Below, piece by piece: positions 1 to 40,089 of a stretch of 40,089 bases of DNA (positions within the stretch are counted from its first letter, which is position 1; each line of letters opens with the position of its first letter). Location of the stretch: positions 1-40,089 of the forward strand of contig CAYJJT010000004.1 in NCBI GenBank assembly GCA_964370575.1, given 5' to 3'. The notes under the pieces are model-generated. The model had not been told where the DNA came from and ran no database searches. It worked only from the letters and a program-made list of their open reading frames with translations. The stretch is from an uncultured Muribaculaceae bacterium. Lineage in GTDB: Bacteria; Bacillota_I; Bacilli_A; RF39; UBA660. A program made the translations under genes and the position numbers.

Positions 1-1
1 A

Positions 2-1195
2 TTTTTCTTGATTTTATATTATGGCTGGCGTAAAACAACTGTTACTCTAAGTAGTGATATGTTAGTCTATAATCGTGATACATTAAATAAAAAGAAAATC
101 TCTATTAGTTTAAAAAATATATCTTCAGTAGATTTAGAAATAAATATTTTAGATCGTATTTTTGGTACATCAAAAGTTAAAATAAATACTGATACATTAA
201 CTAGTGCTGATAAGAATGATTTATTAATTGTATTGAAAAGAGATAAAGCAAAAAAGTTTAAGGAAGATATTTTATCTTTTATAAAAGATGAGAAACAAAT
301 TGAAAAAGAAAGTGATATAGAAGTAAATGTTACTAAAAAATATGATTTAGAACTAGACTTTTTAGGTGTTTTGAAATATGATTTATATAATATTTCCGTA
401 ATTGCACTTTTATTTTCTATTGGTTTTTTTATAAGTATAGTTATTGGAACCTCAAATTCTCCAGGAACATCTATTTTATTTTTATTTATAATTATAGTTC
501 CAATTATTTATGGATTTATAGTTAAAGCAGTTAGATTAGTAGATTTTAAAGTTAAGAGAGATAATGATAATATTTATTTAAGTTATGGATTGTTTACTAA
601 AAACAAATATACGATTCCTGTAAAAAGGATAAATGGAGTTATAGTTAAACAACCATTAATCGCAAGAGTATTTAAAAAATATTCAGTAGAACTTATTAAT
701 ATTGGAATGACTGGTGAAAGTGTTACTGCGCCTATTTTGATTCCGATGGTAAGTAGAGAAGAAATGGATAAATATTTAAAAATATTACTTCCTGAAGTAA
801 ATTTTCCAGATGACTTTATTAAACAACCAAAATCAAGTATGATTTTAAATAGTATTTTATATATAGTTTTTGTACTAATAATAGGGTTAATTTATCCAAA
901 TATATTCTTGATTATAGGATTAATTATTTTTTCTGTAATCATGATTGTATTAAATTATCAAACTAATTATTTAAATATAGGTAAAAATAGTATTTGCATA
1001 ACTAGTGGTTATTTTACTAAAAGAACCGTAGTTGTTAAATATAATAAAATACAAAATATAGTTTATACAGAAAATGTATTATCTAATAAATTTAATTTAC
1101 AAAAGTTTGAAATAAATATTTTAGCAAGTTCAATGTTAATTAATCATAGAAGTGGTTATTATAATAAAAAATATTTAGAAAAAATAAAAATATAA
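2..1195 (+). CDS. YdbT-like membrane protein with repeated bacterial PH (bPH_2/DUF304-type) modules; 5' end cut by the window edge
   Basis: The frame is open from nt 2, so the track start (TTG at 8) is probably internal. The protein repeats a unit of one TM hairpin plus a ~80-aa module. Examples are 'ISISLKNISSVDLEINILDRIFGTSKVKINT', 'YTIPVKRINGVIVKQPLIARVFKKYSVELINIG' and 'VVVKYNKIQNIVYTENVLSNKFNLQKFEINI'. The first module has no preceding TM hairpin, so the N-terminus lies upstream of the window. Confidence 0.6.
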   Translation, partial: FFLILYYGWRKTTVTLSSDMLVYNRDTLNKKKISISLKNISSVDLEINILDRIFGTSKVKINTDTLTSADKNDLLIVLKRDKAKKFKEDILSFIKDEKQIEKESDIEVNVTKKYDLELDFLGVLKYDLYNISVIALLFSIGFFISIVIGTSNSPGTSILFLFIIIVPIIYGFIVKAVRLVDFKVKRDNDNIYLSYGLFTKNKYTIPVKRINGVIVKQPLIARVFKKYSVELINIGMTGESVTAPILIPMVSREEMDKYLKILLPEVNFPDDFIKQPKSSMILNSILYIVFVLIIGLIYPNIFLIIGLIIFSVIMIVLNYQTNYLNIGKNSICITSGYFTKRTVVVKYNKIQNIVYTENVLSNKFNLQKFEINILASSMLINHRSGYYNKKYLEKIKI

Positions 1196-1220
1196 AGACT
1201 TGTTAGTCTTTTTATTTTTC
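1194..1220 (+). terminator. Rho-independent terminator
   Basis: The stem AAAGACT (1194-1200) pairs with AGTCTTT (1205-1211) around the loop TGTT. A T-rich tail TTATTTTT follows. Confidence 0.6.
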
Positions 1221-1282
1221 AATATATATTAATTTACAAATATTAATAAATTTGATACTATAAATGTATAGTAGGTGATAAT

Positions 1283-2383
1283 ATGAGTACTTCAAAAAAA
1301 GAGTGTATTATAGAATTTTTAAAGAGTCCAGTAAAAATATGTTTGTTAATATTATTAATAATTTTAACTTATGTAGGGATTAGAATAGGACAAACTAATT
1401 ATTTATTTTATAATTTAATATTTGTTCCTATATTAGGTGTAATAGTATATTTACTATATAAAGAAAAATATTACTATGGACTTGAAATAATAGGATCTGT
1501 TGTATTTATATATCATATAATTTATATATTAATTAATGATATGATTTTATATGATAATATTTTAATGATTATATTATCAGCATTATCACATTCAATTGCG
1601 TTTATTATATTATCTATTATCGGAAGTGGTATAGCTCATTTATATCACAAGAGTGTAATTAGAACAAATAAATTAATTGATCGTATTTTAGCGATTATAT
1701 CAGCTACAGGTATTATTTTAATATTAGCTAATTTAATCTTTTCTCTACATGGTAATCCACTTATTCATGAACTAGCAAAAGGTAGTGCTCGAGAATATTT
1801 AGATCGTGAATATAGTGATTTAAATTTAGATATTCATAATAATTATTTTGATACTAAGATAGATGAGTATGTAGTTGAGGTTAAATCACATGATAGTATA
1901 GATACTTATTTTGAAATATATGTAGATAAGTCAGGTGAAGTAACTAAAGATACTTATGAAAATGTTTCTAGTAAATTTAATACTTTTTTAAGAATAAGTG
2001 AAAGTTACGATCATGATGTAGAGAAATTACTTTTAAGCTCTAATATAAATATTAGTAATGTTATAACTAGTTTAATAATTGAAACTGATAGTGAATTTGA
2101 AGATCTTAAAAATAACTTAGTGCTTGATAAAGAGTATGATGTTAGTGAATTTTCTGAAAAGTATGGTAATATATCTTTATTTGTTAATATGGAAAAAATT
2201 GATTATGACAACGTTATAGATTATATTTTAAATTTAAATGAAATACTTTCTAGTAATAATATTAAATATAATACATTAAATATTACCTTTACCAACGAGT
2301 ATGATGATGTCAATATATTTGATATAAAATATAGTGATATAAATAGTGCTGAATTAGAATTAATAATTAAAAATTCTATTTAA
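1283..2383 (+). CDS. Hypothetical polytopic membrane protein (about 5 TM) with a ~200-aa acidic C-terminal soluble domain
   Basis: An SD-like AGGTGA lies upstream of the ATG. Hydrophobic segments include 'VKICLLILLIILTYVGIRIG', 'LIFVPILGVIVYLLY' and 'ILAIISATGIILILANLIFSL'. I recognise no catalytic motif. Confidence 0.55.
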   Translation: MSTSKKECIIEFLKSPVKICLLILLIILTYVGIRIGQTNYLFYNLIFVPILGVIVYLLYKEKYYYGLEIIGSVVFIYHIIYILINDMILYDNILMIILSALSHSIAFIILSIIGSGIAHLYHKSVIRTNKLIDRILAIISATGIILILANLIFSLHGNPLIHELAKGSAREYLDREYSDLNLDIHNNYFDTKIDEYVVEVKSHDSIDTYFEIYVDKSGEVTKDTYENVSSKFNTFLRISESYDHDVEKLLLSSNINISNVITSLIIETDSEFEDLKNNLVLDKEYDVSEFSEKYGNISLFVNMEKIDYDNVIDYILNLNEILSSNNIKYNTLNITFTNEYDDVNIFDIKYSDINSAELELIIKNSI

Positions 2384-2410
2384 AAATGACTTAGATAAGT
2401 CATTTTTTTT
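2382..2410 (+). terminator. Rho-independent terminator
   Basis: AAAAATGACTT (2382-2392) pairs with AAGTCATTTTT around the loop AGAT, and the 3' arm runs into a T8 tract. Confidence 0.75.
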
Positions 2411-2456
2411 ATTCTTTTTAATTAATATTATTCATATACTTCCTTTAGGTGATAAT

Positions 2457-4361
2457 ATGTTTTTTAGTGATATACATTTGCGAATAAAGATAGTTTTTTT
2501 AATTATGTTAGTTTTATTTATTATAATTATTTGTAAAGTATTTTATATTCAAGTGATAGATTATGATAGATTAAATAATTATGCTAGTGATTTATGGAGT
2601 AGAAATTTACCTATTGAAGCTGAAAGGGGTATTATATATGATAGTAATGGTGTTATACTTGCAGATAATATTACAACATCTTCATTAGTATTAATTCCTA
2701 ATCAAATAAAAGATAAAGAAAATACTGCAAAACAACTTAGCGAAGTTTTAAATGTTGATTATGATGTAATGTATGAACATGTTACTAAGAAGGAATCTAT
2801 AAATAGAGTTCATCCAGAAGGTAGAAGACTTGATTATGAAATTGCAGATAAAATTAATGCTTTAAAATTAGATGGTGTTTATTTAGTGAAAGAAAGTATG
2901 CGTACCTATCCATTTGATACATACTTATCTCATACGCTCGGTTTTGTAGGAATAGATAATCAAGGGTTGGCAGGTATAGAACTGATGTATAATGACTATT
3001 TAACTGGTGAAAATGGGGCGATTAAATATTATAGTGATGCTAAAGGAAATAAATTAGAGTTAAATGAAGTATATGAAAAACCACAAGATGGAATGAATAT
3101 GACTCTTACTATTAATAATGAAATACAATCAGTTCTAGAAAGAGAACTAGATAATGCAGTTTTAAAATATAATCCTGATCAAGCTTTAGGAATAGTAATG
3201 GATCCAACTACTGGTGAAATATTAGCTATGTCATCAAGACCAAATTTTTCACCAGATAATTATCAAGATTATACTACAGAAGAAATTAATAGAAATTTAC
3301 CAATATGGATGACATACGAACCAGGAAGTACTTTTAAAATTATTACATTGGCGGCTACTTTAGAAGAAGATACTCTAGATTTATATAATGATACTTATTA
3401 TGATAGTGGGAGTATAAAGGTAGAAAATGCTAATATAAATTGCTGGAAACATGAAGGGCATGGGTTACAAACTTATTTAGAAGTAGTAGAAAATTCTTGT
3501 AATCCTGGCTTTGTAACTATGGGTCAAAAATTAGGAACTGAGACATTATATCAATATGTAGAAAATTTTGGTTTTGGAGAGAAAACTGGAATTGATTTAA
3601 ATGGAGAGGGTAGTGGTATATTATTCGATATAGAAAATGTAGGACCTGTAGAGCAAGCCACAACTTCTTTTGGTCAAGGAGTTAGTGTTACACCTATTCA
3701 ACAAATAACTGCTGTAAGTGCAGCAATAAATGGGGGATATTTATATGAGCCATATATAGTAAAAAGTATTAATGAACCAGAAACAAATTCAGTAATACTA
3801 GAAAATAATAAAAAGTTAATTAGAGAAGTTATTAGTGAAGAAACAAGTGAAGAGGTTAGAATGGCTCTTGAGAGTGTAGTAACTAATGGTACTGGTAGAC
3901 CTGCATATATTGAAGGATACCGAGTTGGAGGTAAAACAGGTACTGCCCAAAAAGTAGAAAATGGACAATATATGACTGGAAACTATATTGTATCTTTCAT
4001 AGGCTTTCTTCCTGCAGATAATCCTGAAGTAGTAGTTTATATTGCAGTTGATAATGCTAAAGGTGTTACACAGTACGGTGGAACAATTGCTGCTCCTATA
4101 GCTAAAAATATATTAGAAGATTGTATTGATATATTAGAAATAGAAAAAAGAGAGGTTGATACAGTTAAAAAATATAATGTAGGTGAACTGGAATATATAG
4201 AAGTACCAAATGTAATAGGTATGAGTAGTAGTGAGGCTACTAAAGTATTGAGTAGCTTTAATGTAGAATTTACTGGAAACGGAGATACAATAACATATCA
4301 AAGTCCAATTGCTGGAGAAAAAATATTAGAAGGTGAAACTATTAGATTGATGTTAGAATAA
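2457..4361 (+). CDS. Class B penicillin-binding protein (FtsI/PBP2B/SpoVD-type transpeptidase) with one C-terminal PASTA domain
   Basis: It has an N-terminal TM anchor. The transpeptidase motifs are present: SxxK 'GSTFK', SxN 'NSCNPG' and KTG 'GGKTGTAQ'. The C-terminal segment 'VPNVIGMSSSEATKVLSSFNVEF...IRLMLE' is PASTA-like. Confidence 0.9.
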   Translation: MFFSDIHLRIKIVFLIMLVLFIIIICKVFYIQVIDYDRLNNYASDLWSRNLPIEAERGIIYDSNGVILADNITTSSLVLIPNQIKDKENTAKQLSEVLNVDYDVMYEHVTKKESINRVHPEGRRLDYEIADKINALKLDGVYLVKESMRTYPFDTYLSHTLGFVGIDNQGLAGIELMYNDYLTGENGAIKYYSDAKGNKLELNEVYEKPQDGMNMTLTINNEIQSVLERELDNAVLKYNPDQALGIVMDPTTGEILAMSSRPNFSPDNYQDYTTEEINRNLPIWMTYEPGSTFKIITLAATLEEDTLDLYNDTYYDSGSIKVENANINCWKHEGHGLQTYLEVVENSCNPGFVTMGQKLGTETLYQYVENFGFGEKTGIDLNGEGSGILFDIENVGPVEQATTSFGQGVSVTPIQQITAVSAAINGGYLYEPYIVKSINEPETNSVILENNKKLIREVISEETSEEVRMALESVVTNGTGRPAYIEGYRVGGKTGTAQKVENGQYMTGNYIVSFIGFLPADNPEVVVYIAVDNAKGVTQYGGTIAAPIAKNILEDCIDILEIEKREVDTVKKYNVGELEYIEVPNVIGMSSSEATKVLSSFNVEFTGNGDTITYQSPIAGEKILEGETIRLMLE

Positions 4362-4400
4362 TTATATAAATAGTGCTATAATAAATAATAAGAGGTAATT

Positions 4401-5447
4401 ATGATTAAATGTTTTATAAATTTTATTACTAGTTTTATTTATTATAAATTAATAATTTTTTCTATACTATTTTTAATATTTATTTTAAGTTTACTATTTG
4501 TATTAAATATAGATGATAATAAAAATAAAGATATAGTTGAAAAACTAGTTGTTAAAGAAAATATTCATTTTAATGAATTAGTTAATAGTAATTATGAAAA
4601 TGAATTTAATAATAAAGTAAATGAATTATTAAAATTAAAGTATCCATTATTTATATATGAACATATCATTAATAATGAATATAATATTAAATATACAACT
4701 AAAGAAAATAAGTTGATTATTGAATATTTTAAAGAAGATAAAATTTATTCTCTTGATGTTTATTATAATGAAATAAAAGATTATATTAATTATGATGTAG
4801 ATCTAATTTTAGATTATAGTAATGAGGATGGGAATGATTTTGATCCTAATAAAATGAGTATTGCTATAACTTTTGATGATGGACCACATCCATATCAAAC
4901 TCCAGAAATAGTTAGGATACTTGATGAAAATAAAGCAACTGGAACTTTCTTTATGTTAGGAAATAGAATGGATTTACATAGAGATATTGTAAAACTAGTA
5001 TATGATCATGGTAATGAAATTGGGCTGCATGGAATAACGCATCGTAGTTTTAGATATATGACTGATATTGAAGTACAAGATGAATTGTCTATAAGTAATA
5101 ATATTTTATTTGAAGTTACTAATACTAGAACTAACTTAGTAAGACCTCCATATGGAGCACTGACAGTAAACAATGTTACTAATTTACCATATTCATATAT
5201 ATTATGGAGTAAAGATAGCACAGATTGGAAAAATAAAGATACTAACTATTTAGTGAATCATATATTAAATAATGTTGAGAATGGTGATATAATTTTATTT
5301 CATGATTTATATCCAACTTCAGTAGAAGCACTAAATATATTATTACCTGAGTTATACAATCGAGGATTTCAAGTAGTAAGTGTTAGTAAATTAGCTGAAA
5401 TTAATAATCAAAATATTGAATTAAATCAAATATACTATAAGTTTTAA
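4401..5447 (+). CDS. Membrane-anchored polysaccharide deacetylase (NodB homology / CE4, peptidoglycan deacetylase-like)
   Basis: It has an N-terminal TM segment. NodB motifs are 'AITFDDGPH', 'GNEIGLHGITH', 'VRPPYG' and 'GDIILFHD'. Confidence 0.85.
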   Translation: MIKCFINFITSFIYYKLIIFSILFLIFILSLLFVLNIDDNKNKDIVEKLVVKENIHFNELVNSNYENEFNNKVNELLKLKYPLFIYEHIINNEYNIKYTTKENKLIIEYFKEDKIYSLDVYYNEIKDYINYDVDLILDYSNEDGNDFDPNKMSIAITFDDGPHPYQTPEIVRILDENKATGTFFMLGNRMDLHRDIVKLVYDHGNEIGLHGITHRSFRYMTDIEVQDELSISNNILFEVTNTRTNLVRPPYGALTVNNVTNLPYSYILWSKDSTDWKNKDTNYLVNHILNNVENGDIILFHDLYPTSVEALNILLPELYNRGFQVVSVSKLAEINNQNIELNQIYYKF

Positions 5448-5470
5448 CAACATGTAAATGTTGTTTTTTG
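5446..5470 (+). terminator. Rho-independent terminator
   Basis: AACAACAT (5446-5453) pairs with ATGTTGTT (5458-5465) around the loop GTAA, followed by TTTT. Confidence 0.7.
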
Positions 5471-5496
5471 ACAAAATTAAATTTATTTCATATACT
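5468..5496 (+). promoter_or_regulatory. Sigma-A type promoter for the glmS leader
   Basis: TTGACA (5468-5473), a 17-nt spacer, then TATACT (5491-5496). This lies about 40 nt upstream of the ribozyme core. Confidence 0.65.
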
Positions 5497-5532
5497 ATAA
5501 ATAGATAAAGATAAGAAAGGTTGAAAATTTTT

Positions 5533-5668
5533 ATTGAGCGCATGGACAACATAGTTGTTGACGAGGATAGTAGTTATCGATTCATCAGCGGATGCTACTA
5601 CGGTTAATTATCGTTACACATATAACAAAAAGTAAAATATTAAATTACTACAAAATATATGTGAATTT
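5533..5668 (+). ncRNA. glmS ribozyme: glmS ribozyme (GlcN6P-dependent self-cleaving riboswitch)
   Basis: The hallmark core A|GCGC...GGACAAC-AUA-GUUGUU-GACGAGGAU-AGUAG-UUAUCGA...CAGCGGAUGCUACUACGG matches my memory of the Bacillus glmS ribozyme nearly string for string. A P4-like pairing CACATATA (5617-5624) / TATATGTG (5656-5663) is present. The element lies directly upstream of glmS. The predicted cleavage site is between A5537 and G5538. Confidence 0.88.
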
Positions 5669-5681
5669 ATAGGAGGCTTAT

Positions 5682-7424
5682 ATGTGTGGAATTATCGCTA
5701 TAGCGGGTAAAAATAATATAGTACCCAAAGCTATCGATGGATTAAAAAAATTAGAATATAGGGGTTATGACTCTGCAGGAATTGCAGGTAATGACATAAA
5801 TAAAAATATAGTTAAATCAGTTGGAAAAATATCTAACTTAGAAGATAAAATTAAAGATTTAAAATTAAATAGAGCAATTGCTCATACTAGATGGGCAACT
5901 CACGGAGTACCGAGTGAAAACAATGCTCACCCTCACACTAGTGAAAAAGTAGTACTAGTGCATAATGGGATTATAGAAAATTATTTAGAACTAAAGCAAA
6001 AATTAATTAATGAAGGATATGAATTTTACTCGGAAACTGACACTGAAGTTGCTTGTAAATATATAGATTTTATTTATAAACAAGTTAAAGATGAAAAAGA
6101 AGCAATAATAAAAGCTTGTAAAGATTTTACTGGTTCTTATGCTTTTGCAATAATATTTAAAGACAGTGATATAATATATGGTATTAGAAAAGATAGTCCT
6201 TTAGTAGTAGGAATAGGTAAAGAAAACTATATCTCATCTGATATTTCATCTTTTTTAGATAAAACTAATAAATATATTTTAATAAATCATGATGAATTAG
6301 TAGAAATAGATGATGAAAGTGTAAAAATTTATGATGAAAATTTAAATGAACTTAAATTGGATATTCAAGAAGCTGATTGGAAAATAGAAGGTTATTTAAA
6401 AAATGGATATGACCATTTCATGCTTAAAGAAATGTATGAACAACCAAGTATTATTAAAAATTTATTTAGTAAACATAAAGATATGGATATTAAACTTAAA
6501 TATGATGAAATTCATATAGTTGCTTGTGGTAGTGCATATTATGCAGGATTATTAGGTAAATATATGTTTGAAAATTATTGTAATATACCTGTAAAGGTAG
6601 ATATTGCAAGTGAATATCGATACAGTAAACAAATATTTAAAAATACTTTAGTGATTTTAATATCTCAATCTGGAGAAACAGCTGATACATTAGCAGCATT
6701 AAGACTGGCGCATGAAAATAATGTTGATACATTAGCAATAGTAAATGCAATCGGATCTACAATCGCAAGAGAGGCTAAAAAAGTTATATACTCTGAGGCT
6801 GGACCAGAAATAGCTGTAGCAACTAGCAAAGGGTTTACTTCCCAGGCTGCTATTTTAGCACTTCTAGCTCTTGCTAATAATAATGTTGATTTGGATATTG
6901 AACAAATATATGAAGAATTTAAAGATATTGATAATATTATAGAAGATGCATTAAAACAAGATTATTCTAGTGTAGTAGATGATATATATGTTAAAGATAA
7001 TGTTTTTTTCTTAGGTAGAGGAATTGATTATTGCCTTATTCAAGAAGCTTCTTTAAAATTAAAAGAAATATCTTATATAAAAAGTGAGGCATATCCTGCT
7101 GGAGAATTAAAACATGGTTCTATATCATTAATAGATGAAGGAACTGTTGTAATAGCTCTTACAACTAATAAAGAATTATTAGGTAAAACAGCTAGTAATG
7201 TTAAAGAAGTAAAAGCTAGAGGAGCACATATTATATATGTTACCAATGATGATAGCGAAGTGGACTTTGCTGATAAATTTATAAAATTAAATAAATATTC
7301 AGAATTCGTTACAATATTTCAAGCTATCGCTGTATTTCAAATGATAGCATATGAAGTAGCCAAAAAACGTGGTTGTGATATTGATAAACCTAAAAATTTA
7401 GCAAAATCAGTTACTGTTGAATAA
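5682..7424 (+). CDS. glmS: Glutamine--fructose-6-phosphate aminotransferase
   Basis: SD AGGAGG. The N-terminal nucleophile is 'MCGIIA'. Other motifs are 'HTRWATHG', SIS-domain 'SQSGETADTL' and the C-terminal 'AKSVTVE'. Confidence 0.95.
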   Translation: MCGIIAIAGKNNIVPKAIDGLKKLEYRGYDSAGIAGNDINKNIVKSVGKISNLEDKIKDLKLNRAIAHTRWATHGVPSENNAHPHTSEKVVLVHNGIIENYLELKQKLINEGYEFYSETDTEVACKYIDFIYKQVKDEKEAIIKACKDFTGSYAFAIIFKDSDIIYGIRKDSPLVVGIGKENYISSDISSFLDKTNKYILINHDELVEIDDESVKIYDENLNELKLDIQEADWKIEGYLKNGYDHFMLKEMYEQPSIIKNLFSKHKDMDIKLKYDEIHIVACGSAYYAGLLGKYMFENYCNIPVKVDIASEYRYSKQIFKNTLVILISQSGETADTLAALRLAHENNVDTLAIVNAIGSTIAREAKKVIYSEAGPEIAVATSKGFTSQAAILALLALANNNVDLDIEQIYEEFKDIDNIIEDALKQDYSSVVDDIYVKDNVFFLGRGIDYCLIQEASLKLKEISYIKSEAYPAGELKHGSISLIDEGTVVIALTTNKELLGKTASNVKEVKARGAHIIYVTNDDSEVDFADKFIKLNKYSEFVTIFQAIAVFQMIAYEVAKKRGCDIDKPKNLAKSVTVE

Positions 7425-7428
7425 ATAT

Positions 7429-7459
7429 AAAACAATATCCTAGGATATTGTTTTTTTTA
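7429..7459 (+). terminator. Rho-independent terminator
   Basis: AAAACAATATC pairs with GATATTGTTTT around CCTAGG, followed by a T8 tract. Confidence 0.8.
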
Positions 7460-7494
7460 TTAAATTAATGGTAAAATTAAAATAGGTGATAAAC

Positions 7495-8550
7495 ATGAAT
7501 AATATAGATTTAAAATGTTGTTTTTTCTATCAAGAAGGATTAGATATGAGTTATAACGAGGAATATATTAATCATATTCCGAAAGATAAAATAATATATT
7601 TCAAATACCCAGCTAAAAAATTTGTGAATTTTAATTTTGAAGAAATAAATTTAGACAATATAACTTTATTTCCAATAAGTGGCCTTGAACAAGTTAATGA
7701 AATTAAAAAAGCAGCTGAAGCTCAAAATTTGAATTTATTATTATCTAGTGAAGATACTAACAAGGTAGACAATTGGTTAGATTACTATAAACCAAAACGT
7801 CAGATGTTTAAAGTGACTGGAAGCGAATTACTTTCAAAAAAACATCTTAAATATGCATCTATAGAAAGTGAGTTTTTTTTAAAAACAAAAATAAAAAATT
7901 TCAATTCTAAAGCTAAGATTAAATATTTAAATCAAAATAATACTGTTTTAGCTCAAGCCTTATATGAGCATTATGATACTGATTTTTATGTAAGTGAATT
8001 ATTAGACATAAAAAAGGATGAATTAGGTATTTTGGAATATCGTGTAGTAGTATTCAATAATATAGTTTATAATATTTCAAGAATTACATCTTCAATTTAT
8101 CATAAAATTGATAAAAAGATTTTAGAATCTGCAGAAGATATTTGTGAAAAAGTTAGTAAAACTTCTTTTCCTAATCATTATATAATGGATTTAGTTGTTT
8201 ATAATGATCAATTAGGAAAAGAGATAATAGATGTAGTTGAGTTCAATGATATTTCAAGTAGCGGAATGTATTTATATAATTCAATAATAGATTTAAGTAG
8301 AGAGAATCTACTTCATGAAGATATTACTAAACTTCCATTTACTAAAAATGATATTAATAAAAATCAATTATCGCATAATGGTGTAATTAACTCATTGCCA
8401 CATAGATTTTTTAATAAAGAAGGTGGATTTGCTAATACACTAAAATTATTATCAAATGCTTCCGAGGATAATTTTACTAGTGATACTTTAGGTGAAACTA
8501 TTAATATTAATTATATTAATGATTATATAGAAAAGATAAAAACTATTTAA
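7495..8550 (+). CDS. ATP-grasp-like protein (R2K-clade/DUF4343-like by motif), paralogue A
   Basis: The track start is GTG at 7486. The ATG at 7495 has AGGTGA 5 nt upstream. ATP-grasp-like landmarks are 'FFLKTKIKNF' (Lys), 'LGILEYRVVVF' (E-x-R) and 'DVVEFNDISSSGMYLYN' (E-x-N metal ligands). It aligns along its whole length with ORF 10720-11847. Confidence 0.55.
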   Translation: MNNIDLKCCFFYQEGLDMSYNEEYINHIPKDKIIYFKYPAKKFVNFNFEEINLDNITLFPISGLEQVNEIKKAAEAQNLNLLLSSEDTNKVDNWLDYYKPKRQMFKVTGSELLSKKHLKYASIESEFFLKTKIKNFNSKAKIKYLNQNNTVLAQALYEHYDTDFYVSELLDIKKDELGILEYRVVVFNNIVYNISRITSSIYHKIDKKILESAEDICEKVSKTSFPNHYIMDLVVYNDQLGKEIIDVVEFNDISSSGMYLYNSIIDLSRENLLHEDITKLPFTKNDINKNQLSHNGVINSLPHRFFNKEGGFANTLKLLSNASEDNFTSDTLGETININYINDYIEKIKTI

Positions 8551-8570
8551 AAGTTTTTATCTTTTATTAT
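8535..8570 (+). terminator. Weak AT-rich hairpin / possible partial terminator overlapping the stop codon
   Basis: GATAAAAACT (8535-8544) pairs with AGTTTTTATC (8552-8561), followed by TTTTATTAT. The stem has only two G:C pairs. Confidence 0.35.
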
Positions 8571-8629
8571 GTTCTAAAATAAGGGTTGTACGAATAATTT
8601 TATATAGAAGTAGTGTTAGGAGGTAACTT

Positions 8630-9619
8630 ATGTTATTAATGACTAAATCTGTATTAGTAATGATGATTAGCTTTATTTTATCAATTGTTACTGCTCTTAT
8701 AATAATTCCAATATTTAAAAGAAATGCTAAACAAAGTATAAGTAAACATCTAGAAGAAGCTCATCGTAATAAAAAGAATGTACCAACTATGGGTGGTTTA
8801 ATATTTATAATTCCAACTTTAATAACTATATTAATATTACTCTTAACTGATAAAATTGAAGCAAATTATAGTTTAATTATATTAATGTTTACTTTTATAG
8901 GTTACAGTATTGTAGGTTTCATTGATGATTATTTAATTGTAAAAAGAAAAAATAATAAAGGTTTAAAAGAAGGAGAGAAACTATTATTCCAATTAATTAT
9001 AGCGATAATATTTTTTTACTTATTTATGATATCTGGGAATGAACCATTAATTTGGATACATAGTTTAAATATTAAAATTAATGTTGGATTTATATATGGA
9101 ATATTTATTTTATTAATATTACTTAGTAGTAGTAATGCTGTTAATTTAACAGATGGATTAGATGGATTAGCAGGTGGTCTTTCTGTTATAGCGTTATTAA
9201 CGTTTGGTATTATTAGTTATAATTCAGGTTGGTTAGAAGGATATGACACAGTAGGTTTATTTTGTTTTTCTTTGATAGGTTCAATATTAGGATTTTTAAT
9301 CTTTAATACTAATCCAGCTAGAATATTTATGGGAGATACTGGTTCACTTGCACTAGGTGCAACCCTTGGGAGTTTGGCAATACTTACACGTTATGAACTA
9401 CTTTTACTAGTTATAGGAATTGTTTTTGTTATTGAAACACTTAGCTGTATACTTCAAAGATATTATTATAAATTGACAAAAAAAAGACTATTTCCTATGG
9501 CACCTCTTCATCACGCATTTGAAAAAAAAGGTTGGAGTGAAAGTGATATAGTTAAACTCTTTTGGATAGTAGGGTTACTTGGTAGTATGATTGTGCTTAC
9601 TTTCGGAGTCTGGTACTAA
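8630..9619 (+). CDS. mraY: Phospho-N-acetylmuramoyl-pentapeptide transferase
   Basis: SD AGGAGG. Motifs are 'VPTMGGLIFI', 'NAVNLTDGLDGLA', 'FMGDTGSLALG' and 'APLHHAFEKKGW'. Confidence 0.95.
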   Translation: MLLMTKSVLVMMISFILSIVTALIIIPIFKRNAKQSISKHLEEAHRNKKNVPTMGGLIFIIPTLITILILLLTDKIEANYSLIILMFTFIGYSIVGFIDDYLIVKRKNNKGLKEGEKLLFQLIIAIIFFYLFMISGNEPLIWIHSLNIKINVGFIYGIFILLILLSSSNAVNLTDGLDGLAGGLSVIALLTFGIISYNSGWLEGYDTVGLFCFSLIGSILGFLIFNTNPARIFMGDTGSLALGATLGSLAILTRYELLLLVIGIVFVIETLSCILQRYYYKLTKKRLFPMAPLHHAFEKKGWSESDIVKLFWIVGLLGSMIVLTFGVWY

Positions 9620-10695
9620 TGAAGATAGATTATAAATTACTAATTAGTATAGTTGTATTATCGTTATTTGGCTTACTTATGATTTATTCATCATCATATG
9701 TATGGGCAGAATATAAATTTGATAATCCATTTCGCTTTGTTACTAATCAATCAATATTTTTTATAATAGGTTTATTTGCCATATATATAATAAGCAAAAT
9801 TCATTATAGTTTCTATTATAAATATTCTAATAAAATATTTATAATTTGTTTAATATTATTAATATTAGTTTTAATACCAGGAGTAGGTATGGAAAGAAAT
9901 GGGAGTCAAAGTTGGTTTGGAGTAGGTTCTTTTGGTATTCAACCAAGTGAATTTATGAAATTATCACTTATTATATTCACCTCTAAATACTTAGCAAATA
10001 ATAAAAGAGATATTAAAAAATTAAAGAAGGGGATATTACCCATTTTATTAATTACATTATTAGTATTTGGATTAATTATGTTACAACCTGATTTTGGAAC
10101 TGGTATGATTATAATTATGTCAATTATAGGATTATTATTTGTAGGTGGAGTTCCTATAAAATTTTTCATAAGGATGGGACTTTTAGGTATCGGAGGAATT
10201 GTAGCACTAGTGATGACAGCACCGTATAGATTAGAGCGAATATTATCATTTTTAAATCCTTGGAGTGATCCTTTAGGAAGTGGTTTTCAAATTATTCAAA
10301 GTTTATATGCAATAGGACCAGGTGGATTATTTGGTTATGGATTATTCAATTCTAGGCAGAAACATTTTTATCTACCAGAACCACAAACTGATTTTATATT
10401 TTCTATTATTAGTGAAGAATTTGGTTTTCTAGGAATATTAATTGTTGCCGGATTATTCGTTTTTATATTATATAGATGTTTTAAAATAGCTCTTAACTGT
10501 GAAGATGAATTTGCTAAATATTTAACATTTGGAATATCTTTTCAAATAGGTTTTCAAGCAATATTAAACTTATTAGTAGTAACAGGTTTAATACCAGTTA
10601 CTGGTGTAACACTACCATTTTTATCATACGGAGGATCGTCTTTATTAATTACTTTAGCAAGTATGGGAATAGTTTTAAATATAAGTAAAGAATGA
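9619..10695 (+). CDS. ftsW: SEDS-family peptidoglycan glycosyltransferase (FtsW/SpoVE/RodA)
   Basis: Its start overlaps the mraY stop (TAATG). Motifs are 'QPSEFMKL', 'LQPDFGT', 'PEPQTDFIFS' and 'TGVTLPFLSYGGSS'. Confidence 0.85.
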   Translation: MKIDYKLLISIVVLSLFGLLMIYSSSYVWAEYKFDNPFRFVTNQSIFFIIGLFAIYIISKIHYSFYYKYSNKIFIICLILLILVLIPGVGMERNGSQSWFGVGSFGIQPSEFMKLSLIIFTSKYLANNKRDIKKLKKGILPILLITLLVFGLIMLQPDFGTGMIIIMSIIGLLFVGGVPIKFFIRMGLLGIGGIVALVMTAPYRLERILSFLNPWSDPLGSGFQIIQSLYAIGPGGLFGYGLFNSRQKHFYLPEPQTDFIFSIISEEFGFLGILIVAGLFVFILYRCFKIALNCEDEFAKYLTFGISFQIGFQAILNLLVVTGLIPVTGVTLPFLSYGGSSLLITLASMGIVLNISKE

Positions 10696-10719
10696 TATAA
10701 TATTTGTAGAGGTGAAAAT

Positions 10720-11847
10720 ATGTATGTTTGTTTACACGATAAATTATTAGATAAAGGAGTATTTAAAGAAGAATATATTAAATCTATGAATAAAGATAAA
10801 ATATGTATTTTTAATAGTGAAAATAAAATGTTTTATGATTTGAATGGTGAACTTATTAATATTAAAAATAGTATTATTTTTCCAGTTAGTGGAATTAATC
10901 AAGTTAATGAAATAAGAGAAGTTGCTGAGAAATTAAATATTAAATGTTTTATAACTAGAGAAGACGATGATAAAATAAAATCATGGTATAACTATTATAA
11001 TACTACAAGAAAAACTAAAGAATTTGACGGAATAGATTTAATAAATGAAGAAAAAATAAATTTTATAGAAAAAGAATTTGGAAGTGAATTTTTCTTTAAA
11101 ACAAAAGAAAAAGATTATAGTGCTTTATGTAATGTTGATTATTTAAGAAATAATAAATCTATTTTATATAAATCTTTAAAAAAGCATTGTGATTCTAAAT
11201 TTATTGTATCTGAAAAAGTAATAATAAATGAAGATGAACTAGGAAAATTAGAATTTAGATGTGTTGTTATTAATGGAAAAATTAGAAATATATCTAGAAT
11301 AACTGAAGATGTTGTTCATACAATAGATTCAAATATAAAATCAAAATTAGAATCAATAGTAGAAAAATTAAAGACAAGTGAATTTCCTACTTCGTATGTA
11401 GTTGATTTGATGGTTTATAATGCTAATGATAAGTTAATAACTGATGTAGTTGAGTTCAATAGTGTTTGTGCTAGTGGAATGTATTTGTACAATTCAATAA
11501 TTGATTTAGATGATTCAAATATATTACACGAAAACTTATACAAGCTTCCTAAAAATAAAACTTATATGAATAATCAATTAAAGAATACAGGAACTATAAA
11601 AATGCAATCATCTAAATTTTTTGATGTACCTGATAGTTTTGCTGAAACAGTGAAAGAATATACTGGAGAATTAGTAGGAGTTTATACTCATTCATTTAAT
11701 AATAAAAATAAAAAAAGATATCTAGATGATACTTGTTTAGGTGATATCGCTGAAAAATTTAATTTATCTGATTTATTTGTCGGGGCAGAAATAATTAATT
11801 CTGAATTTGAATTAGATGATAACTTATCAGCAAATAAGATAAAATAA
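10720..11847 (+). CDS. ATP-grasp-like protein, paralogue B
   Basis: SD GAGGTGA. It shares strings with 7495-8550: 'FPVSGINQVNEI', 'LGKLEFRCVV', 'NISRIT', 'DVVEFNSVCASGMYLYNSIIDL' and 'LHE'. Confidence 0.55.
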   Translation: MYVCLHDKLLDKGVFKEEYIKSMNKDKICIFNSENKMFYDLNGELINIKNSIIFPVSGINQVNEIREVAEKLNIKCFITREDDDKIKSWYNYYNTTRKTKEFDGIDLINEEKINFIEKEFGSEFFFKTKEKDYSALCNVDYLRNNKSILYKSLKKHCDSKFIVSEKVIINEDELGKLEFRCVVINGKIRNISRITEDVVHTIDSNIKSKLESIVEKLKTSEFPTSYVVDLMVYNANDKLITDVVEFNSVCASGMYLYNSIIDLDDSNILHENLYKLPKNKTYMNNQLKNTGTIKMQSSKFFDVPDSFAETVKEYTGELVGVYTHSFNNKNKKRYLDDTCLGDIAEKFNLSDLFVGAEIINSEFELDDNLSANKIK

Positions 11848-11877
11848 AAAGTAAAATTATAAAATTTTACTTTTTTT
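11846..11877. terminator. Bidirectional terminator shared by convergent genes
   Basis: AAAGTAAAATT (11848-11858) pairs with AATTTTACTTT (11863-11873) around the loop ATAA. An A-run lies on the 5' side and a T7 run on the 3' side. Confidence 0.7.
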
Positions 11878-12645
11878 AGTTTCTATTTCTTCTTGTAAAA
11901 CAGAAGTATAAAAGGATTCTGAATTTATTAATTTAAAATCTGTTTTTAATAAAAAATTATATAAATCTGCTATTAATTTATTATCGTGACTATTAAATAT
12001 GTTTAAAAGAGTTTCCTCTTGGTCAGTAGAAAATAATATATGTGATAGATTACTTTCATAAGAATCAATTGAATATTGACAATTTTGTAAACTACATTTA
12101 TCTACTGCATGAGTCAATGTGTTAACTGATTTTGAAACTATATTTTCATAATTAGTATTTTTATTAAAATAAATCTCTTTAGTAGTTTTTACTAATTTTA
12201 CTTCAATTGATTCATAAATTAATTTACTTAAGTAATTTACATCTAACTGAAATTTATTTAAAATTTCTATATTAATATATAAATTATCACTATTATATAA
12301 ATTATTTATAACTTGTGTTAATGATATTTGTATAGTTTCGATTATAAAAGTTATATCGGAATATAAATTAGTTATTACATTAAAATTTATATCTTTATCG
12401 TCAAAAGAAGTTAAATTATTACTAAAATTAGTTAAATAGTTATTTATAATGCTTGGTATTTTATTATTAATATTATCATTTAATTGGTCGGAAATACTGA
12501 ATATATTATTTATACTATTACTATATTTGGCACGATTAATATTTGATAGATAATTAGTAAAATCAAATAATTTAGATTGAAAATTGTTTATTATACCATT
12601 GATATCATTGATTGATTCAGATTGGATGTTTTCTAAAAATGTCAT
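11857..12645 (-). CDS. Hypothetical all-helical Asn/Ile-rich protein (helical paralogue set, short member)
   Basis: The track start is at 12672. The ATG at 12645 has GAGGTGA upstream and gives the N-terminus 'MTFLENIQ'. There is no signal peptide or TM segment, almost no Gly or Pro, and no Trp. Confidence 0.5.
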   Translation of the reverse strand: MTFLENIQSESINDINGIINNFQSKLFDFTNYLSNINRAKYSNSINNIFSISDQLNDNINNKIPSIINNYLTNFSNNLTSFDDKDINFNVITNLYSDITFIIETIQISLTQVINNLYNSDNLYINIEILNKFQLDVNYLSKLIYESIEVKLVKTTKEIYFNKNTNYENIVSKSVNTLTHAVDKCSLQNCQYSIDSYESNLSHILFSTDQEETLLNIFNSHDNKLIADLYNFLLKTDFKLINSESFYTSVLQEEIETKKSKIL

Positions 12646-12728
12646 TCTTTCACCTCGGACATATTTTAACACATATATGTAAATATTTCTAATAAAATTT
12701 AATATATTTATAAAATTTATAATATAAG

Positions 12729-12757
12729 TAGTAATGATTACTAGTTTGTGTTATAAT
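12729..12757 (+). promoter_or_regulatory. Extended -10 promoter of the hydrogenase gene, with a 7-1-7 palindrome over the -35 position
   Basis: The extended -10 is TGTTATAAT (12749-12757). The perfect inverted repeat TAGTAAT-G-ATTACTA (12729-12743) sits where a -35 element would be. Confidence 0.45.
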
Positions 12758-12780
12758 TAATTTAGGAAGTAGGTTATAAA

Positions 12781-14250
12781 ATGTCAAATAGAGTTGGAAT
12801 AAGCGAAATCAATCCTAGTATCGAACGCATTGAAGAAAAATGTGTTAGTTGTGGTCTTTGTAAAAATATATGCAAGAATTATATTGGAGTAAATAATAGT
12901 GAAGAAAATATTGTTTGTATTAATTGTGGTCAATGTGCAAATGTTTGCCCAGTAGATTCAATTGTTGAAAAAATAGAATATGATTCTTTAAAGAGACTAG
13001 TTAATAGAGAAGATAAAGTTATTATTTTTAATACATCACCATCTGTTAGAATATCTTTGGGTGAAGAGTTTGGAATGGAACAGGGTAGTTTCGTTGAAGG
13101 AAAGATGGTAGCATTACTTAGAGCATTAGGTGGAAATTATGTGCTAGATACTAACTTTAGTGCTGATTTAACAATTATGGAAGAGGCTAGTGAATTAGTT
13201 GATAGAATTATTAATAAGACTAAACCATTACCACAATTTACTAGTTGTTGTCCTGCTTGGGTTAAATTTAGTGAAATATATCATAGTAATTTATTAGAAC
13301 ATCTATCAACTGCAAAAAGTCCAATTGGTATGCAAGGAGCAACTGTTAAGACATATTTTTGTGAGAAAATGGGAATAGATCCTAGAAATATTATTAATGT
13401 AGCAGTAACTCCATGTACTGCTAAAAAATTTGAAATTAGAAGAGATGAGATGTGTGATGCTGGTAAATATCATGGCATCGATAATATGCGTGATATGGAT
13501 TATGTTATTACAACACGTGAATTGGCAATGTGGGCTAAGGAAGAGAATGTTGATTTTAGTAATTTATTAGATTCTAATTTTGATGAATTTATGGGTGAAG
13601 CAAGTGGAGCAGGGGTTATATTTGGTAACTCTGGGGGAGTTATGGAAGCTGCTCTTAGAACAGCATACAAACTTATTACTAAGGAAGAAGCTCCAGCTAA
13701 TTTTTATAATTTAACTGAAGTTAGAGGAATGAAAGAGTTTAGGGAAGCTAGTATTGATATTGGAGGACATATTATTAATGTAGCAGTTATTTATGGGACT
13801 AAGACTGTAAGTGATAATATGGATAAGTTAATTAATAGTGGTGAATATCATTTTGTTGAAGTAATGACTTGTCCAGGTGGATGTATTGGTGGTGGGGGTC
13901 AACCTAAAAATAGATCTAATAGTGAAGTCAATAAAAAAAGAATTGATGGATTATATAATAGAGATAAGAACATGAATAATAAAGTTAGTTATAATAATAA
14001 AGAAATAGATAAATTATATCAAGAATTTTATAAAGAACCACTAAGTGAATTAGCAGAAAAAATGTTACATACTACTTATGTAGATAGAAGTAATGATTTT
14101 AATATAAATATAGTTAAGGAGGTGAATAATATGGAAAAATATCGTTGTACTGTTTGTAATTATATTCATGAAGGTGAATTAACTGAAGATTTAGTATGTC
14201 CAATATGTCATTTAGGAAGTGATGTATTTGTTAAAGTAGAAGAAGAATAA
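12781..14250 (+). CDS. [FeFe]-hydrogenase catalytic subunit with an N-terminal 2x[4Fe-4S] ferredoxin domain and a C-terminal rubredoxin-like CxxC...CxxC tail
   Basis: The ferredoxin-domain cysteine motifs are 'CVSCGLCKNIC' and 'CINCGQCANVCP'. The H-cluster motifs are 'TSCCPAW', 'TPCTAKKFE' and 'EVMTCPGGCIGGGGQP'. The tail is 'YRCTVCNYIH...LVCPICH'. Confidence 0.9.
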   Translation: MSNRVGISEINPSIERIEEKCVSCGLCKNICKNYIGVNNSEENIVCINCGQCANVCPVDSIVEKIEYDSLKRLVNREDKVIIFNTSPSVRISLGEEFGMEQGSFVEGKMVALLRALGGNYVLDTNFSADLTIMEEASELVDRIINKTKPLPQFTSCCPAWVKFSEIYHSNLLEHLSTAKSPIGMQGATVKTYFCEKMGIDPRNIINVAVTPCTAKKFEIRRDEMCDAGKYHGIDNMRDMDYVITTRELAMWAKEENVDFSNLLDSNFDEFMGEASGAGVIFGNSGGVMEAALRTAYKLITKEEAPANFYNLTEVRGMKEFREASIDIGGHIINVAVIYGTKTVSDNMDKLINSGEYHFVEVMTCPGGCIGGGGQPKNRSNSEVNKKRIDGLYNRDKNMNNKVSYNNKEIDKLYQEFYKEPLSELAEKMLHTTYVDRSNDFNINIVKEVNNMEKYRCTVCNYIHEGELTEDLVCPICHLGSDVFVKVEEE

Positions 14251-14278
14251 AAAAAGAATATTACAATATTCTTTTTTT
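14250..14278. terminator. Bidirectional terminator
   Basis: AAAAAGAATATT pairs with AATATTCTTTTT around the loop ACA. It is flanked by A and T runs and lies between convergent stops. Confidence 0.75.
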
Positions 14279-15456
14279 TAATGAATTAATTTTTCTGAAT
14301 TTTCATTTTCTTTTACAACATCAATAATATCATCATAATCAATATTTTCATTACAATCTTCATATTTAGAAATAATATCTAATCCTAAATTTAAATATGA
14401 ATTAGTCATCTCATTTATTTTACGGATTTGTGATTCCTTATGATTAGTATAGTAATTTAATAAACGTGAACTAAAAGTTAATAAAATATTTTTTAATTTT
14501 TCTTTATTACTATCATCAACATAACAAATAATTTTATCAATATCATCTAAAATAATTTTATCAAAATTATTTAATTTAGTGTTTAAATAAGATTCCTTTT
14601 TATTAGATTCATAATCTTTATTATCCATAATCAAATTTAAATTAGAGTTAAATAATTTATTTATTTTATTAAAATATTTTGAATCACTAATGATGTTAGA
14701 GCTTATTATAAGATCTATTTTTTCAATATAGTTGTTTATATGAATATATGTTTTTATTGATGTAGATAAATTTAATTGTTGAATTTTCTCATCTAACTTA
14801 GTGACTTCAGCATCATATAAGATAATAAAATTATCTTTAAATGTAATAAAATCATTATTAATTTCTTCATTGATAGTTTCAATCATAATATTAGAAATAA
14901 AATCTACATTATATTTTTTTTGTTTATAATTAATTAAATAATCATTATTTTCAATAATAATGTTAGAAATTGCTTTAATCATTTCTTTATAGTTGTTAGA
15001 AGAAGATATAAATATATAATTACCTAAATTATTAATTATATCAATCACAATATCTTCTTCAGTTTCATTTTTACTAAATTCTGTATCACTATTTTCAATT
15101 GTAAAAGCAAAACGATAGTATTCTAAACTATTAATAAAATTATTAATAGTATCTTTATTATCCATTTCTTTGTTTGAATTTATAAACTCTTTTTTTAAAT
15201 CGCTTAAAACATCAATACTTTTATTTTCAATCAATTTATTATAGTAATTAATAGAATTTATCGTTTCATCTTGGTACATATCTAAAATTAAATTAGATTT
15301 ACTAGCAAGTTCTATCTCGAAATTATCACCAATATATTTTTGTATTTTATTAATATTATCTACAATTTGTTTCTTTAAATTATTGTCATATAAATTAATG
15401 ATTGATTTAAGATCTTTTTCTATAATTGTAAACATTTTATTTATAATATTTTCCAT
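14278..15456 (-). CDS. Hypothetical all-helical Asn/Ile/Asp/Lys-rich protein (helical paralogue set)
   Basis: SD GGTGA. The N-terminus is 'MENIINK'. There is no signal peptide or TM segment, I found no Pro or Trp, and there are 3 Gly by hand count. Confidence 0.5.
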   Translation of the reverse strand: MENIINKMFTIIEKDLKSIINLYDNNLKKQIVDNINKIQKYIGDNFEIELASKSNLILDMYQDETINSINYYNKLIENKSIDVLSDLKKEFINSNKEMDNKDTINNFINSLEYYRFAFTIENSDTEFSKNETEEDIVIDIINNLGNYIFISSSNNYKEMIKAISNIIIENNDYLINYKQKKYNVDFISNIMIETINEEINNDFITFKDNFIILYDAEVTKLDEKIQQLNLSTSIKTYIHINNYIEKIDLIISSNIISDSKYFNKINKLFNSNLNLIMDNKDYESNKKESYLNTKLNNFDKIILDDIDKIICYVDDSNKEKLKNILLTFSSRLLNYYTNHKESQIRKINEMTNSYLNLGLDIISKYEDCNENIDYDDIIDVVKENENSEKLIH

Positions 15457-15513
15457 TTTTCACCACATTTAAATTATATTAACATAATAATTATTATGTT
15501 TCAATATATAGTT

Positions 15514-16746
15514 TTATATTTGTTTATTTATATATTTTATTACACTATTATATTCAAGATTTTCAATTTCATTAAAACTACTATAAGCTTCACTACCAAT
15601 AAGTAAAAATATATTTCTAAACTCAGATATTTCTGTTAGTAACTTCTCAACATAATTATTAAGTGTTGTTTCTAATTCTTTTAGATAAACGGTTATTACT
15701 ATTTTTTTAGTAATAGTGTTTTCTAAATCTATTTTATTATCAATTTCTTCATTTAAATTATAATTTGATTCATTATATTTAAAATCATTTAATTGATTTG
15801 TATTATAAACACTTGGTGAACTAACATTGTTTTTATTTTGAATTTCAAAACTATTTATAAAGTCTTCACTCAATACAGCGATAGTATTTTCTAAATCTGC
15901 AGAATCATAAATATAAATTAAATCTTCATCAGTAATTGAATAAGTAAAATCAGTAATATCTTTATAATTATCTGAGAATAATAAAAGTGATTTTTCTATA
16001 TTATAATTTAAATTATTTTTAAATATAATTTCTTCTTCTTCAGAAACAAATAAATTGAAGTTTTTCATTTTATTTAATATTGTAGTATTTAATATTTCTA
16101 AATCATTTAGTAATTGTCTTTTATTTGATTCAAATATTCCATCAAACTGAGCAACTAATTTAGCATTTATAACTGCACAAACAGTATCTAGATTGTTATA
16201 TTCTTGTTGATAGTTTATATGCTCATAAATTATATTACTAATAATATTAAAACTTTTTTGTAAAAAGTCATTATATAATTTAAATTTACTATTAATTATA
16301 TTTTTCTTATATTCTTCAAAAATATTTTCTTCAATATAAACAATATTTTTAAGATTCTCTAATTTTAATTCAATTAGTAACTTATTAGTATCTATTTGAT
16401 TTTTAAGCTGTTGGAATACTATAGAAGAATCTCGTTTGAAAGAAATAATAAATTCATTATAATCAGTCACTTTAGTTAAATCTTGAGCAACTGTGTTAAT
16501 GAAATTATTAATTTTTTCTATTACAGTCATAGATATTATATTAATTTCATTTTCAATAGTATTTATAAAGTTTATTAAGTCAGTTGAATTCATAGCAATT
16601 TTAATAATATCTTTATTAACTAAAACTCTTTTTAATTCAGTACTTTCTTTAAATGGTTTATTAAATATATCATTTGTTATATCTTCTAATTCAGTATTTA
16701 TTTCATATACAATGTCTTCTAATAATACTTGGATGTTTTCTTTCAT
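15514..16746 (-). CDS. Hypothetical all-helical Asn/Ile/Glu-rich protein (helical paralogue set)
   Basis: The track start is at 16791. The ATG at 16746 has AGGTGA upstream and gives 'MKENIQVLL'. There is no signal peptide or TM segment. Confidence 0.5.
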   Translation of the reverse strand: MKENIQVLLEDIVYEINTELEDITNDIFNKPFKESTELKRVLVNKDIIKIAMNSTDLINFINTIENEINIISMTVIEKINNFINTVAQDLTKVTDYNEFIISFKRDSSIVFQQLKNQIDTNKLLIELKLENLKNIVYIEENIFEEYKKNIINSKFKLYNDFLQKSFNIISNIIYEHINYQQEYNNLDTVCAVINAKLVAQFDGIFESNKRQLLNDLEILNTTILNKMKNFNLFVSEEEEIIFKNNLNYNIEKSLLLFSDNYKDITDFTYSITDEDLIYIYDSADLENTIAVLSEDFINSFEIQNKNNVSSPSVYNTNQLNDFKYNESNYNLNEEIDNKIDLENTITKKIVITVYLKELETTLNNYVEKLLTEISEFRNIFLLIGSEAYSSFNEIENLEYNSVIKYINKQI

Positions 16747-16798
16747 AATATCACCTAATATTAATTTAACATATAATGGATAATACAGCAATTTATCA

Positions 16799-17875
16799 TC
16801 AGTAAATTGGAGTTAATGATCCAACAGTAATTAGGGGAGTATTAGTGATGTAATTGATAAATGCAACGTCACCGTTAGTTAAAATAACAGGTTTTGCATC
16901 TAATATTAATTTATCATTTTCATATATTTCAATATTATGAATAACTGCTTTCCCATCAATATATCCGCGAATCCATTTAGCCTCATTATTAGCAAATAAG
17001 TAAAGTTCATAAATACTATGCCATTCAGTATCATCGGGATCACTGTATAAAACGTCGTTTAAATATAAACCATTCTTACTAATTTCTGCTTTTATAACTT
17101 TATTGCTTGGAAAGCCAGTAGCTCCAAAGTTATAACTTATATCATTGAATTGTAGTAAATTTTCTTGGTTAATAGGTGATCCGTCATAAGAACCATACGC
17201 AATTCCAAACATTTGATTTTTAAAAGCTCTTCTAGAAGAAAATAACCAAACAGCTGTAGTTTTAGATTCAATTATTGTAAAATTTATAATTACTTTGGTG
17301 TTATTAGTTGGATATATACCAGTTTTCACATAAGAGTTAGTAGTAGTAGTTGCTCCAGCTAATGGAGTCGCCCCTTCAATACTCGGAATGTCGCTTGCTA
17401 ATACAAAATCAAATAATAAGTTAGAAATACCTGTTTGATTATTATAAAATGAACTTAGTGATAATTTAAAAGTAATTTCTTCACCGCTTTTTAATGTAGT
17501 TCCTAGTATTAAATTATCTATTCTGGTAGATAAATATTTATTTGTTACTAATATTTCTTTTAAACCATTATAAATATAATCATCATTTGTGTTATTTTTA
17601 ATAGTAATATCATAAGTGATAATACCACTAGTAGAAGTAATATTAGTATTAAAAGTTATTTTAGTATCTTCATAAGTAGTATTTGATATTTCATTTGAAA
17701 GATAGTTATTAGTTAAAGTAGCATTTATAATTTCCAATTTTTTATTTGGCATTATTTTTACATTACCACTTATATTAAGAGATGTATTTAGTGCAGAATA
17801 ACCTATACTCATTGTTGTTACAGAAAAAAAGAGAAAGTAAATAATAAAATAGTTTAACTTCTTGATAGTAATCAA
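16799..17875 (-). CDS. Secreted two-domain protein: an N-terminal TasA/camelysin-like module (paralogue of 34939 and 35581) plus a ~170-aa C-terminal beta-rich module
   Basis: The hydrophobic N-terminus is followed by 'SIGYSALNTSLNISGNVKI', which parallels 'SIGFAAFSTTLNINGAAQV' in ORF 35581. Shared motifs are 'ITYDITIKNNTNDDY' and 'GEEITFKLSL'. The stop is TGA. The start is uncertain. The TTG at 17875 abuts the SD-like AAGGGG with no spacer. An ATC at 17866 has a 9-nt spacer and would give 'MKKLNYF...'. Confidence 0.55.
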   Translation of the reverse strand: MITIKKLNYFIIYFLFFSVTTMSIGYSALNTSLNISGNVKIMPNKKLEIINATLTNNYLSNEISNTTYEDTKITFNTNITSTSGIITYDITIKNNTNDDYIYNGLKEILVTNKYLSTRIDNLILGTTLKSGEEITFKLSLSSFYNNQTGISNLLFDFVLASDIPSIEGATPLAGATTTTNSYVKTGIYPTNNTKVIINFTIIESKTTAVWLFSSRRAFKNQMFGIAYGSYDGSPINQENLLQFNDISYNFGATGFPSNKVIKAEISKNGLYLNDVLYSDPDDTEWHSIYELYLFANNEAKWIRGYIDGKAVIHNIEIYENDKLILDAKPVILTNGDVAFINYITNTPLITVGSLTPIY

Positions 17876-18001
17876 CCCCTTAGTATTAGTTATATTATTT
17901 ACTAAAATTTAATAAATATGGGAAAATATGGAAATAATTAATATTATTAGTACATAAAATTTAAAATGTGTTAAAATTATTATTGGAAGGAAAGTGAAAT
18001 A

Positions 18002-19750
18002 ATGTTTAAATTATTAAAAAGAATATCTAAACGTGAGTTACTATTAATAGTTCCTGTAATTATATTTGTAGTAATTCAAGTTTATTTAGATTTAGAATTA
18101 CCAGATTATATATCTGAGATGACTAAGATACTACAAACACCAGGTAGTAAAGTAGAGGATATATTTGAGCCAGGATTTAAAATGCTTTTATGTGCTCTTG
18201 GTAGTTTTGTATCAGCAATAATAACTGGTTATTTTGTAGCGTATATTGCAGCATCATTCTCGCAAAGACAGAGAAAAGATGTATTTTATAAAGTAGAGGA
18301 TTTTAGTATGGCTGAAATCAAGAAATTTTCAGTTAGTAGTTTAATTGTTAGAACAAATAATGATATATTAAATATTCAAAGATTTGTAGCAATGGGATTA
18401 CAAGTAATTATTAAAGCTCCAATCTTATCAATTTGGGCAGTTAGTAAAATTGCTGGGAAAAGTTTAACTTGGTCGGCTTATACTGGAATAGCGGTATTAG
18501 TTTTATTAGTGTTAATTACAACTATTGTAATATTAGTATTACCTAAAACTAAAATTATCCAAAAACTAACAGATAAACTAAATGCTATTACTCGTGAAAA
18601 TATAACAGGGATAAGAGTTATAAAAGCTTTTAATGCTAGTAGTTTTCAAAAAGAAAAATTTGAAGTTAGTAATGATGATGTTACAAATACAAATATTTTT
18701 ATAAATAAAGCAATGTCAATAATGATGCCTTTTATGTCATTAATTATGTCTAGTTTATCATTAGTTATTTATTTAACAGGAGCATATATTATAAACGATG
18801 CACTTATACCAGATAAATTAACTTTATTTAGTGATATGATTGTGTTCTCATCATATGCTGTACAAGTAATTATGGCATTTATGATGCTTGTTATTATAAT
18901 TATTATTTATCCAAGAGCTAGTGTAAGTGCTAAACGTGTACTTGAAGTTATTAAAACTGATACTAGTATTAAAAGTGGTAAATATAAAGATAATAAAAAT
19001 AATGGGGAAATAGAATTTGTTGATGTTAGTTTTAAATATCCTGATGCTGAAGAATCTGTTTTAGAAAATATAAGTTTTAAAGCTAAAAAGGGTGAGACTA
19101 TTGCTTTTATTGGAGGAACAGCTAGTGGTAAATCGTCACTTGTTAATTTAATTCCAAGATTTTATGATGTAACTAGTGGTCAAATATTAATTAATGGAAT
19201 TAATGTTAAAGAATATGAACTAGAAAATTTATATTCTAAATTTGGTTATGTCCCACAAAGTTCAGTTATCTTTAAAGGAACTGTAAAAAGTAATGTAGAT
19301 TACGGAAGTAGTGAAGTTAGTGAAGATGACATTGTTAAAGCTCTTGATGTTGCTCAAGCTACTAATTTTGTTCAAAATATGGAAAAAGGAATAGATGCAT
19401 CACTAGCGAGTCGTGGTACTAATATAAGTGGTGGACAAAAACAAAGAGTTAGTATTGCTCGTGCAGTTGCACTAAAACCAGAATTTTATATATTTGATGA
19501 TTCATTCTCAGCACTAGATTATAAAACAGATTCTGTACTTAGACGTGCACTTAAAAAATATACTAAAGACACAACAACTTTAATTGTAGGTCAAAGAGTT
19601 GGTACTATTATGAATGCTGATAAAATTATCGTATTAGATGAGGGTAAAGTAGTTGGAATTGGTACACATAATGAACTACTTAAAAGTTGTGAAATTTATA
19701 AAGAAATTGCCTTATCGCAATTATCAGAAGAGGAGCTAAATCATGAATAG
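18002..19750 (+). CDS. ABC exporter half-transporter (TMD-NBD), subunit carrying the degenerate Walker B and H-loop
   Basis: Six TM segments plus an NBD. Walker A is 'GGTASGKSS', the signature is 'ISGGQKQR', Walker B is 'YIFDDSFSALD' (D in place of the catalytic E), and the H-loop is 'VGQRVG' (Q in place of H). Confidence 0.85.
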   Translation: MFKLLKRISKRELLLIVPVIIFVVIQVYLDLELPDYISEMTKILQTPGSKVEDIFEPGFKMLLCALGSFVSAIITGYFVAYIAASFSQRQRKDVFYKVEDFSMAEIKKFSVSSLIVRTNNDILNIQRFVAMGLQVIIKAPILSIWAVSKIAGKSLTWSAYTGIAVLVLLVLITTIVILVLPKTKIIQKLTDKLNAITRENITGIRVIKAFNASSFQKEKFEVSNDDVTNTNIFINKAMSIMMPFMSLIMSSLSLVIYLTGAYIINDALIPDKLTLFSDMIVFSSYAVQVIMAFMMLVIIIIIYPRASVSAKRVLEVIKTDTSIKSGKYKDNKNNGEIEFVDVSFKYPDAEESVLENISFKAKKGETIAFIGGTASGKSSLVNLIPRFYDVTSGQILINGINVKEYELENLYSKFGYVPQSSVIFKGTVKSNVDYGSSEVSEDDIVKALDVAQATNFVQNMEKGIDASLASRGTNISGGQKQRVSIARAVALKPEFYIFDDSFSALDYKTDSVLRRALKKYTKDTTTLIVGQRVGTIMNADKIIVLDEGKVVGIGTHNELLKSCEIYKEIALSQLSEEELNHE

Positions 19751-21530
19751 AGGACCAGGAGCTTCAAATAGTGGAGCAAATGAAAAACCAAAAAACTTTA
19801 AATTAGCTTTAAAAAAATTATTTGGTGATATGCGTAAATATAAAATAGCAATGTTTATATCTTTTGCATTCGCAATAGCTGGAGCTGTTTTAACAATAAT
19901 TGGACCTAATCAAATTACTAAAATAACTGATGAAATTAGTGCTGGTTTATTAACTGGTATTGATACTGATTATGTTTTAAACATTAGTATCATGTTATTT
20001 ATAATATATGGACTAAGTTTCTTATTTTCAACAACTCAAGGTTTTATAATTTCTAGTGTTACAGGAAAATATACTCGTGATTTAAGAACTCATATTAGTA
20101 ATAAACTTAATAATATACCACTTAAATATTTTGATCGAAATACAACTGGGGATATTCTTAGTCGTGTTAGTAATGATGTTGATGTAGTAAGTCAATCGTT
20201 AAATCAAAGTTTAGGAACATTATTTTCATCTATTTTTTTACTTATTGGAGTAGTAATAATGATGTTTGTTACAAATGTAATTATGACTATAACAGCTCTT
20301 ATCGCTTGTTTTATTGGATTTGGAATAACTGGGTTCATATTAAGTAAAAGTCAAAAATATTTTACTAAACAACAAGCTGAGCTTGGTAAATTAAATGGAC
20401 ATATAGAAGAAATATATTCTTCTCATAATGTTGTTAAAATATATAATGCAACAGATGAAGCAAAAGCGACATTTGATAAATATAATGATGAATTATTTGA
20501 TAGTTCATTTAAGAGTCAATTTTTATCAGGACTTATGATGCCACTCATGAATTTTATTGGTAATTTTGGATATGTAGCAGTAGTAGTAATGGGAGCTTAT
20601 TTAACATTTGAAGGACATATTACAATTGGAGTAATAGTAGCCTATATGATTTATATTAGACTATTTATGCAACCTCTTGGTAATATTGCTCAGTCGCTTA
20701 CATCACTGCAGTCAGCAACTGCTGCTAGTGAGAGAATATTTGAATTCTTAAAAGAAGAAGAATTAAGTGATGAAAGTTCTAAGAAAAAAGTTAAAGTAAA
20801 AGGTATTGGTAATATTGAATTTAAAAATGTTAAATTTGGATATGATAGTGATAAATTAATAATTAAAGATTTTTCACTAACTGCAAGTAGTGGTGAGAAG
20901 ATAGCAATAGTGGGACCTACTGGTGCAGGTAAAACTACTTTGGTAAATTTACTTATGCGTTTTTATGAAATTAATGAAGGTAATATTTTGATTGATAATA
21001 TTGATACTAAAGATATGACTCGTGAACAAGTAAATGAAATGTTTTGTATGGTATTACAAGATACTTGGTTGTTTGATGGAACTATAATGGATAATATTAA
21101 ATATAATAATTTAAGTGTTAAAGATAGTGAAGTTAAACGTGTTTGTAAAAGTATTGGGATTGATCATTTAATTAAATCATTACCACATGGATATGAAACA
21201 GTATTATCTGATGCAGATAGTTTATCAGCAGGGGAGAAGCAACTGTTAACAATAGCACGTGGTATGCTTAAGAAAACACCATTTTTAATTTTAGATGAAG
21301 CTACAAGTAATGTAGACACTAGAACAGAAAAGTTAGTACAAAGTGCTATGGATAAATTAACTGAAGGTAAGACTTCATTTATAATTGCTCATAGATTATC
21401 TACTATTAAAAATGCTGACACTATATTAGTATTAAAAGAAGGTAATATTATTGAACAAGGTAGTCATGAAGCATTACTTAAATTAAATGGATTTTATAGT
21501 GAATTATATAATTCACAATTTGAAGAATAA
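19743..21530 (+). CDS. ABC exporter half-transporter (TMD-NBD), subunit with canonical Walker motifs and a degenerate signature
   Basis: It overlaps the upstream gene by 8 nt. Walker A is 'GPTGAGKTT', the signature is 'LSAGEKQL', Walker B is 'LILDEATSNVD', and the H-loop is 'IAHRLST'. Confidence 0.85.
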   Translation: MNRGPGASNSGANEKPKNFKLALKKLFGDMRKYKIAMFISFAFAIAGAVLTIIGPNQITKITDEISAGLLTGIDTDYVLNISIMLFIIYGLSFLFSTTQGFIISSVTGKYTRDLRTHISNKLNNIPLKYFDRNTTGDILSRVSNDVDVVSQSLNQSLGTLFSSIFLLIGVVIMMFVTNVIMTITALIACFIGFGITGFILSKSQKYFTKQQAELGKLNGHIEEIYSSHNVVKIYNATDEAKATFDKYNDELFDSSFKSQFLSGLMMPLMNFIGNFGYVAVVVMGAYLTFEGHITIGVIVAYMIYIRLFMQPLGNIAQSLTSLQSATAASERIFEFLKEEELSDESSKKKVKVKGIGNIEFKNVKFGYDSDKLIIKDFSLTASSGEKIAIVGPTGAGKTTLVNLLMRFYEINEGNILIDNIDTKDMTREQVNEMFCMVLQDTWLFDGTIMDNIKYNNLSVKDSEVKRVCKSIGIDHLIKSLPHGYETVLSDADSLSAGEKQLLTIARGMLKKTPFLILDEATSNVDTRTEKLVQSAMDKLTEGKTSFIIAHRLSTIKNADTILVLKEGNIIEQGSHEALLKLNGFYSELYNSQFEE

Positions 21531-21559
21531 AAAAAGAAAACAATTAGTTTTCTTTTTTT
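21531..21559. terminator. Bidirectional terminator between the ABC operon and the arc/agu array
   Basis: AAAAGAAAAC pairs with GTTTTCTTTT around the loop AATTA, with flanking A and T runs. The arcC stop lies in the loop. Confidence 0.7.
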
Positions 21560-22473
21560 ATTATAGTACAATCAATACCTTTAATAGCATTACTTAAGTT
21601 TTCAAGTGAAGTAATAATAGCTTCTTTATTACTAGTTTCGGCAAATTTAATACAAGCTTGTACTTTAGGTAACATACTACCTGGTGCAAAGTGATTAGCT
21701 TTAATGTATTCATTAGCTTCATTTGTACTAATAGTACTTAATTTAAATGCATCAGCAGTATTATAATTTAATTCTACTTGTTTAACATTTGTTAAAATAA
21801 TAAATTTATCAGCATTAATTTTTTCTGCTATTAATTCACTAGTTAAATCTTTATCAATAACACCACTCAATACTTTGTCATAACTCGTAGATGAAACAGG
21901 TATTCCACCACCACCACCAGCGATAACTATATGATTAGTACTAAGTAATTCATTAATCGAGTCTAAACATACTATATCAATTGGTTTAGGACTTGCTACT
22001 ACTTTTCGGTAACCACGACCTGAATCTTCAATATATTTATCACCTGTATTATTACTTAATTCAAGTGCTTGTTCTTTCGTATAAAACGGACCTACTGGTT
22101 TAGTAGGATTACTAAATGAAGGATCATTTTCATCAACAATAACTTCACTAACTAATGATACAACATTATTAGTTAAATTATGGTCTTTTAATTTTAAACG
22201 CATATTTTTTTGAATATGGTATCCAATATATCCTTGACTCATTGCTGTACATTCACTAAATGGTATTGCAGGAATACTACTATCAGTACTACTACTATTT
22301 GTAAATGCTAAGTTGATAATTCCTACTTGTGGACCATTTCCATGAGCTAAAACTATTTGATGTCCTTCTTTAATTAAAGGTATTATATTATCAATTGCAT
22401 TTCTTATTAAACTTTCTTGTTCTAATGGAGTATTACCTAGGGCATTTCCTCCAAGTGCGATAACTATTTTCAT
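21544..22473 (-). CDS. arcC: Carbamate kinase
   Basis: The track start is at 22488. The ATG at 22473 has AAGGA upstream and gives 'MKIVIALGGNAL'. Other motifs are 'HGNGPQVG' and 'AGGGGGIPV'. Confidence 0.9.
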   Translation of the reverse strand: MKIVIALGGNALGNTPLEQESLIRNAIDNIIPLIKEGHQIVLAHGNGPQVGIINLAFTNSSSTDSSIPAIPFSECTAMSQGYIGYHIQKNMRLKLKDHNLTNNVVSLVSEVIVDENDPSFSNPTKPVGPFYTKEQALELSNNTGDKYIEDSGRGYRKVVASPKPIDIVCLDSINELLSTNHIVIAGGGGGIPVSSTSYDKVLSGVIDKDLTSELIAEKINADKFIILTNVKQVELNYNTADAFKLSTISTNEANEYIKANHFAPGSMLPKVQACIKFAETSNKEAIITSLENLSNAIKGIDCTIIKKEN

Positions 22474-22498
22474 AATTTTTCCTTTCATTAATTAATAA

Positions 22499-22520
22499 AA
22501 AGAAGTAATAAAACTTCTTT
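22499..22520 (-). terminator. Intra-operon hairpin between aguA and arcC (possible partial terminator)
   Basis: On the minus strand, AAAGAAGT-TTTATT-ACTTCTTT is followed by TTATTAAT. Confidence 0.3.
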
Positions 22521-22527
22521 TTAAATT

Positions 22528-23622
22528 TTATCTTTTTGGAACTTGCTGTGTTATACAATGAATATTTCCACCACCTAATAATATTTCTCTAGCATATATA
22601 GGTTCGATAACACGGTCTGGGTATAATTCTTTTAATTTATTATAAGCTAATTGATCGTTTGGATCATTAAATACTGGCATAGCTACAAATCCGTTTCCTA
22701 CATAATAATTTACATAAGAAGCAGCTAAACGATCTCCTTCATTTCTAGGTAGAGTTCCATCTACGCTATCAACTCCTAAACTTTCAGCTTGAGTAATAAG
22801 AATAGGGGAAGGAGTTAAAATTTTGTGTACTTCAATTTTTCTACCTTTAGCATCAGTTTCATTAATAAGATAATTATATGCATCTAAACTTCTTTGATAT
22901 TGAGGATCATTAACATCTTCAGTCCAAGCTAGAGCGATTACACCTGGTTTAACATAAGCACACATATTATCAACATGACCATTAGTTTCATCATTGTAAA
23001 TACCTTCTTTAACCCATAATACTTTTTCTACATTTAAATAGTTACATAATTTTTCTGTAATTTCTTCTTTACTAAGTTCAGGGTTACGACCACTAGAAAG
23101 CAGACATTCTTCTGTTACTAAAGCTGTACCATCACCATCAACATGAATTGAACCACCTTCAAGAACAAAGTCATCTAATCTGTATGAGTTAGCTTGTTCT
23201 AATTCACACATTTTTCTTGCGACTAAGTCATCTTGATCCCAAGGGAAGTATAAACCATCAACTAGTCCTCCCCAAGCATTAAATGTCCAATCATTAGCAC
23301 GAAGTTCTCCATTATCATTTACTAAAAATGTAGCGCCACTATCACGTATCCATGAATCATTGGTACTCATTTCAATAACACGTATATTATCATTTAAATG
23401 AGTTCTAGCATTAATAAATTGTTCTTTAGATACTAATACAGTAACTGGTTCATATTTAGAGATTGTATTAGCTACATTAGTAAATACATTTTGAGCTGGT
23501 TTAGCTCCGTATCTCCAATTATCTGTACGCTCAGGCCAAATTATATAAGTACCACTATGAGGTTCAAATTCACCAGGCATTCTAAAACCATCAGTTTTAG
23601 GAATACTATTTAATCTTTTCAT
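22528..23622 (-). CDS. aguA: Agmatine deiminase
   Basis: Motifs are 'MPGEFEPHSGTYIIWPER', 'SWIRDSG' and the C-terminal catalytic 'GGGNIHCITQQ'. The start overlaps the aguD stop (TAATG). Confidence 0.9.
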   Translation of the reverse strand: MKRLNSIPKTDGFRMPGEFEPHSGTYIIWPERTDNWRYGAKPAQNVFTNVANTISKYEPVTVLVSKEQFINARTHLNDNIRVIEMSTNDSWIRDSGATFLVNDNGELRANDWTFNAWGGLVDGLYFPWDQDDLVARKMCELEQANSYRLDDFVLEGGSIHVDGDGTALVTEECLLSSGRNPELSKEEITEKLCNYLNVEKVLWVKEGIYNDETNGHVDNMCAYVKPGVIALAWTEDVNDPQYQRSLDAYNYLINETDAKGRKIEVHKILTPSPILITQAESLGVDSVDGTLPRNEGDRLAASYVNYYVGNGFVAMPVFNDPNDQLAYNKLKELYPDRVIEPIYAREILLGGGNIHCITQQVPKR

Positions 23623-25004
23623 TATTTATTCTCCTTAATACCACTAACAATAATTTCTTGAATAATTAAAGAGATAATTACTCCAATTATAAGTGGTAAA
23701 TTTACTAAAAATGATTCATAAGTAAAATCAATAAATATAGTAAATATTAAACTTGCAATTAATAAAAATAGTGGAACATAAGTAATTAAATTTACTATTA
23801 TACTATTTCCAGGTATTTTATATGCTCTGTCAGTCTTGTCGATTTTTCTAAGTTTTTTAAATGATAAGAATAATGGAACATAAGATAATAATAAAGTTAC
23901 TAAACTTAATGAGAAGAATGTCCAGAATAAATTAGAAAATGAATCTGATACTTCTCCAAGAATTGCTCCAATTATAAGTATTATAGTTGCGACAATACCA
24001 TTTAAAATACTAGTTTTATATGGTACTCCATCTTTATTAACAGCTCCAAAATATTTAGGGAAACCATTATCATCAGCACTATACTTAGCAACTGCATTAA
24101 CTCCAAATGACCATGAAACGATATTTGCTACTAATGCATAAATAAACATAAGTCCAATAACTATTACTAATATTCTAGATAAATCTATATTCATTCCTAA
24201 AGTATTGAATAGTGAAGCGAAACTTCCTGTAATACCGGCTGTTTCAGTTGTTTCAACTGGAAGTGCAATATTTATCCCAGTTGCTGGTAATAAATAGAAT
24301 ATTGCTGTTAATAATGCTCCAATCATTACTGCTTTTGGAATATCTTTTTTAGGTTTTTCCATATCTTCTGCATATGTAGCAATAACTTCTAATCCTAAGA
24401 AGTTAAATATAATAACAGATAAGAATGATAAACCTAATAAATCAAAAGTAGGTAATAAGTCTTGTGCACTTTCAATAGGGTTAGCACTTGTTCCAGTAGT
24501 AATATAAACATATATACCTAAGATTCCAAGTCCAACCATAAATGTAATTTTAAATAGGGTACCAAGATTAATAATCCATTTATTTTCTCCTACACGGAAA
24601 CATCCTAATATTGAAGTTATCCATACATATAATAATTGTAATCCTAATAACGCTATAAGTGGTAAGTCAACACTAAATATATCTGCTACTATATCAGTTA
24701 CAGCAACAGCTAGAGAAGCTACCCATAATGGGAAATTGATCCAGTAATTCCATGCAACACGAGATGCCCATTTTGGTCCAAATGCTTTTTTAACCCATGT
24801 ATATAAACCACCTTCACTAGGGAAAGAACTCCCTAGTTCAGCAGTTATTAATCCATAAGGTAAACAAAAAGCTAAAATTAGAAACATCCACCAAAAGTAT
24901 TGTGAATTACCAATTGCCGCAGTAGGAGCTACTGATTCAGAAACTAACGTTATACAAACAGTAGCAAGTATTGCGTCAAATAATTTAAATTTCTTTGTTT
25001 TCAT
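23622..25004 (-). CDS. aguD: APC-family amino acid/polyamine antiporter, agmatine/putrescine exchanger by context
   Basis: About 12 TM segments with an APC-like N-terminus 'SESVAPTAAIGNSQYFWW'. It sits between aguB and aguA, as in the enterococcal aguBDAC arrangement. Confidence 0.7.
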   Translation of the reverse strand: MKTKKFKLFDAILATVCITLVSESVAPTAAIGNSQYFWWMFLILAFCLPYGLITAELGSSFPSEGGLYTWVKKAFGPKWASRVAWNYWINFPLWVASLAVAVTDIVADIFSVDLPLIALLGLQLLYVWITSILGCFRVGENKWIINLGTLFKITFMVGLGILGIYVYITTGTSANPIESAQDLLPTFDLLGLSFLSVIIFNFLGLEVIATYAEDMEKPKKDIPKAVMIGALLTAIFYLLPATGINIALPVETTETAGITGSFASLFNTLGMNIDLSRILVIVIGLMFIYALVANIVSWSFGVNAVAKYSADDNGFPKYFGAVNKDGVPYKTSILNGIVATIILIIGAILGEVSDSFSNLFWTFFSLSLVTLLLSYVPLFLSFKKLRKIDKTDRAYKIPGNSIIVNLITYVPLFLLIASLIFTIFIDFTYESFLVNLPLIIGVIISLIIQEIIVSGIKENK

Positions 25005-25017
25005 TTCAATACCTTCC

Positions 25018-26004
25018 TTAAATACCTAGTTTATCTTTACAAATTTTAACAGTTTCGTCACGTTTACCCATAAAGTATACTAATAAAGCTCTAATTGATG
25101 TTAATCTATTTTCTGCTTCATCAAATACAATTGAGTATTTTGAATCTATTACTTCATCAGTAACTTCTTCATTACGTGTAGCAGGTAAACAGTGCATAAA
25201 TTTAACTGTTGGCTCTGCTTTTTTTATCATGTCCATATCAACTTGATATTTAGGGTAGAATACATTCATTCTTTCTTCTTCTGATAATTCTGCTTCATAT
25301 AATCCATACCAAACATCAGTATAAATAAAGTCAGCATTTTTAATTGCTTCATCTTCATCCTCAGTAATTAAGAATGAACCTCCTGAAATTTTACAGTTTT
25401 CTTCAGCAATTTTTTGAAAATGTTCATTTAATTGGAATCCTTTAGGTCCGTACTGAACAAAGCTTCCTCCTAATTTAGTAACAATCATCATAAGTGATGC
25501 ACAAACTTGTGTAGCATCTCCTACGAATACAACTTTAATGTCTTCGAAATTTTTACCTTCTGGTAAATGTTCAAACATAGTTGTAACATCTCCTAATTCT
25601 TGAGTAGGGTGATTGTAGTCACTCATACCATTAATTACTGATATATCAGCATATTTAGCTAATTCAGCTACATTTTCATGCTTAGCAACACGTGCCATAA
25701 GTATATCTACTAATCTTGATAATACTTGCGCTGTATCACTCATTGATTCATGTGAACCAAGTTGTATTTGACCTGGGGCTAAATACTGAGCGTGTCCTCC
25801 TAGTTGTGTCATTGCTGTTTCAAATGAAACTCTTGTTCTTGTTGATGATTGCTCAAATATCATACCTAGAGTTTTGTGGTATAACACATTTAAATCATGC
25901 CCACTTTTTAAAGTTTTTTTAATTAGTAAACCTAATTTAACTAAATCAACCATTTCCTCTTTCGTAAAATTTTGAGTATCAATATAATCTTTTTTTCTTT
26001 CCAT
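25018..26004 (-). CDS. aguB: Putrescine carbamoyltransferase
   Basis: The track start is at 26037. The ATG at 26004 has AGGAGGA upstream and gives 'MERKKDY'. Transcarbamoylase motifs are '[10 protein letters not shown]', 'HPTQELGD' and 'HCLPATR'. The ornithine-binding SMG loop of OTCases is replaced by '[10 protein letters not shown]'. The gene lies in an agmatine deiminase context. Confidence 0.8.
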
Positions 26005-26084
26005 ATTATCTATCCTCCTATAATAAATATAGCACAATATTTTTTTGATTTCTAGTAATTAATATAAATTATGTAAAGTGAAAA

Positions 26085-27521
26085 TTAACTTAGTATCGTA
26101 GTAGCAATAGTAAGTATTAATATATTAACAAGTAGAATACATGCGATTACTTTTAGCACCCATTTTAACCAAGTTGTATATTGTACTTTTGCAAGTGCTA
26201 ATCCACCCATAATTGCTCCACAAGTAGGAGTAAATAAATTAACTAATCCATTAGCAGCAACATAAGTCATTATAGTAGCTTCAACATTGTATCCAACTTC
26301 ATGAGCAAGTGGTCCCATAATAGGTGCCGATAGACTCGCTAAACCACTACTAGATGGAACTAGTACTGATAAACCCATATGTATTAAATAGTTAAGTGGT
26401 GTAAATATAATTGGAGAGACATCTTTTAATAAATTTGCTGCATTAACAATTATATAACTACTTAAATGTGTTTCCATCATTAATACACTAGCACCACGAG
26501 CTACTGCAATAATAAGAATTACACTCATCATTTCACTAGCACCTTTAATAAAAGTTTTAACAATTATACCTTCATGCATTTTATTAACAATAGCAATTAT
26601 AATTCCACAAATTAAGAACCATAAAGAAGCATCATAGAACCACCATGTACCTAGTGGATTTCCTGTTAAGAAACTTGACCAGTTAAAGATATTAATATTA
26701 AATTCACTCCATGGTATAAATCCGATAATCATTACTAAAAATGATAGAGCAAACAATATTAATGTTAAAGTTTGTCTTTTAGTTAATTTTAAGTTTGATT
26801 CTACTTTCTCATTACTGAAATTTTTATTCATATCTTCTACTTCTTGTAGAGATAAGAACGTAGATCCCTTATCTTCAATTACTTTTTTAGCATATTTCAT
26901 AACGAAGTAAATACTAATAAGTAGAGTAGTAATCCACAGTATCAATCCAAGAACGATTATTATACCTTGATTAACTTCTATATTTTCAGGAAGTGCTGAT
27001 ATAGCAGCTCCGACAGCGAATGGATTTACAGTTGAACCAAGTACTCCAGAACCAGCTCCTAGTAAAACTATTGAACTTGCTACTAGTGTATCCATACCAG
27101 CAGCAACCATAACACCAGCTAATAAAGCGTAGAATATTACTGTTTCTTCAAGCATTCCATATGTAGTTCCTCCAATAGAGAATATAAACATAAGAATAGG
27201 AATTAACAATATTTCTTTTCCCTCTAATTTCGATATAAGGACTTTTATTCCTTTTTTAAATGCTCCTGTACGATTAACGATTGCTAAAAATCCTCCTAGT
27301 ACTAAAACAAATAAACATACATCAATCGCATTTTCGAACCCTAAGATAGGGGACATTAAAGTTGTAGCTAAATCTGCTTTGATAACACCAGTACCTTCTA
27401 CAACCATGCCATCTACTACTTCAGCACTTGGTAAAAAGTGAGTAGAAATGGCAAGAATAAATATGATTATAAATATGATTGAGAACGATGATAATAATTT
27501 TCTTTTTTTCTCTTTTGACAT
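26085..27521 (-). CDS. YfcC/DcuC-type polytopic carrier; putative arginine/ornithine exchanger (ArcE-like) by context
   Basis: Twelve or more hydrophobic segments. SD AGGAGGA. It lies immediately downstream of arcB. As I recall, carriers of this family occupy the transporter slot in some arc operons. Confidence 0.55.
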   Translation of the reverse strand: MSKEKKRKLLSSFSIIFIIIFILAISTHFLPSAEVVDGMVVEGTGVIKADLATTLMSPILGFENAIDVCLFVLVLGGFLAIVNRTGAFKKGIKVLISKLEGKEILLIPILMFIFSIGGTTYGMLEETVIFYALLAGVMVAAGMDTLVASSIVLLGAGSGVLGSTVNPFAVGAAISALPENIEVNQGIIIVLGLILWITTLLISIYFVMKYAKKVIEDKGSTFLSLQEVEDMNKNFSNEKVESNLKLTKRQTLTLILFALSFLVMIIGFIPWSEFNINIFNWSSFLTGNPLGTWWFYDASLWFLICGIIIAIVNKMHEGIIVKTFIKGASEMMSVILIIAVARGASVLMMETHLSSYIIVNAANLLKDVSPIIFTPLNYLIHMGLSVLVPSSSGLASLSAPIMGPLAHEVGYNVEATIMTYVAANGLVNLFTPTCGAIMGGLALAKVQYTTWLKWVLKVIACILLVNILILTIATTILS

Positions 27522-27530
27522 AAATTCCTC

Positions 27531-28517
27531 CTACTTAAGCGTTGCATACATTACAGCTTTAATTGTGTGTAATCTATTTTCTGCTTCATCAAATACTTTT
27601 GATTTGTTACTATTAAATACTTCATCAGTAACTTCCATAGCAGTGATATTAAATTTATCACTAATTTCTTTACCGATTTTGGTATTGATATCGTGAAATG
27701 CTGGTAAGCAATGTAAAAATATTGTAGTATCTTTTGTTTTATCCATCATTTCTTTATTGATTTGATATGGGTATAATTCTTTGATTCTACTTTCCCATAC
27801 ACTATCCGCTTCTCCCATTGAAACCCATACATCAGTACAAACTACATCTGCATCTTTGATTACTTCATCAATAGACTCAGTTAGTGTTATTGTAGAATTG
27901 TTGCTAGTGGCAATATTTTTACAAGTTTCAACAAGCTCGTTGCTTGGCCATAAATTACGTGGCGCTATTGTAGTAAAATTAATACCTAATTTAGCACATA
28001 CGGCCATGTAAGAATTACCCATATTATTTCTAGCATCACCAATAAAAACTAAATTTAATCCTTCTAATTTATTAAAGTTTTCTTTAACTGTTAATATATC
28101 CGCTAACATTTGAGTAGGGTGGAATTCATCAGTTAATCCATTCCAAACTGGAACAGTACTATTAATTGCTAGTTCCTCAACAATGTTCTGTCCGAATCCA
28201 CGATATTCAATTCCATCATACATACGTGATAATACTTTAGCAGTGTCGGCAATACTTTCTTTTTTCCCCATTTGAGATCCAGTAGGACCTAAGTAAGTAG
28301 TATGCATACCTAAATCATAAGCAGCAACTTCAAAAGCACATCTAGTTCTAGTAGAATCTTTTTCAAATATCAAAGCAATATTTTTTCCCATCAAACTAGC
28401 ATGATTAACACCTTCTTTTTTTAATTTTTTAAATTCTGCACTTAAATTAATTAAATATAATAATTCTTCTTTACTGAAATCTAATACTTTTAAAAAGTTT
28501 CGTCCTTGTAAATTCAT
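27531..28517 (-). CDS. arcB: Catabolic ornithine carbamoyltransferase
   Basis: Motifs are '[10 protein letters not shown]', 'FHPTQMLAD', the SMG loop '[10 protein letters not shown]' and 'HCLPAFHD'. It lies 1 nt downstream of arcA. Confidence 0.9.
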
Positions 28518-28518
28518 T

Positions 28519-29757
28519 TTAATCCTCCCTTATTAGTGGCATACTCATACATCTAGGACCACCTCGACCACGCGATAATTCTGCACTTTCCATCTCTAGT
28601 ACTTTTATACCGTATTTTCTTAGTATTTCATTTGTTATGTTATTACGGTTATAACAAACAACAACTCCAGGACTAATGCATAATGTATTTGAACCATCAT
28701 TCCATTGTTCTCTTTGGGCACCGACTATATCACCACCTGCACATGGGATAAGTGTTATATTTCGTGATAAATATTTTTCTAAGATATGTTCTAAACTATC
28801 ATTAAGTTCAATAACATTTAGATCTTCAAATGTTGTAGGATCATCACCCTCTGTTATTTCAAATACTTTTAAAGTATCCATAATACCAGGATGATATGTA
28901 AATTTATCATAATCTATTTGTGTGAATACAGTATCTAAGTGCATAAATGCTCTAGTATTAGGAATAGAAAATGCTAAGATGGTTTTTATTTTTGATGTAG
29001 AATCAGAAAATATTCCACGCGCTAAATCATCAATTGCTTCAGCTGTTGTACGTTGTGATATTCCAACAGCAATTGTGTTTTCATTTAAAATTAAAATGTC
29101 ACCACCTTCGATTGAATAATATTTATAGCGGTCATAATATTTTTTTACTGTTCCCTGATAATCTGAATGATAATTGAAAATATATTCAGCATATATAGTT
29201 TCACGACAGCGAGTAATTGAATACATCCTATTTAAAGATATACCGTGTCCAATACTTGCAAAATTGTCTCTAGTAAAATATAAGTTAGGCATAGGATCAG
29301 TTAAAAAATCACCTTTTTCTTTCACTAAATCTACTAAAGATTTTTCTTTTTCTAGTTCTTCAAATTTTAATTCATCAATTTGAATACCTTCCATTGTTTT
29401 CAAAACTAATTGTTTTGTATCTTTAAATTTCATTAAATAATCTTTAACTAAATTTTTATATTTTTTGGTTTTTAAATTTGCTTCATTAATAAATTGAACA
29501 ATAAATCTTTCCTTTATTTCTGGATTAGACTCTAATACTTCAGTCATTAAATCTTCAAGATATACGACTTCAACACCATTATCTTTTAAAATAGCTGCAA
29601 ACTGATTATGTTCTTTGATCGCATCTTTTAAATATGGTATATCATCAAATAACAGTCGCTCTAATGAATTAGGCGTTAAATTTAATAATTCTTTACCTGG
29701 TTTGTGAAGTAATACTTTTTTTAGTGGTTTAATTTCACTGTTGACATTGATTTTCAT
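28519..29757 (-). CDS. arcA: Arginine deiminase
   Basis: SD GGAGGA. Motifs are '[18 protein letters not shown]', 'LLFDDIPYL' and the C-terminal catalytic Cys '[10 protein letters not shown]'. Confidence 0.92.
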
Positions 29758-29780
29758 GTTTCCTCCTTCTAAATGATAGC

Positions 29781-29819
29781 GTAAAAAAGAGTAGTTAAAA
29801 ACAATGTTTAACTACTCTT
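29781..29819 (-). terminator. Terminator-like attenuator hairpin in the arcA leader
   Basis: On the minus strand, AAGAGTAGTTAAA-CATTGTT-TTTAACTACTCTT forms a 13-bp perfect stem (29819-29787), followed by TTTTTTAC. It lies about 20 nt upstream of the arcA SD. No upstream co-directional gene exists for it to terminate. Confidence 0.6.
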
Positions 29820-29842
29820 GATTTACTTAAAATACTTTTCAT
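29795..29842 (-). CDS. Candidate 15-codon leader peptide MKSILSKSRVVKHCF
   Basis: AGGAGG (29856-29851) lies 8 nt upstream of the ATG at 29842. The ORF reads through the 5' arm and loop of the hairpin, and its TAA stop (29797-29795) lies inside the 3' arm. Confidence 0.35.
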   Translation of the reverse strand: MKSILSKSRVVKHCF

Positions 29843-30000
29843 ACTAATTACCTCCTAGATAAGATTTAGTGTTATAAGTATACTTTCTATCTTAAATGAA
29901 TAGTATCATATAAATTATAAAATGTAAAATCAACACATAAAAATATCTATTAGTTATTATAGTTAAAAATAAAAATACCATACTATAAATGGTGAAGAGT

Positions 30001-31257
30001 ATGAATATTTATTTTTGTATAGATTTAAAAAGTTTTTATGCTAGTGTTGAGTGTGTCATAAGAGGATTAGATCCATTTAAAGTTAACTTAGTAGTAGCAG
30101 ATATTAGTAGAGGGATGGGAGCTATAACTTTAGCGGCCACTCCTAAAATAAAAGAACTGGGGGTAAAAAGTAGAGGTAGATTATATGAAATACCATCTAA
30201 TATAAAATATACTGTAATTAAGCCTAGAATGAGAAAATACATGGAATATTCAGCTAATATATATGGTATATATTTGAAATATTTTTCTAAAGATGATATT
30301 CATGTTTACTCGATAGATGAAGTTTTTATAGATGTTACACCATATATGAATTTGTACAATAATGACTATTATAGATTAGCAAAAACGATACTATTAGATG
30401 TTTATGAAACTACAGGTATTACTGCAACAGTAGGAATAGGAACTAATTTATTTCTATCTAAAGTAGCATTAGATATATTATCTAAACATGATAAAAATAA
30501 TATAGCTTTTTTAGATGAAAAATTATTTAAAGAAAAATTATGGAAACATCAACCAATAAGTGATTTTTGGCATATTGGACCCAAAACTATGAAAAGATTA
30601 GAAAAATATAATATATATAATATGCATGATATTACATTGACTGATGAAAAGTTATTATATAGAGAATTTGGAATTAATGCTTTATTAATAATTGATCATG
30701 CTAATGGAATTGAGACTTGTACTATAAAAGATATAAAAAATTATAAACCGAGTTCTAATTCATTTAGTAGTAGCCAAATTTTATTTAGAAATTATAGTTA
30801 TGATGAAACAATAATTATTCTTAGAGAAATGATTGAGGAATTAGTTGGAAAGATCATAGTTAAAAAGATGAAAACAAGAGGGTTAGCTCTATATATAGGA
30901 TATAGTAAAAAAGAAGAAGTTAAGAGTGTTAAAATATCAAAAAAATTAGAACAAGATACTAATAATTTAAATTACATTATAAAAGAATATATTAGTATGT
31001 ATAAAAAAGAGGTGAAGAAAGATTTGAAAATTAGAAAAGTAGGAATCAGTTTTTTTTATTTAACTAAAAATGCACCTATCCAATTATCTTTATTCAATGA
31101 TGAAAAAATGGAGTATATAGATAACCAATTACAAGAAAATGTTGAATTGTTAAAAAATAAATATGGAAATAATACAGTGTTAAAAGCTATTAGTTATTCT
31201 AAAGCTGGTAATCAAATAAATAGAAATAAATTAGTTGGTGGCCATAATGCAGAATAG
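30001..31257 (+). CDS. Y-family (UmuC/DinB/UvrX-like) translesion DNA polymerase
   Basis: The track start is at 29989. The ATG at 30001 is preceded by GGTGA. Catalytic motifs are 'CIDLKSFYASVEC' and 'YSIDEVFIDVT'. An HhH-like segment is 'ISDFWHIGPKTMKRL'. Confidence 0.85.
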   Translation: MNIYFCIDLKSFYASVECVIRGLDPFKVNLVVADISRGMGAITLAATPKIKELGVKSRGRLYEIPSNIKYTVIKPRMRKYMEYSANIYGIYLKYFSKDDIHVYSIDEVFIDVTPYMNLYNNDYYRLAKTILLDVYETTGITATVGIGTNLFLSKVALDILSKHDKNNIAFLDEKLFKEKLWKHQPISDFWHIGPKTMKRLEKYNIYNMHDITLTDEKLLYREFGINALLIIDHANGIETCTIKDIKNYKPSSNSFSSSQILFRNYSYDETIIILREMIEELVGKIIVKKMKTRGLALYIGYSKKEEVKSVKISKKLEQDTNNLNYIIKEYISMYKKEVKKDLKIRKVGISFFYLTKNAPIQLSLFNDEKMEYIDNQLQENVELLKNKYGNNTVLKAISYSKAGNQINRNKLVGGHNAE

Positions 31258-31561
31258 AGCTAAACAATTTATGAGTTTTGAACCTTTAAAAGGTTTTAGA
31301 GAAATGTTAATAGAAAAAGAAAAAGAAATAATAGAGTTGAAGGAACTAAATAATGATTATTTAGAATATTTGAATAGAGATATAAATAAAATTAATAAAG
31401 GAGATATAATTATAGTTGTTTATTATAAAGAAATGGATTATAAAAGATTAAGAGGAAAATTAAAATATATTGATAGAATAAAAAAAGAGTTAATTATAGA
31501 TAATGAAAGGATTATGTTTGATTTAATTTTAAGTATAAAAAAAGAAGCTAAAACTTCTTAA
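31247..31561 (+). CDS. YolD-like small protein (usual partner of Bacillus-type Y-family polymerases)
   Basis: The track start is TTG at 31235. The ATG at 31247 has GGTGG 5 nt upstream and overlaps the polymerase stop. The protein is about 104 aa, with 'FMSFEPLKGF' and 'GDIIIVVYY...GKLKYID', which are typical of YolD-like proteins from memory. Confidence 0.5.
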   Translation: MQNRAKQFMSFEPLKGFREMLIEKEKEIIELKELNNDYLEYLNRDINKINKGDIIIVVYYKEMDYKRLRGKLKYIDRIKKELIIDNERIMFDLILSIKKEAKTS

Positions 31562-32256
31562 TCTATATTTAATTCATTTTTTAAAACTTTAGTAACAGCT
31601 TCATAACCTTTATCAGATAAATGTAGGCCATCGTATGTATATTCTTCTTTTAAATGACCGTTATCATCTTTTAAATGTGAATAAACATCAATATAGTCAT
31701 AATCATAGTATTCAACTAGCAATTCTAACTTTTTGTTAGTTTCGTTAATAATTATATTATTTCTTTTTCCTATTCCACCTAAATGATATGAAAAATCAGT
31801 TTTATTTACTGGATATATTGATTGTAAGTAAAGTGAAGCATCTGGTAAATTTTCTTTAATATTCACAAATAACTCTTCCATATTATTTATAATATCATCA
31901 CTATTATAATCAAAGAAAAAATCATTAGTACCGATAAGTAAAATTACACAATCAGGATTATGATTATATAAATCTTTTTCCAATCTATTTATAACATCAA
32001 TTATAGTATTACCACTAATACCTGTATTTATATATTCATTATTATAGTATTTATCTAAATTATAACCTTCTGTAATAGAGTCACCAATAAATACTGATTT
32101 TTCACACTCACTAATTTCCTTGTTAGTTTCGTTAATTTCATTTACAATATTTATATCCTTATTAGTTTTATCAAAGTTAATATTTTTGATTATATTACTA
32201 AAGATATTTAATACTAATAAAATAATTATAAATTTAATTATTAACTTTTTATTCAT
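31558..32256 (-). CDS. Secreted or membrane-anchored SGNH/GDSL hydrolase
   Basis: It has an N-terminal signal anchor. The SGNH blocks are 'FIGDSITEGY' (Ser), 'GISGNT' (Gly), 'LIGTNDF' (Asn) and 'DGLHLS' (Asp-x-x-His). Confidence 0.8.
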   Translation of the reverse strand: MNKKLIIKFIIILLVLNIFSNIIKNINFDKTNKDINIVNEINETNKEISECEKSVFIGDSITEGYNLDKYYNNEYINTGISGNTIIDVINRLEKDLYNHNPDCVILLIGTNDFFFDYNSDDIINNMEELFVNIKENLPDASLYLQSIYPVNKTDFSYHLGGIGKRNNIIINETNKKLELLVEYYDYDYIDVYSHLKDDNGHLKEEYTYDGLHLSDKGYEAVTKVLKNELNID

Positions 32257-32368
32257 AAAATCACCACGATTGATATTATATCATTATAATAAATATTTTT
32301 AAATAGAAATAGTGATTATTGTTTTACTTTATTTATTGTGTTATATTTAATTTAAAGTAGGTGTTTAA

Positions 32369-32761
32369 ATGCAAAAAAAATTAAGAGAATTACTTGATAG
32401 AAGTTATAGTCCTTATTCAAAATACAGCGTTAGTGCATTATTAATTATGAACGATAATAAAATTATTGCTGGTGTTAATGTTGAAAATGCTTCATTTCCA
32501 GCAGGAATATGCGCAGAACGAAATGCTATTCATAGTGCAATAACTTGTGGCTATAAAAAAAATGATTTTAAAGAACTGCATATAATGAGTAAAGAAGAAA
32601 CTAATATTATTACACCGTGTTTTTTATGTAGACAAACTATGATAGAATTTTTTGATGAAAATTTACAAGTCTTTTTATATAACTATGATGGAGATGTTAA
32701 AATTTATACAGTAAAAGAACTTTGTCCGTTACCGTTTATAAGTGAAAATTTAGGAAACTAA
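32369..32761 (+). CDS. cdd: Cytidine deaminase
   Basis: Zinc and catalytic motifs are 'CAERNAI' and 'PCFLCRQ'. At about 130 aa it is the homotetrameric type. Confidence 0.88.
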   Translation: MQKKLRELLDRSYSPYSKYSVSALLIMNDNKIIAGVNVENASFPAGICAERNAIHSAITCGYKKNDFKELHIMSKEETNIITPCFLCRQTMIEFFDENLQVFLYNYDGDVKIYTVKELCPLPFISENLGN

Positions 32762-32829
32762 ATTTTTTATTTTGCTTTATATTTATAATATGATATACTT
32801 GATTTTGTTATTTTTAAAGGAGTGAAATT

Positions 32830-34773
32830 ATGATACAAGAAATTAATTTGAAAAATATTTTAAAATTTACTTTACCGGTTATTGCAACGATGTTATTTAC
32901 ATCTATATATGTAATGGTAGATGGGGTGTTTGTAGCAAACTTTATTAATGCTACCGCTTTATCTGCTGTAAATATAGTATTTCCAATAGTATCAGTTGTT
33001 TTAGCAATAGGGTTAATGATAGGTACTGGAGGATCTGCAATATATTCTAAGCTACTAGGAGAAGGTAAAAATATTGAGGCTCGTGAAAAGTTTACATTAT
33101 TAAATATTTTTGCCTTTATAATGGGGTTAATAGTATTAGTTATAGTAAGATTAAATTTAGAAAATATTATATATTTTTTAGGTGGTAATGAGGAAAACTT
33201 TCATTATTGTTTTGAATATATGAATATATTATTATGGTTTATTCCATTATTAATATTTCAAGTTATTTTTCAAACAGCCTTTGTTTCTGCTAATAAACCA
33301 ATATATTCATTTGCAGCAATGTTACTTGGAGGTATAGCAAATATTGTTCTTGATTATTTATTCATGGGAATATTCAATATGGGAATAGAAGGAGCTGCCA
33401 TAGCAACTGGAATTGGATATGCCATACCATCGATTATAGGAGTAATATACTTTTCAACTAAAAGTAATAAATTAATTCATTTTGTTAAAACAAAGTTTGA
33501 ATTAAGTTCTATTATGCATGCTTGTGGAAATGGTGCTAGTGAAATGGTTACAAATTTATCAACTGCAATTACTACTTTTCTTTTTAATGCAGCAATGCTT
33601 AGATTGGTCGGTACTGATGGAGTTAGTGCGATTACTGTAATACTTTATTCCCAATTTTTTTTACAGGCAGTATTTATGGGGTATTCAATGGGAATTGCAC
33701 CTATAATAAGTTATAATTATGGAGAAAAAAACCATGTTAATTTACGTAAAATTTATACAACAAGTATAAAAATATTATTAGTTATTGCTTTAATAGCAAC
33801 ATCTTTATCTATTATTTTTGCTGATAATTTAGTAAGTATATTTGCAAGTGAGGGTACTAGAGTTTATGATTTAGCTTCAAGTGGATTATCTATATTTGCA
33901 ATCGGATTTTTATTTTCTGGTATTAATATATTCGCATCAGTTTTATTTACTTCATATTCTAATGGATTAATTTCATCTATTATATCAATAGCTCGTACTT
34001 TTGTATTTATAACATTATCATTATTATTTTTGCCTGAGTTAATAGGATTAAATGGAGTATGGTTAGCAGTTCCTATTAGTGAATTTTTAACAATAATAAT
34101 TGCAGTTATATTAATGAAAAAATATCAAGACAAATATTTATATAACGAGATTCAATTAAAAGAAATAGTAGAAGATCATAATATAATTACAATTACTCGT
34201 GAATTTGGTAGTGGGGGAAGAGAAATTGCTAAAAGACTTGCTGATAAACTGGGTTATCACTATTATGATGATGATATTGTTAAGTTGATTGCTAAGGAAA
34301 GTAAGTTAGATGAGAATTATATTATTAATAATAGTGAGGTTAAAAAGCATCAAAATCAGTATGCTTTTGCAACTAGTTTTAAAATTAAAAATGAATCTAC
34401 TAGTGAAAAATTACAATTAGCACAAGCTAAAGTTATTAGAGATTTAGCGACAAGAGGAAATGCTATATTTGTAGGGCGTTGTTCTGATTATATATTAAAA
34501 GATTATAATCCGCTTAAAATATTTGTTTATTCTTCTGATATAAATACACGAATAGATCGTTGCTATAATAAAGTTCCTAGCGATAAAATACATAGTCGTG
34601 ATATAATGAAAAACAAAATATTAAAAATTGATAAAGAACGTCTTAAATATTACGAAACTTATACTGGTGTTAAAAGAAATGATTTGAGTAATTATAATGT
34701 AATATTTGATACATCTAAAATTAATATTAAGTTAGCTGTTAATATGGTTGAACTTATTTATAAAAACAAATAG
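32830..34773 (+). CDS. Fusion protein: MATE-family efflux transporter (about 12 TM, ~440 aa) plus a C-terminal cytidylate-kinase-like (Cytidylate_kin2-type) domain
   Basis: The MATE-like N-terminal half includes 'LPVIATMLFTSIYVMVDGVFVA'. After the last TM comes 'IITITREFGSGGREIAKRLADKLGYHYYDDDIV', the characteristic opening of the cytidylate kinase-like family. There is no stop between the two halves. Confidence 0.7.
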   Translation: MIQEINLKNILKFTLPVIATMLFTSIYVMVDGVFVANFINATALSAVNIVFPIVSVVLAIGLMIGTGGSAIYSKLLGEGKNIEAREKFTLLNIFAFIMGLIVLVIVRLNLENIIYFLGGNEENFHYCFEYMNILLWFIPLLIFQVIFQTAFVSANKPIYSFAAMLLGGIANIVLDYLFMGIFNMGIEGAAIATGIGYAIPSIIGVIYFSTKSNKLIHFVKTKFELSSIMHACGNGASEMVTNLSTAITTFLFNAAMLRLVGTDGVSAITVILYSQFFLQAVFMGYSMGIAPIISYNYGEKNHVNLRKIYTTSIKILLVIALIATSLSIIFADNLVSIFASEGTRVYDLASSGLSIFAIGFLFSGINIFASVLFTSYSNGLISSIISIARTFVFITLSLLFLPELIGLNGVWLAVPISEFLTIIIAVILMKKYQDKYLYNEIQLKEIVEDHNIITITREFGSGGREIAKRLADKLGYHYYDDDIVKLIAKESKLDENYIINNSEVKKHQNQYAFATSFKIKNESTSEKLQLAQAKVIRDLATRGNAIFVGRCSDYILKDYNPLKIFVYSSDINTRIDRCYNKVPSDKIHSRDIMKNKILKIDKERLKYYETYTGVKRNDLSNYNVIFDTSKINIKLAVNMVELIYKNK

Positions 34774-34793
34774 AAAAACTATTTGTTTTTTTT
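34762..34793 (+). terminator. Rho-independent terminator
   Basis: AAAAACAAATAG pairs with CTATTTGTTTTT around the loop AAAAA, and the 3' arm runs into a T8 tract. Confidence 0.8.
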
Positions 34794-34875
34794 GTATACT
34801 TTTTAATTTATAGTTTAAAATATTAATGACTATATTTTATATTTTTGAAAAATGTATATAATTTGTAAAAAAATA

Positions 34876-34905
34876 TTGTCAAGTAGTTTGTTGTTATGAT
34901 ATTAT
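34876..34905 (+). promoter_or_regulatory. Candidate promoter of the TasA-like/SipW operon
   Basis: TTGTCA (34876-34881), an 18-nt spacer, then TATTAT (34900-34905) preceded by TGA. Confidence 0.35.
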
Positions 34906-34938
34906 TAGGATAATAGTAGGGTATTAGAAAAGTAGGTA

Positions 34939-35526
34939 ATGGCTATGAATAATAAAAAATATATAATTATTTTAATATTAATTGCAATTATGATTATTAC
35001 TTTTAGCTTTGCATTAGTAAGTCAAGTATTAGTTATAAATGGTACTGCTTCTATAAATGCTGGCAATGGTTGGAATATTTCATTTGCTAATTTAGATGAA
35101 ATAGTTGTTAGTGACTCAACGATTGTTAAAGAACTATCTAAACCAAATATTGTTGAAGATACTACTGCTATAAATAATTTTGATGTAGAATTTATGTCTG
35201 GGCCTGCAAATTTTTATTACACATTTGATGTTAAAAATACAGGGAATTTAGATGCAAAGTTACATACAATTAATTTAGAAAGTATAAATTGTTATCCGTC
35301 AAATAAAAATGATGACATTGCTATTTATGAAGCTAAAGAAGTATGTAAGTACATTGATGTGGATTTGACTTATGAAGATGGAACACCTGTAAAACCAGGA
35401 GATACACTTGATAGTGGAGAATCCAAAAAGATGAGAATGAATGTAGAATATAATTCTAATGTTGCTATATCTAACAGTGTGGAAGTAGATAATATTGGAT
35501 TTAATCTAAATTACATTCAAGATTAA
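34939..35526 (+). CDS. TasA/camelysin-like secreted protein with a SipW-type signal, paralogue 1 (probable minor subunit)
   Basis: The N-terminal hydrophobic segment is followed by 'FALVSQVLVINGTASINA'. Motifs shared with ORF 35581 are 'YYTFDVKNTGNLDAKL', a Cys...Cys pair, 'LTYEDGTPV' and 'GESKKMRMNVEY'. It is also 195 aa. The SD is weak. Confidence 0.6.
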   Translation: MAMNNKKYIIILILIAIMIITFSFALVSQVLVINGTASINAGNGWNISFANLDEIVVSDSTIVKELSKPNIVEDTTAINNFDVEFMSGPANFYYTFDVKNTGNLDAKLHTINLESINCYPSNKNDDIAIYEAKEVCKYIDVDLTYEDGTPVKPGDTLDSGESKKMRMNVEYNSNVAISNSVEVDNIGFNLNYIQD

Positions 35527-35580
35527 TTAAGATATAATTCTTGTGAGAATTGTATATAAATATGTCTAGAGGAGGAAATT

Positions 35581-36168
35581 ATGAAGACAGAAAGACAAAC
35601 AAAAATTTTAGCTTTAATTGCTATCGTTATTGCAATTGGTGGACTATCAATTGGATTTGCAGCATTTAGTACAACATTAAATATAAATGGTGCAGCACAA
35701 GTAGAGGCTTCAAGTTGGGAAATTATATTTGAAAACTTAAGTGCAGAAACAGTTACAGGAACTGCAACAGAATTAGCAGCTCCAACTATTGCAACAGGAT
35801 CTACTACTATTAGTGGATTTGATGCTAGTTTAACAACTCCAGGTGATACTATTGTTTATAACTTTGATGTAACTAACAATGGTACATTTGATGCAGAAAT
35901 TGGAACTCTTACAGTAGCGGCTCCAACTTGTACAGGAACTGGTGCTACAGCAACTACTGATGCAGCAAATGTATGTGGTAACTTAACTTACACTTTAACT
36001 TATACTGATGGTACAGCAGTAGCTGTAAATGATACATTAGATGCTGGACAAACTAGAGGAATGAAAATTACTTTAACTTATGCAGCAGATACTACAGCAG
36101 CAGAACTACCAGCAGCTTTAGTTGAAGTAACAACTTTAGATGCTTCAATTATATACAATCAAGCATAG
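35581..36168 (+). CDS. TasA/camelysin-like secreted protein with a SipW-type signal, paralogue 2 (probable major, highly expressed subunit)
   Basis: It has a strong SD, GAGGAGG. The signal region is 'LSIGFAAFSTTLNINGAAQVEA'; compare TasA 'AAFND' and camelysin 'AYFSD'. Other motifs are 'VYNFDVTNNGTFDAEI', 'PTCTG...NVCGN' and 'GQTRGMKITLTY'. By hand count, 40-45% of residues are Ala, Thr or Gly. Confidence 0.6.
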   Translation: MKTERQTKILALIAIVIAIGGLSIGFAAFSTTLNINGAAQVEASSWEIIFENLSAETVTGTATELAAPTIATGSTTISGFDASLTTPGDTIVYNFDVTNNGTFDAEIGTLTVAAPTCTGTGATATTDAANVCGNLTYTLTYTDGTAVAVNDTLDAGQTRGMKITLTYAADTTAAELPAALVEVTTLDASIIYNQA

Positions 36169-36193
36169 TCATAGATAGAAAGTGATGTAAATA

Positions 36194-37333
36194 ATGAAAA
36201 TTAGTCATGTAAAATTATACGTGATACTAATACTTATTATTTCACTAAGTTTAACCAATGTATTTCTATTAAATTTAAATATTTTAAACACTATAAATTT
36301 AATATTGTTCTTAGCTATAGTATTAGTAAGAATATTACTTGGATATGAAAAAGTAAGAACTCGTTACTTAAAAGATTCAATAATAACTATCTTATTATAT
36401 ACTTTGAGTTATTATATTATAATATATTTAGCAGGATTATTTATAGGATATTTATCATCGGGGTATAATAATACTTTAGAGGGAATCTTTAAAAATATTA
36501 TACCTTATATGATATACATATTTTTAGTAGAAATACTTAGGTATTCTATAAATAAAAAGAGCAGTGAAAGCGCTCTTTTAATTATGTTTTCTACTATAAC
36601 TTTTATTTTAATAGATTCAATAATTTATGGTCGTCTAGGAAGTATATCAAGTAGTTCAGATATAATTGAATTTTTATCGATAGGTTTATTTCCGGCAATT
36701 AGTAGAAATATATTGTTAACTTATACGGTGACTAAAATAGGTTTTATTCCAAACATTATATATCGATATATAATGGAACTAACGGTGTTTATATTACCAA
36801 TTTCTCCTGATTTTGGAGAATATTTATATGCGATAATTATGTTAGTTTATCCATTAGGATTATTAGGAATATTTAGTATAACGTTTAATAAAAACAAAAA
36901 AAATAAAATTAGTTCAAGAGAAAATAAGTTGGCAAATAGAATAATTGTTACGACAATAGTTATAGTTATGCTAGTAACAGTTTCACTAACAAGTGGGATG
37001 TTTAAATATTATGCACTAAGCATAGGTTCTGGTTCGATGGAAAGTGAAATCGAAGTAGGTGATGTGGTAATTGTAAAAAAATTGTCCGAAAAAGAAATAT
37101 TAAAGTTAGAAGTTGGAGAGATTTTAGTTTTTAAACAAAAAAATATAGTTGTAGTTCATAGAATTGTAGAAATTGATAATACTAATAATGAATTAAGAAT
37201 TATCACTAAAGGTGATAATAATGAGGAAAATGATAATTGGATCGTAACGAACGAGGATATCATTGGAACAACTTCATTTAAAATTAAATATATAGGTTTA
37301 CCAACTATATGGCTTAATGAAGCAATTAGATAA
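36194..37333 (+). CDS. SipW/archaeal-type signal peptidase I fused to an N-terminal eight-TM domain of unknown function
   Basis: The C-terminal ~130 aa carry 'SIGSGSMESEIEVGDVVIV' (Ser nucleophile), 'VVHRIVEI' (His) and 'ITKGDNNEEND'. Before this come a Lys-rich loop and one TM anchor, and before those about 230 aa containing eight hydrophobic segments. Confidence 0.7.
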   Translation: MKISHVKLYVILILIISLSLTNVFLLNLNILNTINLILFLAIVLVRILLGYEKVRTRYLKDSIITILLYTLSYYIIIYLAGLFIGYLSSGYNNTLEGIFKNIIPYMIYIFLVEILRYSINKKSSESALLIMFSTITFILIDSIIYGRLGSISSSSDIIEFLSIGLFPAISRNILLTYTVTKIGFIPNIIYRYIMELTVFILPISPDFGEYLYAIIMLVYPLGLLGIFSITFNKNKKNKISSRENKLANRIIVTTIVIVMLVTVSLTSGMFKYYALSIGSGSMESEIEVGDVVIVKKLSEKEILKLEVGEILVFKQKNIVVVHRIVEIDNTNNELRIITKGDNNEENDNWIVTNEDIIGTTSFKIKYIGLPTIWLNEAIR

Positions 37334-37344
37334 GAGGTGTAAAA

Positions 37345-38469
37345 ATGTCTAAGAAAATCAAATATGAGGGGAAAGATAAATCATTTGAAGTGCCTAAAAG
37401 AAGAAGAAAATATAAACGTGGTGCAGTATTGTTTTTTTCAATATTAGCATTTATGATTTCTTTAATATTAGGAACAATAGCATTAGTTAATGGTTATACT
37501 TTTGAAGATAAATCTAACGATGTTACATACTCTGAAATTGGTTCTTCTAATTACAAAGTATATTTAAAAGAGAATAGCTATTTTGAACAAGCATATCTTG
37601 GAGAAGATATGGCTTATATATCTGATATAATTAATTCTATTAATGTTAGTTTTAACTACAGTTATAAATCTAGTGATATTCTAAATTATAATTATGACAA
37701 TAAAGTTACAGCAACATTATATATAAATGATAGTGTTACTGATAAAGAATTATTTAAAGAAGAAGAAATTCTTTTAGAATTAGAAAAAGAAGAATTATCA
37801 AGTGATAAATTTAACTTTAATAAAGATGTTGATATTGATTATGATAAATATAATGAAAAAGTAAATGCTTTGAAAAAAGAATATGGTGTTCAAATTGAAA
37901 GTAAATTAGTTGTAACTATGGATATCGCAACAACAGGAAGTGATTTAGATGAAAATGCTGAATTTTCTAAAAATAATTCTATGAGTGTAGAAATTCCATT
38001 AAGTGAACAAACTATTAATATTAATAGTATTAATAAAAATATTTTAGAAGAAGGAACATTAAATGTTACTAATGAAATGGGAATATCTAATTTATTTTTA
38101 GTTATATTATCTGCAATATTCTATGGTATAGCGACACTTTATTTAGCAAAATGTATAAAAACATATATTCAAATTATTAACAAAAGAGATTTATATCAAT
38201 TAACTATTAAAAAATATTTACGTGAGTATGATCGTATGATTGTAACAAGTTCACAACCTGATTTAAATGAGAATGTGTTTGAAAATAAAATAAGAGTAAT
38301 GTCTATTGAAGAATTAATAGACGCTCATGATTCAACAGGTTCACCAATTGTATATTATGAAGTTATTCCAAATGAAAAAAGTTACTTTATAATTATTAAT
38401 GGACTTACATTGTATAAACTAACAATTTCTAGAGCTTATTTAGAACAACATAAAAATGGTAAAAATTAA
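37345..38469 (+). CDS. Two-TM membrane protein (DUF5305-like by memory), partner of SipW-type peptidases
   Basis: SD AGAGGTG. It has a basic N-terminus 'KRRRKYKRG', then TM1, a ~200-aa ecto-domain, TM2 'LFLVILSAIFYGIATLYLA', and a ~110-aa cytoplasmic tail. Confidence 0.45.
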   Translation: MSKKIKYEGKDKSFEVPKRRRKYKRGAVLFFSILAFMISLILGTIALVNGYTFEDKSNDVTYSEIGSSNYKVYLKENSYFEQAYLGEDMAYISDIINSINVSFNYSYKSSDILNYNYDNKVTATLYINDSVTDKELFKEEEILLELEKEELSSDKFNFNKDVDIDYDKYNEKVNALKKEYGVQIESKLVVTMDIATTGSDLDENAEFSKNNSMSVEIPLSEQTININSINKNILEEGTLNVTNEMGISNLFLVILSAIFYGIATLYLAKCIKTYIQIINKRDLYQLTIKKYLREYDRMIVTSSQPDLNENVFENKIRVMSIEELIDAHDSTGSPIVYYEVIPNEKSYFIIINGLTLYKLTISRAYLEQHKNGKN

Positions 38470-38485
38470 TTTACCATTTTTTTAT
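38458..38485 (+). terminator. Possible terminator of the SipW operon, embedded in the 3' end of the convergent gene
   Basis: GGTAAA pairs with TTTACC around the loop AATTAA, followed by ATTTTTTTATTT. Confidence 0.4.
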
Positions 38486-39563
38486 TTGCAAATTTTTCTA
38501 TTAATATTCTATTAGTATGTAACCGCTTTATATCATTATTTATAGCTATAGCTTTTTCTACACAAATTAAAGAATTTTTATAATCTTTTTTTTCAAAATA
38601 GCATATAGATAATAAATCATAAATGGTATGATCCCAACTAAATATCTCATTAATATAACTTTTTGTTCTGTTCCTAATCTTTAGTGCTTCATAACATAAA
38701 TTATAAACATCTTTATAGTTTCCTAATTTATACTCCATTAATGCTAACTCTACATAAGGATCTCTTAAATATGGTGCTATATTAATAGCTTTATTTAACC
38801 ACATTCTTGCTTCATCGTATCTATTTAGGTTTTGGTAGTTTCTTGCTATAAAGCGCATTGATGCACATTTTTCATCATTCCAATTTGCGCTTTCTAAATT
38901 AATATGTTTAATTAATGTATCGATAGATTTATTATATTTATTATAGTACATATATTCTCTACCTAAATAATGCATATTGCGATCATTTGTAGGATCTTCA
39001 CTTATAGCTAATTCTAGTAGAGGTAAATAACTACTTCGTGATTTTTCTTTATCTGGGTAGTGATTTAAAATTATGTTATCACATGTATTAAATAATTCAT
39101 TGTTATTAATATTTTTTAAAACTTCGTGAACTGGATATATCCATTTATAATCATGTCTGCTATGAGTTTTTTCATAATAAAAAGTAACTAATGGTTTATT
39201 ATTTTTATCGATGGCCCAATTAAAAGTATATCTTAATCGGTTTACATTCTGATTCCATGCATTTTCCATTTTTTCACGCCAACCTTGTTCAAATACTTCA
39301 TCTAAATCAGAACAAACACAAATATCACAATTGTCTGGCACTAAACTTAAAGATTCATTTCTTGCTACATCAAATCTCCAAGGAAATATAATTTTGCTAT
39401 GAACATTAACACCGTTTTCTTTAAGTAAATTTATAGTATCATCAGTACTACCAGTATCTAGAACATAAATTTCATCTGCTTCTTGCATTGATTCACACCA
39501 TCTATTTACAAATTTTTCTTCATTTTTACAAATTGCGTAAACACAAACTTTGTACTTATTCAT
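38466..39563 (-). CDS. Family-2-type glycosyltransferase with C-terminal TPR-like repeats
   Basis: The N-terminal motifs are 'VCVYAICKNEEKF', 'VLDTGSTDDT' and 'CSDLDE' (DxD). The C-terminal half consists of helical repeats such as 'YDEARMWLNKAINIAPYLRDPYVELALMEYKLGNY'. Confidence 0.7.
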   Translation of the reverse strand: MNKYKVCVYAICKNEEKFVNRWCESMQEADEIYVLDTGSTDDTINLLKENGVNVHSKIIFPWRFDVARNESLSLVPDNCDICVCSDLDEVFEQGWREKMENAWNQNVNRLRYTFNWAIDKNNKPLVTFYYEKTHSRHDYKWIYPVHEVLKNINNNELFNTCDNIILNHYPDKEKSRSSYLPLLELAISEDPTNDRNMHYLGREYMYYNKYNKSIDTLIKHINLESANWNDEKCASMRFIARNYQNLNRYDEARMWLNKAINIAPYLRDPYVELALMEYKLGNYKDVYNLCYEALKIRNRTKSYINEIFSWDHTIYDLLSICYFEKKDYKNSLICVEKAIAINNDIKRLHTNRILIEKFANKKMVN

Positions 39564-40089
39564 TAATTAATCCTTACAATAGTTATATTTGCAGAAAATC
39601 CATTATCTAAAACTGTAGTTATACTTGATGGTGTACTATTTCTAATTTCGATTTGTTGATTTGCGGTAGCAGTAAAAATTACACTACCAGAAATGTCAGC
39701 TCCAGAAGTATTATTAATAGTAGTTCCAGAGTTAGCTGATGCAATGTAAGTAGCATTAGTAACATCATAAACTCCAAGTGAAATTATATTTGGAGAAGAG
39801 GTAGCACTAGTTACAGCAGCATCCCAATTAACTAAATATTGCCCTGCATTAAGGATAGTGAATATCCCTGAATTATATGTAATGTTATTAATTTCTGGTG
39901 TAGTAGTAAAAACTAATGGTGAATCAGTTGTTACGGTAGCTGCTGTAGTAAGTGTAGCGAAGGCATAAGTATTAAAACCAGCTGATCCAGTTGGTCCAGT
40001 TGGTCCGGTTGGCCCAGTAGGCCCAGTAGGTCCAGTAGCACCATCAATTCCAGTTGGTCCAGTAGGTCCGGTTGGCCCAGTAGCACCGT
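39563..40089 (-). CDS. Collagen-like (Gly-Pro-Thr repeat) surface protein with a BclA-type globular C-terminal domain; N-terminus lies beyond the window
   Basis: This ORF is not in the track because it runs off the window. I translated it by hand and found no stop in frame from 40087 down to the TAA at 39565-39563. It reads '...[46 protein letters not shown]...[10 protein letters not shown]'. Its stop overlaps the start of the glycosyltransferase gene (TAATG). Confidence 0.8.
39986..40089 (-). repeat. 9-bp periodic coding repeat (GGN-CCN-ACN, Gly-Pro-Thr)
   Basis: Tandem units tccagttgg / tccggttgg / cccagtagg appear on the plus strand. They are interrupted once by G-I-D-G-A-T. Confidence 0.85.

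What the first reader, a model, noticed from the sequence alone, without database searches (positions are those of the whole stretch)
11857..16746. Three paralogous-looking all-helical, Asn/Ile-rich proteins sharing an M-x-ENI N-terminus, two of them in an operon with the secreted TasA-like protein
Seen in the sequence:
- With SD-supported starts, the three proteins are about 262, 392 and 410 aa. They begin MTFLENIQ, MENIINK and MKENIQ.
- All lack signal peptides and TM segments. They have almost no Gly or Pro and no Trp, and they are acidic.
- Two of them follow the secreted protein 16799-17875 on the minus strand with gaps of about 52 and 57 nt.
- The third is separated from them only by the convergent hydrogenase gene, which is insulated by terminators.
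- I recognise no enzymatic motif in any of them.

Inference: this is a family of long helical-bundle or coiled-coil proteins genetically tied to a surface-fibre paralogue. Candidate roles are cytoplasmic scaffold, chaperone, or non-classically exported partners. As far as I can tell this gene set matches no named system.
Basis: partly seen in the sequence, partly recalled or inferred. Interest (0 to 1): 0.65.

Follow-up and report, generated by a model that had tools for sequence, protein, structure and literature searches.

The report
Fast-evolving helical orphan proteins
Three real but family-less, all-helical, acidic proteins sit in two hypervariable gene slots on either side of a conserved hydrogenase gene in an uncultured low-GC Firmicute; they are not demonstrably one family and evolve almost neutrally, and similar proteins recur next to a variable secreted fibre-type protein in the one relative found, but their function is still only a guess.

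Summary
The three ORFs are real genes. They have SD-supported starts, and the chance of no stop codon is 1e-14 to 1e-21. Gly+Ala+Arg+Pro is 2-4%, there is no Trp, pI is about 4.6, and there is no signal peptide or TM segment. They look helical.

They are not detectably paralogous. BLASTP E is at least 0.24, and hhalign probability is at most 0.4%, the same as controls. The shared N-terminal ENI is unlikely by chance (about 1e-4), and A and C share an exact 13-mer. The motif is not kept in the orthologues of the one relative found.

No homologue appeared in 5.8 billion clusters, nor for C410 in 1.84 billion representatives. Housekeeping proteins on this contig are also singletons, so the lineage is barely sampled.

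One relative (GCA_964369865.1) has the same gene order. Its neighbours are 79-90% identical. The slots hold a 213-aa protein (A262-like, about 30%), a 418-aa protein (N-half C410-like, C-half B392-like) and a 540-aa secreted protein. That secreted protein shares T358's N-domain (E 1e-10) and is directly followed by the 213-aa protein.

dN/dS is about 0.65-0.9, against 0.07-0.18 for neighbours.

T358 resembles the subunits of an AbpX/TasA-type fibre locus at 34.9-38.5 kb. Function remains inferred: non-enzymatic helical partners of variable surface proteins.

The parts
11857..12645 (-). A262: 262-aa acidic, Gly/Pro/Trp-poor all-helical orphan. It is the positional and weak sequence counterpart of r213 in the relative. 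It fills variable slot 1.
   Evidence: ORF and SD. Composition. AF2 gives four long helices at pLDDT 60-77 over residues 1-160. Match to r213 is colinear at 27-32% identity: BLASTP E 0.012 and 0.027, hhalign E 0.003, 0/400 shuffles under three null models.
12622..12634 (-). Exact 13-mer AGAAAACATCCAA encoding (x)ENIQ at codons 5-8 of A262.
   Evidence: There are only two exact copies in the window; the other is in C410. It uses the rare codons AAC (12%) and ATC (6%).
12781..14250 (+). [FeFe]-hydrogenase gene. It is the conserved anchor between the two variable slots.
   Evidence: Pfam Fe_hyd_lg_C E 1e-83. It is 79% amino-acid and 80% DNA identical to the relative, and the conserved block runs 12683-14278.
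14249..14278 (.). AT-rich bidirectional hairpin flanked by A and T runs, between the convergent hydrogenase and B392. It is terminator-like.
   Evidence: Folding gives -8.9/-9.4 kcal/mol, z -4.5/-5.2, with 0/200 shuffles as good. The GC-based scan did not call it.
14278..15456 (-). B392: 392-aa helical orphan, the last gene of the T358-C410-B392 string. Its C-terminal half resembles the C-terminal half of r418.
   Evidence: C-halves give z 4.6-5.4 with 0/400-500 shuffles. hhalign E 0.076. Composition-corrected BLASTP is not significant, E 1.1.
15457..15513 (-). C410-B392 intergenic region (57 nt). It holds a perfect 20-bp palindrome AACATAATAATTATTATGTT (15481-15500) and a promoter-like TTGAAA-17-TGtTAATAT.
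   Evidence: Sequence. Promoter scan. The fold is weak, z -1.8.
15514..16746 (-). C410: 410-aa helical orphan. Its N-terminal half and its 5' leader resemble those of r418.
   Evidence: The exhaustive search found only itself. N-halves give z 2.6-3.7. Leader alignment. Hydrophobic periodicity 3.5, z 6.6.
16729..16741 (-). Second copy of the 13-mer AGAAAACATCCAA, at codons 3-6 of C410.
16799..17875 (-). T358: secreted or anchored protein. The N-terminal ~170 aa is a TasA-superfamily/AbpX-subunit-like domain. The C-terminal ~180 aa is a different, variable domain. It is the first gene of the string.
   Evidence: The N-domain matches r540 at E 1e-10. It aligns colinearly with the 195-aa subunits. 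The C-terminus weakly resembles the C-terminus of r1087, E 0.006. There is no Pfam hit.
34939..38469 (+). AbpX-type (TasA-superfamily) fibre locus: two 195-aa acidic subunits, a multi-TM archaeal-type signal peptidase I and a DUF5305 protein. It is the probable home system of T358.
   Evidence: Subunits are paralogous, E 3.5e-24. TIGR02228 scores 88.5 bits, above its cut-off. DUF5305 scores 65 bits. There are at least 7 hydrophobic segments before the S26 domain. One subunit has a sub-threshold Peptidase_M73 hit, E 0.041. Literature.

Best explanation
SHOWN
- A262, B392 and C410 are genuine protein-coding genes for cytoplasmic, acidic, Gly/Pro/Trp-free alpha-helical-bundle proteins with no enzymatic signature.
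- They occupy two sharply bounded hypervariable slots on either side of a conserved hydrogenase gene.
- A sister genome has the same gene order. Its slots hold proteins of the same character, but only about 27-32% identical, while its neighbours are 79-90% identical.

INFERRED FROM WEAK SIGNALS
- There are at least two families. A-type is A262 plus r213. B/C-type is B392, C410 and r418.
- B392 and C410 are probably old tandem paralogues. r418 looks like a C/B hybrid of the same length.
- Selection seems to keep the reading frame, the amphipathic helical pattern and the composition, but hardly any specific residue (dN/dS about 0.65-0.9).

INFERRED MECHANISM (about 0.25-0.3 on its own)
- They are non-enzymatic helical partners co-expressed with variable secreted proteins that carry a TasA/AbpX-type donor-strand N-domain and swappable C-terminal binding domains.
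- They would act inside the cell as holdase, adaptor or regulatory partners of that surface module, and diverge along with it.
For: - Real genes: SD-supported starts. P(no stop) is 1e-14 to 1e-21. GC3 equals the neighbours', so codon usage is native. Open counterparts exist in the relative.
- Helical and cytoplasmic.
- No known family.
- Hypervariable slots: blastn shows conserved blocks at 10716-11777, 12683-14278 and 17903-21535 (70-84% identity). Nothing aligns over A262 or over B392-C410-T358, apart from 49 nt of T358's N-terminal coding region.
- Orthology and paralogy signals.
- Rates: dN/dS is 0.65 (A262/r213), 0.90 (B392/r418) and 0.56 (T358 N-domain/r540 N-domain), against 0.07-0.18 for ABC, FtsW, PBP, CK and hydrogenase.
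- Link to secreted proteins in both genomes: T358 to C410 to B392 with 52- and 57-nt gaps and no hairpin after T358. r540 to r213 has a 76-nt gap.
- T358 belongs with the AbpX-type locus.
- Rarity of this protein type: among 232 ORFs of at least 150 aa in all fetched loci, GARP under 5% occurs only in these five proteins.
Against: - The homology signals outside A262/r213 are weak. Composition-corrected BLASTP does not see B392/r418 (E 1.1) or B392/C410 (E 0.69). A non-colinear pair (r418 C-half against B392 N-half) also reaches z 3.2-4.1, so shuffle z-scores near 3-4 are not clean evidence in these sequences.
- dN/dS rests on optimised alignments at about 30% identity and on near-saturated dS.
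- The partner of the secreted gene differs between the genomes (A-type in the relative, B/C-type here). A262 and r418 each stand alone, so the link may be mere co-residence in a variable region.
- There are no expression data; no public run holds the region.
- The structure models have low confidence, so no fold comparison is reliable.
- A Sec-exported fibre subunit has no known need for a cytoplasmic helical partner; AbpX polymerises without a chaperone.
Confidence: 0.45

Rival explanations
1. Coincidental neighbours. The three are unrelated or barely related low-constraint helical proteins of a poorly sampled lineage. They sit in a recombination-prone variable region and have no functional tie to T358 or to each other. 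Their likeness comes from AT mutation pressure acting on weakly constrained helical proteins.
For: - No pairwise homology.
- GC3 is the same as the neighbours', so the low GC comes from the amino-acid make-up.
- Even housekeeping proteins of this contig are singletons at 90% identity, so orphan status is partly a sampling effect.
- Partner combinations differ between the two genomes.
- dN/dS is near 1.
Against: - GARP of 2-4% is well below the roughly 8% floor of other weakly conserved proteins in the same genome.
- The protein type recurs in the same slots in the relative, directly downstream of a T358-type gene.
- The ENI/13-mer coincidence.
- Frames of 262-418 codons have stayed open over dS of about 0.8-1.
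Confidence: 0.28
2. The three form one paralogous family marked by an N-terminal M-x-ENI tag. The tag would be a targeting or non-classical export signal tying them to the surface fibre.
For: - ENI lies within the first 8 residues of all three and of none of the 30 other proteins. Chance is about 1e-4.
- A and C share an exact 13-mer with rare codons.
- Composition, charge and helicity are the same.
- B and C show a weak colinear signal, z 2.1-3.1.
Against: - No homology between A and B/C by BLASTP, hhalign or 2-sequence profiles.
- The motif is absent from the counterparts in the relative (r213 MNFFNKIQ, r418 MEFNRLKF), so it is not under long-term selection.
- The motif was noticed post hoc.
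Confidence: 0.1
3. A defence, immunity or conflict cassette. The slots are a variable island. The helical orphans would be immunity-like or anti-phage proteins, diversifying under an arms race, and possibly cognate to the variable C-terminal domains of the secreted proteins (polymorphic-toxin logic).
For: - Sharp hypervariable boundaries within conserved flanks.
- Near-neutral or higher dN/dS.
- Orphan status.
- The secreted proteins have a conserved N-domain and swapped C-domains, and a small cytoplasmic gene follows them.
- The relative has a helicase-bearing insertion 4 kb away.
Against: - No PADLOC or PHROGs hit, and no viral or plasmid relatives.
- Codon usage is native.
- The C-terminal domains look like binding domains, not toxins. 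The FGE-sulfatase-like hit is sub-threshold at E 0.029, and the 'WLFGARR' domain is shared with an Ig-repeat surface protein.
- At 262-410 aa the proteins are large for immunity proteins.
- Positional orthology is retained rather than replaced.
Confidence: 0.1
4. Components of an alpha-helical pore-forming toxin of the ClyA/Hbl/Nhe/XaxAB type, which are multi-component all-helical proteins of 260-410 aa.
For: - Size, all-alpha character, multi-gene arrangement and low mutual similarity resemble tripartite alpha-PFTs.
- A262 models as a long four-helix bundle.
Against: - No hydrophobic head or beta-tongue segment; maximum 19-residue hydropathy is at most 1.1.
- No signal peptides, which Gram-positive members carry (established knowledge).
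- No Pfam hit even at E 1.
- Foldseek's best E is 0.94, and none of the 50 listed matches is ClyA-like.
Confidence: 0.04
5. Spurious or decaying ORFs that are not functional genes.
For: - No homologues.
- Extreme composition.
- dN/dS up to 0.9.
Against: - P(no stop) is 1e-14 to 1e-21.
- Good SD sequences at the correct spacing.
- Amphipathic helical periodicity, z 6.6-6.8.
- Open counterparts exist in the relative despite dS of about 0.8-1.
Confidence: 0.03

Closest known systems
Accessory genes of TasA-superfamily / AbpX-type donor-strand fibre loci (minor subunits, tip proteins, multi-TM SPase I, DUF5305; B. subtilis TapA as chaperone)
   Same: T358 has the subunit-like N-terminal domain plus an extra C-terminal domain, like the predicted tip or minor subunits. 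The window carries the matching SPase I/DUF5305/subunit locus. The helical genes are co-oriented directly downstream of T358-type genes in two genomes (preprint 10.64898/2026.01.04.697558).
   Different: All described accessory factors are secreted or membrane proteins. No cytoplasmic all-helical partner is described, and AbpX assembles without a chaperone. T358 lies 17 kb from the core locus. The helical proteins match no TapA, SipW or DUF5305 model.
Lineage-specific ORFans and FYMINK-rich, GARP-poor proteins of AT-rich genomes (nucleotide bias shaping amino-acid composition; established knowledge, e.g. Singer and Hickey 2000; ORFans reviewed in PMC2718499)
   Same: No homologues, the lowest GC in the region, FYMINK 48-55%, GARP 2-4%, and near-neutral evolution.
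   Different: They are long (262-410 aa) with native codon usage. They are positionally conserved in a relative rather than newly acquired. GARP is far below other weakly constrained proteins of the same genome, which points to a specific Gly/Pro-free helical build.
Polymorphic toxin / immunity cassettes (conserved N-terminal delivery domain, variable C-terminal domain, downstream fast-evolving cytoplasmic partner)
   Same: The gene grammar matches. T358 and r540 share an N-domain (E 1e-10) but have unrelated C-domains, and each is followed by orphan cytoplasmic genes inside a hypervariable slot.
   Different: No toxin domain is recognisable and the C-domains look like binding modules. The partners are 2-4 times larger than typical immunity proteins. 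No known delivery system (T7SS, CDI, Rhs) is present.
ClyA/Hbl/Nhe/XaxAB alpha-helical pore-forming toxins; TelA; talin-rod or spectrin-like helical bundles
   Same: All-alpha, 260-410 aa, long antiparallel helices. Generic long bundles are the only Foldseek neighbours, all non-significant.
   Different: No sequence-family hit, no hydrophobic membrane-insertion segment, no signal peptide, and no significant structural match.

Membership tests
One paralogous family comprising A262, B392 and C410 | Detectable pairwise or profile homology between the members | tested here: not met
   BLASTP E 0.24-0.69. hhalign probability is 0.1-0.3%, equal to the reversed and unrelated controls. The 2-sequence profiles A3 against A4 give 0.2%, A4 against C410 0.4%, and A3 against C410 0.3%.
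One paralogous family comprising A262, B392 and C410 | B392 and C410 specifically are tandem paralogues | tested here: inconclusive
   Lengths are similar (392/410, and r418 is 418). The colinear SW z is 2.1-3.1 (p about 0.003-0.03). r418's N-half resembles C410's N-half (z 2.6-3.7) and its C-half resembles B392's C-half (z 4.6-5.4). r418's leader aligns with C410's leader. Composition-corrected BLASTP is not significant.
One paralogous family comprising A262, B392 and C410 | Conserved N-terminal M-x-ENI motif | tested here: not met
   The motif is present in the three window proteins (chance about 1e-4). It is absent in the relative's counterparts r213 (MNFFNKIQ) and r418 (MEFNRLKF).
TasA superfamily / AbpX-type fibre subunit (for T358 and the 195-aa proteins) | Sequence match to the TasA/camelysin (Peptidase_M73) or AbpX jelly-roll core | tested here: inconclusive
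   35581-36168 matches Peptidase_M73 at E 0.041, 14.1 bits against a 22.5 cut-off. T358 has no hit. A PDB profile search found no hit.
TasA superfamily / AbpX-type fibre subunit (for T358 and the 195-aa proteins) | Signal peptide followed by an amphipathic N-terminal donor strand shared with the major subunits | tested here: met
   The motifs SIGYSALNTSLNISGNVKI (T358), SIGFAAFSTTLNINGAAQV (35581-36168) and SVGYSALNTELYISGTATV (r540) align. The AbpX-specific aromatic-2/acidic-4 rule could not be checked because the cleavage site is unknown.
TasA superfamily / AbpX-type fibre subunit (for T358 and the 195-aa proteins) | Adjacent dedicated multi-TM signal peptidase I and DUF5305 accessory protein | tested here: met
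   This is met for the 34939-38469 locus. TIGR02228 scores 88.5 bits (cut-off 51.85) with at least 7 hydrophobic segments upstream. DUF5305 scores 65 bits (cut-off 29) with 2 TM segments. T358 itself lies 17 kb away, so for T358 the link is by homology only.
ClyA/Hbl/Nhe/XaxAB alpha-pore-forming toxins | Family profile match, a hydrophobic head or beta-tongue segment, and (in Gram-positives) a Sec signal peptide | tested here: not met
   No Pfam hit at E up to 1. Maximum 19-residue hydropathy is 0.85-1.12. No signal peptide. Foldseek's best E is 0.94, and none of the 50 listed matches is a ClyA-family chain. The fold itself is not testable with models at pLDDT 44-57.
TelA / toxic-anion-resistance helical proteins | Pfam TelA profile match | tested here: not met
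   No hit at E up to 1 in Pfam or NCBIfam.
Known anti-phage defence systems / phage proteins | Match to PADLOC or PHROGs models, or relatives on viral contigs | tested here: not met
   PADLOC gives only QatB at E 0.035 and 11.7 bits, which is noise. PHROGs gives none. Viral contig scans give none.
Polymorphic toxin-immunity pair | Recognisable toxin domain at the C-terminus of the secreted protein, with cognate protection by the downstream gene | not testable with these tools
   The C-domains have no significant family hit. The weak hints point to binding-type folds. Toxicity and protection need experiments.

The most novel reading that the evidence does not exclude
The helical orphans are dedicated, co-diversifying partners of variable TasA/AbpX-type tip adhesins. 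That would make them a previously undescribed class of accessory factor for donor-strand-exchange fibres in Gram-positive bacteria. They could be cytoplasmic, or exported by a non-classical route. Each variable secreted head domain would be paired with its own fast-evolving helical-bundle protein, and the two slots around the hydrogenase gene would act as a cassette-shuffling site.
Probability: 0.1. Interest if true: 0.6.

Novelty: new variant of a known kind. Interest (0 to 1): 0.35.

Why it matters
If the link is real, TasA-superfamily (AbpX-type) fibre systems of gut-type Firmicutes would have an unrecognised layer. That layer would be variable tip proteins paired with rapidly diverging helical partners, which bears on how these bacteria vary their adhesion or matrix.

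Independently of function, the locus is a clean example of two things:
- Sharply bounded hypervariable gene slots sit inside otherwise 80-90% conserved synteny.
- AT mutation pressure plus a helical build can yield proteins with 2-4% Gly+Ala+Arg+Pro that look alike without detectable homology. This is a caution for 'paralogue by eye' calls in low-GC genomes.

As it stands the evidence base is two MAG contigs and no expression data, so the practical weight is modest.

Tried and rejected
- Word-indexed searches of all three proteins against 5.8 billion clusters found only themselves. An exhaustive phmmer of C410 against 1.84 billion representatives also found only itself.
- Pfam, NCBIfam, PHROGs and PADLOC gave nothing meaningful.
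- The hydrogenase was used as an anchor in genome contigs and metagenome contigs. Relatives were at most 70% identical and showed no synteny.
- T358 in metagenome and viral contigs, and A, B and C in viral contigs, found nothing. tblastn against phage and plasmid records found nothing.
- Exact look-ups of window proteins for their contig are not on record. No public sequencing runs hold the region, so co-transcription could not be tested.
- Single-sequence AF2 of B392 gave pLDDT 43.9, too poor for a fold search. The A262 model (pLDDT 56.5) gave only non-significant generic bundles in Foldseek/PDB, best E 0.94.
- Genetic code 4 was considered because Trp is absent. It was rejected: the other genes use TGG, and T358 ends in TGA TGA TAA.
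- A shared upstream regulatory element was sought in the three 5' regions. Only the SD is shared.
- Long internal repeats were sought and not found.
- The four GARP-poor ORFs around the hydrogenase of L001 were tested as possible relatives. They form their own pair of paralogues and are unrelated to A, B and C.
- A literature search for the study accession and for similar proteins found nothing useful.

Full report
1. WHAT IS IN THE SEQUENCE

The window is a complete 40,089-bp contig of about 25% GC. It comes from a walled, low-GC Firmicute. It carries a PBP with a PASTA domain, MraY, FtsW, a glmS ribozyme, an [FeFe]-hydrogenase, and arginine and agmatine deiminase pathways.

On the minus strand lie:
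- A262, at 11857-12645
- B392, at 14278-15456
- C410, at 15514-16746
- T358, at 16799-17875

The hydrogenase (12781-14250, plus strand) lies between A262 and B392.

Each ATG is preceded by a GGTGA-type Shine-Dalgarno sequence at normal spacing, and the public gene calls have the same lengths. Code 11 applies, because T358 ends in TGA TGA TAA and the other genes use TGG. At the local base composition a codon is a stop with probability 0.11. Open frames of 262-410 codons therefore have chance probabilities of 3e-14 to 7e-22. These are genes.

2. THE COMPOSITION CLAIM

The composition claim is confirmed.
- Asn is 15-16%, Ile 13-17%, Gly under 1%, Pro at most 0.5%, and Trp zero.
- Gly+Ala+Arg+Pro is 2.3-3.9%, against at least 7.8% in every other protein of the window.
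- FYMINK residues make up 48-55%.
- pI is 4.5-4.7.
- No 19-residue window exceeds a hydropathy of 1.1, so there is no TM segment or signal peptide.

GC3 (0.087-0.109) is the same as in the neighbours. The 17-19% GC of these genes therefore comes from their amino-acid make-up, not from foreign codon usage.

Helicity is supported in three ways:
- AF2 (single sequence) gives only helices for A262. Mean pLDDT is 56.5, residues 1-160 are at 60-77, and there are four helices of 33-37 residues.
- AF2 gives only helices for B392 as well, but at pLDDT 43.9, which is low confidence.
- Hydrophobic periodicity peaks at 3.8 residues for A (z 6.8), 3.5 for C (z 6.6) and 3.8 for B (z 2.9). T358 peaks at 2.1, which is beta-like.

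3. ARE THEY PARALOGUES?

Direct tests say no.
- BLASTP E-values are 0.24-0.69.
- Smith-Waterman z-scores against shuffles are 2.4, 1.2 and 3.1. Unrelated controls give 1.3-2.4, and reversed sequences score about the same.
- hhalign probabilities are 0.1-0.3%, as for reversed or unrelated sequences.

The one non-trivial shared feature is the N-terminal ENI.
- It occurs within the first eight residues of all three proteins and of none of the other 30 proteins. Composition-preserving simulations give fewer than 5e-5 to 2.5e-4.
- A262 and C410 encode xENIQ with the identical 13-mer AGAAAACATCCAA. These are its only two exact copies in the window. It uses the rare codons AAC (12% of Asn codons) and ATC (6% of Ile codons).
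- Upstream regions share nothing but the SD.

4. ORPHAN STATUS AND ITS CAVEAT

None of the three has a homologue among 5.8 billion protein clusters. C410 has none among 1.84 billion representatives read exhaustively by phmmer. Pfam, NCBIfam, PHROGs and PADLOC give nothing. Viral, plasmid and phage collections give nothing either.

The caveat is sampling. The hydrogenase, MraY, GlmS, arginine deiminase, OTCase, the ABC transporters and the PBP of this contig are also singletons at 90% identity. The organism has in effect been seen once.

5. A RELATIVE

FtsW was the exception. It shares a 90% cluster with a protein of GCA_964369865.1, contig CAYJFL010000002.1. The contig was fetched as L022 and L023.

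Gene order is conserved, and identities to the window are as follows:

| Protein | Identity (%) |
|---|---|
| FtsW | 90 |
| MraY | 89 |
| PBP | 89 |
| ABC582 | 89 |
| ABC595 | 88 |
| Carbamate kinase | 85 |
| GlmS | 81 |
| Hydrogenase | 79 |
| Deacetylase | 66 |
| R2K1 | 66 |
| YfjL-like | 59 |
| bPH | 56 |
| R2K2 | 55 |

The two gene orders, in window orientation, are:
- Relative: FtsW> [3.8-kb insertion] R2K2> r1087> <r213 <r540 hyd> <r418 ABC582> ABC595>
- Window: FtsW> R2K2> <A262 hyd> <B392 <C410 <T358 ABC582> ABC595>

blastn shows conserved blocks at window positions 10716-11777 (70%), 12683-14278 (80%) and 17903-21535 (84%). There is no DNA similarity over A262 or over B392-C410-T358. 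The one exception is 49 nt in the signal and donor-strand coding part of T358. The variable segments therefore end at the gene boundaries. These are two hypervariable slots around a conserved hydrogenase gene.

6. WHAT FILLS THE SLOTS IN THE RELATIVE

- r213 has GARP 3.8% and no Trp. r418 has GARP 4.5% and no Trp. Both are of the same protein type.
- Among 232 ORFs of at least 150 aa in all fetched DNA, GARP under 5% occurs only in A, B, C, r213 and r418. Four ORFs beside the hydrogenase of L001 reach 5.1-5.9%. Two of these (x280 and x286) are paralogues of each other, and none of the four matches A, B or C.
- r213 aligns with A262 from first to last residue at 27-32% identity. BLASTP gives two colinear segments at E 0.027 and 0.012. 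hhalign gives E 0.003. SW z is 3.4-4.5, with 0/400 under uniform, within-window and block-permutation nulls.
- r418 behaves like a hybrid.
  - Its C-terminal half matches the C-half of B392 (z 4.6-5.4, 0/400-500).
  - Its N-terminal half matches the N-half of C410 (z 2.6-3.7).
  - Its 5' leader aligns with the T358-C410 spacer, including 12 identical bases around the SD.
  - Like B392, it ends convergent to the hydrogenase.
- With lengths of 392, 410 and 418 aa, the simplest reading is that B392 and C410 are old tandem paralogues. r418 would be either a recombinant between such a pair or the single ancestral copy.
- The caveats are real. Composition-corrected BLASTP does not see these matches (E 1.1 and 0.69). 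One non-colinear comparison also reaches z 3.2-4.1.
- Two-sequence profiles of the A-type and the B-type do not match each other or C410. Probability is at most 0.4%.
- The ENI motif is not kept. r213 starts MNFFNKIQ and r418 starts MEFNRLKF.

7. RATES

Nei-Gojobori estimates are as follows:

| Genes | dN/dS |
|---|---|
| ABC transporters, FtsW, PBP, CK, GlmS, hydrogenase | 0.07-0.18 |
| R2K1 | 0.27 |
| R2K2, YfjL-like | about 0.5 |
| T358 N-domain / r540 N-domain | 0.56 |
| A262 / r213 | 0.65 |
| B392 / r418 | 0.90 |

dS is 0.7-1.1 throughout. The figures are rough, because dS is near saturation and the alignments are optimised. They still say that very few residues are constrained, although the frames stay open and the helical pattern persists.

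8. THE SECRETED NEIGHBOUR

- T358's first 170 residues match r540 at E 1e-10 and 32% identity.
- They align colinearly with two 195-aa acidic proteins at 34939-35526 and 35581-36168. Those two are paralogues (E 3.5e-24).
- The 195-aa proteins are followed by a 379-aa archaeal-type signal peptidase I. It scores 88.5 bits on TIGR02228 and has at least 7 hydrophobic segments ahead of the S26 domain.
- A DUF5305 protein with two TM segments comes next.
- This is the layout reported for AbpX-type loci of the TasA superfamily: a multi-TM SPase I, a DUF5305 accessory protein, and minor and tip subunits (preprint 10.64898/2026.01.04.697558).
- One subunit has a sub-threshold camelysin/TasA hit, E 0.041.
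- The C-terminal domains differ.
  - T358's C-terminal domain weakly resembles the C-terminus of the Ig-repeat protein r1087 (E 0.006).
  - r540's C-terminal domain gives a sub-threshold FGE-sulfatase hit (E 0.029).
- T358 and r540 thus look like fibre minor or tip subunits with swappable binding heads.
- r540 is followed after 76 nt by r213.
- T358 is followed after 52 nt by C410, with no hairpin (z +0.6). After a further 57 nt comes B392. That spacer holds a 20-bp palindrome and a promoter-like site.
- The only terminator-like element is an AT hairpin between B392 and the hydrogenase.

9. INTERPRETATION

Shown:
- The three are real genes for a helical, cytoplasmic-type protein class with no known family.
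- They lie in two hypervariable slots.
- Counterparts of the same class sit in the same slots of a second genome.
- In both genomes a T358-type gene is directly followed by such a protein.

Inferred:
- There are at least two families, A-type and B/C-type.
- B392 and C410 are probably tandem paralogues.
- Sequence evolution is near-neutral under a constraint on fold and composition.

Guessed (about 0.25-0.3):
- They act as non-enzymatic partners of the variable secreted proteins, as holdase, adaptor or regulator.

Rivals:
- Mere co-residence in a variable region (0.28).
- The single-family, N-terminal-tag idea (0.10).
- A defence or immunity-type cassette (0.10).
- ClyA-type toxins (0.04).
- Spurious ORFs (0.03).

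10. VERDICT

The 'paralogous family' reading is not supported for A against B/C, and the ENI motif is not conserved. The tie to a TasA-type secreted protein gains one independent instance.

The finding is moderately interesting as a hypervariable surface-associated locus with an unusual protein class. It rests on two MAG contigs and has no expression or structural support. Interest is 0.35.

Noticed in passing
window 34939-38469 (+): A complete AbpX-type (TasA-superfamily) fibre locus. It has two paralogous 195-aa acidic subunits (pI 4.3 and 4.05), a 379-aa signal peptidase I with a long multi-TM N-terminal region, and a DUF5305 protein with two TM segments. It matches the layout described in the preprint 10.64898/2026.01.04.697558.
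   Followed up: partly
window 12622-12634 and 16729-16741 (-): The exact 13-mer AGAAAACATCCAA occurs at codons 5-8 of A262 and codons 3-6 of C410, with the rare codons AAC and ATC. The relative's A-type gene has AATAAAATACAA at the equivalent place. Micro-conversion, selection on the early coding region and chance are all possible; it remains unexplained.
   Followed up: partly
window 7486-8550 and 10720-11847 (+): Two paralogous R2K-clade ATP-grasp proteins (43% identical, E 8e-77) bracket mraY-ftsW in a division/cell-wall cluster that has no Mur ligase genes nearby. Both are conserved in the relative, at 66% and 55%.
   Followed up: no
window 15481-15500: A perfect 20-bp palindrome AACATAATAATTATTATGTT lies in the C410-B392 spacer and overlaps a promoter-like TTGAAA-17-TGtTAATAT. 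It could be an operator or an AT hairpin. Its fold is only weakly better than shuffles (z -1.8).
   Followed up: partly
window 17870-17885 (-): T358's listed TTG start abuts its SD (AAGGGG-TTG, spacing 0). The alignment with r540 puts r540's Met opposite T358 residue 4, an ATC codon 9 nt after the SD. The true start codon of T358 is therefore uncertain.
   Followed up: no
L022 11078-14914 (relative, GCA_964369865.1): A 3.8-kb insertion lies between ftsW and R2K2 and is absent from the window. It has a helicase-like 547-aa ORF interrupted by a run of N, ORFs with internally repeated segments, and a duplicated 22-codon copy of the ftsW 3' end at 14784-14849. This suggests a mobile element with a target duplication.
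   Followed up: no
L001 3154-7600: In a third low-GC contig (hydrogenase 68% identical) the hydrogenase is again flanked on both sides by GARP-poor (5-6%) ORFs, three of them Trp-free. Two of them (286 and 280 aa) are paralogues (E 1e-14). They are unrelated in sequence to A, B and C. The record is labelled Muribaculaceae, which fits poorly with 23.7% GC.
   Followed up: partly
window 16802-17335 (-) and L023 10669-11250 (-): T358's C-terminal domain and the C-terminus of the 1087-aa Ig-repeat surface protein of the relative share a 'WLF[GS][AS]RR' block (E 0.006). It may be a shared binding module with no Pfam model.
   Followed up: partly
window 5526-5673 (+): A glmS ribozyme (Rfam RF00234, 65.8 bits) lies upstream of glmS. 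It is the only Rfam hit in the window, and there are no tRNA genes.
   Followed up: yes
window 32830-34773 (+): A 647-aa fusion of a MATE/MurJ-like transporter with a C-terminal cytidylate-kinase-like domain (Cytidylate_kin2, E 7e-42).
   Followed up: no

What the first reader, a model, noticed from the sequence alone, without database searches (positions are those of the whole stretch)
34876..38469. Self-contained SipW-type fibre operon: two TasA/camelysin-like paralogues, a fused signal peptidase and a two-TM partner
Seen in the sequence:
- Four co-directional, tightly spaced genes sit behind a strong terminator and a candidate promoter.
- Genes 1 and 2 are both 195 aa. Each has a hydrophobic N-terminus followed by F-A-(A/L)-(F/V)-S-x-x-L-x-I-N-G. 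This resembles the SipW-cognate signals of TasA (AAFND) and camelysin (AYFSD).
- Gene 3 carries the Ser/His motifs of the archaeal/ER-type S26 peptidase, the family that includes SipW.
- Gene 4 has an in-TM-out-TM-in topology with substantial domains on both sides of the membrane.

Established knowledge: in B. subtilis, tapA-sipW-tasA builds donor-strand-exchanged biofilm fibres, and related TasA-like fibres exist in archaea.

Inference: this operon has no TapA-like gene. Instead it has a peptidase fusion and a bitopic-plus partner. This suggests a distinct assembly or anchoring machinery for a TasA-superfamily filament. To my knowledge that machinery has not been characterised.
Basis: partly seen in the sequence, partly recalled or inferred. 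Interest (0 to 1): 0.75.

Follow-up and report, generated by a model that had tools for sequence, protein, structure and literature searches.

The report
AbpX-like secreted fibre operon
This is a four-gene operon from a low-GC gut Firmicute that most likely builds extracellular protein fibres of the TasA/AbpX kind with its own multi-spanning signal peptidase and a helper protein; papers from 2025-2026 already described this layout, so it is a new member of a known kind.

Summary
Four tightly spaced + strand genes lie at 34939-38469. Two encode 195-aa paralogues with an F-A-(A/L)-(F/V)-S-x-x-L-x-I-N-G signal end. The third is a Sec11/SipW-type signal peptidase fused behind an 8-helix membrane domain. 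The fourth is a two-TM DUF5305 protein.

The small proteins are not TasA/camelysin proper. Pfam PF12389 is sub-threshold, and hhalign to TasA gives 7 %. They match archaeal AbpX instead: hhalign 94.9 %, and AbpX is the only PDB sequence hit.

A 2026 preprint on AbpX describes the same locus type: major and minor subunits, a roughly 10-TM signal peptidase I and a DUF5305 'accessory'.

Synteny is strong. Of 78 related loci, 61 carry subunit(s), then the fused peptidase, then DUF5305.

Likely mechanism (inferred): Sec export, cleavage at G-F-A|A-F-S, then donor-strand polymerisation.

Differences from AbpX:
- The Ca-binding acidic residue at mature position 4 is absent.
- No LPXTG motif was found (SLH was not checked).
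- A third substrate, a 358-aa candidate tip subunit, is encoded 17 kb away, so the operon is not fully self-contained.

Verdict: new member of a known kind, moderate interest.

The parts
34762..34793 (+). Hairpin (12 bp of A-U and G-U pairs with one G-C pair, 5-nt loop) plus U-run. Probable intrinsic terminator of the upstream MatE/cytidylate-kinase-like gene; it insulates the operon.
   Evidence: -9.6 kcal/mol, z -3.57, 0 of 200 shuffles as stable; sequence. Not flagged by the G+C-dependent scan.
34876..34905 (+). Promoter-like site: TTGTCA, 18 nt, TATTAT, with an extended -10 TG.
   Evidence: 10/12 matches. Such sites are at chance frequency here (43 found, 41.3 expected), so only its position supports it.
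34939..35526 (+). g1: 195-aa AbpX-like minor subunit candidate. Signal peptide is residues 1-25 with predicted cleavage FSFA|LVSQVLVINGTASI. The mature protein is 170 aa, pI 4.20, 15.3 % D+E, with 2 Cys (118, 136).
   Evidence: jackhmmer E 2.6e-49 to the g2 family; 33 % identity to g2; the gene at position -2 is divergent across loci.
35510..35538 (+). Second promoter-like site (ATTACA, 17 nt, TATAAT) in the g1-g2 gap, ahead of a GGAGG ribosome-binding site. It may give g2 its own transcription.
   Evidence: a consensus match only.
35581..36168 (+). g2: 195-aa AbpX-like major subunit candidate. Signal peptide is residues 1-27, cleavage G-F-A|A-F-S, donor strand AFSTTLNINGAAQVE. The mature protein is 168 aa, pI 4.05, 46 % Ala+Thr+Gly, with Cys117 and Cys132.
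   Evidence: AbpX 9sj2 is the only PDB family hit; AF2 pLDDT 91.8, beta core; hhalign 94.9 % to AbpX; the gene next to the peptidase is the conserved one, 45-86 % identity; GGAGG RBS.
36194..36898 (+). g3 N-terminal domain: eight membrane helices (residues 3-232) of unknown function. E113 and R116 in helix 4 are near-universally conserved, along with N172, P202 and P205.
   Evidence: model pLDDT 85.8; 657 clusters; 116 of 146 listed are 350 aa or longer, so fused. No Pfam family. Only a weak Rce1 fold hit (E 0.5).
36899..37333 (+). g3 C-terminal part: anchor helix (residues 242-267) plus a Sec11/SipW-type signal peptidase I domain with catalytic S281, H322, D341 and D347.
   Evidence: TIGR02228, 4.1e-25; SEC11C/A 5e-23, motifs aligned; Foldseek top hit 7p2p_A.
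37345..38469 (+). g4: DUF5305 protein. Layout: basic cytoplasmic N-terminus, TM about 27-49, about 200-aa external domain, TM about 250-270, about 100-aa cytoplasmic domain. Proposed signal-peptidase accessory subunit (TafG-like).
   Evidence: PF17231, 8.7e-18; 65/78 loci, always directly after the peptidase except L004 and L064. Literature.
16799..17875 (-). Unlinked third paralogue (358 aa). It has the same signal end (SIGYS|ALNTSLNISG), a subunit-like domain (about residues 1-165) and an unknown 190-aa C-terminal domain. Candidate tip or adhesin subunit and third substrate of g3.
   Evidence: E 5e-12 and 9e-11 to the family; its N-domain is closest to the large protein encoded right after DUF5305 in L011 and L010.

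Best explanation
The locus encodes an AbpX-like (TasA-superfamily) extracellular fibre system of an uncultured, walled, very low-GC gut Bacillota lineage.

Proposed mechanism, step by step:
1. g2 (major subunit), g1 (divergent minor subunit) and the unlinked 358-aa paralogue are made with Sec-type signal anchors. This is shown by sequence.
2. The dedicated Sec11/SipW-type peptidase g3 has a Ser281/His322/Asp341/Asp347 active site. Nine membrane helices hold it on the outer face of the membrane. It cuts after the conserved small-x-Ala site (G-F-A|A-F-S). It probably works as a complex with the two-TM DUF5305 protein g4. The cleavage site and the partnership are inferred from conservation, synteny and published gene fusions.
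3. Cleavage frees an amphipathic N-terminal strand (A-F-S-x-T-L-x-I-x-G-x-A-x-V). This strand inserts into the open beta-sandwich of the next subunit by donor-strand complementation, giving fibres or a matrix. This is inferred by homology with AbpX and TasA.
4. Large paralogues with variable C-terminal domains act as tip or adhesin subunits. They follow DUF5305 in relatives and are unlinked here. This is inferred.

The 8-helix N-terminal module of g3 is obligatorily fused and carries a conserved Glu/Arg pair. Its role is unknown.
For: Homology of the subunits:
- The profile of 61 homologues hits only AbpX in the PDB (9sj2 at E 0.019, 9rhp).
- hhalign to P. abyssi AbpX gives 94.9 %, E 4.5e-8, over 156 columns. 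It aligns GLTYA|QWSETLSLSA with IGFA|AFSTTLNINGA.
- The AF2 model (pLDDT 91.8) is a beta-sandwich with a detached N-terminal segment.
- Its best Foldseek hits are donor-strand fibre subunits: CfaB, ABP 7ueg, TasA fibre 8aur, FimG and Saci_0406 7pnb.

AbpX-like properties: mature size is 168-170 aa against 163 for AbpX. pI is 4.05-4.20 against 4.05. Each has two Cys.

Cleavage site: it obeys the -3/-1 rule in 99 % of 115 members, and hydrophobic positions alternate after it.

Peptidase: TIGR02228 at 4.1e-25; SEC11A/C at 5e-23 with the SGSM, HR and GDNN motifs aligned; catalytic residues conserved at 99-100 %.

Accessory protein: DUF5305 at 8.7e-18.

Synteny: 63/78 loci have the fused peptidase, 65/78 have DUF5305 and 61/78 have both, in the order subunits, peptidase, DUF5305. 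39/78 have a large subunit-domain protein, carrying ALK_LTK_GRD, Listeria-Bacteroides repeat or ConA-like C-domains.

Major-subunit assignment for g2: GGAGG RBS, extreme composition, and conservation of the gene next to the peptidase.

Literature: the same architecture is described for abpX and tafi loci.
Against: - No polymer was modelled or observed; multimer modelling was not available. Donor-strand assembly therefore rests on homology.
- Structural matches are weak (Foldseek E of 5e-3 or higher, TM 0.31-0.38). Sequence links to AbpX are remote (16 % identity).
- The acidic residue at mature position 4, reported as critical for Ca-mediated complementation in AbpX, is Thr in g2 and Gln in g1. 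It is acidic in only about 5 % of the family.
- The model has 9 membrane helices plus a short C-terminal helix, not the ten reported.
- Homology of g3 to the AbpX-associated peptidases could not be tested directly, because no sequences were on hand.
- No LPXTG motif was found (0 of 42 large paralogues) and SLH domains were not searched for, so attachment to the cell is unexplained.
Confidence: 0.75

Rival explanations
1. One reading: the two small proteins are TasA/camelysin (Peptidase_M73) paralogues and the operon is a variant of tapA-sipW-tasA.
For: A sub-threshold PF12389 match on the PGD...N.G motif (E 0.041). A TasA-like signal end (W-A|A-F-N-D against F-A|A-F-S-T). The TasA fibre 8aur is among the top Foldseek hits.
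Against: PF12389 scores 14.1 bits against a cut-off of 22.5 for g2, and g1 has no hit. hhalign to verified TasA gives 7 %. TasA is not hit by the family profile in the PDB, while AbpX is. The SipW equivalog model scores 65 bits against a cut-off of 190. There is no TapA. The peptidase architecture and DUF5305 are features of abpX and tafi loci, not of tasA loci.
Confidence: 0.07
2. Same machinery but a spore-surface role. The fibres would be endospore- or exosporium-associated appendages made during sporulation (TasA was first described as spore coat-associated protein N), rather than a vegetative biofilm matrix.
For: The operon abuts a GT2-TPR glycosyltransferase and a collagen-like BclA_C-type gene (38466-40087, minus strand). 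A Coat_F gene lies about 4 kb further on in the syntenic relative L006. The PDB names TasA 'Spore coat-associated protein N'.
Against: The flanks are not conserved. In L001/L011 the operon sits between a tRNA synthetase and a sigma-70 gene. In L004 it sits among G5 and MatE genes. The BclA_C match is below the Pfam cut-off (31 bits against 38). No sporulation promoter was tested.
Confidence: 0.12
3. The subunits polymerise by a BsaA-type 'exchange and lock'. Donor-strand insertion is followed by an intermolecular Asn-Lys isopeptide bond, giving covalent, heat-stable polymers.
For: C. perfringens BsaA is a SipW-linked TasA-family protein and does this (PMC11580942). g2 has an Asn in the donor strand (LNING). 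One of its only two basic residues is a Lys in a core strand (GMKITLTY), which recurs in close relatives.
Against: The donor-strand Asn at position 36 is present in only 22/115 members. No N-E-K triad was demonstrated. The cited paper says only a subset of the family forms such bonds.
Confidence: 0.08
4. The small proteins are monomeric secreted or wall-associated beta-sandwich proteins (DUF11/CARDB-like). They merely need a special signal peptidase and no fibre is built.
For: Weak DUF11 and B_ant_repeat matches (E 0.75 and 0.016). No polymer has been observed. No anchor or usher-like component was identified.
Against: The most conserved segment of the family is the 15-residue amphipathic strand just after the cleavage site, which is the hallmark of donor strands. 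There are multiple paralogues per locus, up to 6. Large paralogues have variable distal domains. Homology is to a protein whose fibre structure is solved.
Confidence: 0.06

Closest known systems
AbpX loci of Thermoproteota, Bacillota and Chloroflexota (P. abyssi AbpX, PDB 9SJ2/9RHP; bioRxiv 10.64898/2026.01.04.697558)
   Same: The subunit is homologous by profile (94.9 %) and similar in size, pI and Cys count. The signal end and donor strand follow the same pattern (A|x-aromatic-S-x-T-L-x-[LI]). There are AbpX-like minor subunits, a dedicated signal peptidase I with about ten membrane helices, a DUF5305 accessory protein, and variable tip proteins.
   Different: The acidic residue at mature position 4 (Ca2+ site) is not conserved. 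The disulfide positions differ (C117-C132 flank an inserted helix). No LPXTG motif was found (SLH was not checked), and no histidine-kinase or c-di-GMP genes lie in the genes flanking the operon in the window. The host lineage is uncultured gut 'Bacilli/Tenericutes-like' MAGs, which are not among the bacterial examples listed in the preprint's Table S3. The candidate tip subunit is unlinked. The model gives 9 membrane helices, not 10.
Haloarchaeal Tat-fimbriae (tafi): TafA/TafE pilins, TafD signal peptidase, TafG (DUF5305) (PMC11821415, PMC12337348)
   Same: Donor-strand fibre subunits are encoded with a dedicated multi-TM S26 peptidase and an adjacent DUF5305 protein, alongside variable structural proteins.
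   Different: Tafi subunits use Tat signals. TafD has 4 TM helices with the catalytic domain at the N-terminus and an extra C-terminal domain. Here the signals are Sec-type and the catalytic domain is C-terminal, behind an 8-helix module.
B. subtilis tapA-sipW-tasA (PMC9674648, PMC10151520)
   Same: A dedicated archaeal/ER-type signal peptidase, a cleavage site with aromatic-Ala|Ala-Phe, and donor-strand-exchanged matrix fibres.
   Different: TasA is Peptidase_M73 and larger (234 aa mature). SipW is a small two-TM enzyme. TapA is present. There is no DUF5305 and no polytopic peptidase.
C. perfringens sipW-bsaA-bsaB-bsaC (PMC7395162, PMC11580942)
   Same: A Bacillota operon with a SipW-type peptidase and two TasA-superfamily paralogues, major and minor.
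   Different: BsaA polymers are locked by isopeptide bonds and their export involves type IV pilus proteins. There is a vWA protein (BsaC) instead of DUF5305, and an ordinary SipW.
Eukaryotic signal peptidase complex (SEC11A/C with SPCS1-3; PDB 7P2P/7P2Q)
   Same: The catalytic domain of g3 is clearly homologous (5e-23), with the same Ser/His/Asp residues. A membrane-spanning partner with an external beta domain is proposed to assist it.
   Different: No homology between DUF5305 and the SPCS subunits turned up in the Pfam and PDB sequence searches run on g4. The substrate range here is apparently restricted to a few fibre subunits.

Membership tests
TasA superfamily (donor-strand biomatrix or fibre subunits) | Detectable homology to a structurally characterised member | tested here: met
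   hhalign of A1 against AbpX: 94.9 %, E 4.5e-8, 156 columns. Profile against PDB: only AbpX, E 0.019. Foldseek top hits include 7ueg, 8aur and 7pnb, but weakly.
TasA superfamily (donor-strand biomatrix or fibre subunits) | Conserved amphipathic N-terminal strand directly after a signal peptidase I site | tested here: met
   Position -3 is small and -1 is Ala in about 99 % of members. F/L/I/A/V alternate at mature positions 2, 6, 8, 12 and 14 in 115 members.
TasA superfamily (donor-strand biomatrix or fibre subunits) | Polymerisation by donor-strand complementation | not testable with these tools
   Only monomer prediction was available. The monomer model leaves residues 30-47 unstructured, which is compatible but not decisive.
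AbpX clade | Low pI (about 4) and about 15 % acidic residues | tested here: met
   g1 has pI 4.20 and 15.3 % D+E. g2 has pI 4.05 and 10.7 %. AbpX has pI 4.05 and 14.7 %. g2 is somewhat low in acidic residues.
AbpX clade | Aromatic residue at mature position 2 | tested here: met
   g2 has Phe. The position is aromatic in 89/115 members. g1 has Val, and the position -2 paralogues usually have an aliphatic residue.
AbpX clade | Acidic residue at mature position 4 (Ca2+-mediated complementation) | tested here: not met
   g2 has Thr and g1 has Gln. Glu occurs in 6/115 members. The preprint itself says Ca coordination is frequent but not universal.
AbpX clade | Dedicated signal peptidase I with about ten TM helices | tested here: inconclusive
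   The model shows 8 + 1 membrane helices plus a 10-residue C-terminal helix. The architecture matches the description, but no AbpX-locus peptidase sequence was available for direct comparison.
AbpX clade | DUF5305 accessory gene in the locus | tested here: met
   PF17231 at 65 bits against a cut-off of 29. It is adjacent in 65/78 related loci.
Peptidase_M73 / camelysin / TasA proper (PF12389) | Score above the Pfam gathering threshold | tested here: not met
   g2 scores 14.1 bits against 22.5 over 27 residues only. g1 has no hit.
Peptidase_M73 / camelysin / TasA proper (PF12389) | Profile similarity to B. subtilis TasA | tested here: not met
   hhalign gives 7 % over 22 columns. The TasA sequence used was verified against 8aur_A.
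Archaeal/ER-type signal peptidase I (TIGR02228; Sec11/SipW type) | Model score above cut-off, and a Ser/His (not Ser/Lys) active site with the conserved Asp residues | tested here: met
   88.5 bits against 51.85. S281, H322, D341 and D347 are conserved at 99-100 %. They align to the SEC11A/C motifs.
Bacillus SipW equivalog (NF046067) | Equivalog cut-off | tested here: not met
   65.4 bits against a cut-off of 190. It is SipW-like in kind but not an orthologue.
DUF5305 (PF17231; TafG-like) | Pfam threshold and a two-TM topology with external and cytoplasmic domains | tested here: met
   (8.7e-18, profile positions 2-215 of 217). Hydropathy segments at about 27-49 and 250-270 after a KRRRKYKR N-terminus.
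Type IV pilin / class III signal | G|F-T-L-I-E motif, with the hydrophobic helix after the cleavage site and a prepilin peptidase | tested here: not met
   The hydrophobic segment precedes the G-F-A site. There is no Glu at +5. The adjacent peptidase is S26, not A24.

The most novel reading that the evidence does not exclude
The obligatorily fused 8-helix module of the peptidase carries a universally conserved Glu113/Arg116 pair in helix 4 and gives a faint Rce1/CPBP-like fold signal. It may be a second functional unit rather than a passive anchor. It could be a degenerate intramembrane-protease-like domain that captures or disposes of the cleaved signal anchor. Alternatively it could be the membrane platform that holds the growing fibre and couples cleavage to polymerisation, which would replace the missing TapA or sortase anchoring. 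If so, this gut-Bacilli clade would assemble AbpX-type fibres without Ca2+, because the position-4 acidic residue is absent, through a new membrane-embedded assembly enzyme.
Probability: 0.12. Interest if true: 0.7.

Novelty: new member of a known kind. Interest (0 to 1): 0.38.

Why it matters
- It extends the recently defined AbpX branch of TasA-like matrix fibres to a broad set of uncultured, very low-GC gut bacteria. These MAGs are labelled Bacilli, Tenericutes, 'Mycoplasma sp. CAG:877', Erysipelotrichaceae and Ca. Faecisoma.
- In these genomes the loci carry 1-6 subunit genes and highly variable lectin-like or repeat 'tip' proteins. Such fibres could plausibly mediate aggregation or adhesion in the gut.
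- The locus is compact, with four genes and three recognisable substrates. That makes it a convenient system for testing what DUF5305 and the polytopic peptidase module actually do, which the published work has only inferred.
- The kind of system is already described, so the gain is incremental.

Tried and rejected
- The genome scan with the 61-sequence alignment A1 failed because no stretch was conserved enough. It was repeated with 12 close sequences.
- Type IV pilin reading of 'G-F-A': rejected on topology and on the peptidase type.
- Identity of the g3 N-domain. Pfam on 58 members gave nothing consistent; one of 58 hit Rce1-like at E 0.07. The profile against PDB gave nothing. Foldseek gave only Rce1 4cad_C at E 0.5, TM 0.32/0.44. 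No conserved His was found. A CPBP protease assignment is therefore not supported.
- An exhaustive search with the N-domain looked for free-standing or differently fused versions. There are essentially none. The single 812-aa hit (P0248) is a metallophosphatase chimera, probably a gene-call artefact.
- LPXTG/sortase signals in the last 60 residues of 42 large paralogues: none.
- g4 against PDB sequences: no hit, so no sequence link to the SPCS subunits.
- Rfam scan for a regulatory RNA ahead of the operon: only a glmS ribozyme elsewhere in the window.
- Homologues of the 358-aa paralogue: only four, all unlinked to the operon in sister MAGs.
- The record titles 'uncultured Muribaculaceae' for the closest MAGs conflict with the gene content: a PASTA-domain PBP, Coat_F, a BclA-like gene and 25 % GC. 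They were not trusted for taxonomy.

Full report
OBSERVATION

The region holds four + strand ORFs: g1 34939-35526 (195 aa), g2 35581-36168 (195 aa), g3 36194-37333 (379 aa) and g4 37345-38469 (374 aa). The gaps between them are 54, 25 and 11 nt.

Upstream, the stop of a MatE/cytidylate-kinase-like gene is followed by a 12-bp hairpin of A-U and G-U pairs with one G-C pair and a U-run (34762-34793). Its energy is -9.6 kcal/mol with z -3.6. The G+C-based scan did not flag it. The candidate promoter at 34876-34905 is a 10/12 match with an extended -10. Such matches occur at chance frequency in this 25 % G+C DNA: 43 found against 41 expected. g2 has a GGAGG ribosome-binding site and a second promoter-like site in the g1-g2 gap.

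g3 carries GSGSM (Ser281) and VHRI (His322). g4 has two hydrophobic spans after a KRRRKYKR N-terminus. The only caveats concern the words 'strong terminator' and the statistical weight of the promoter.

WHAT THE FOUR PROTEINS ARE

Small proteins and the family databases. g1 has no Pfam or NCBIfam match. g2 has only sub-threshold hits: Peptidase_M73 at E 0.041 (14.1 bits against a cut-off of 22.5, over 27 residues), and DUF11/B_ant_repeat on the same PGD...N.G motif.

The family. g2 has about 120 homologues, nearly all 190-220 aa. All are unnamed, from 'Bacilli', 'Oscillospiraceae' and similar MAGs. g1 belongs to the same family (33 % identity to g2; jackhmmer E 2.6e-49).

Link to AbpX rather than TasA.
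- A profile of 61 members hits only one protein family among all PDB sequences. That family is AbpX of Pyrodictium abyssi (9sj2 at E 0.019, and 9rhp).
- I took the AbpX sequence from the preprint's supplement. hhalign then gives 94.9 % probability, E 4.5e-8, over 156 columns. The alignment starts in the signal peptide and places ...GLTYA|QWSETLSLSA opposite ...IGFA|AFSTTLNINGA.
- The same profile against B. subtilis TasA gives 7 %.

Structure. The AF2 model of g2 (pLDDT 91.8) has a signal helix, an unstructured segment at residues 30-47 and a beta-sandwich with one inserted helix. Its Foldseek matches are weak, with E of 5e-3 or higher. The top ranks are nonetheless dominated by donor-strand fibre subunits: CfaB, archaeal bundling pilus 7ueg, TasA fibre 8aur, FimG and Saci_0406 7pnb.

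Peptidase. g3 residues 251-378 match archaeal-type signal peptidase I (TIGR02228, 4.1e-25, above cut-off). They do not reach the Bacillus SipW equivalog cut-off. The family profile hits human SEC11C/A at 5e-23 with the SGSM, VHR and KGDNN motifs aligned. S281, H322, D341 and D347 are conserved in 99-100 % of 116 aligned sequences (115 family representatives plus the window protein). Their spacing matches what I recall for yeast Sec11 (Ser44, His83, Asp103, Asp109).

Peptidase N-terminal module. The AF2 model (pLDDT 85.8) shows eight membrane helices (residues 3-232). These are followed by the peptidase's own anchor helix (242-267), the catalytic beta domain and a short terminal helix.

Accessory protein. 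g4 is DUF5305 (PF17231, 8.7e-18, nearly full profile length).

CONSERVATION AND CONTEXT

Scan of genomes. A scan of 185,579 species genomes returned 79 loci. I called ORFs in them and searched with the window proteins. Of 78 non-redundant loci:
- 63 have the fused N-domain plus peptidase;
- 65 have DUF5305;
- 61 have both;
- nearly all follow the order: subunit gene(s) in 1-6 copies, then peptidase, then DUF5305.

Subunit roles. The gene directly before the peptidase is the conserved one (45-86 % identity to g2, with GFAAFS). The gene before that (g1 type) diverges fast and usually has an aliphatic residue at mature position 2. g2 also has a strong RBS and an extreme composition (46 % Ala+Thr+Gly). 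Together these make g2 the likely major subunit and g1 a minor one.

Large paralogues. In 39 loci a large protein (more than 330 aa) with the same N-terminal signal and subunit domain is present. It usually follows DUF5305. Its C-terminal parts vary: ALK/LTK glycine-rich domain, Listeria-Bacteroides repeats, ConA-like lectin, or no known domain. This fits a tip or adhesin role. None has an LPXTG motif.

Third paralogue in the window. The window lacks such a gene next to the operon. The same search found a third family member at 16799-17875 on the minus strand: 358 aa, signal end SIGYS|ALNTSLNISG, a subunit-like domain and an unknown 190-aa C-domain. Its N-domain is most similar to the post-DUF5305 proteins of L011 and L010. 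Its four homologues are likewise unlinked to the operon in sister MAGs. The operon is therefore not entirely self-contained.

The peptidase N-domain family. An exhaustive search of 1.84 billion representatives with the g3 N-domain found 657 clusters. Of the 146 listed, 116 are 350 aa or longer with the domain at residues 1-245. The module therefore occurs essentially only fused to this peptidase. Glu113 (99 %) and Arg116 (100 %) in helix 4 are its most conserved residues. No His is conserved.

Host organism. The host has a PASTA-domain PBP, FtsW/RodA and MraY. It also has a glmS ribozyme. I read it as a walled Bacillota.

WHAT IS ALREADY KNOWN

A full-text search for DUF5305 found four papers.

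The tafi papers show that haloarchaeal donor-strand fimbriae need the adjacent multi-TM signal peptidase TafD. They propose that TafG (DUF5305) assists it, and they note natural peptidase-DUF5305 fusions.

The AbpX preprint of January 2026 solves the AbpX fibril, which polymerises by donor-strand complementation with Ca2+ at the interface. It defines an AbpX clade in Thermoproteota, Bacillota and Chloroflexota. It also states that abpX loci typically encode AbpX-like minor subunits, tip proteins, a signal peptidase I 'possessing ten transmembrane helices' and a DUF5305 'accessory' protein.

The window's operon matches that description gene for gene. Still, neither DUF5305 nor the polytopic module has been tested experimentally.

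MECHANISM

Shown by sequence:
- Sec-type signal anchors;
- a small-x-Ala cleavage site conserved in about 99 % of members;
- an amphipathic strand just after the site that is the best conserved part of the family;
- an intact Ser/His/Asp peptidase placed outside the membrane by an odd number of helices;
- obligatory co-occurrence with DUF5305.

Inferred:
- g3, probably with g4, cleaves g1, g2 and the 358-aa protein at A|A or A|L.
- The freed strand complements the next subunit's sandwich to form fibres.
- The large paralogue caps or decorates the fibre.

Confidence in this overall reading is about 0.75.

DIFFERENCES FROM AbpX

- The acidic residue at mature position 4 is stated to be critical for Ca-mediated complementation in AbpX. 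Here it is Thr in g2 and Gln in g1, and it is acidic in only 6 of 115 members. Assembly may therefore not depend on Ca2+.
- The two Cys lie elsewhere (117 and 132, flanking the inserted helix).
- No LPXTG motif was found in the large paralogues (SLH was not checked), and no histidine-kinase or c-di-GMP genes lie in the genes flanking the operon in the window.
- The model has 9 membrane helices rather than 10.

RIVALS

Four rival readings were considered:
- Membership in TasA/camelysin proper. This fails three tests.
- A spore-surface role. It is suggested by the neighbouring GT2-TPR and collagen-like BclA_C-type genes and by Coat_F in the syntenic relative. It is weakened by non-conserved flanks.
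- A BsaA-type isopeptide lock.
- Non-polymerising secreted proteins.

None of these is favoured.

VERDICT

The finding is real and largely correctly read at superfamily level. It is best filed as a new, MAG-borne member of the AbpX-type fibre systems (subunits, polytopic signal peptidase I, DUF5305), with some clade-specific features. Novelty: new member of a known kind. Interest is moderate (0.38).

The most novel reading not excluded is that the fused 8-helix Glu/Arg module is an active assembly or signal-anchor-handling unit. It rests only on conservation and a faint Rce1-like fold signal (E 0.5; 1 of 58 members). I give it about 12 %.

Noticed in passing
window 16799-17875 (-): A third protein (358 aa) has the same SipW-type signal end (SIGYS|ALNTSLNISG) and a subunit-like N-domain plus an unknown 190-aa C-domain. 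The collection's gene call (P0209, 337 aa) starts at Met22 and so removes the signal. An AAGGGG box precedes the longer TTG ORF, and homologues keep the signal.
   Followed up: yes
window 14278-16791 (-): Two ORFs of 425 and 392 aa follow the 358-aa gene, 7 nt and 57 nt apart. They are extremely N/E/I/K-rich and acidic, with no signal peptide and no Pfam family. They lie in the lowest-GC stretch of the window (18 %). Their function is unknown and they are not conserved next to the homologues in sister MAGs.
   Followed up: partly
window 39568-40087 (-), cut by the window end; and 38466-39563 (-): A partial gene encodes collagen-like GPT triplet repeats followed by a BclA_C-like C-terminal domain (31 bits, below the cut-off of 38). 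It sits next to a GT2 glycosyltransferase with TPR repeats whose stop overlaps the g4 stop by 4 nt. This suggests an exosporium or hairy-nap type glycoprotein beside the fibre operon.
   Followed up: partly
window 36194-36898 (+), g3 residues 1-235: The 8-helix domain is found essentially only fused to this peptidase (657 clusters at 50 % identity). Glu113-x-x-Arg116 is conserved in 99-100 % of members. No Pfam family matches, and only a faint Rce1/CPBP-like signal was seen.
   Followed up: partly
window 5526-5673 (+): A glmS ribozyme (65.8 bits) lies directly upstream of glmS (5682-7424).
   Followed up: no
window 21544-29757 (-): A cluster for arginine and agmatine catabolism: arginine deiminase, two ornithine/putrescine carbamoyltransferases, agmatine-deiminase-type PAD_porph, carbamate kinase, an amino-acid permease and a DcuC-type carrier.
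   Followed up: no
L036, L038, L040, L041, L055, L066: Some relatives carry two complete subunit-peptidase-DUF5305 cassettes in one 12-kb locus (L036, L038). Others carry arrays of 3-6 tandem subunit paralogues before a single peptidase (L040, L055, L066). L041 has four tandem subunit paralogues and a large paralogue but no peptidase within the locus. This suggests rapid diversification of the structural genes.
   Followed up: no
L004/L005 (termite-gut 'Oscillospiraceae' MAG): The gene order differs: DUF5305, then the subunit, then the peptidase. The peptidase is split into 287-aa and 98-aa ORFs, probably by a frameshift. A 550-aa subunit-domain protein with RCC1 repeats follows.
   Followed up: no
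L007-L030 record titles: The closest relatives are deposited as 'uncultured Muribaculaceae bacterium' (Bacteroidota). Their gene content and 25 % G+C point to Bacillota, so the labels look wrong.
   Followed up: partly
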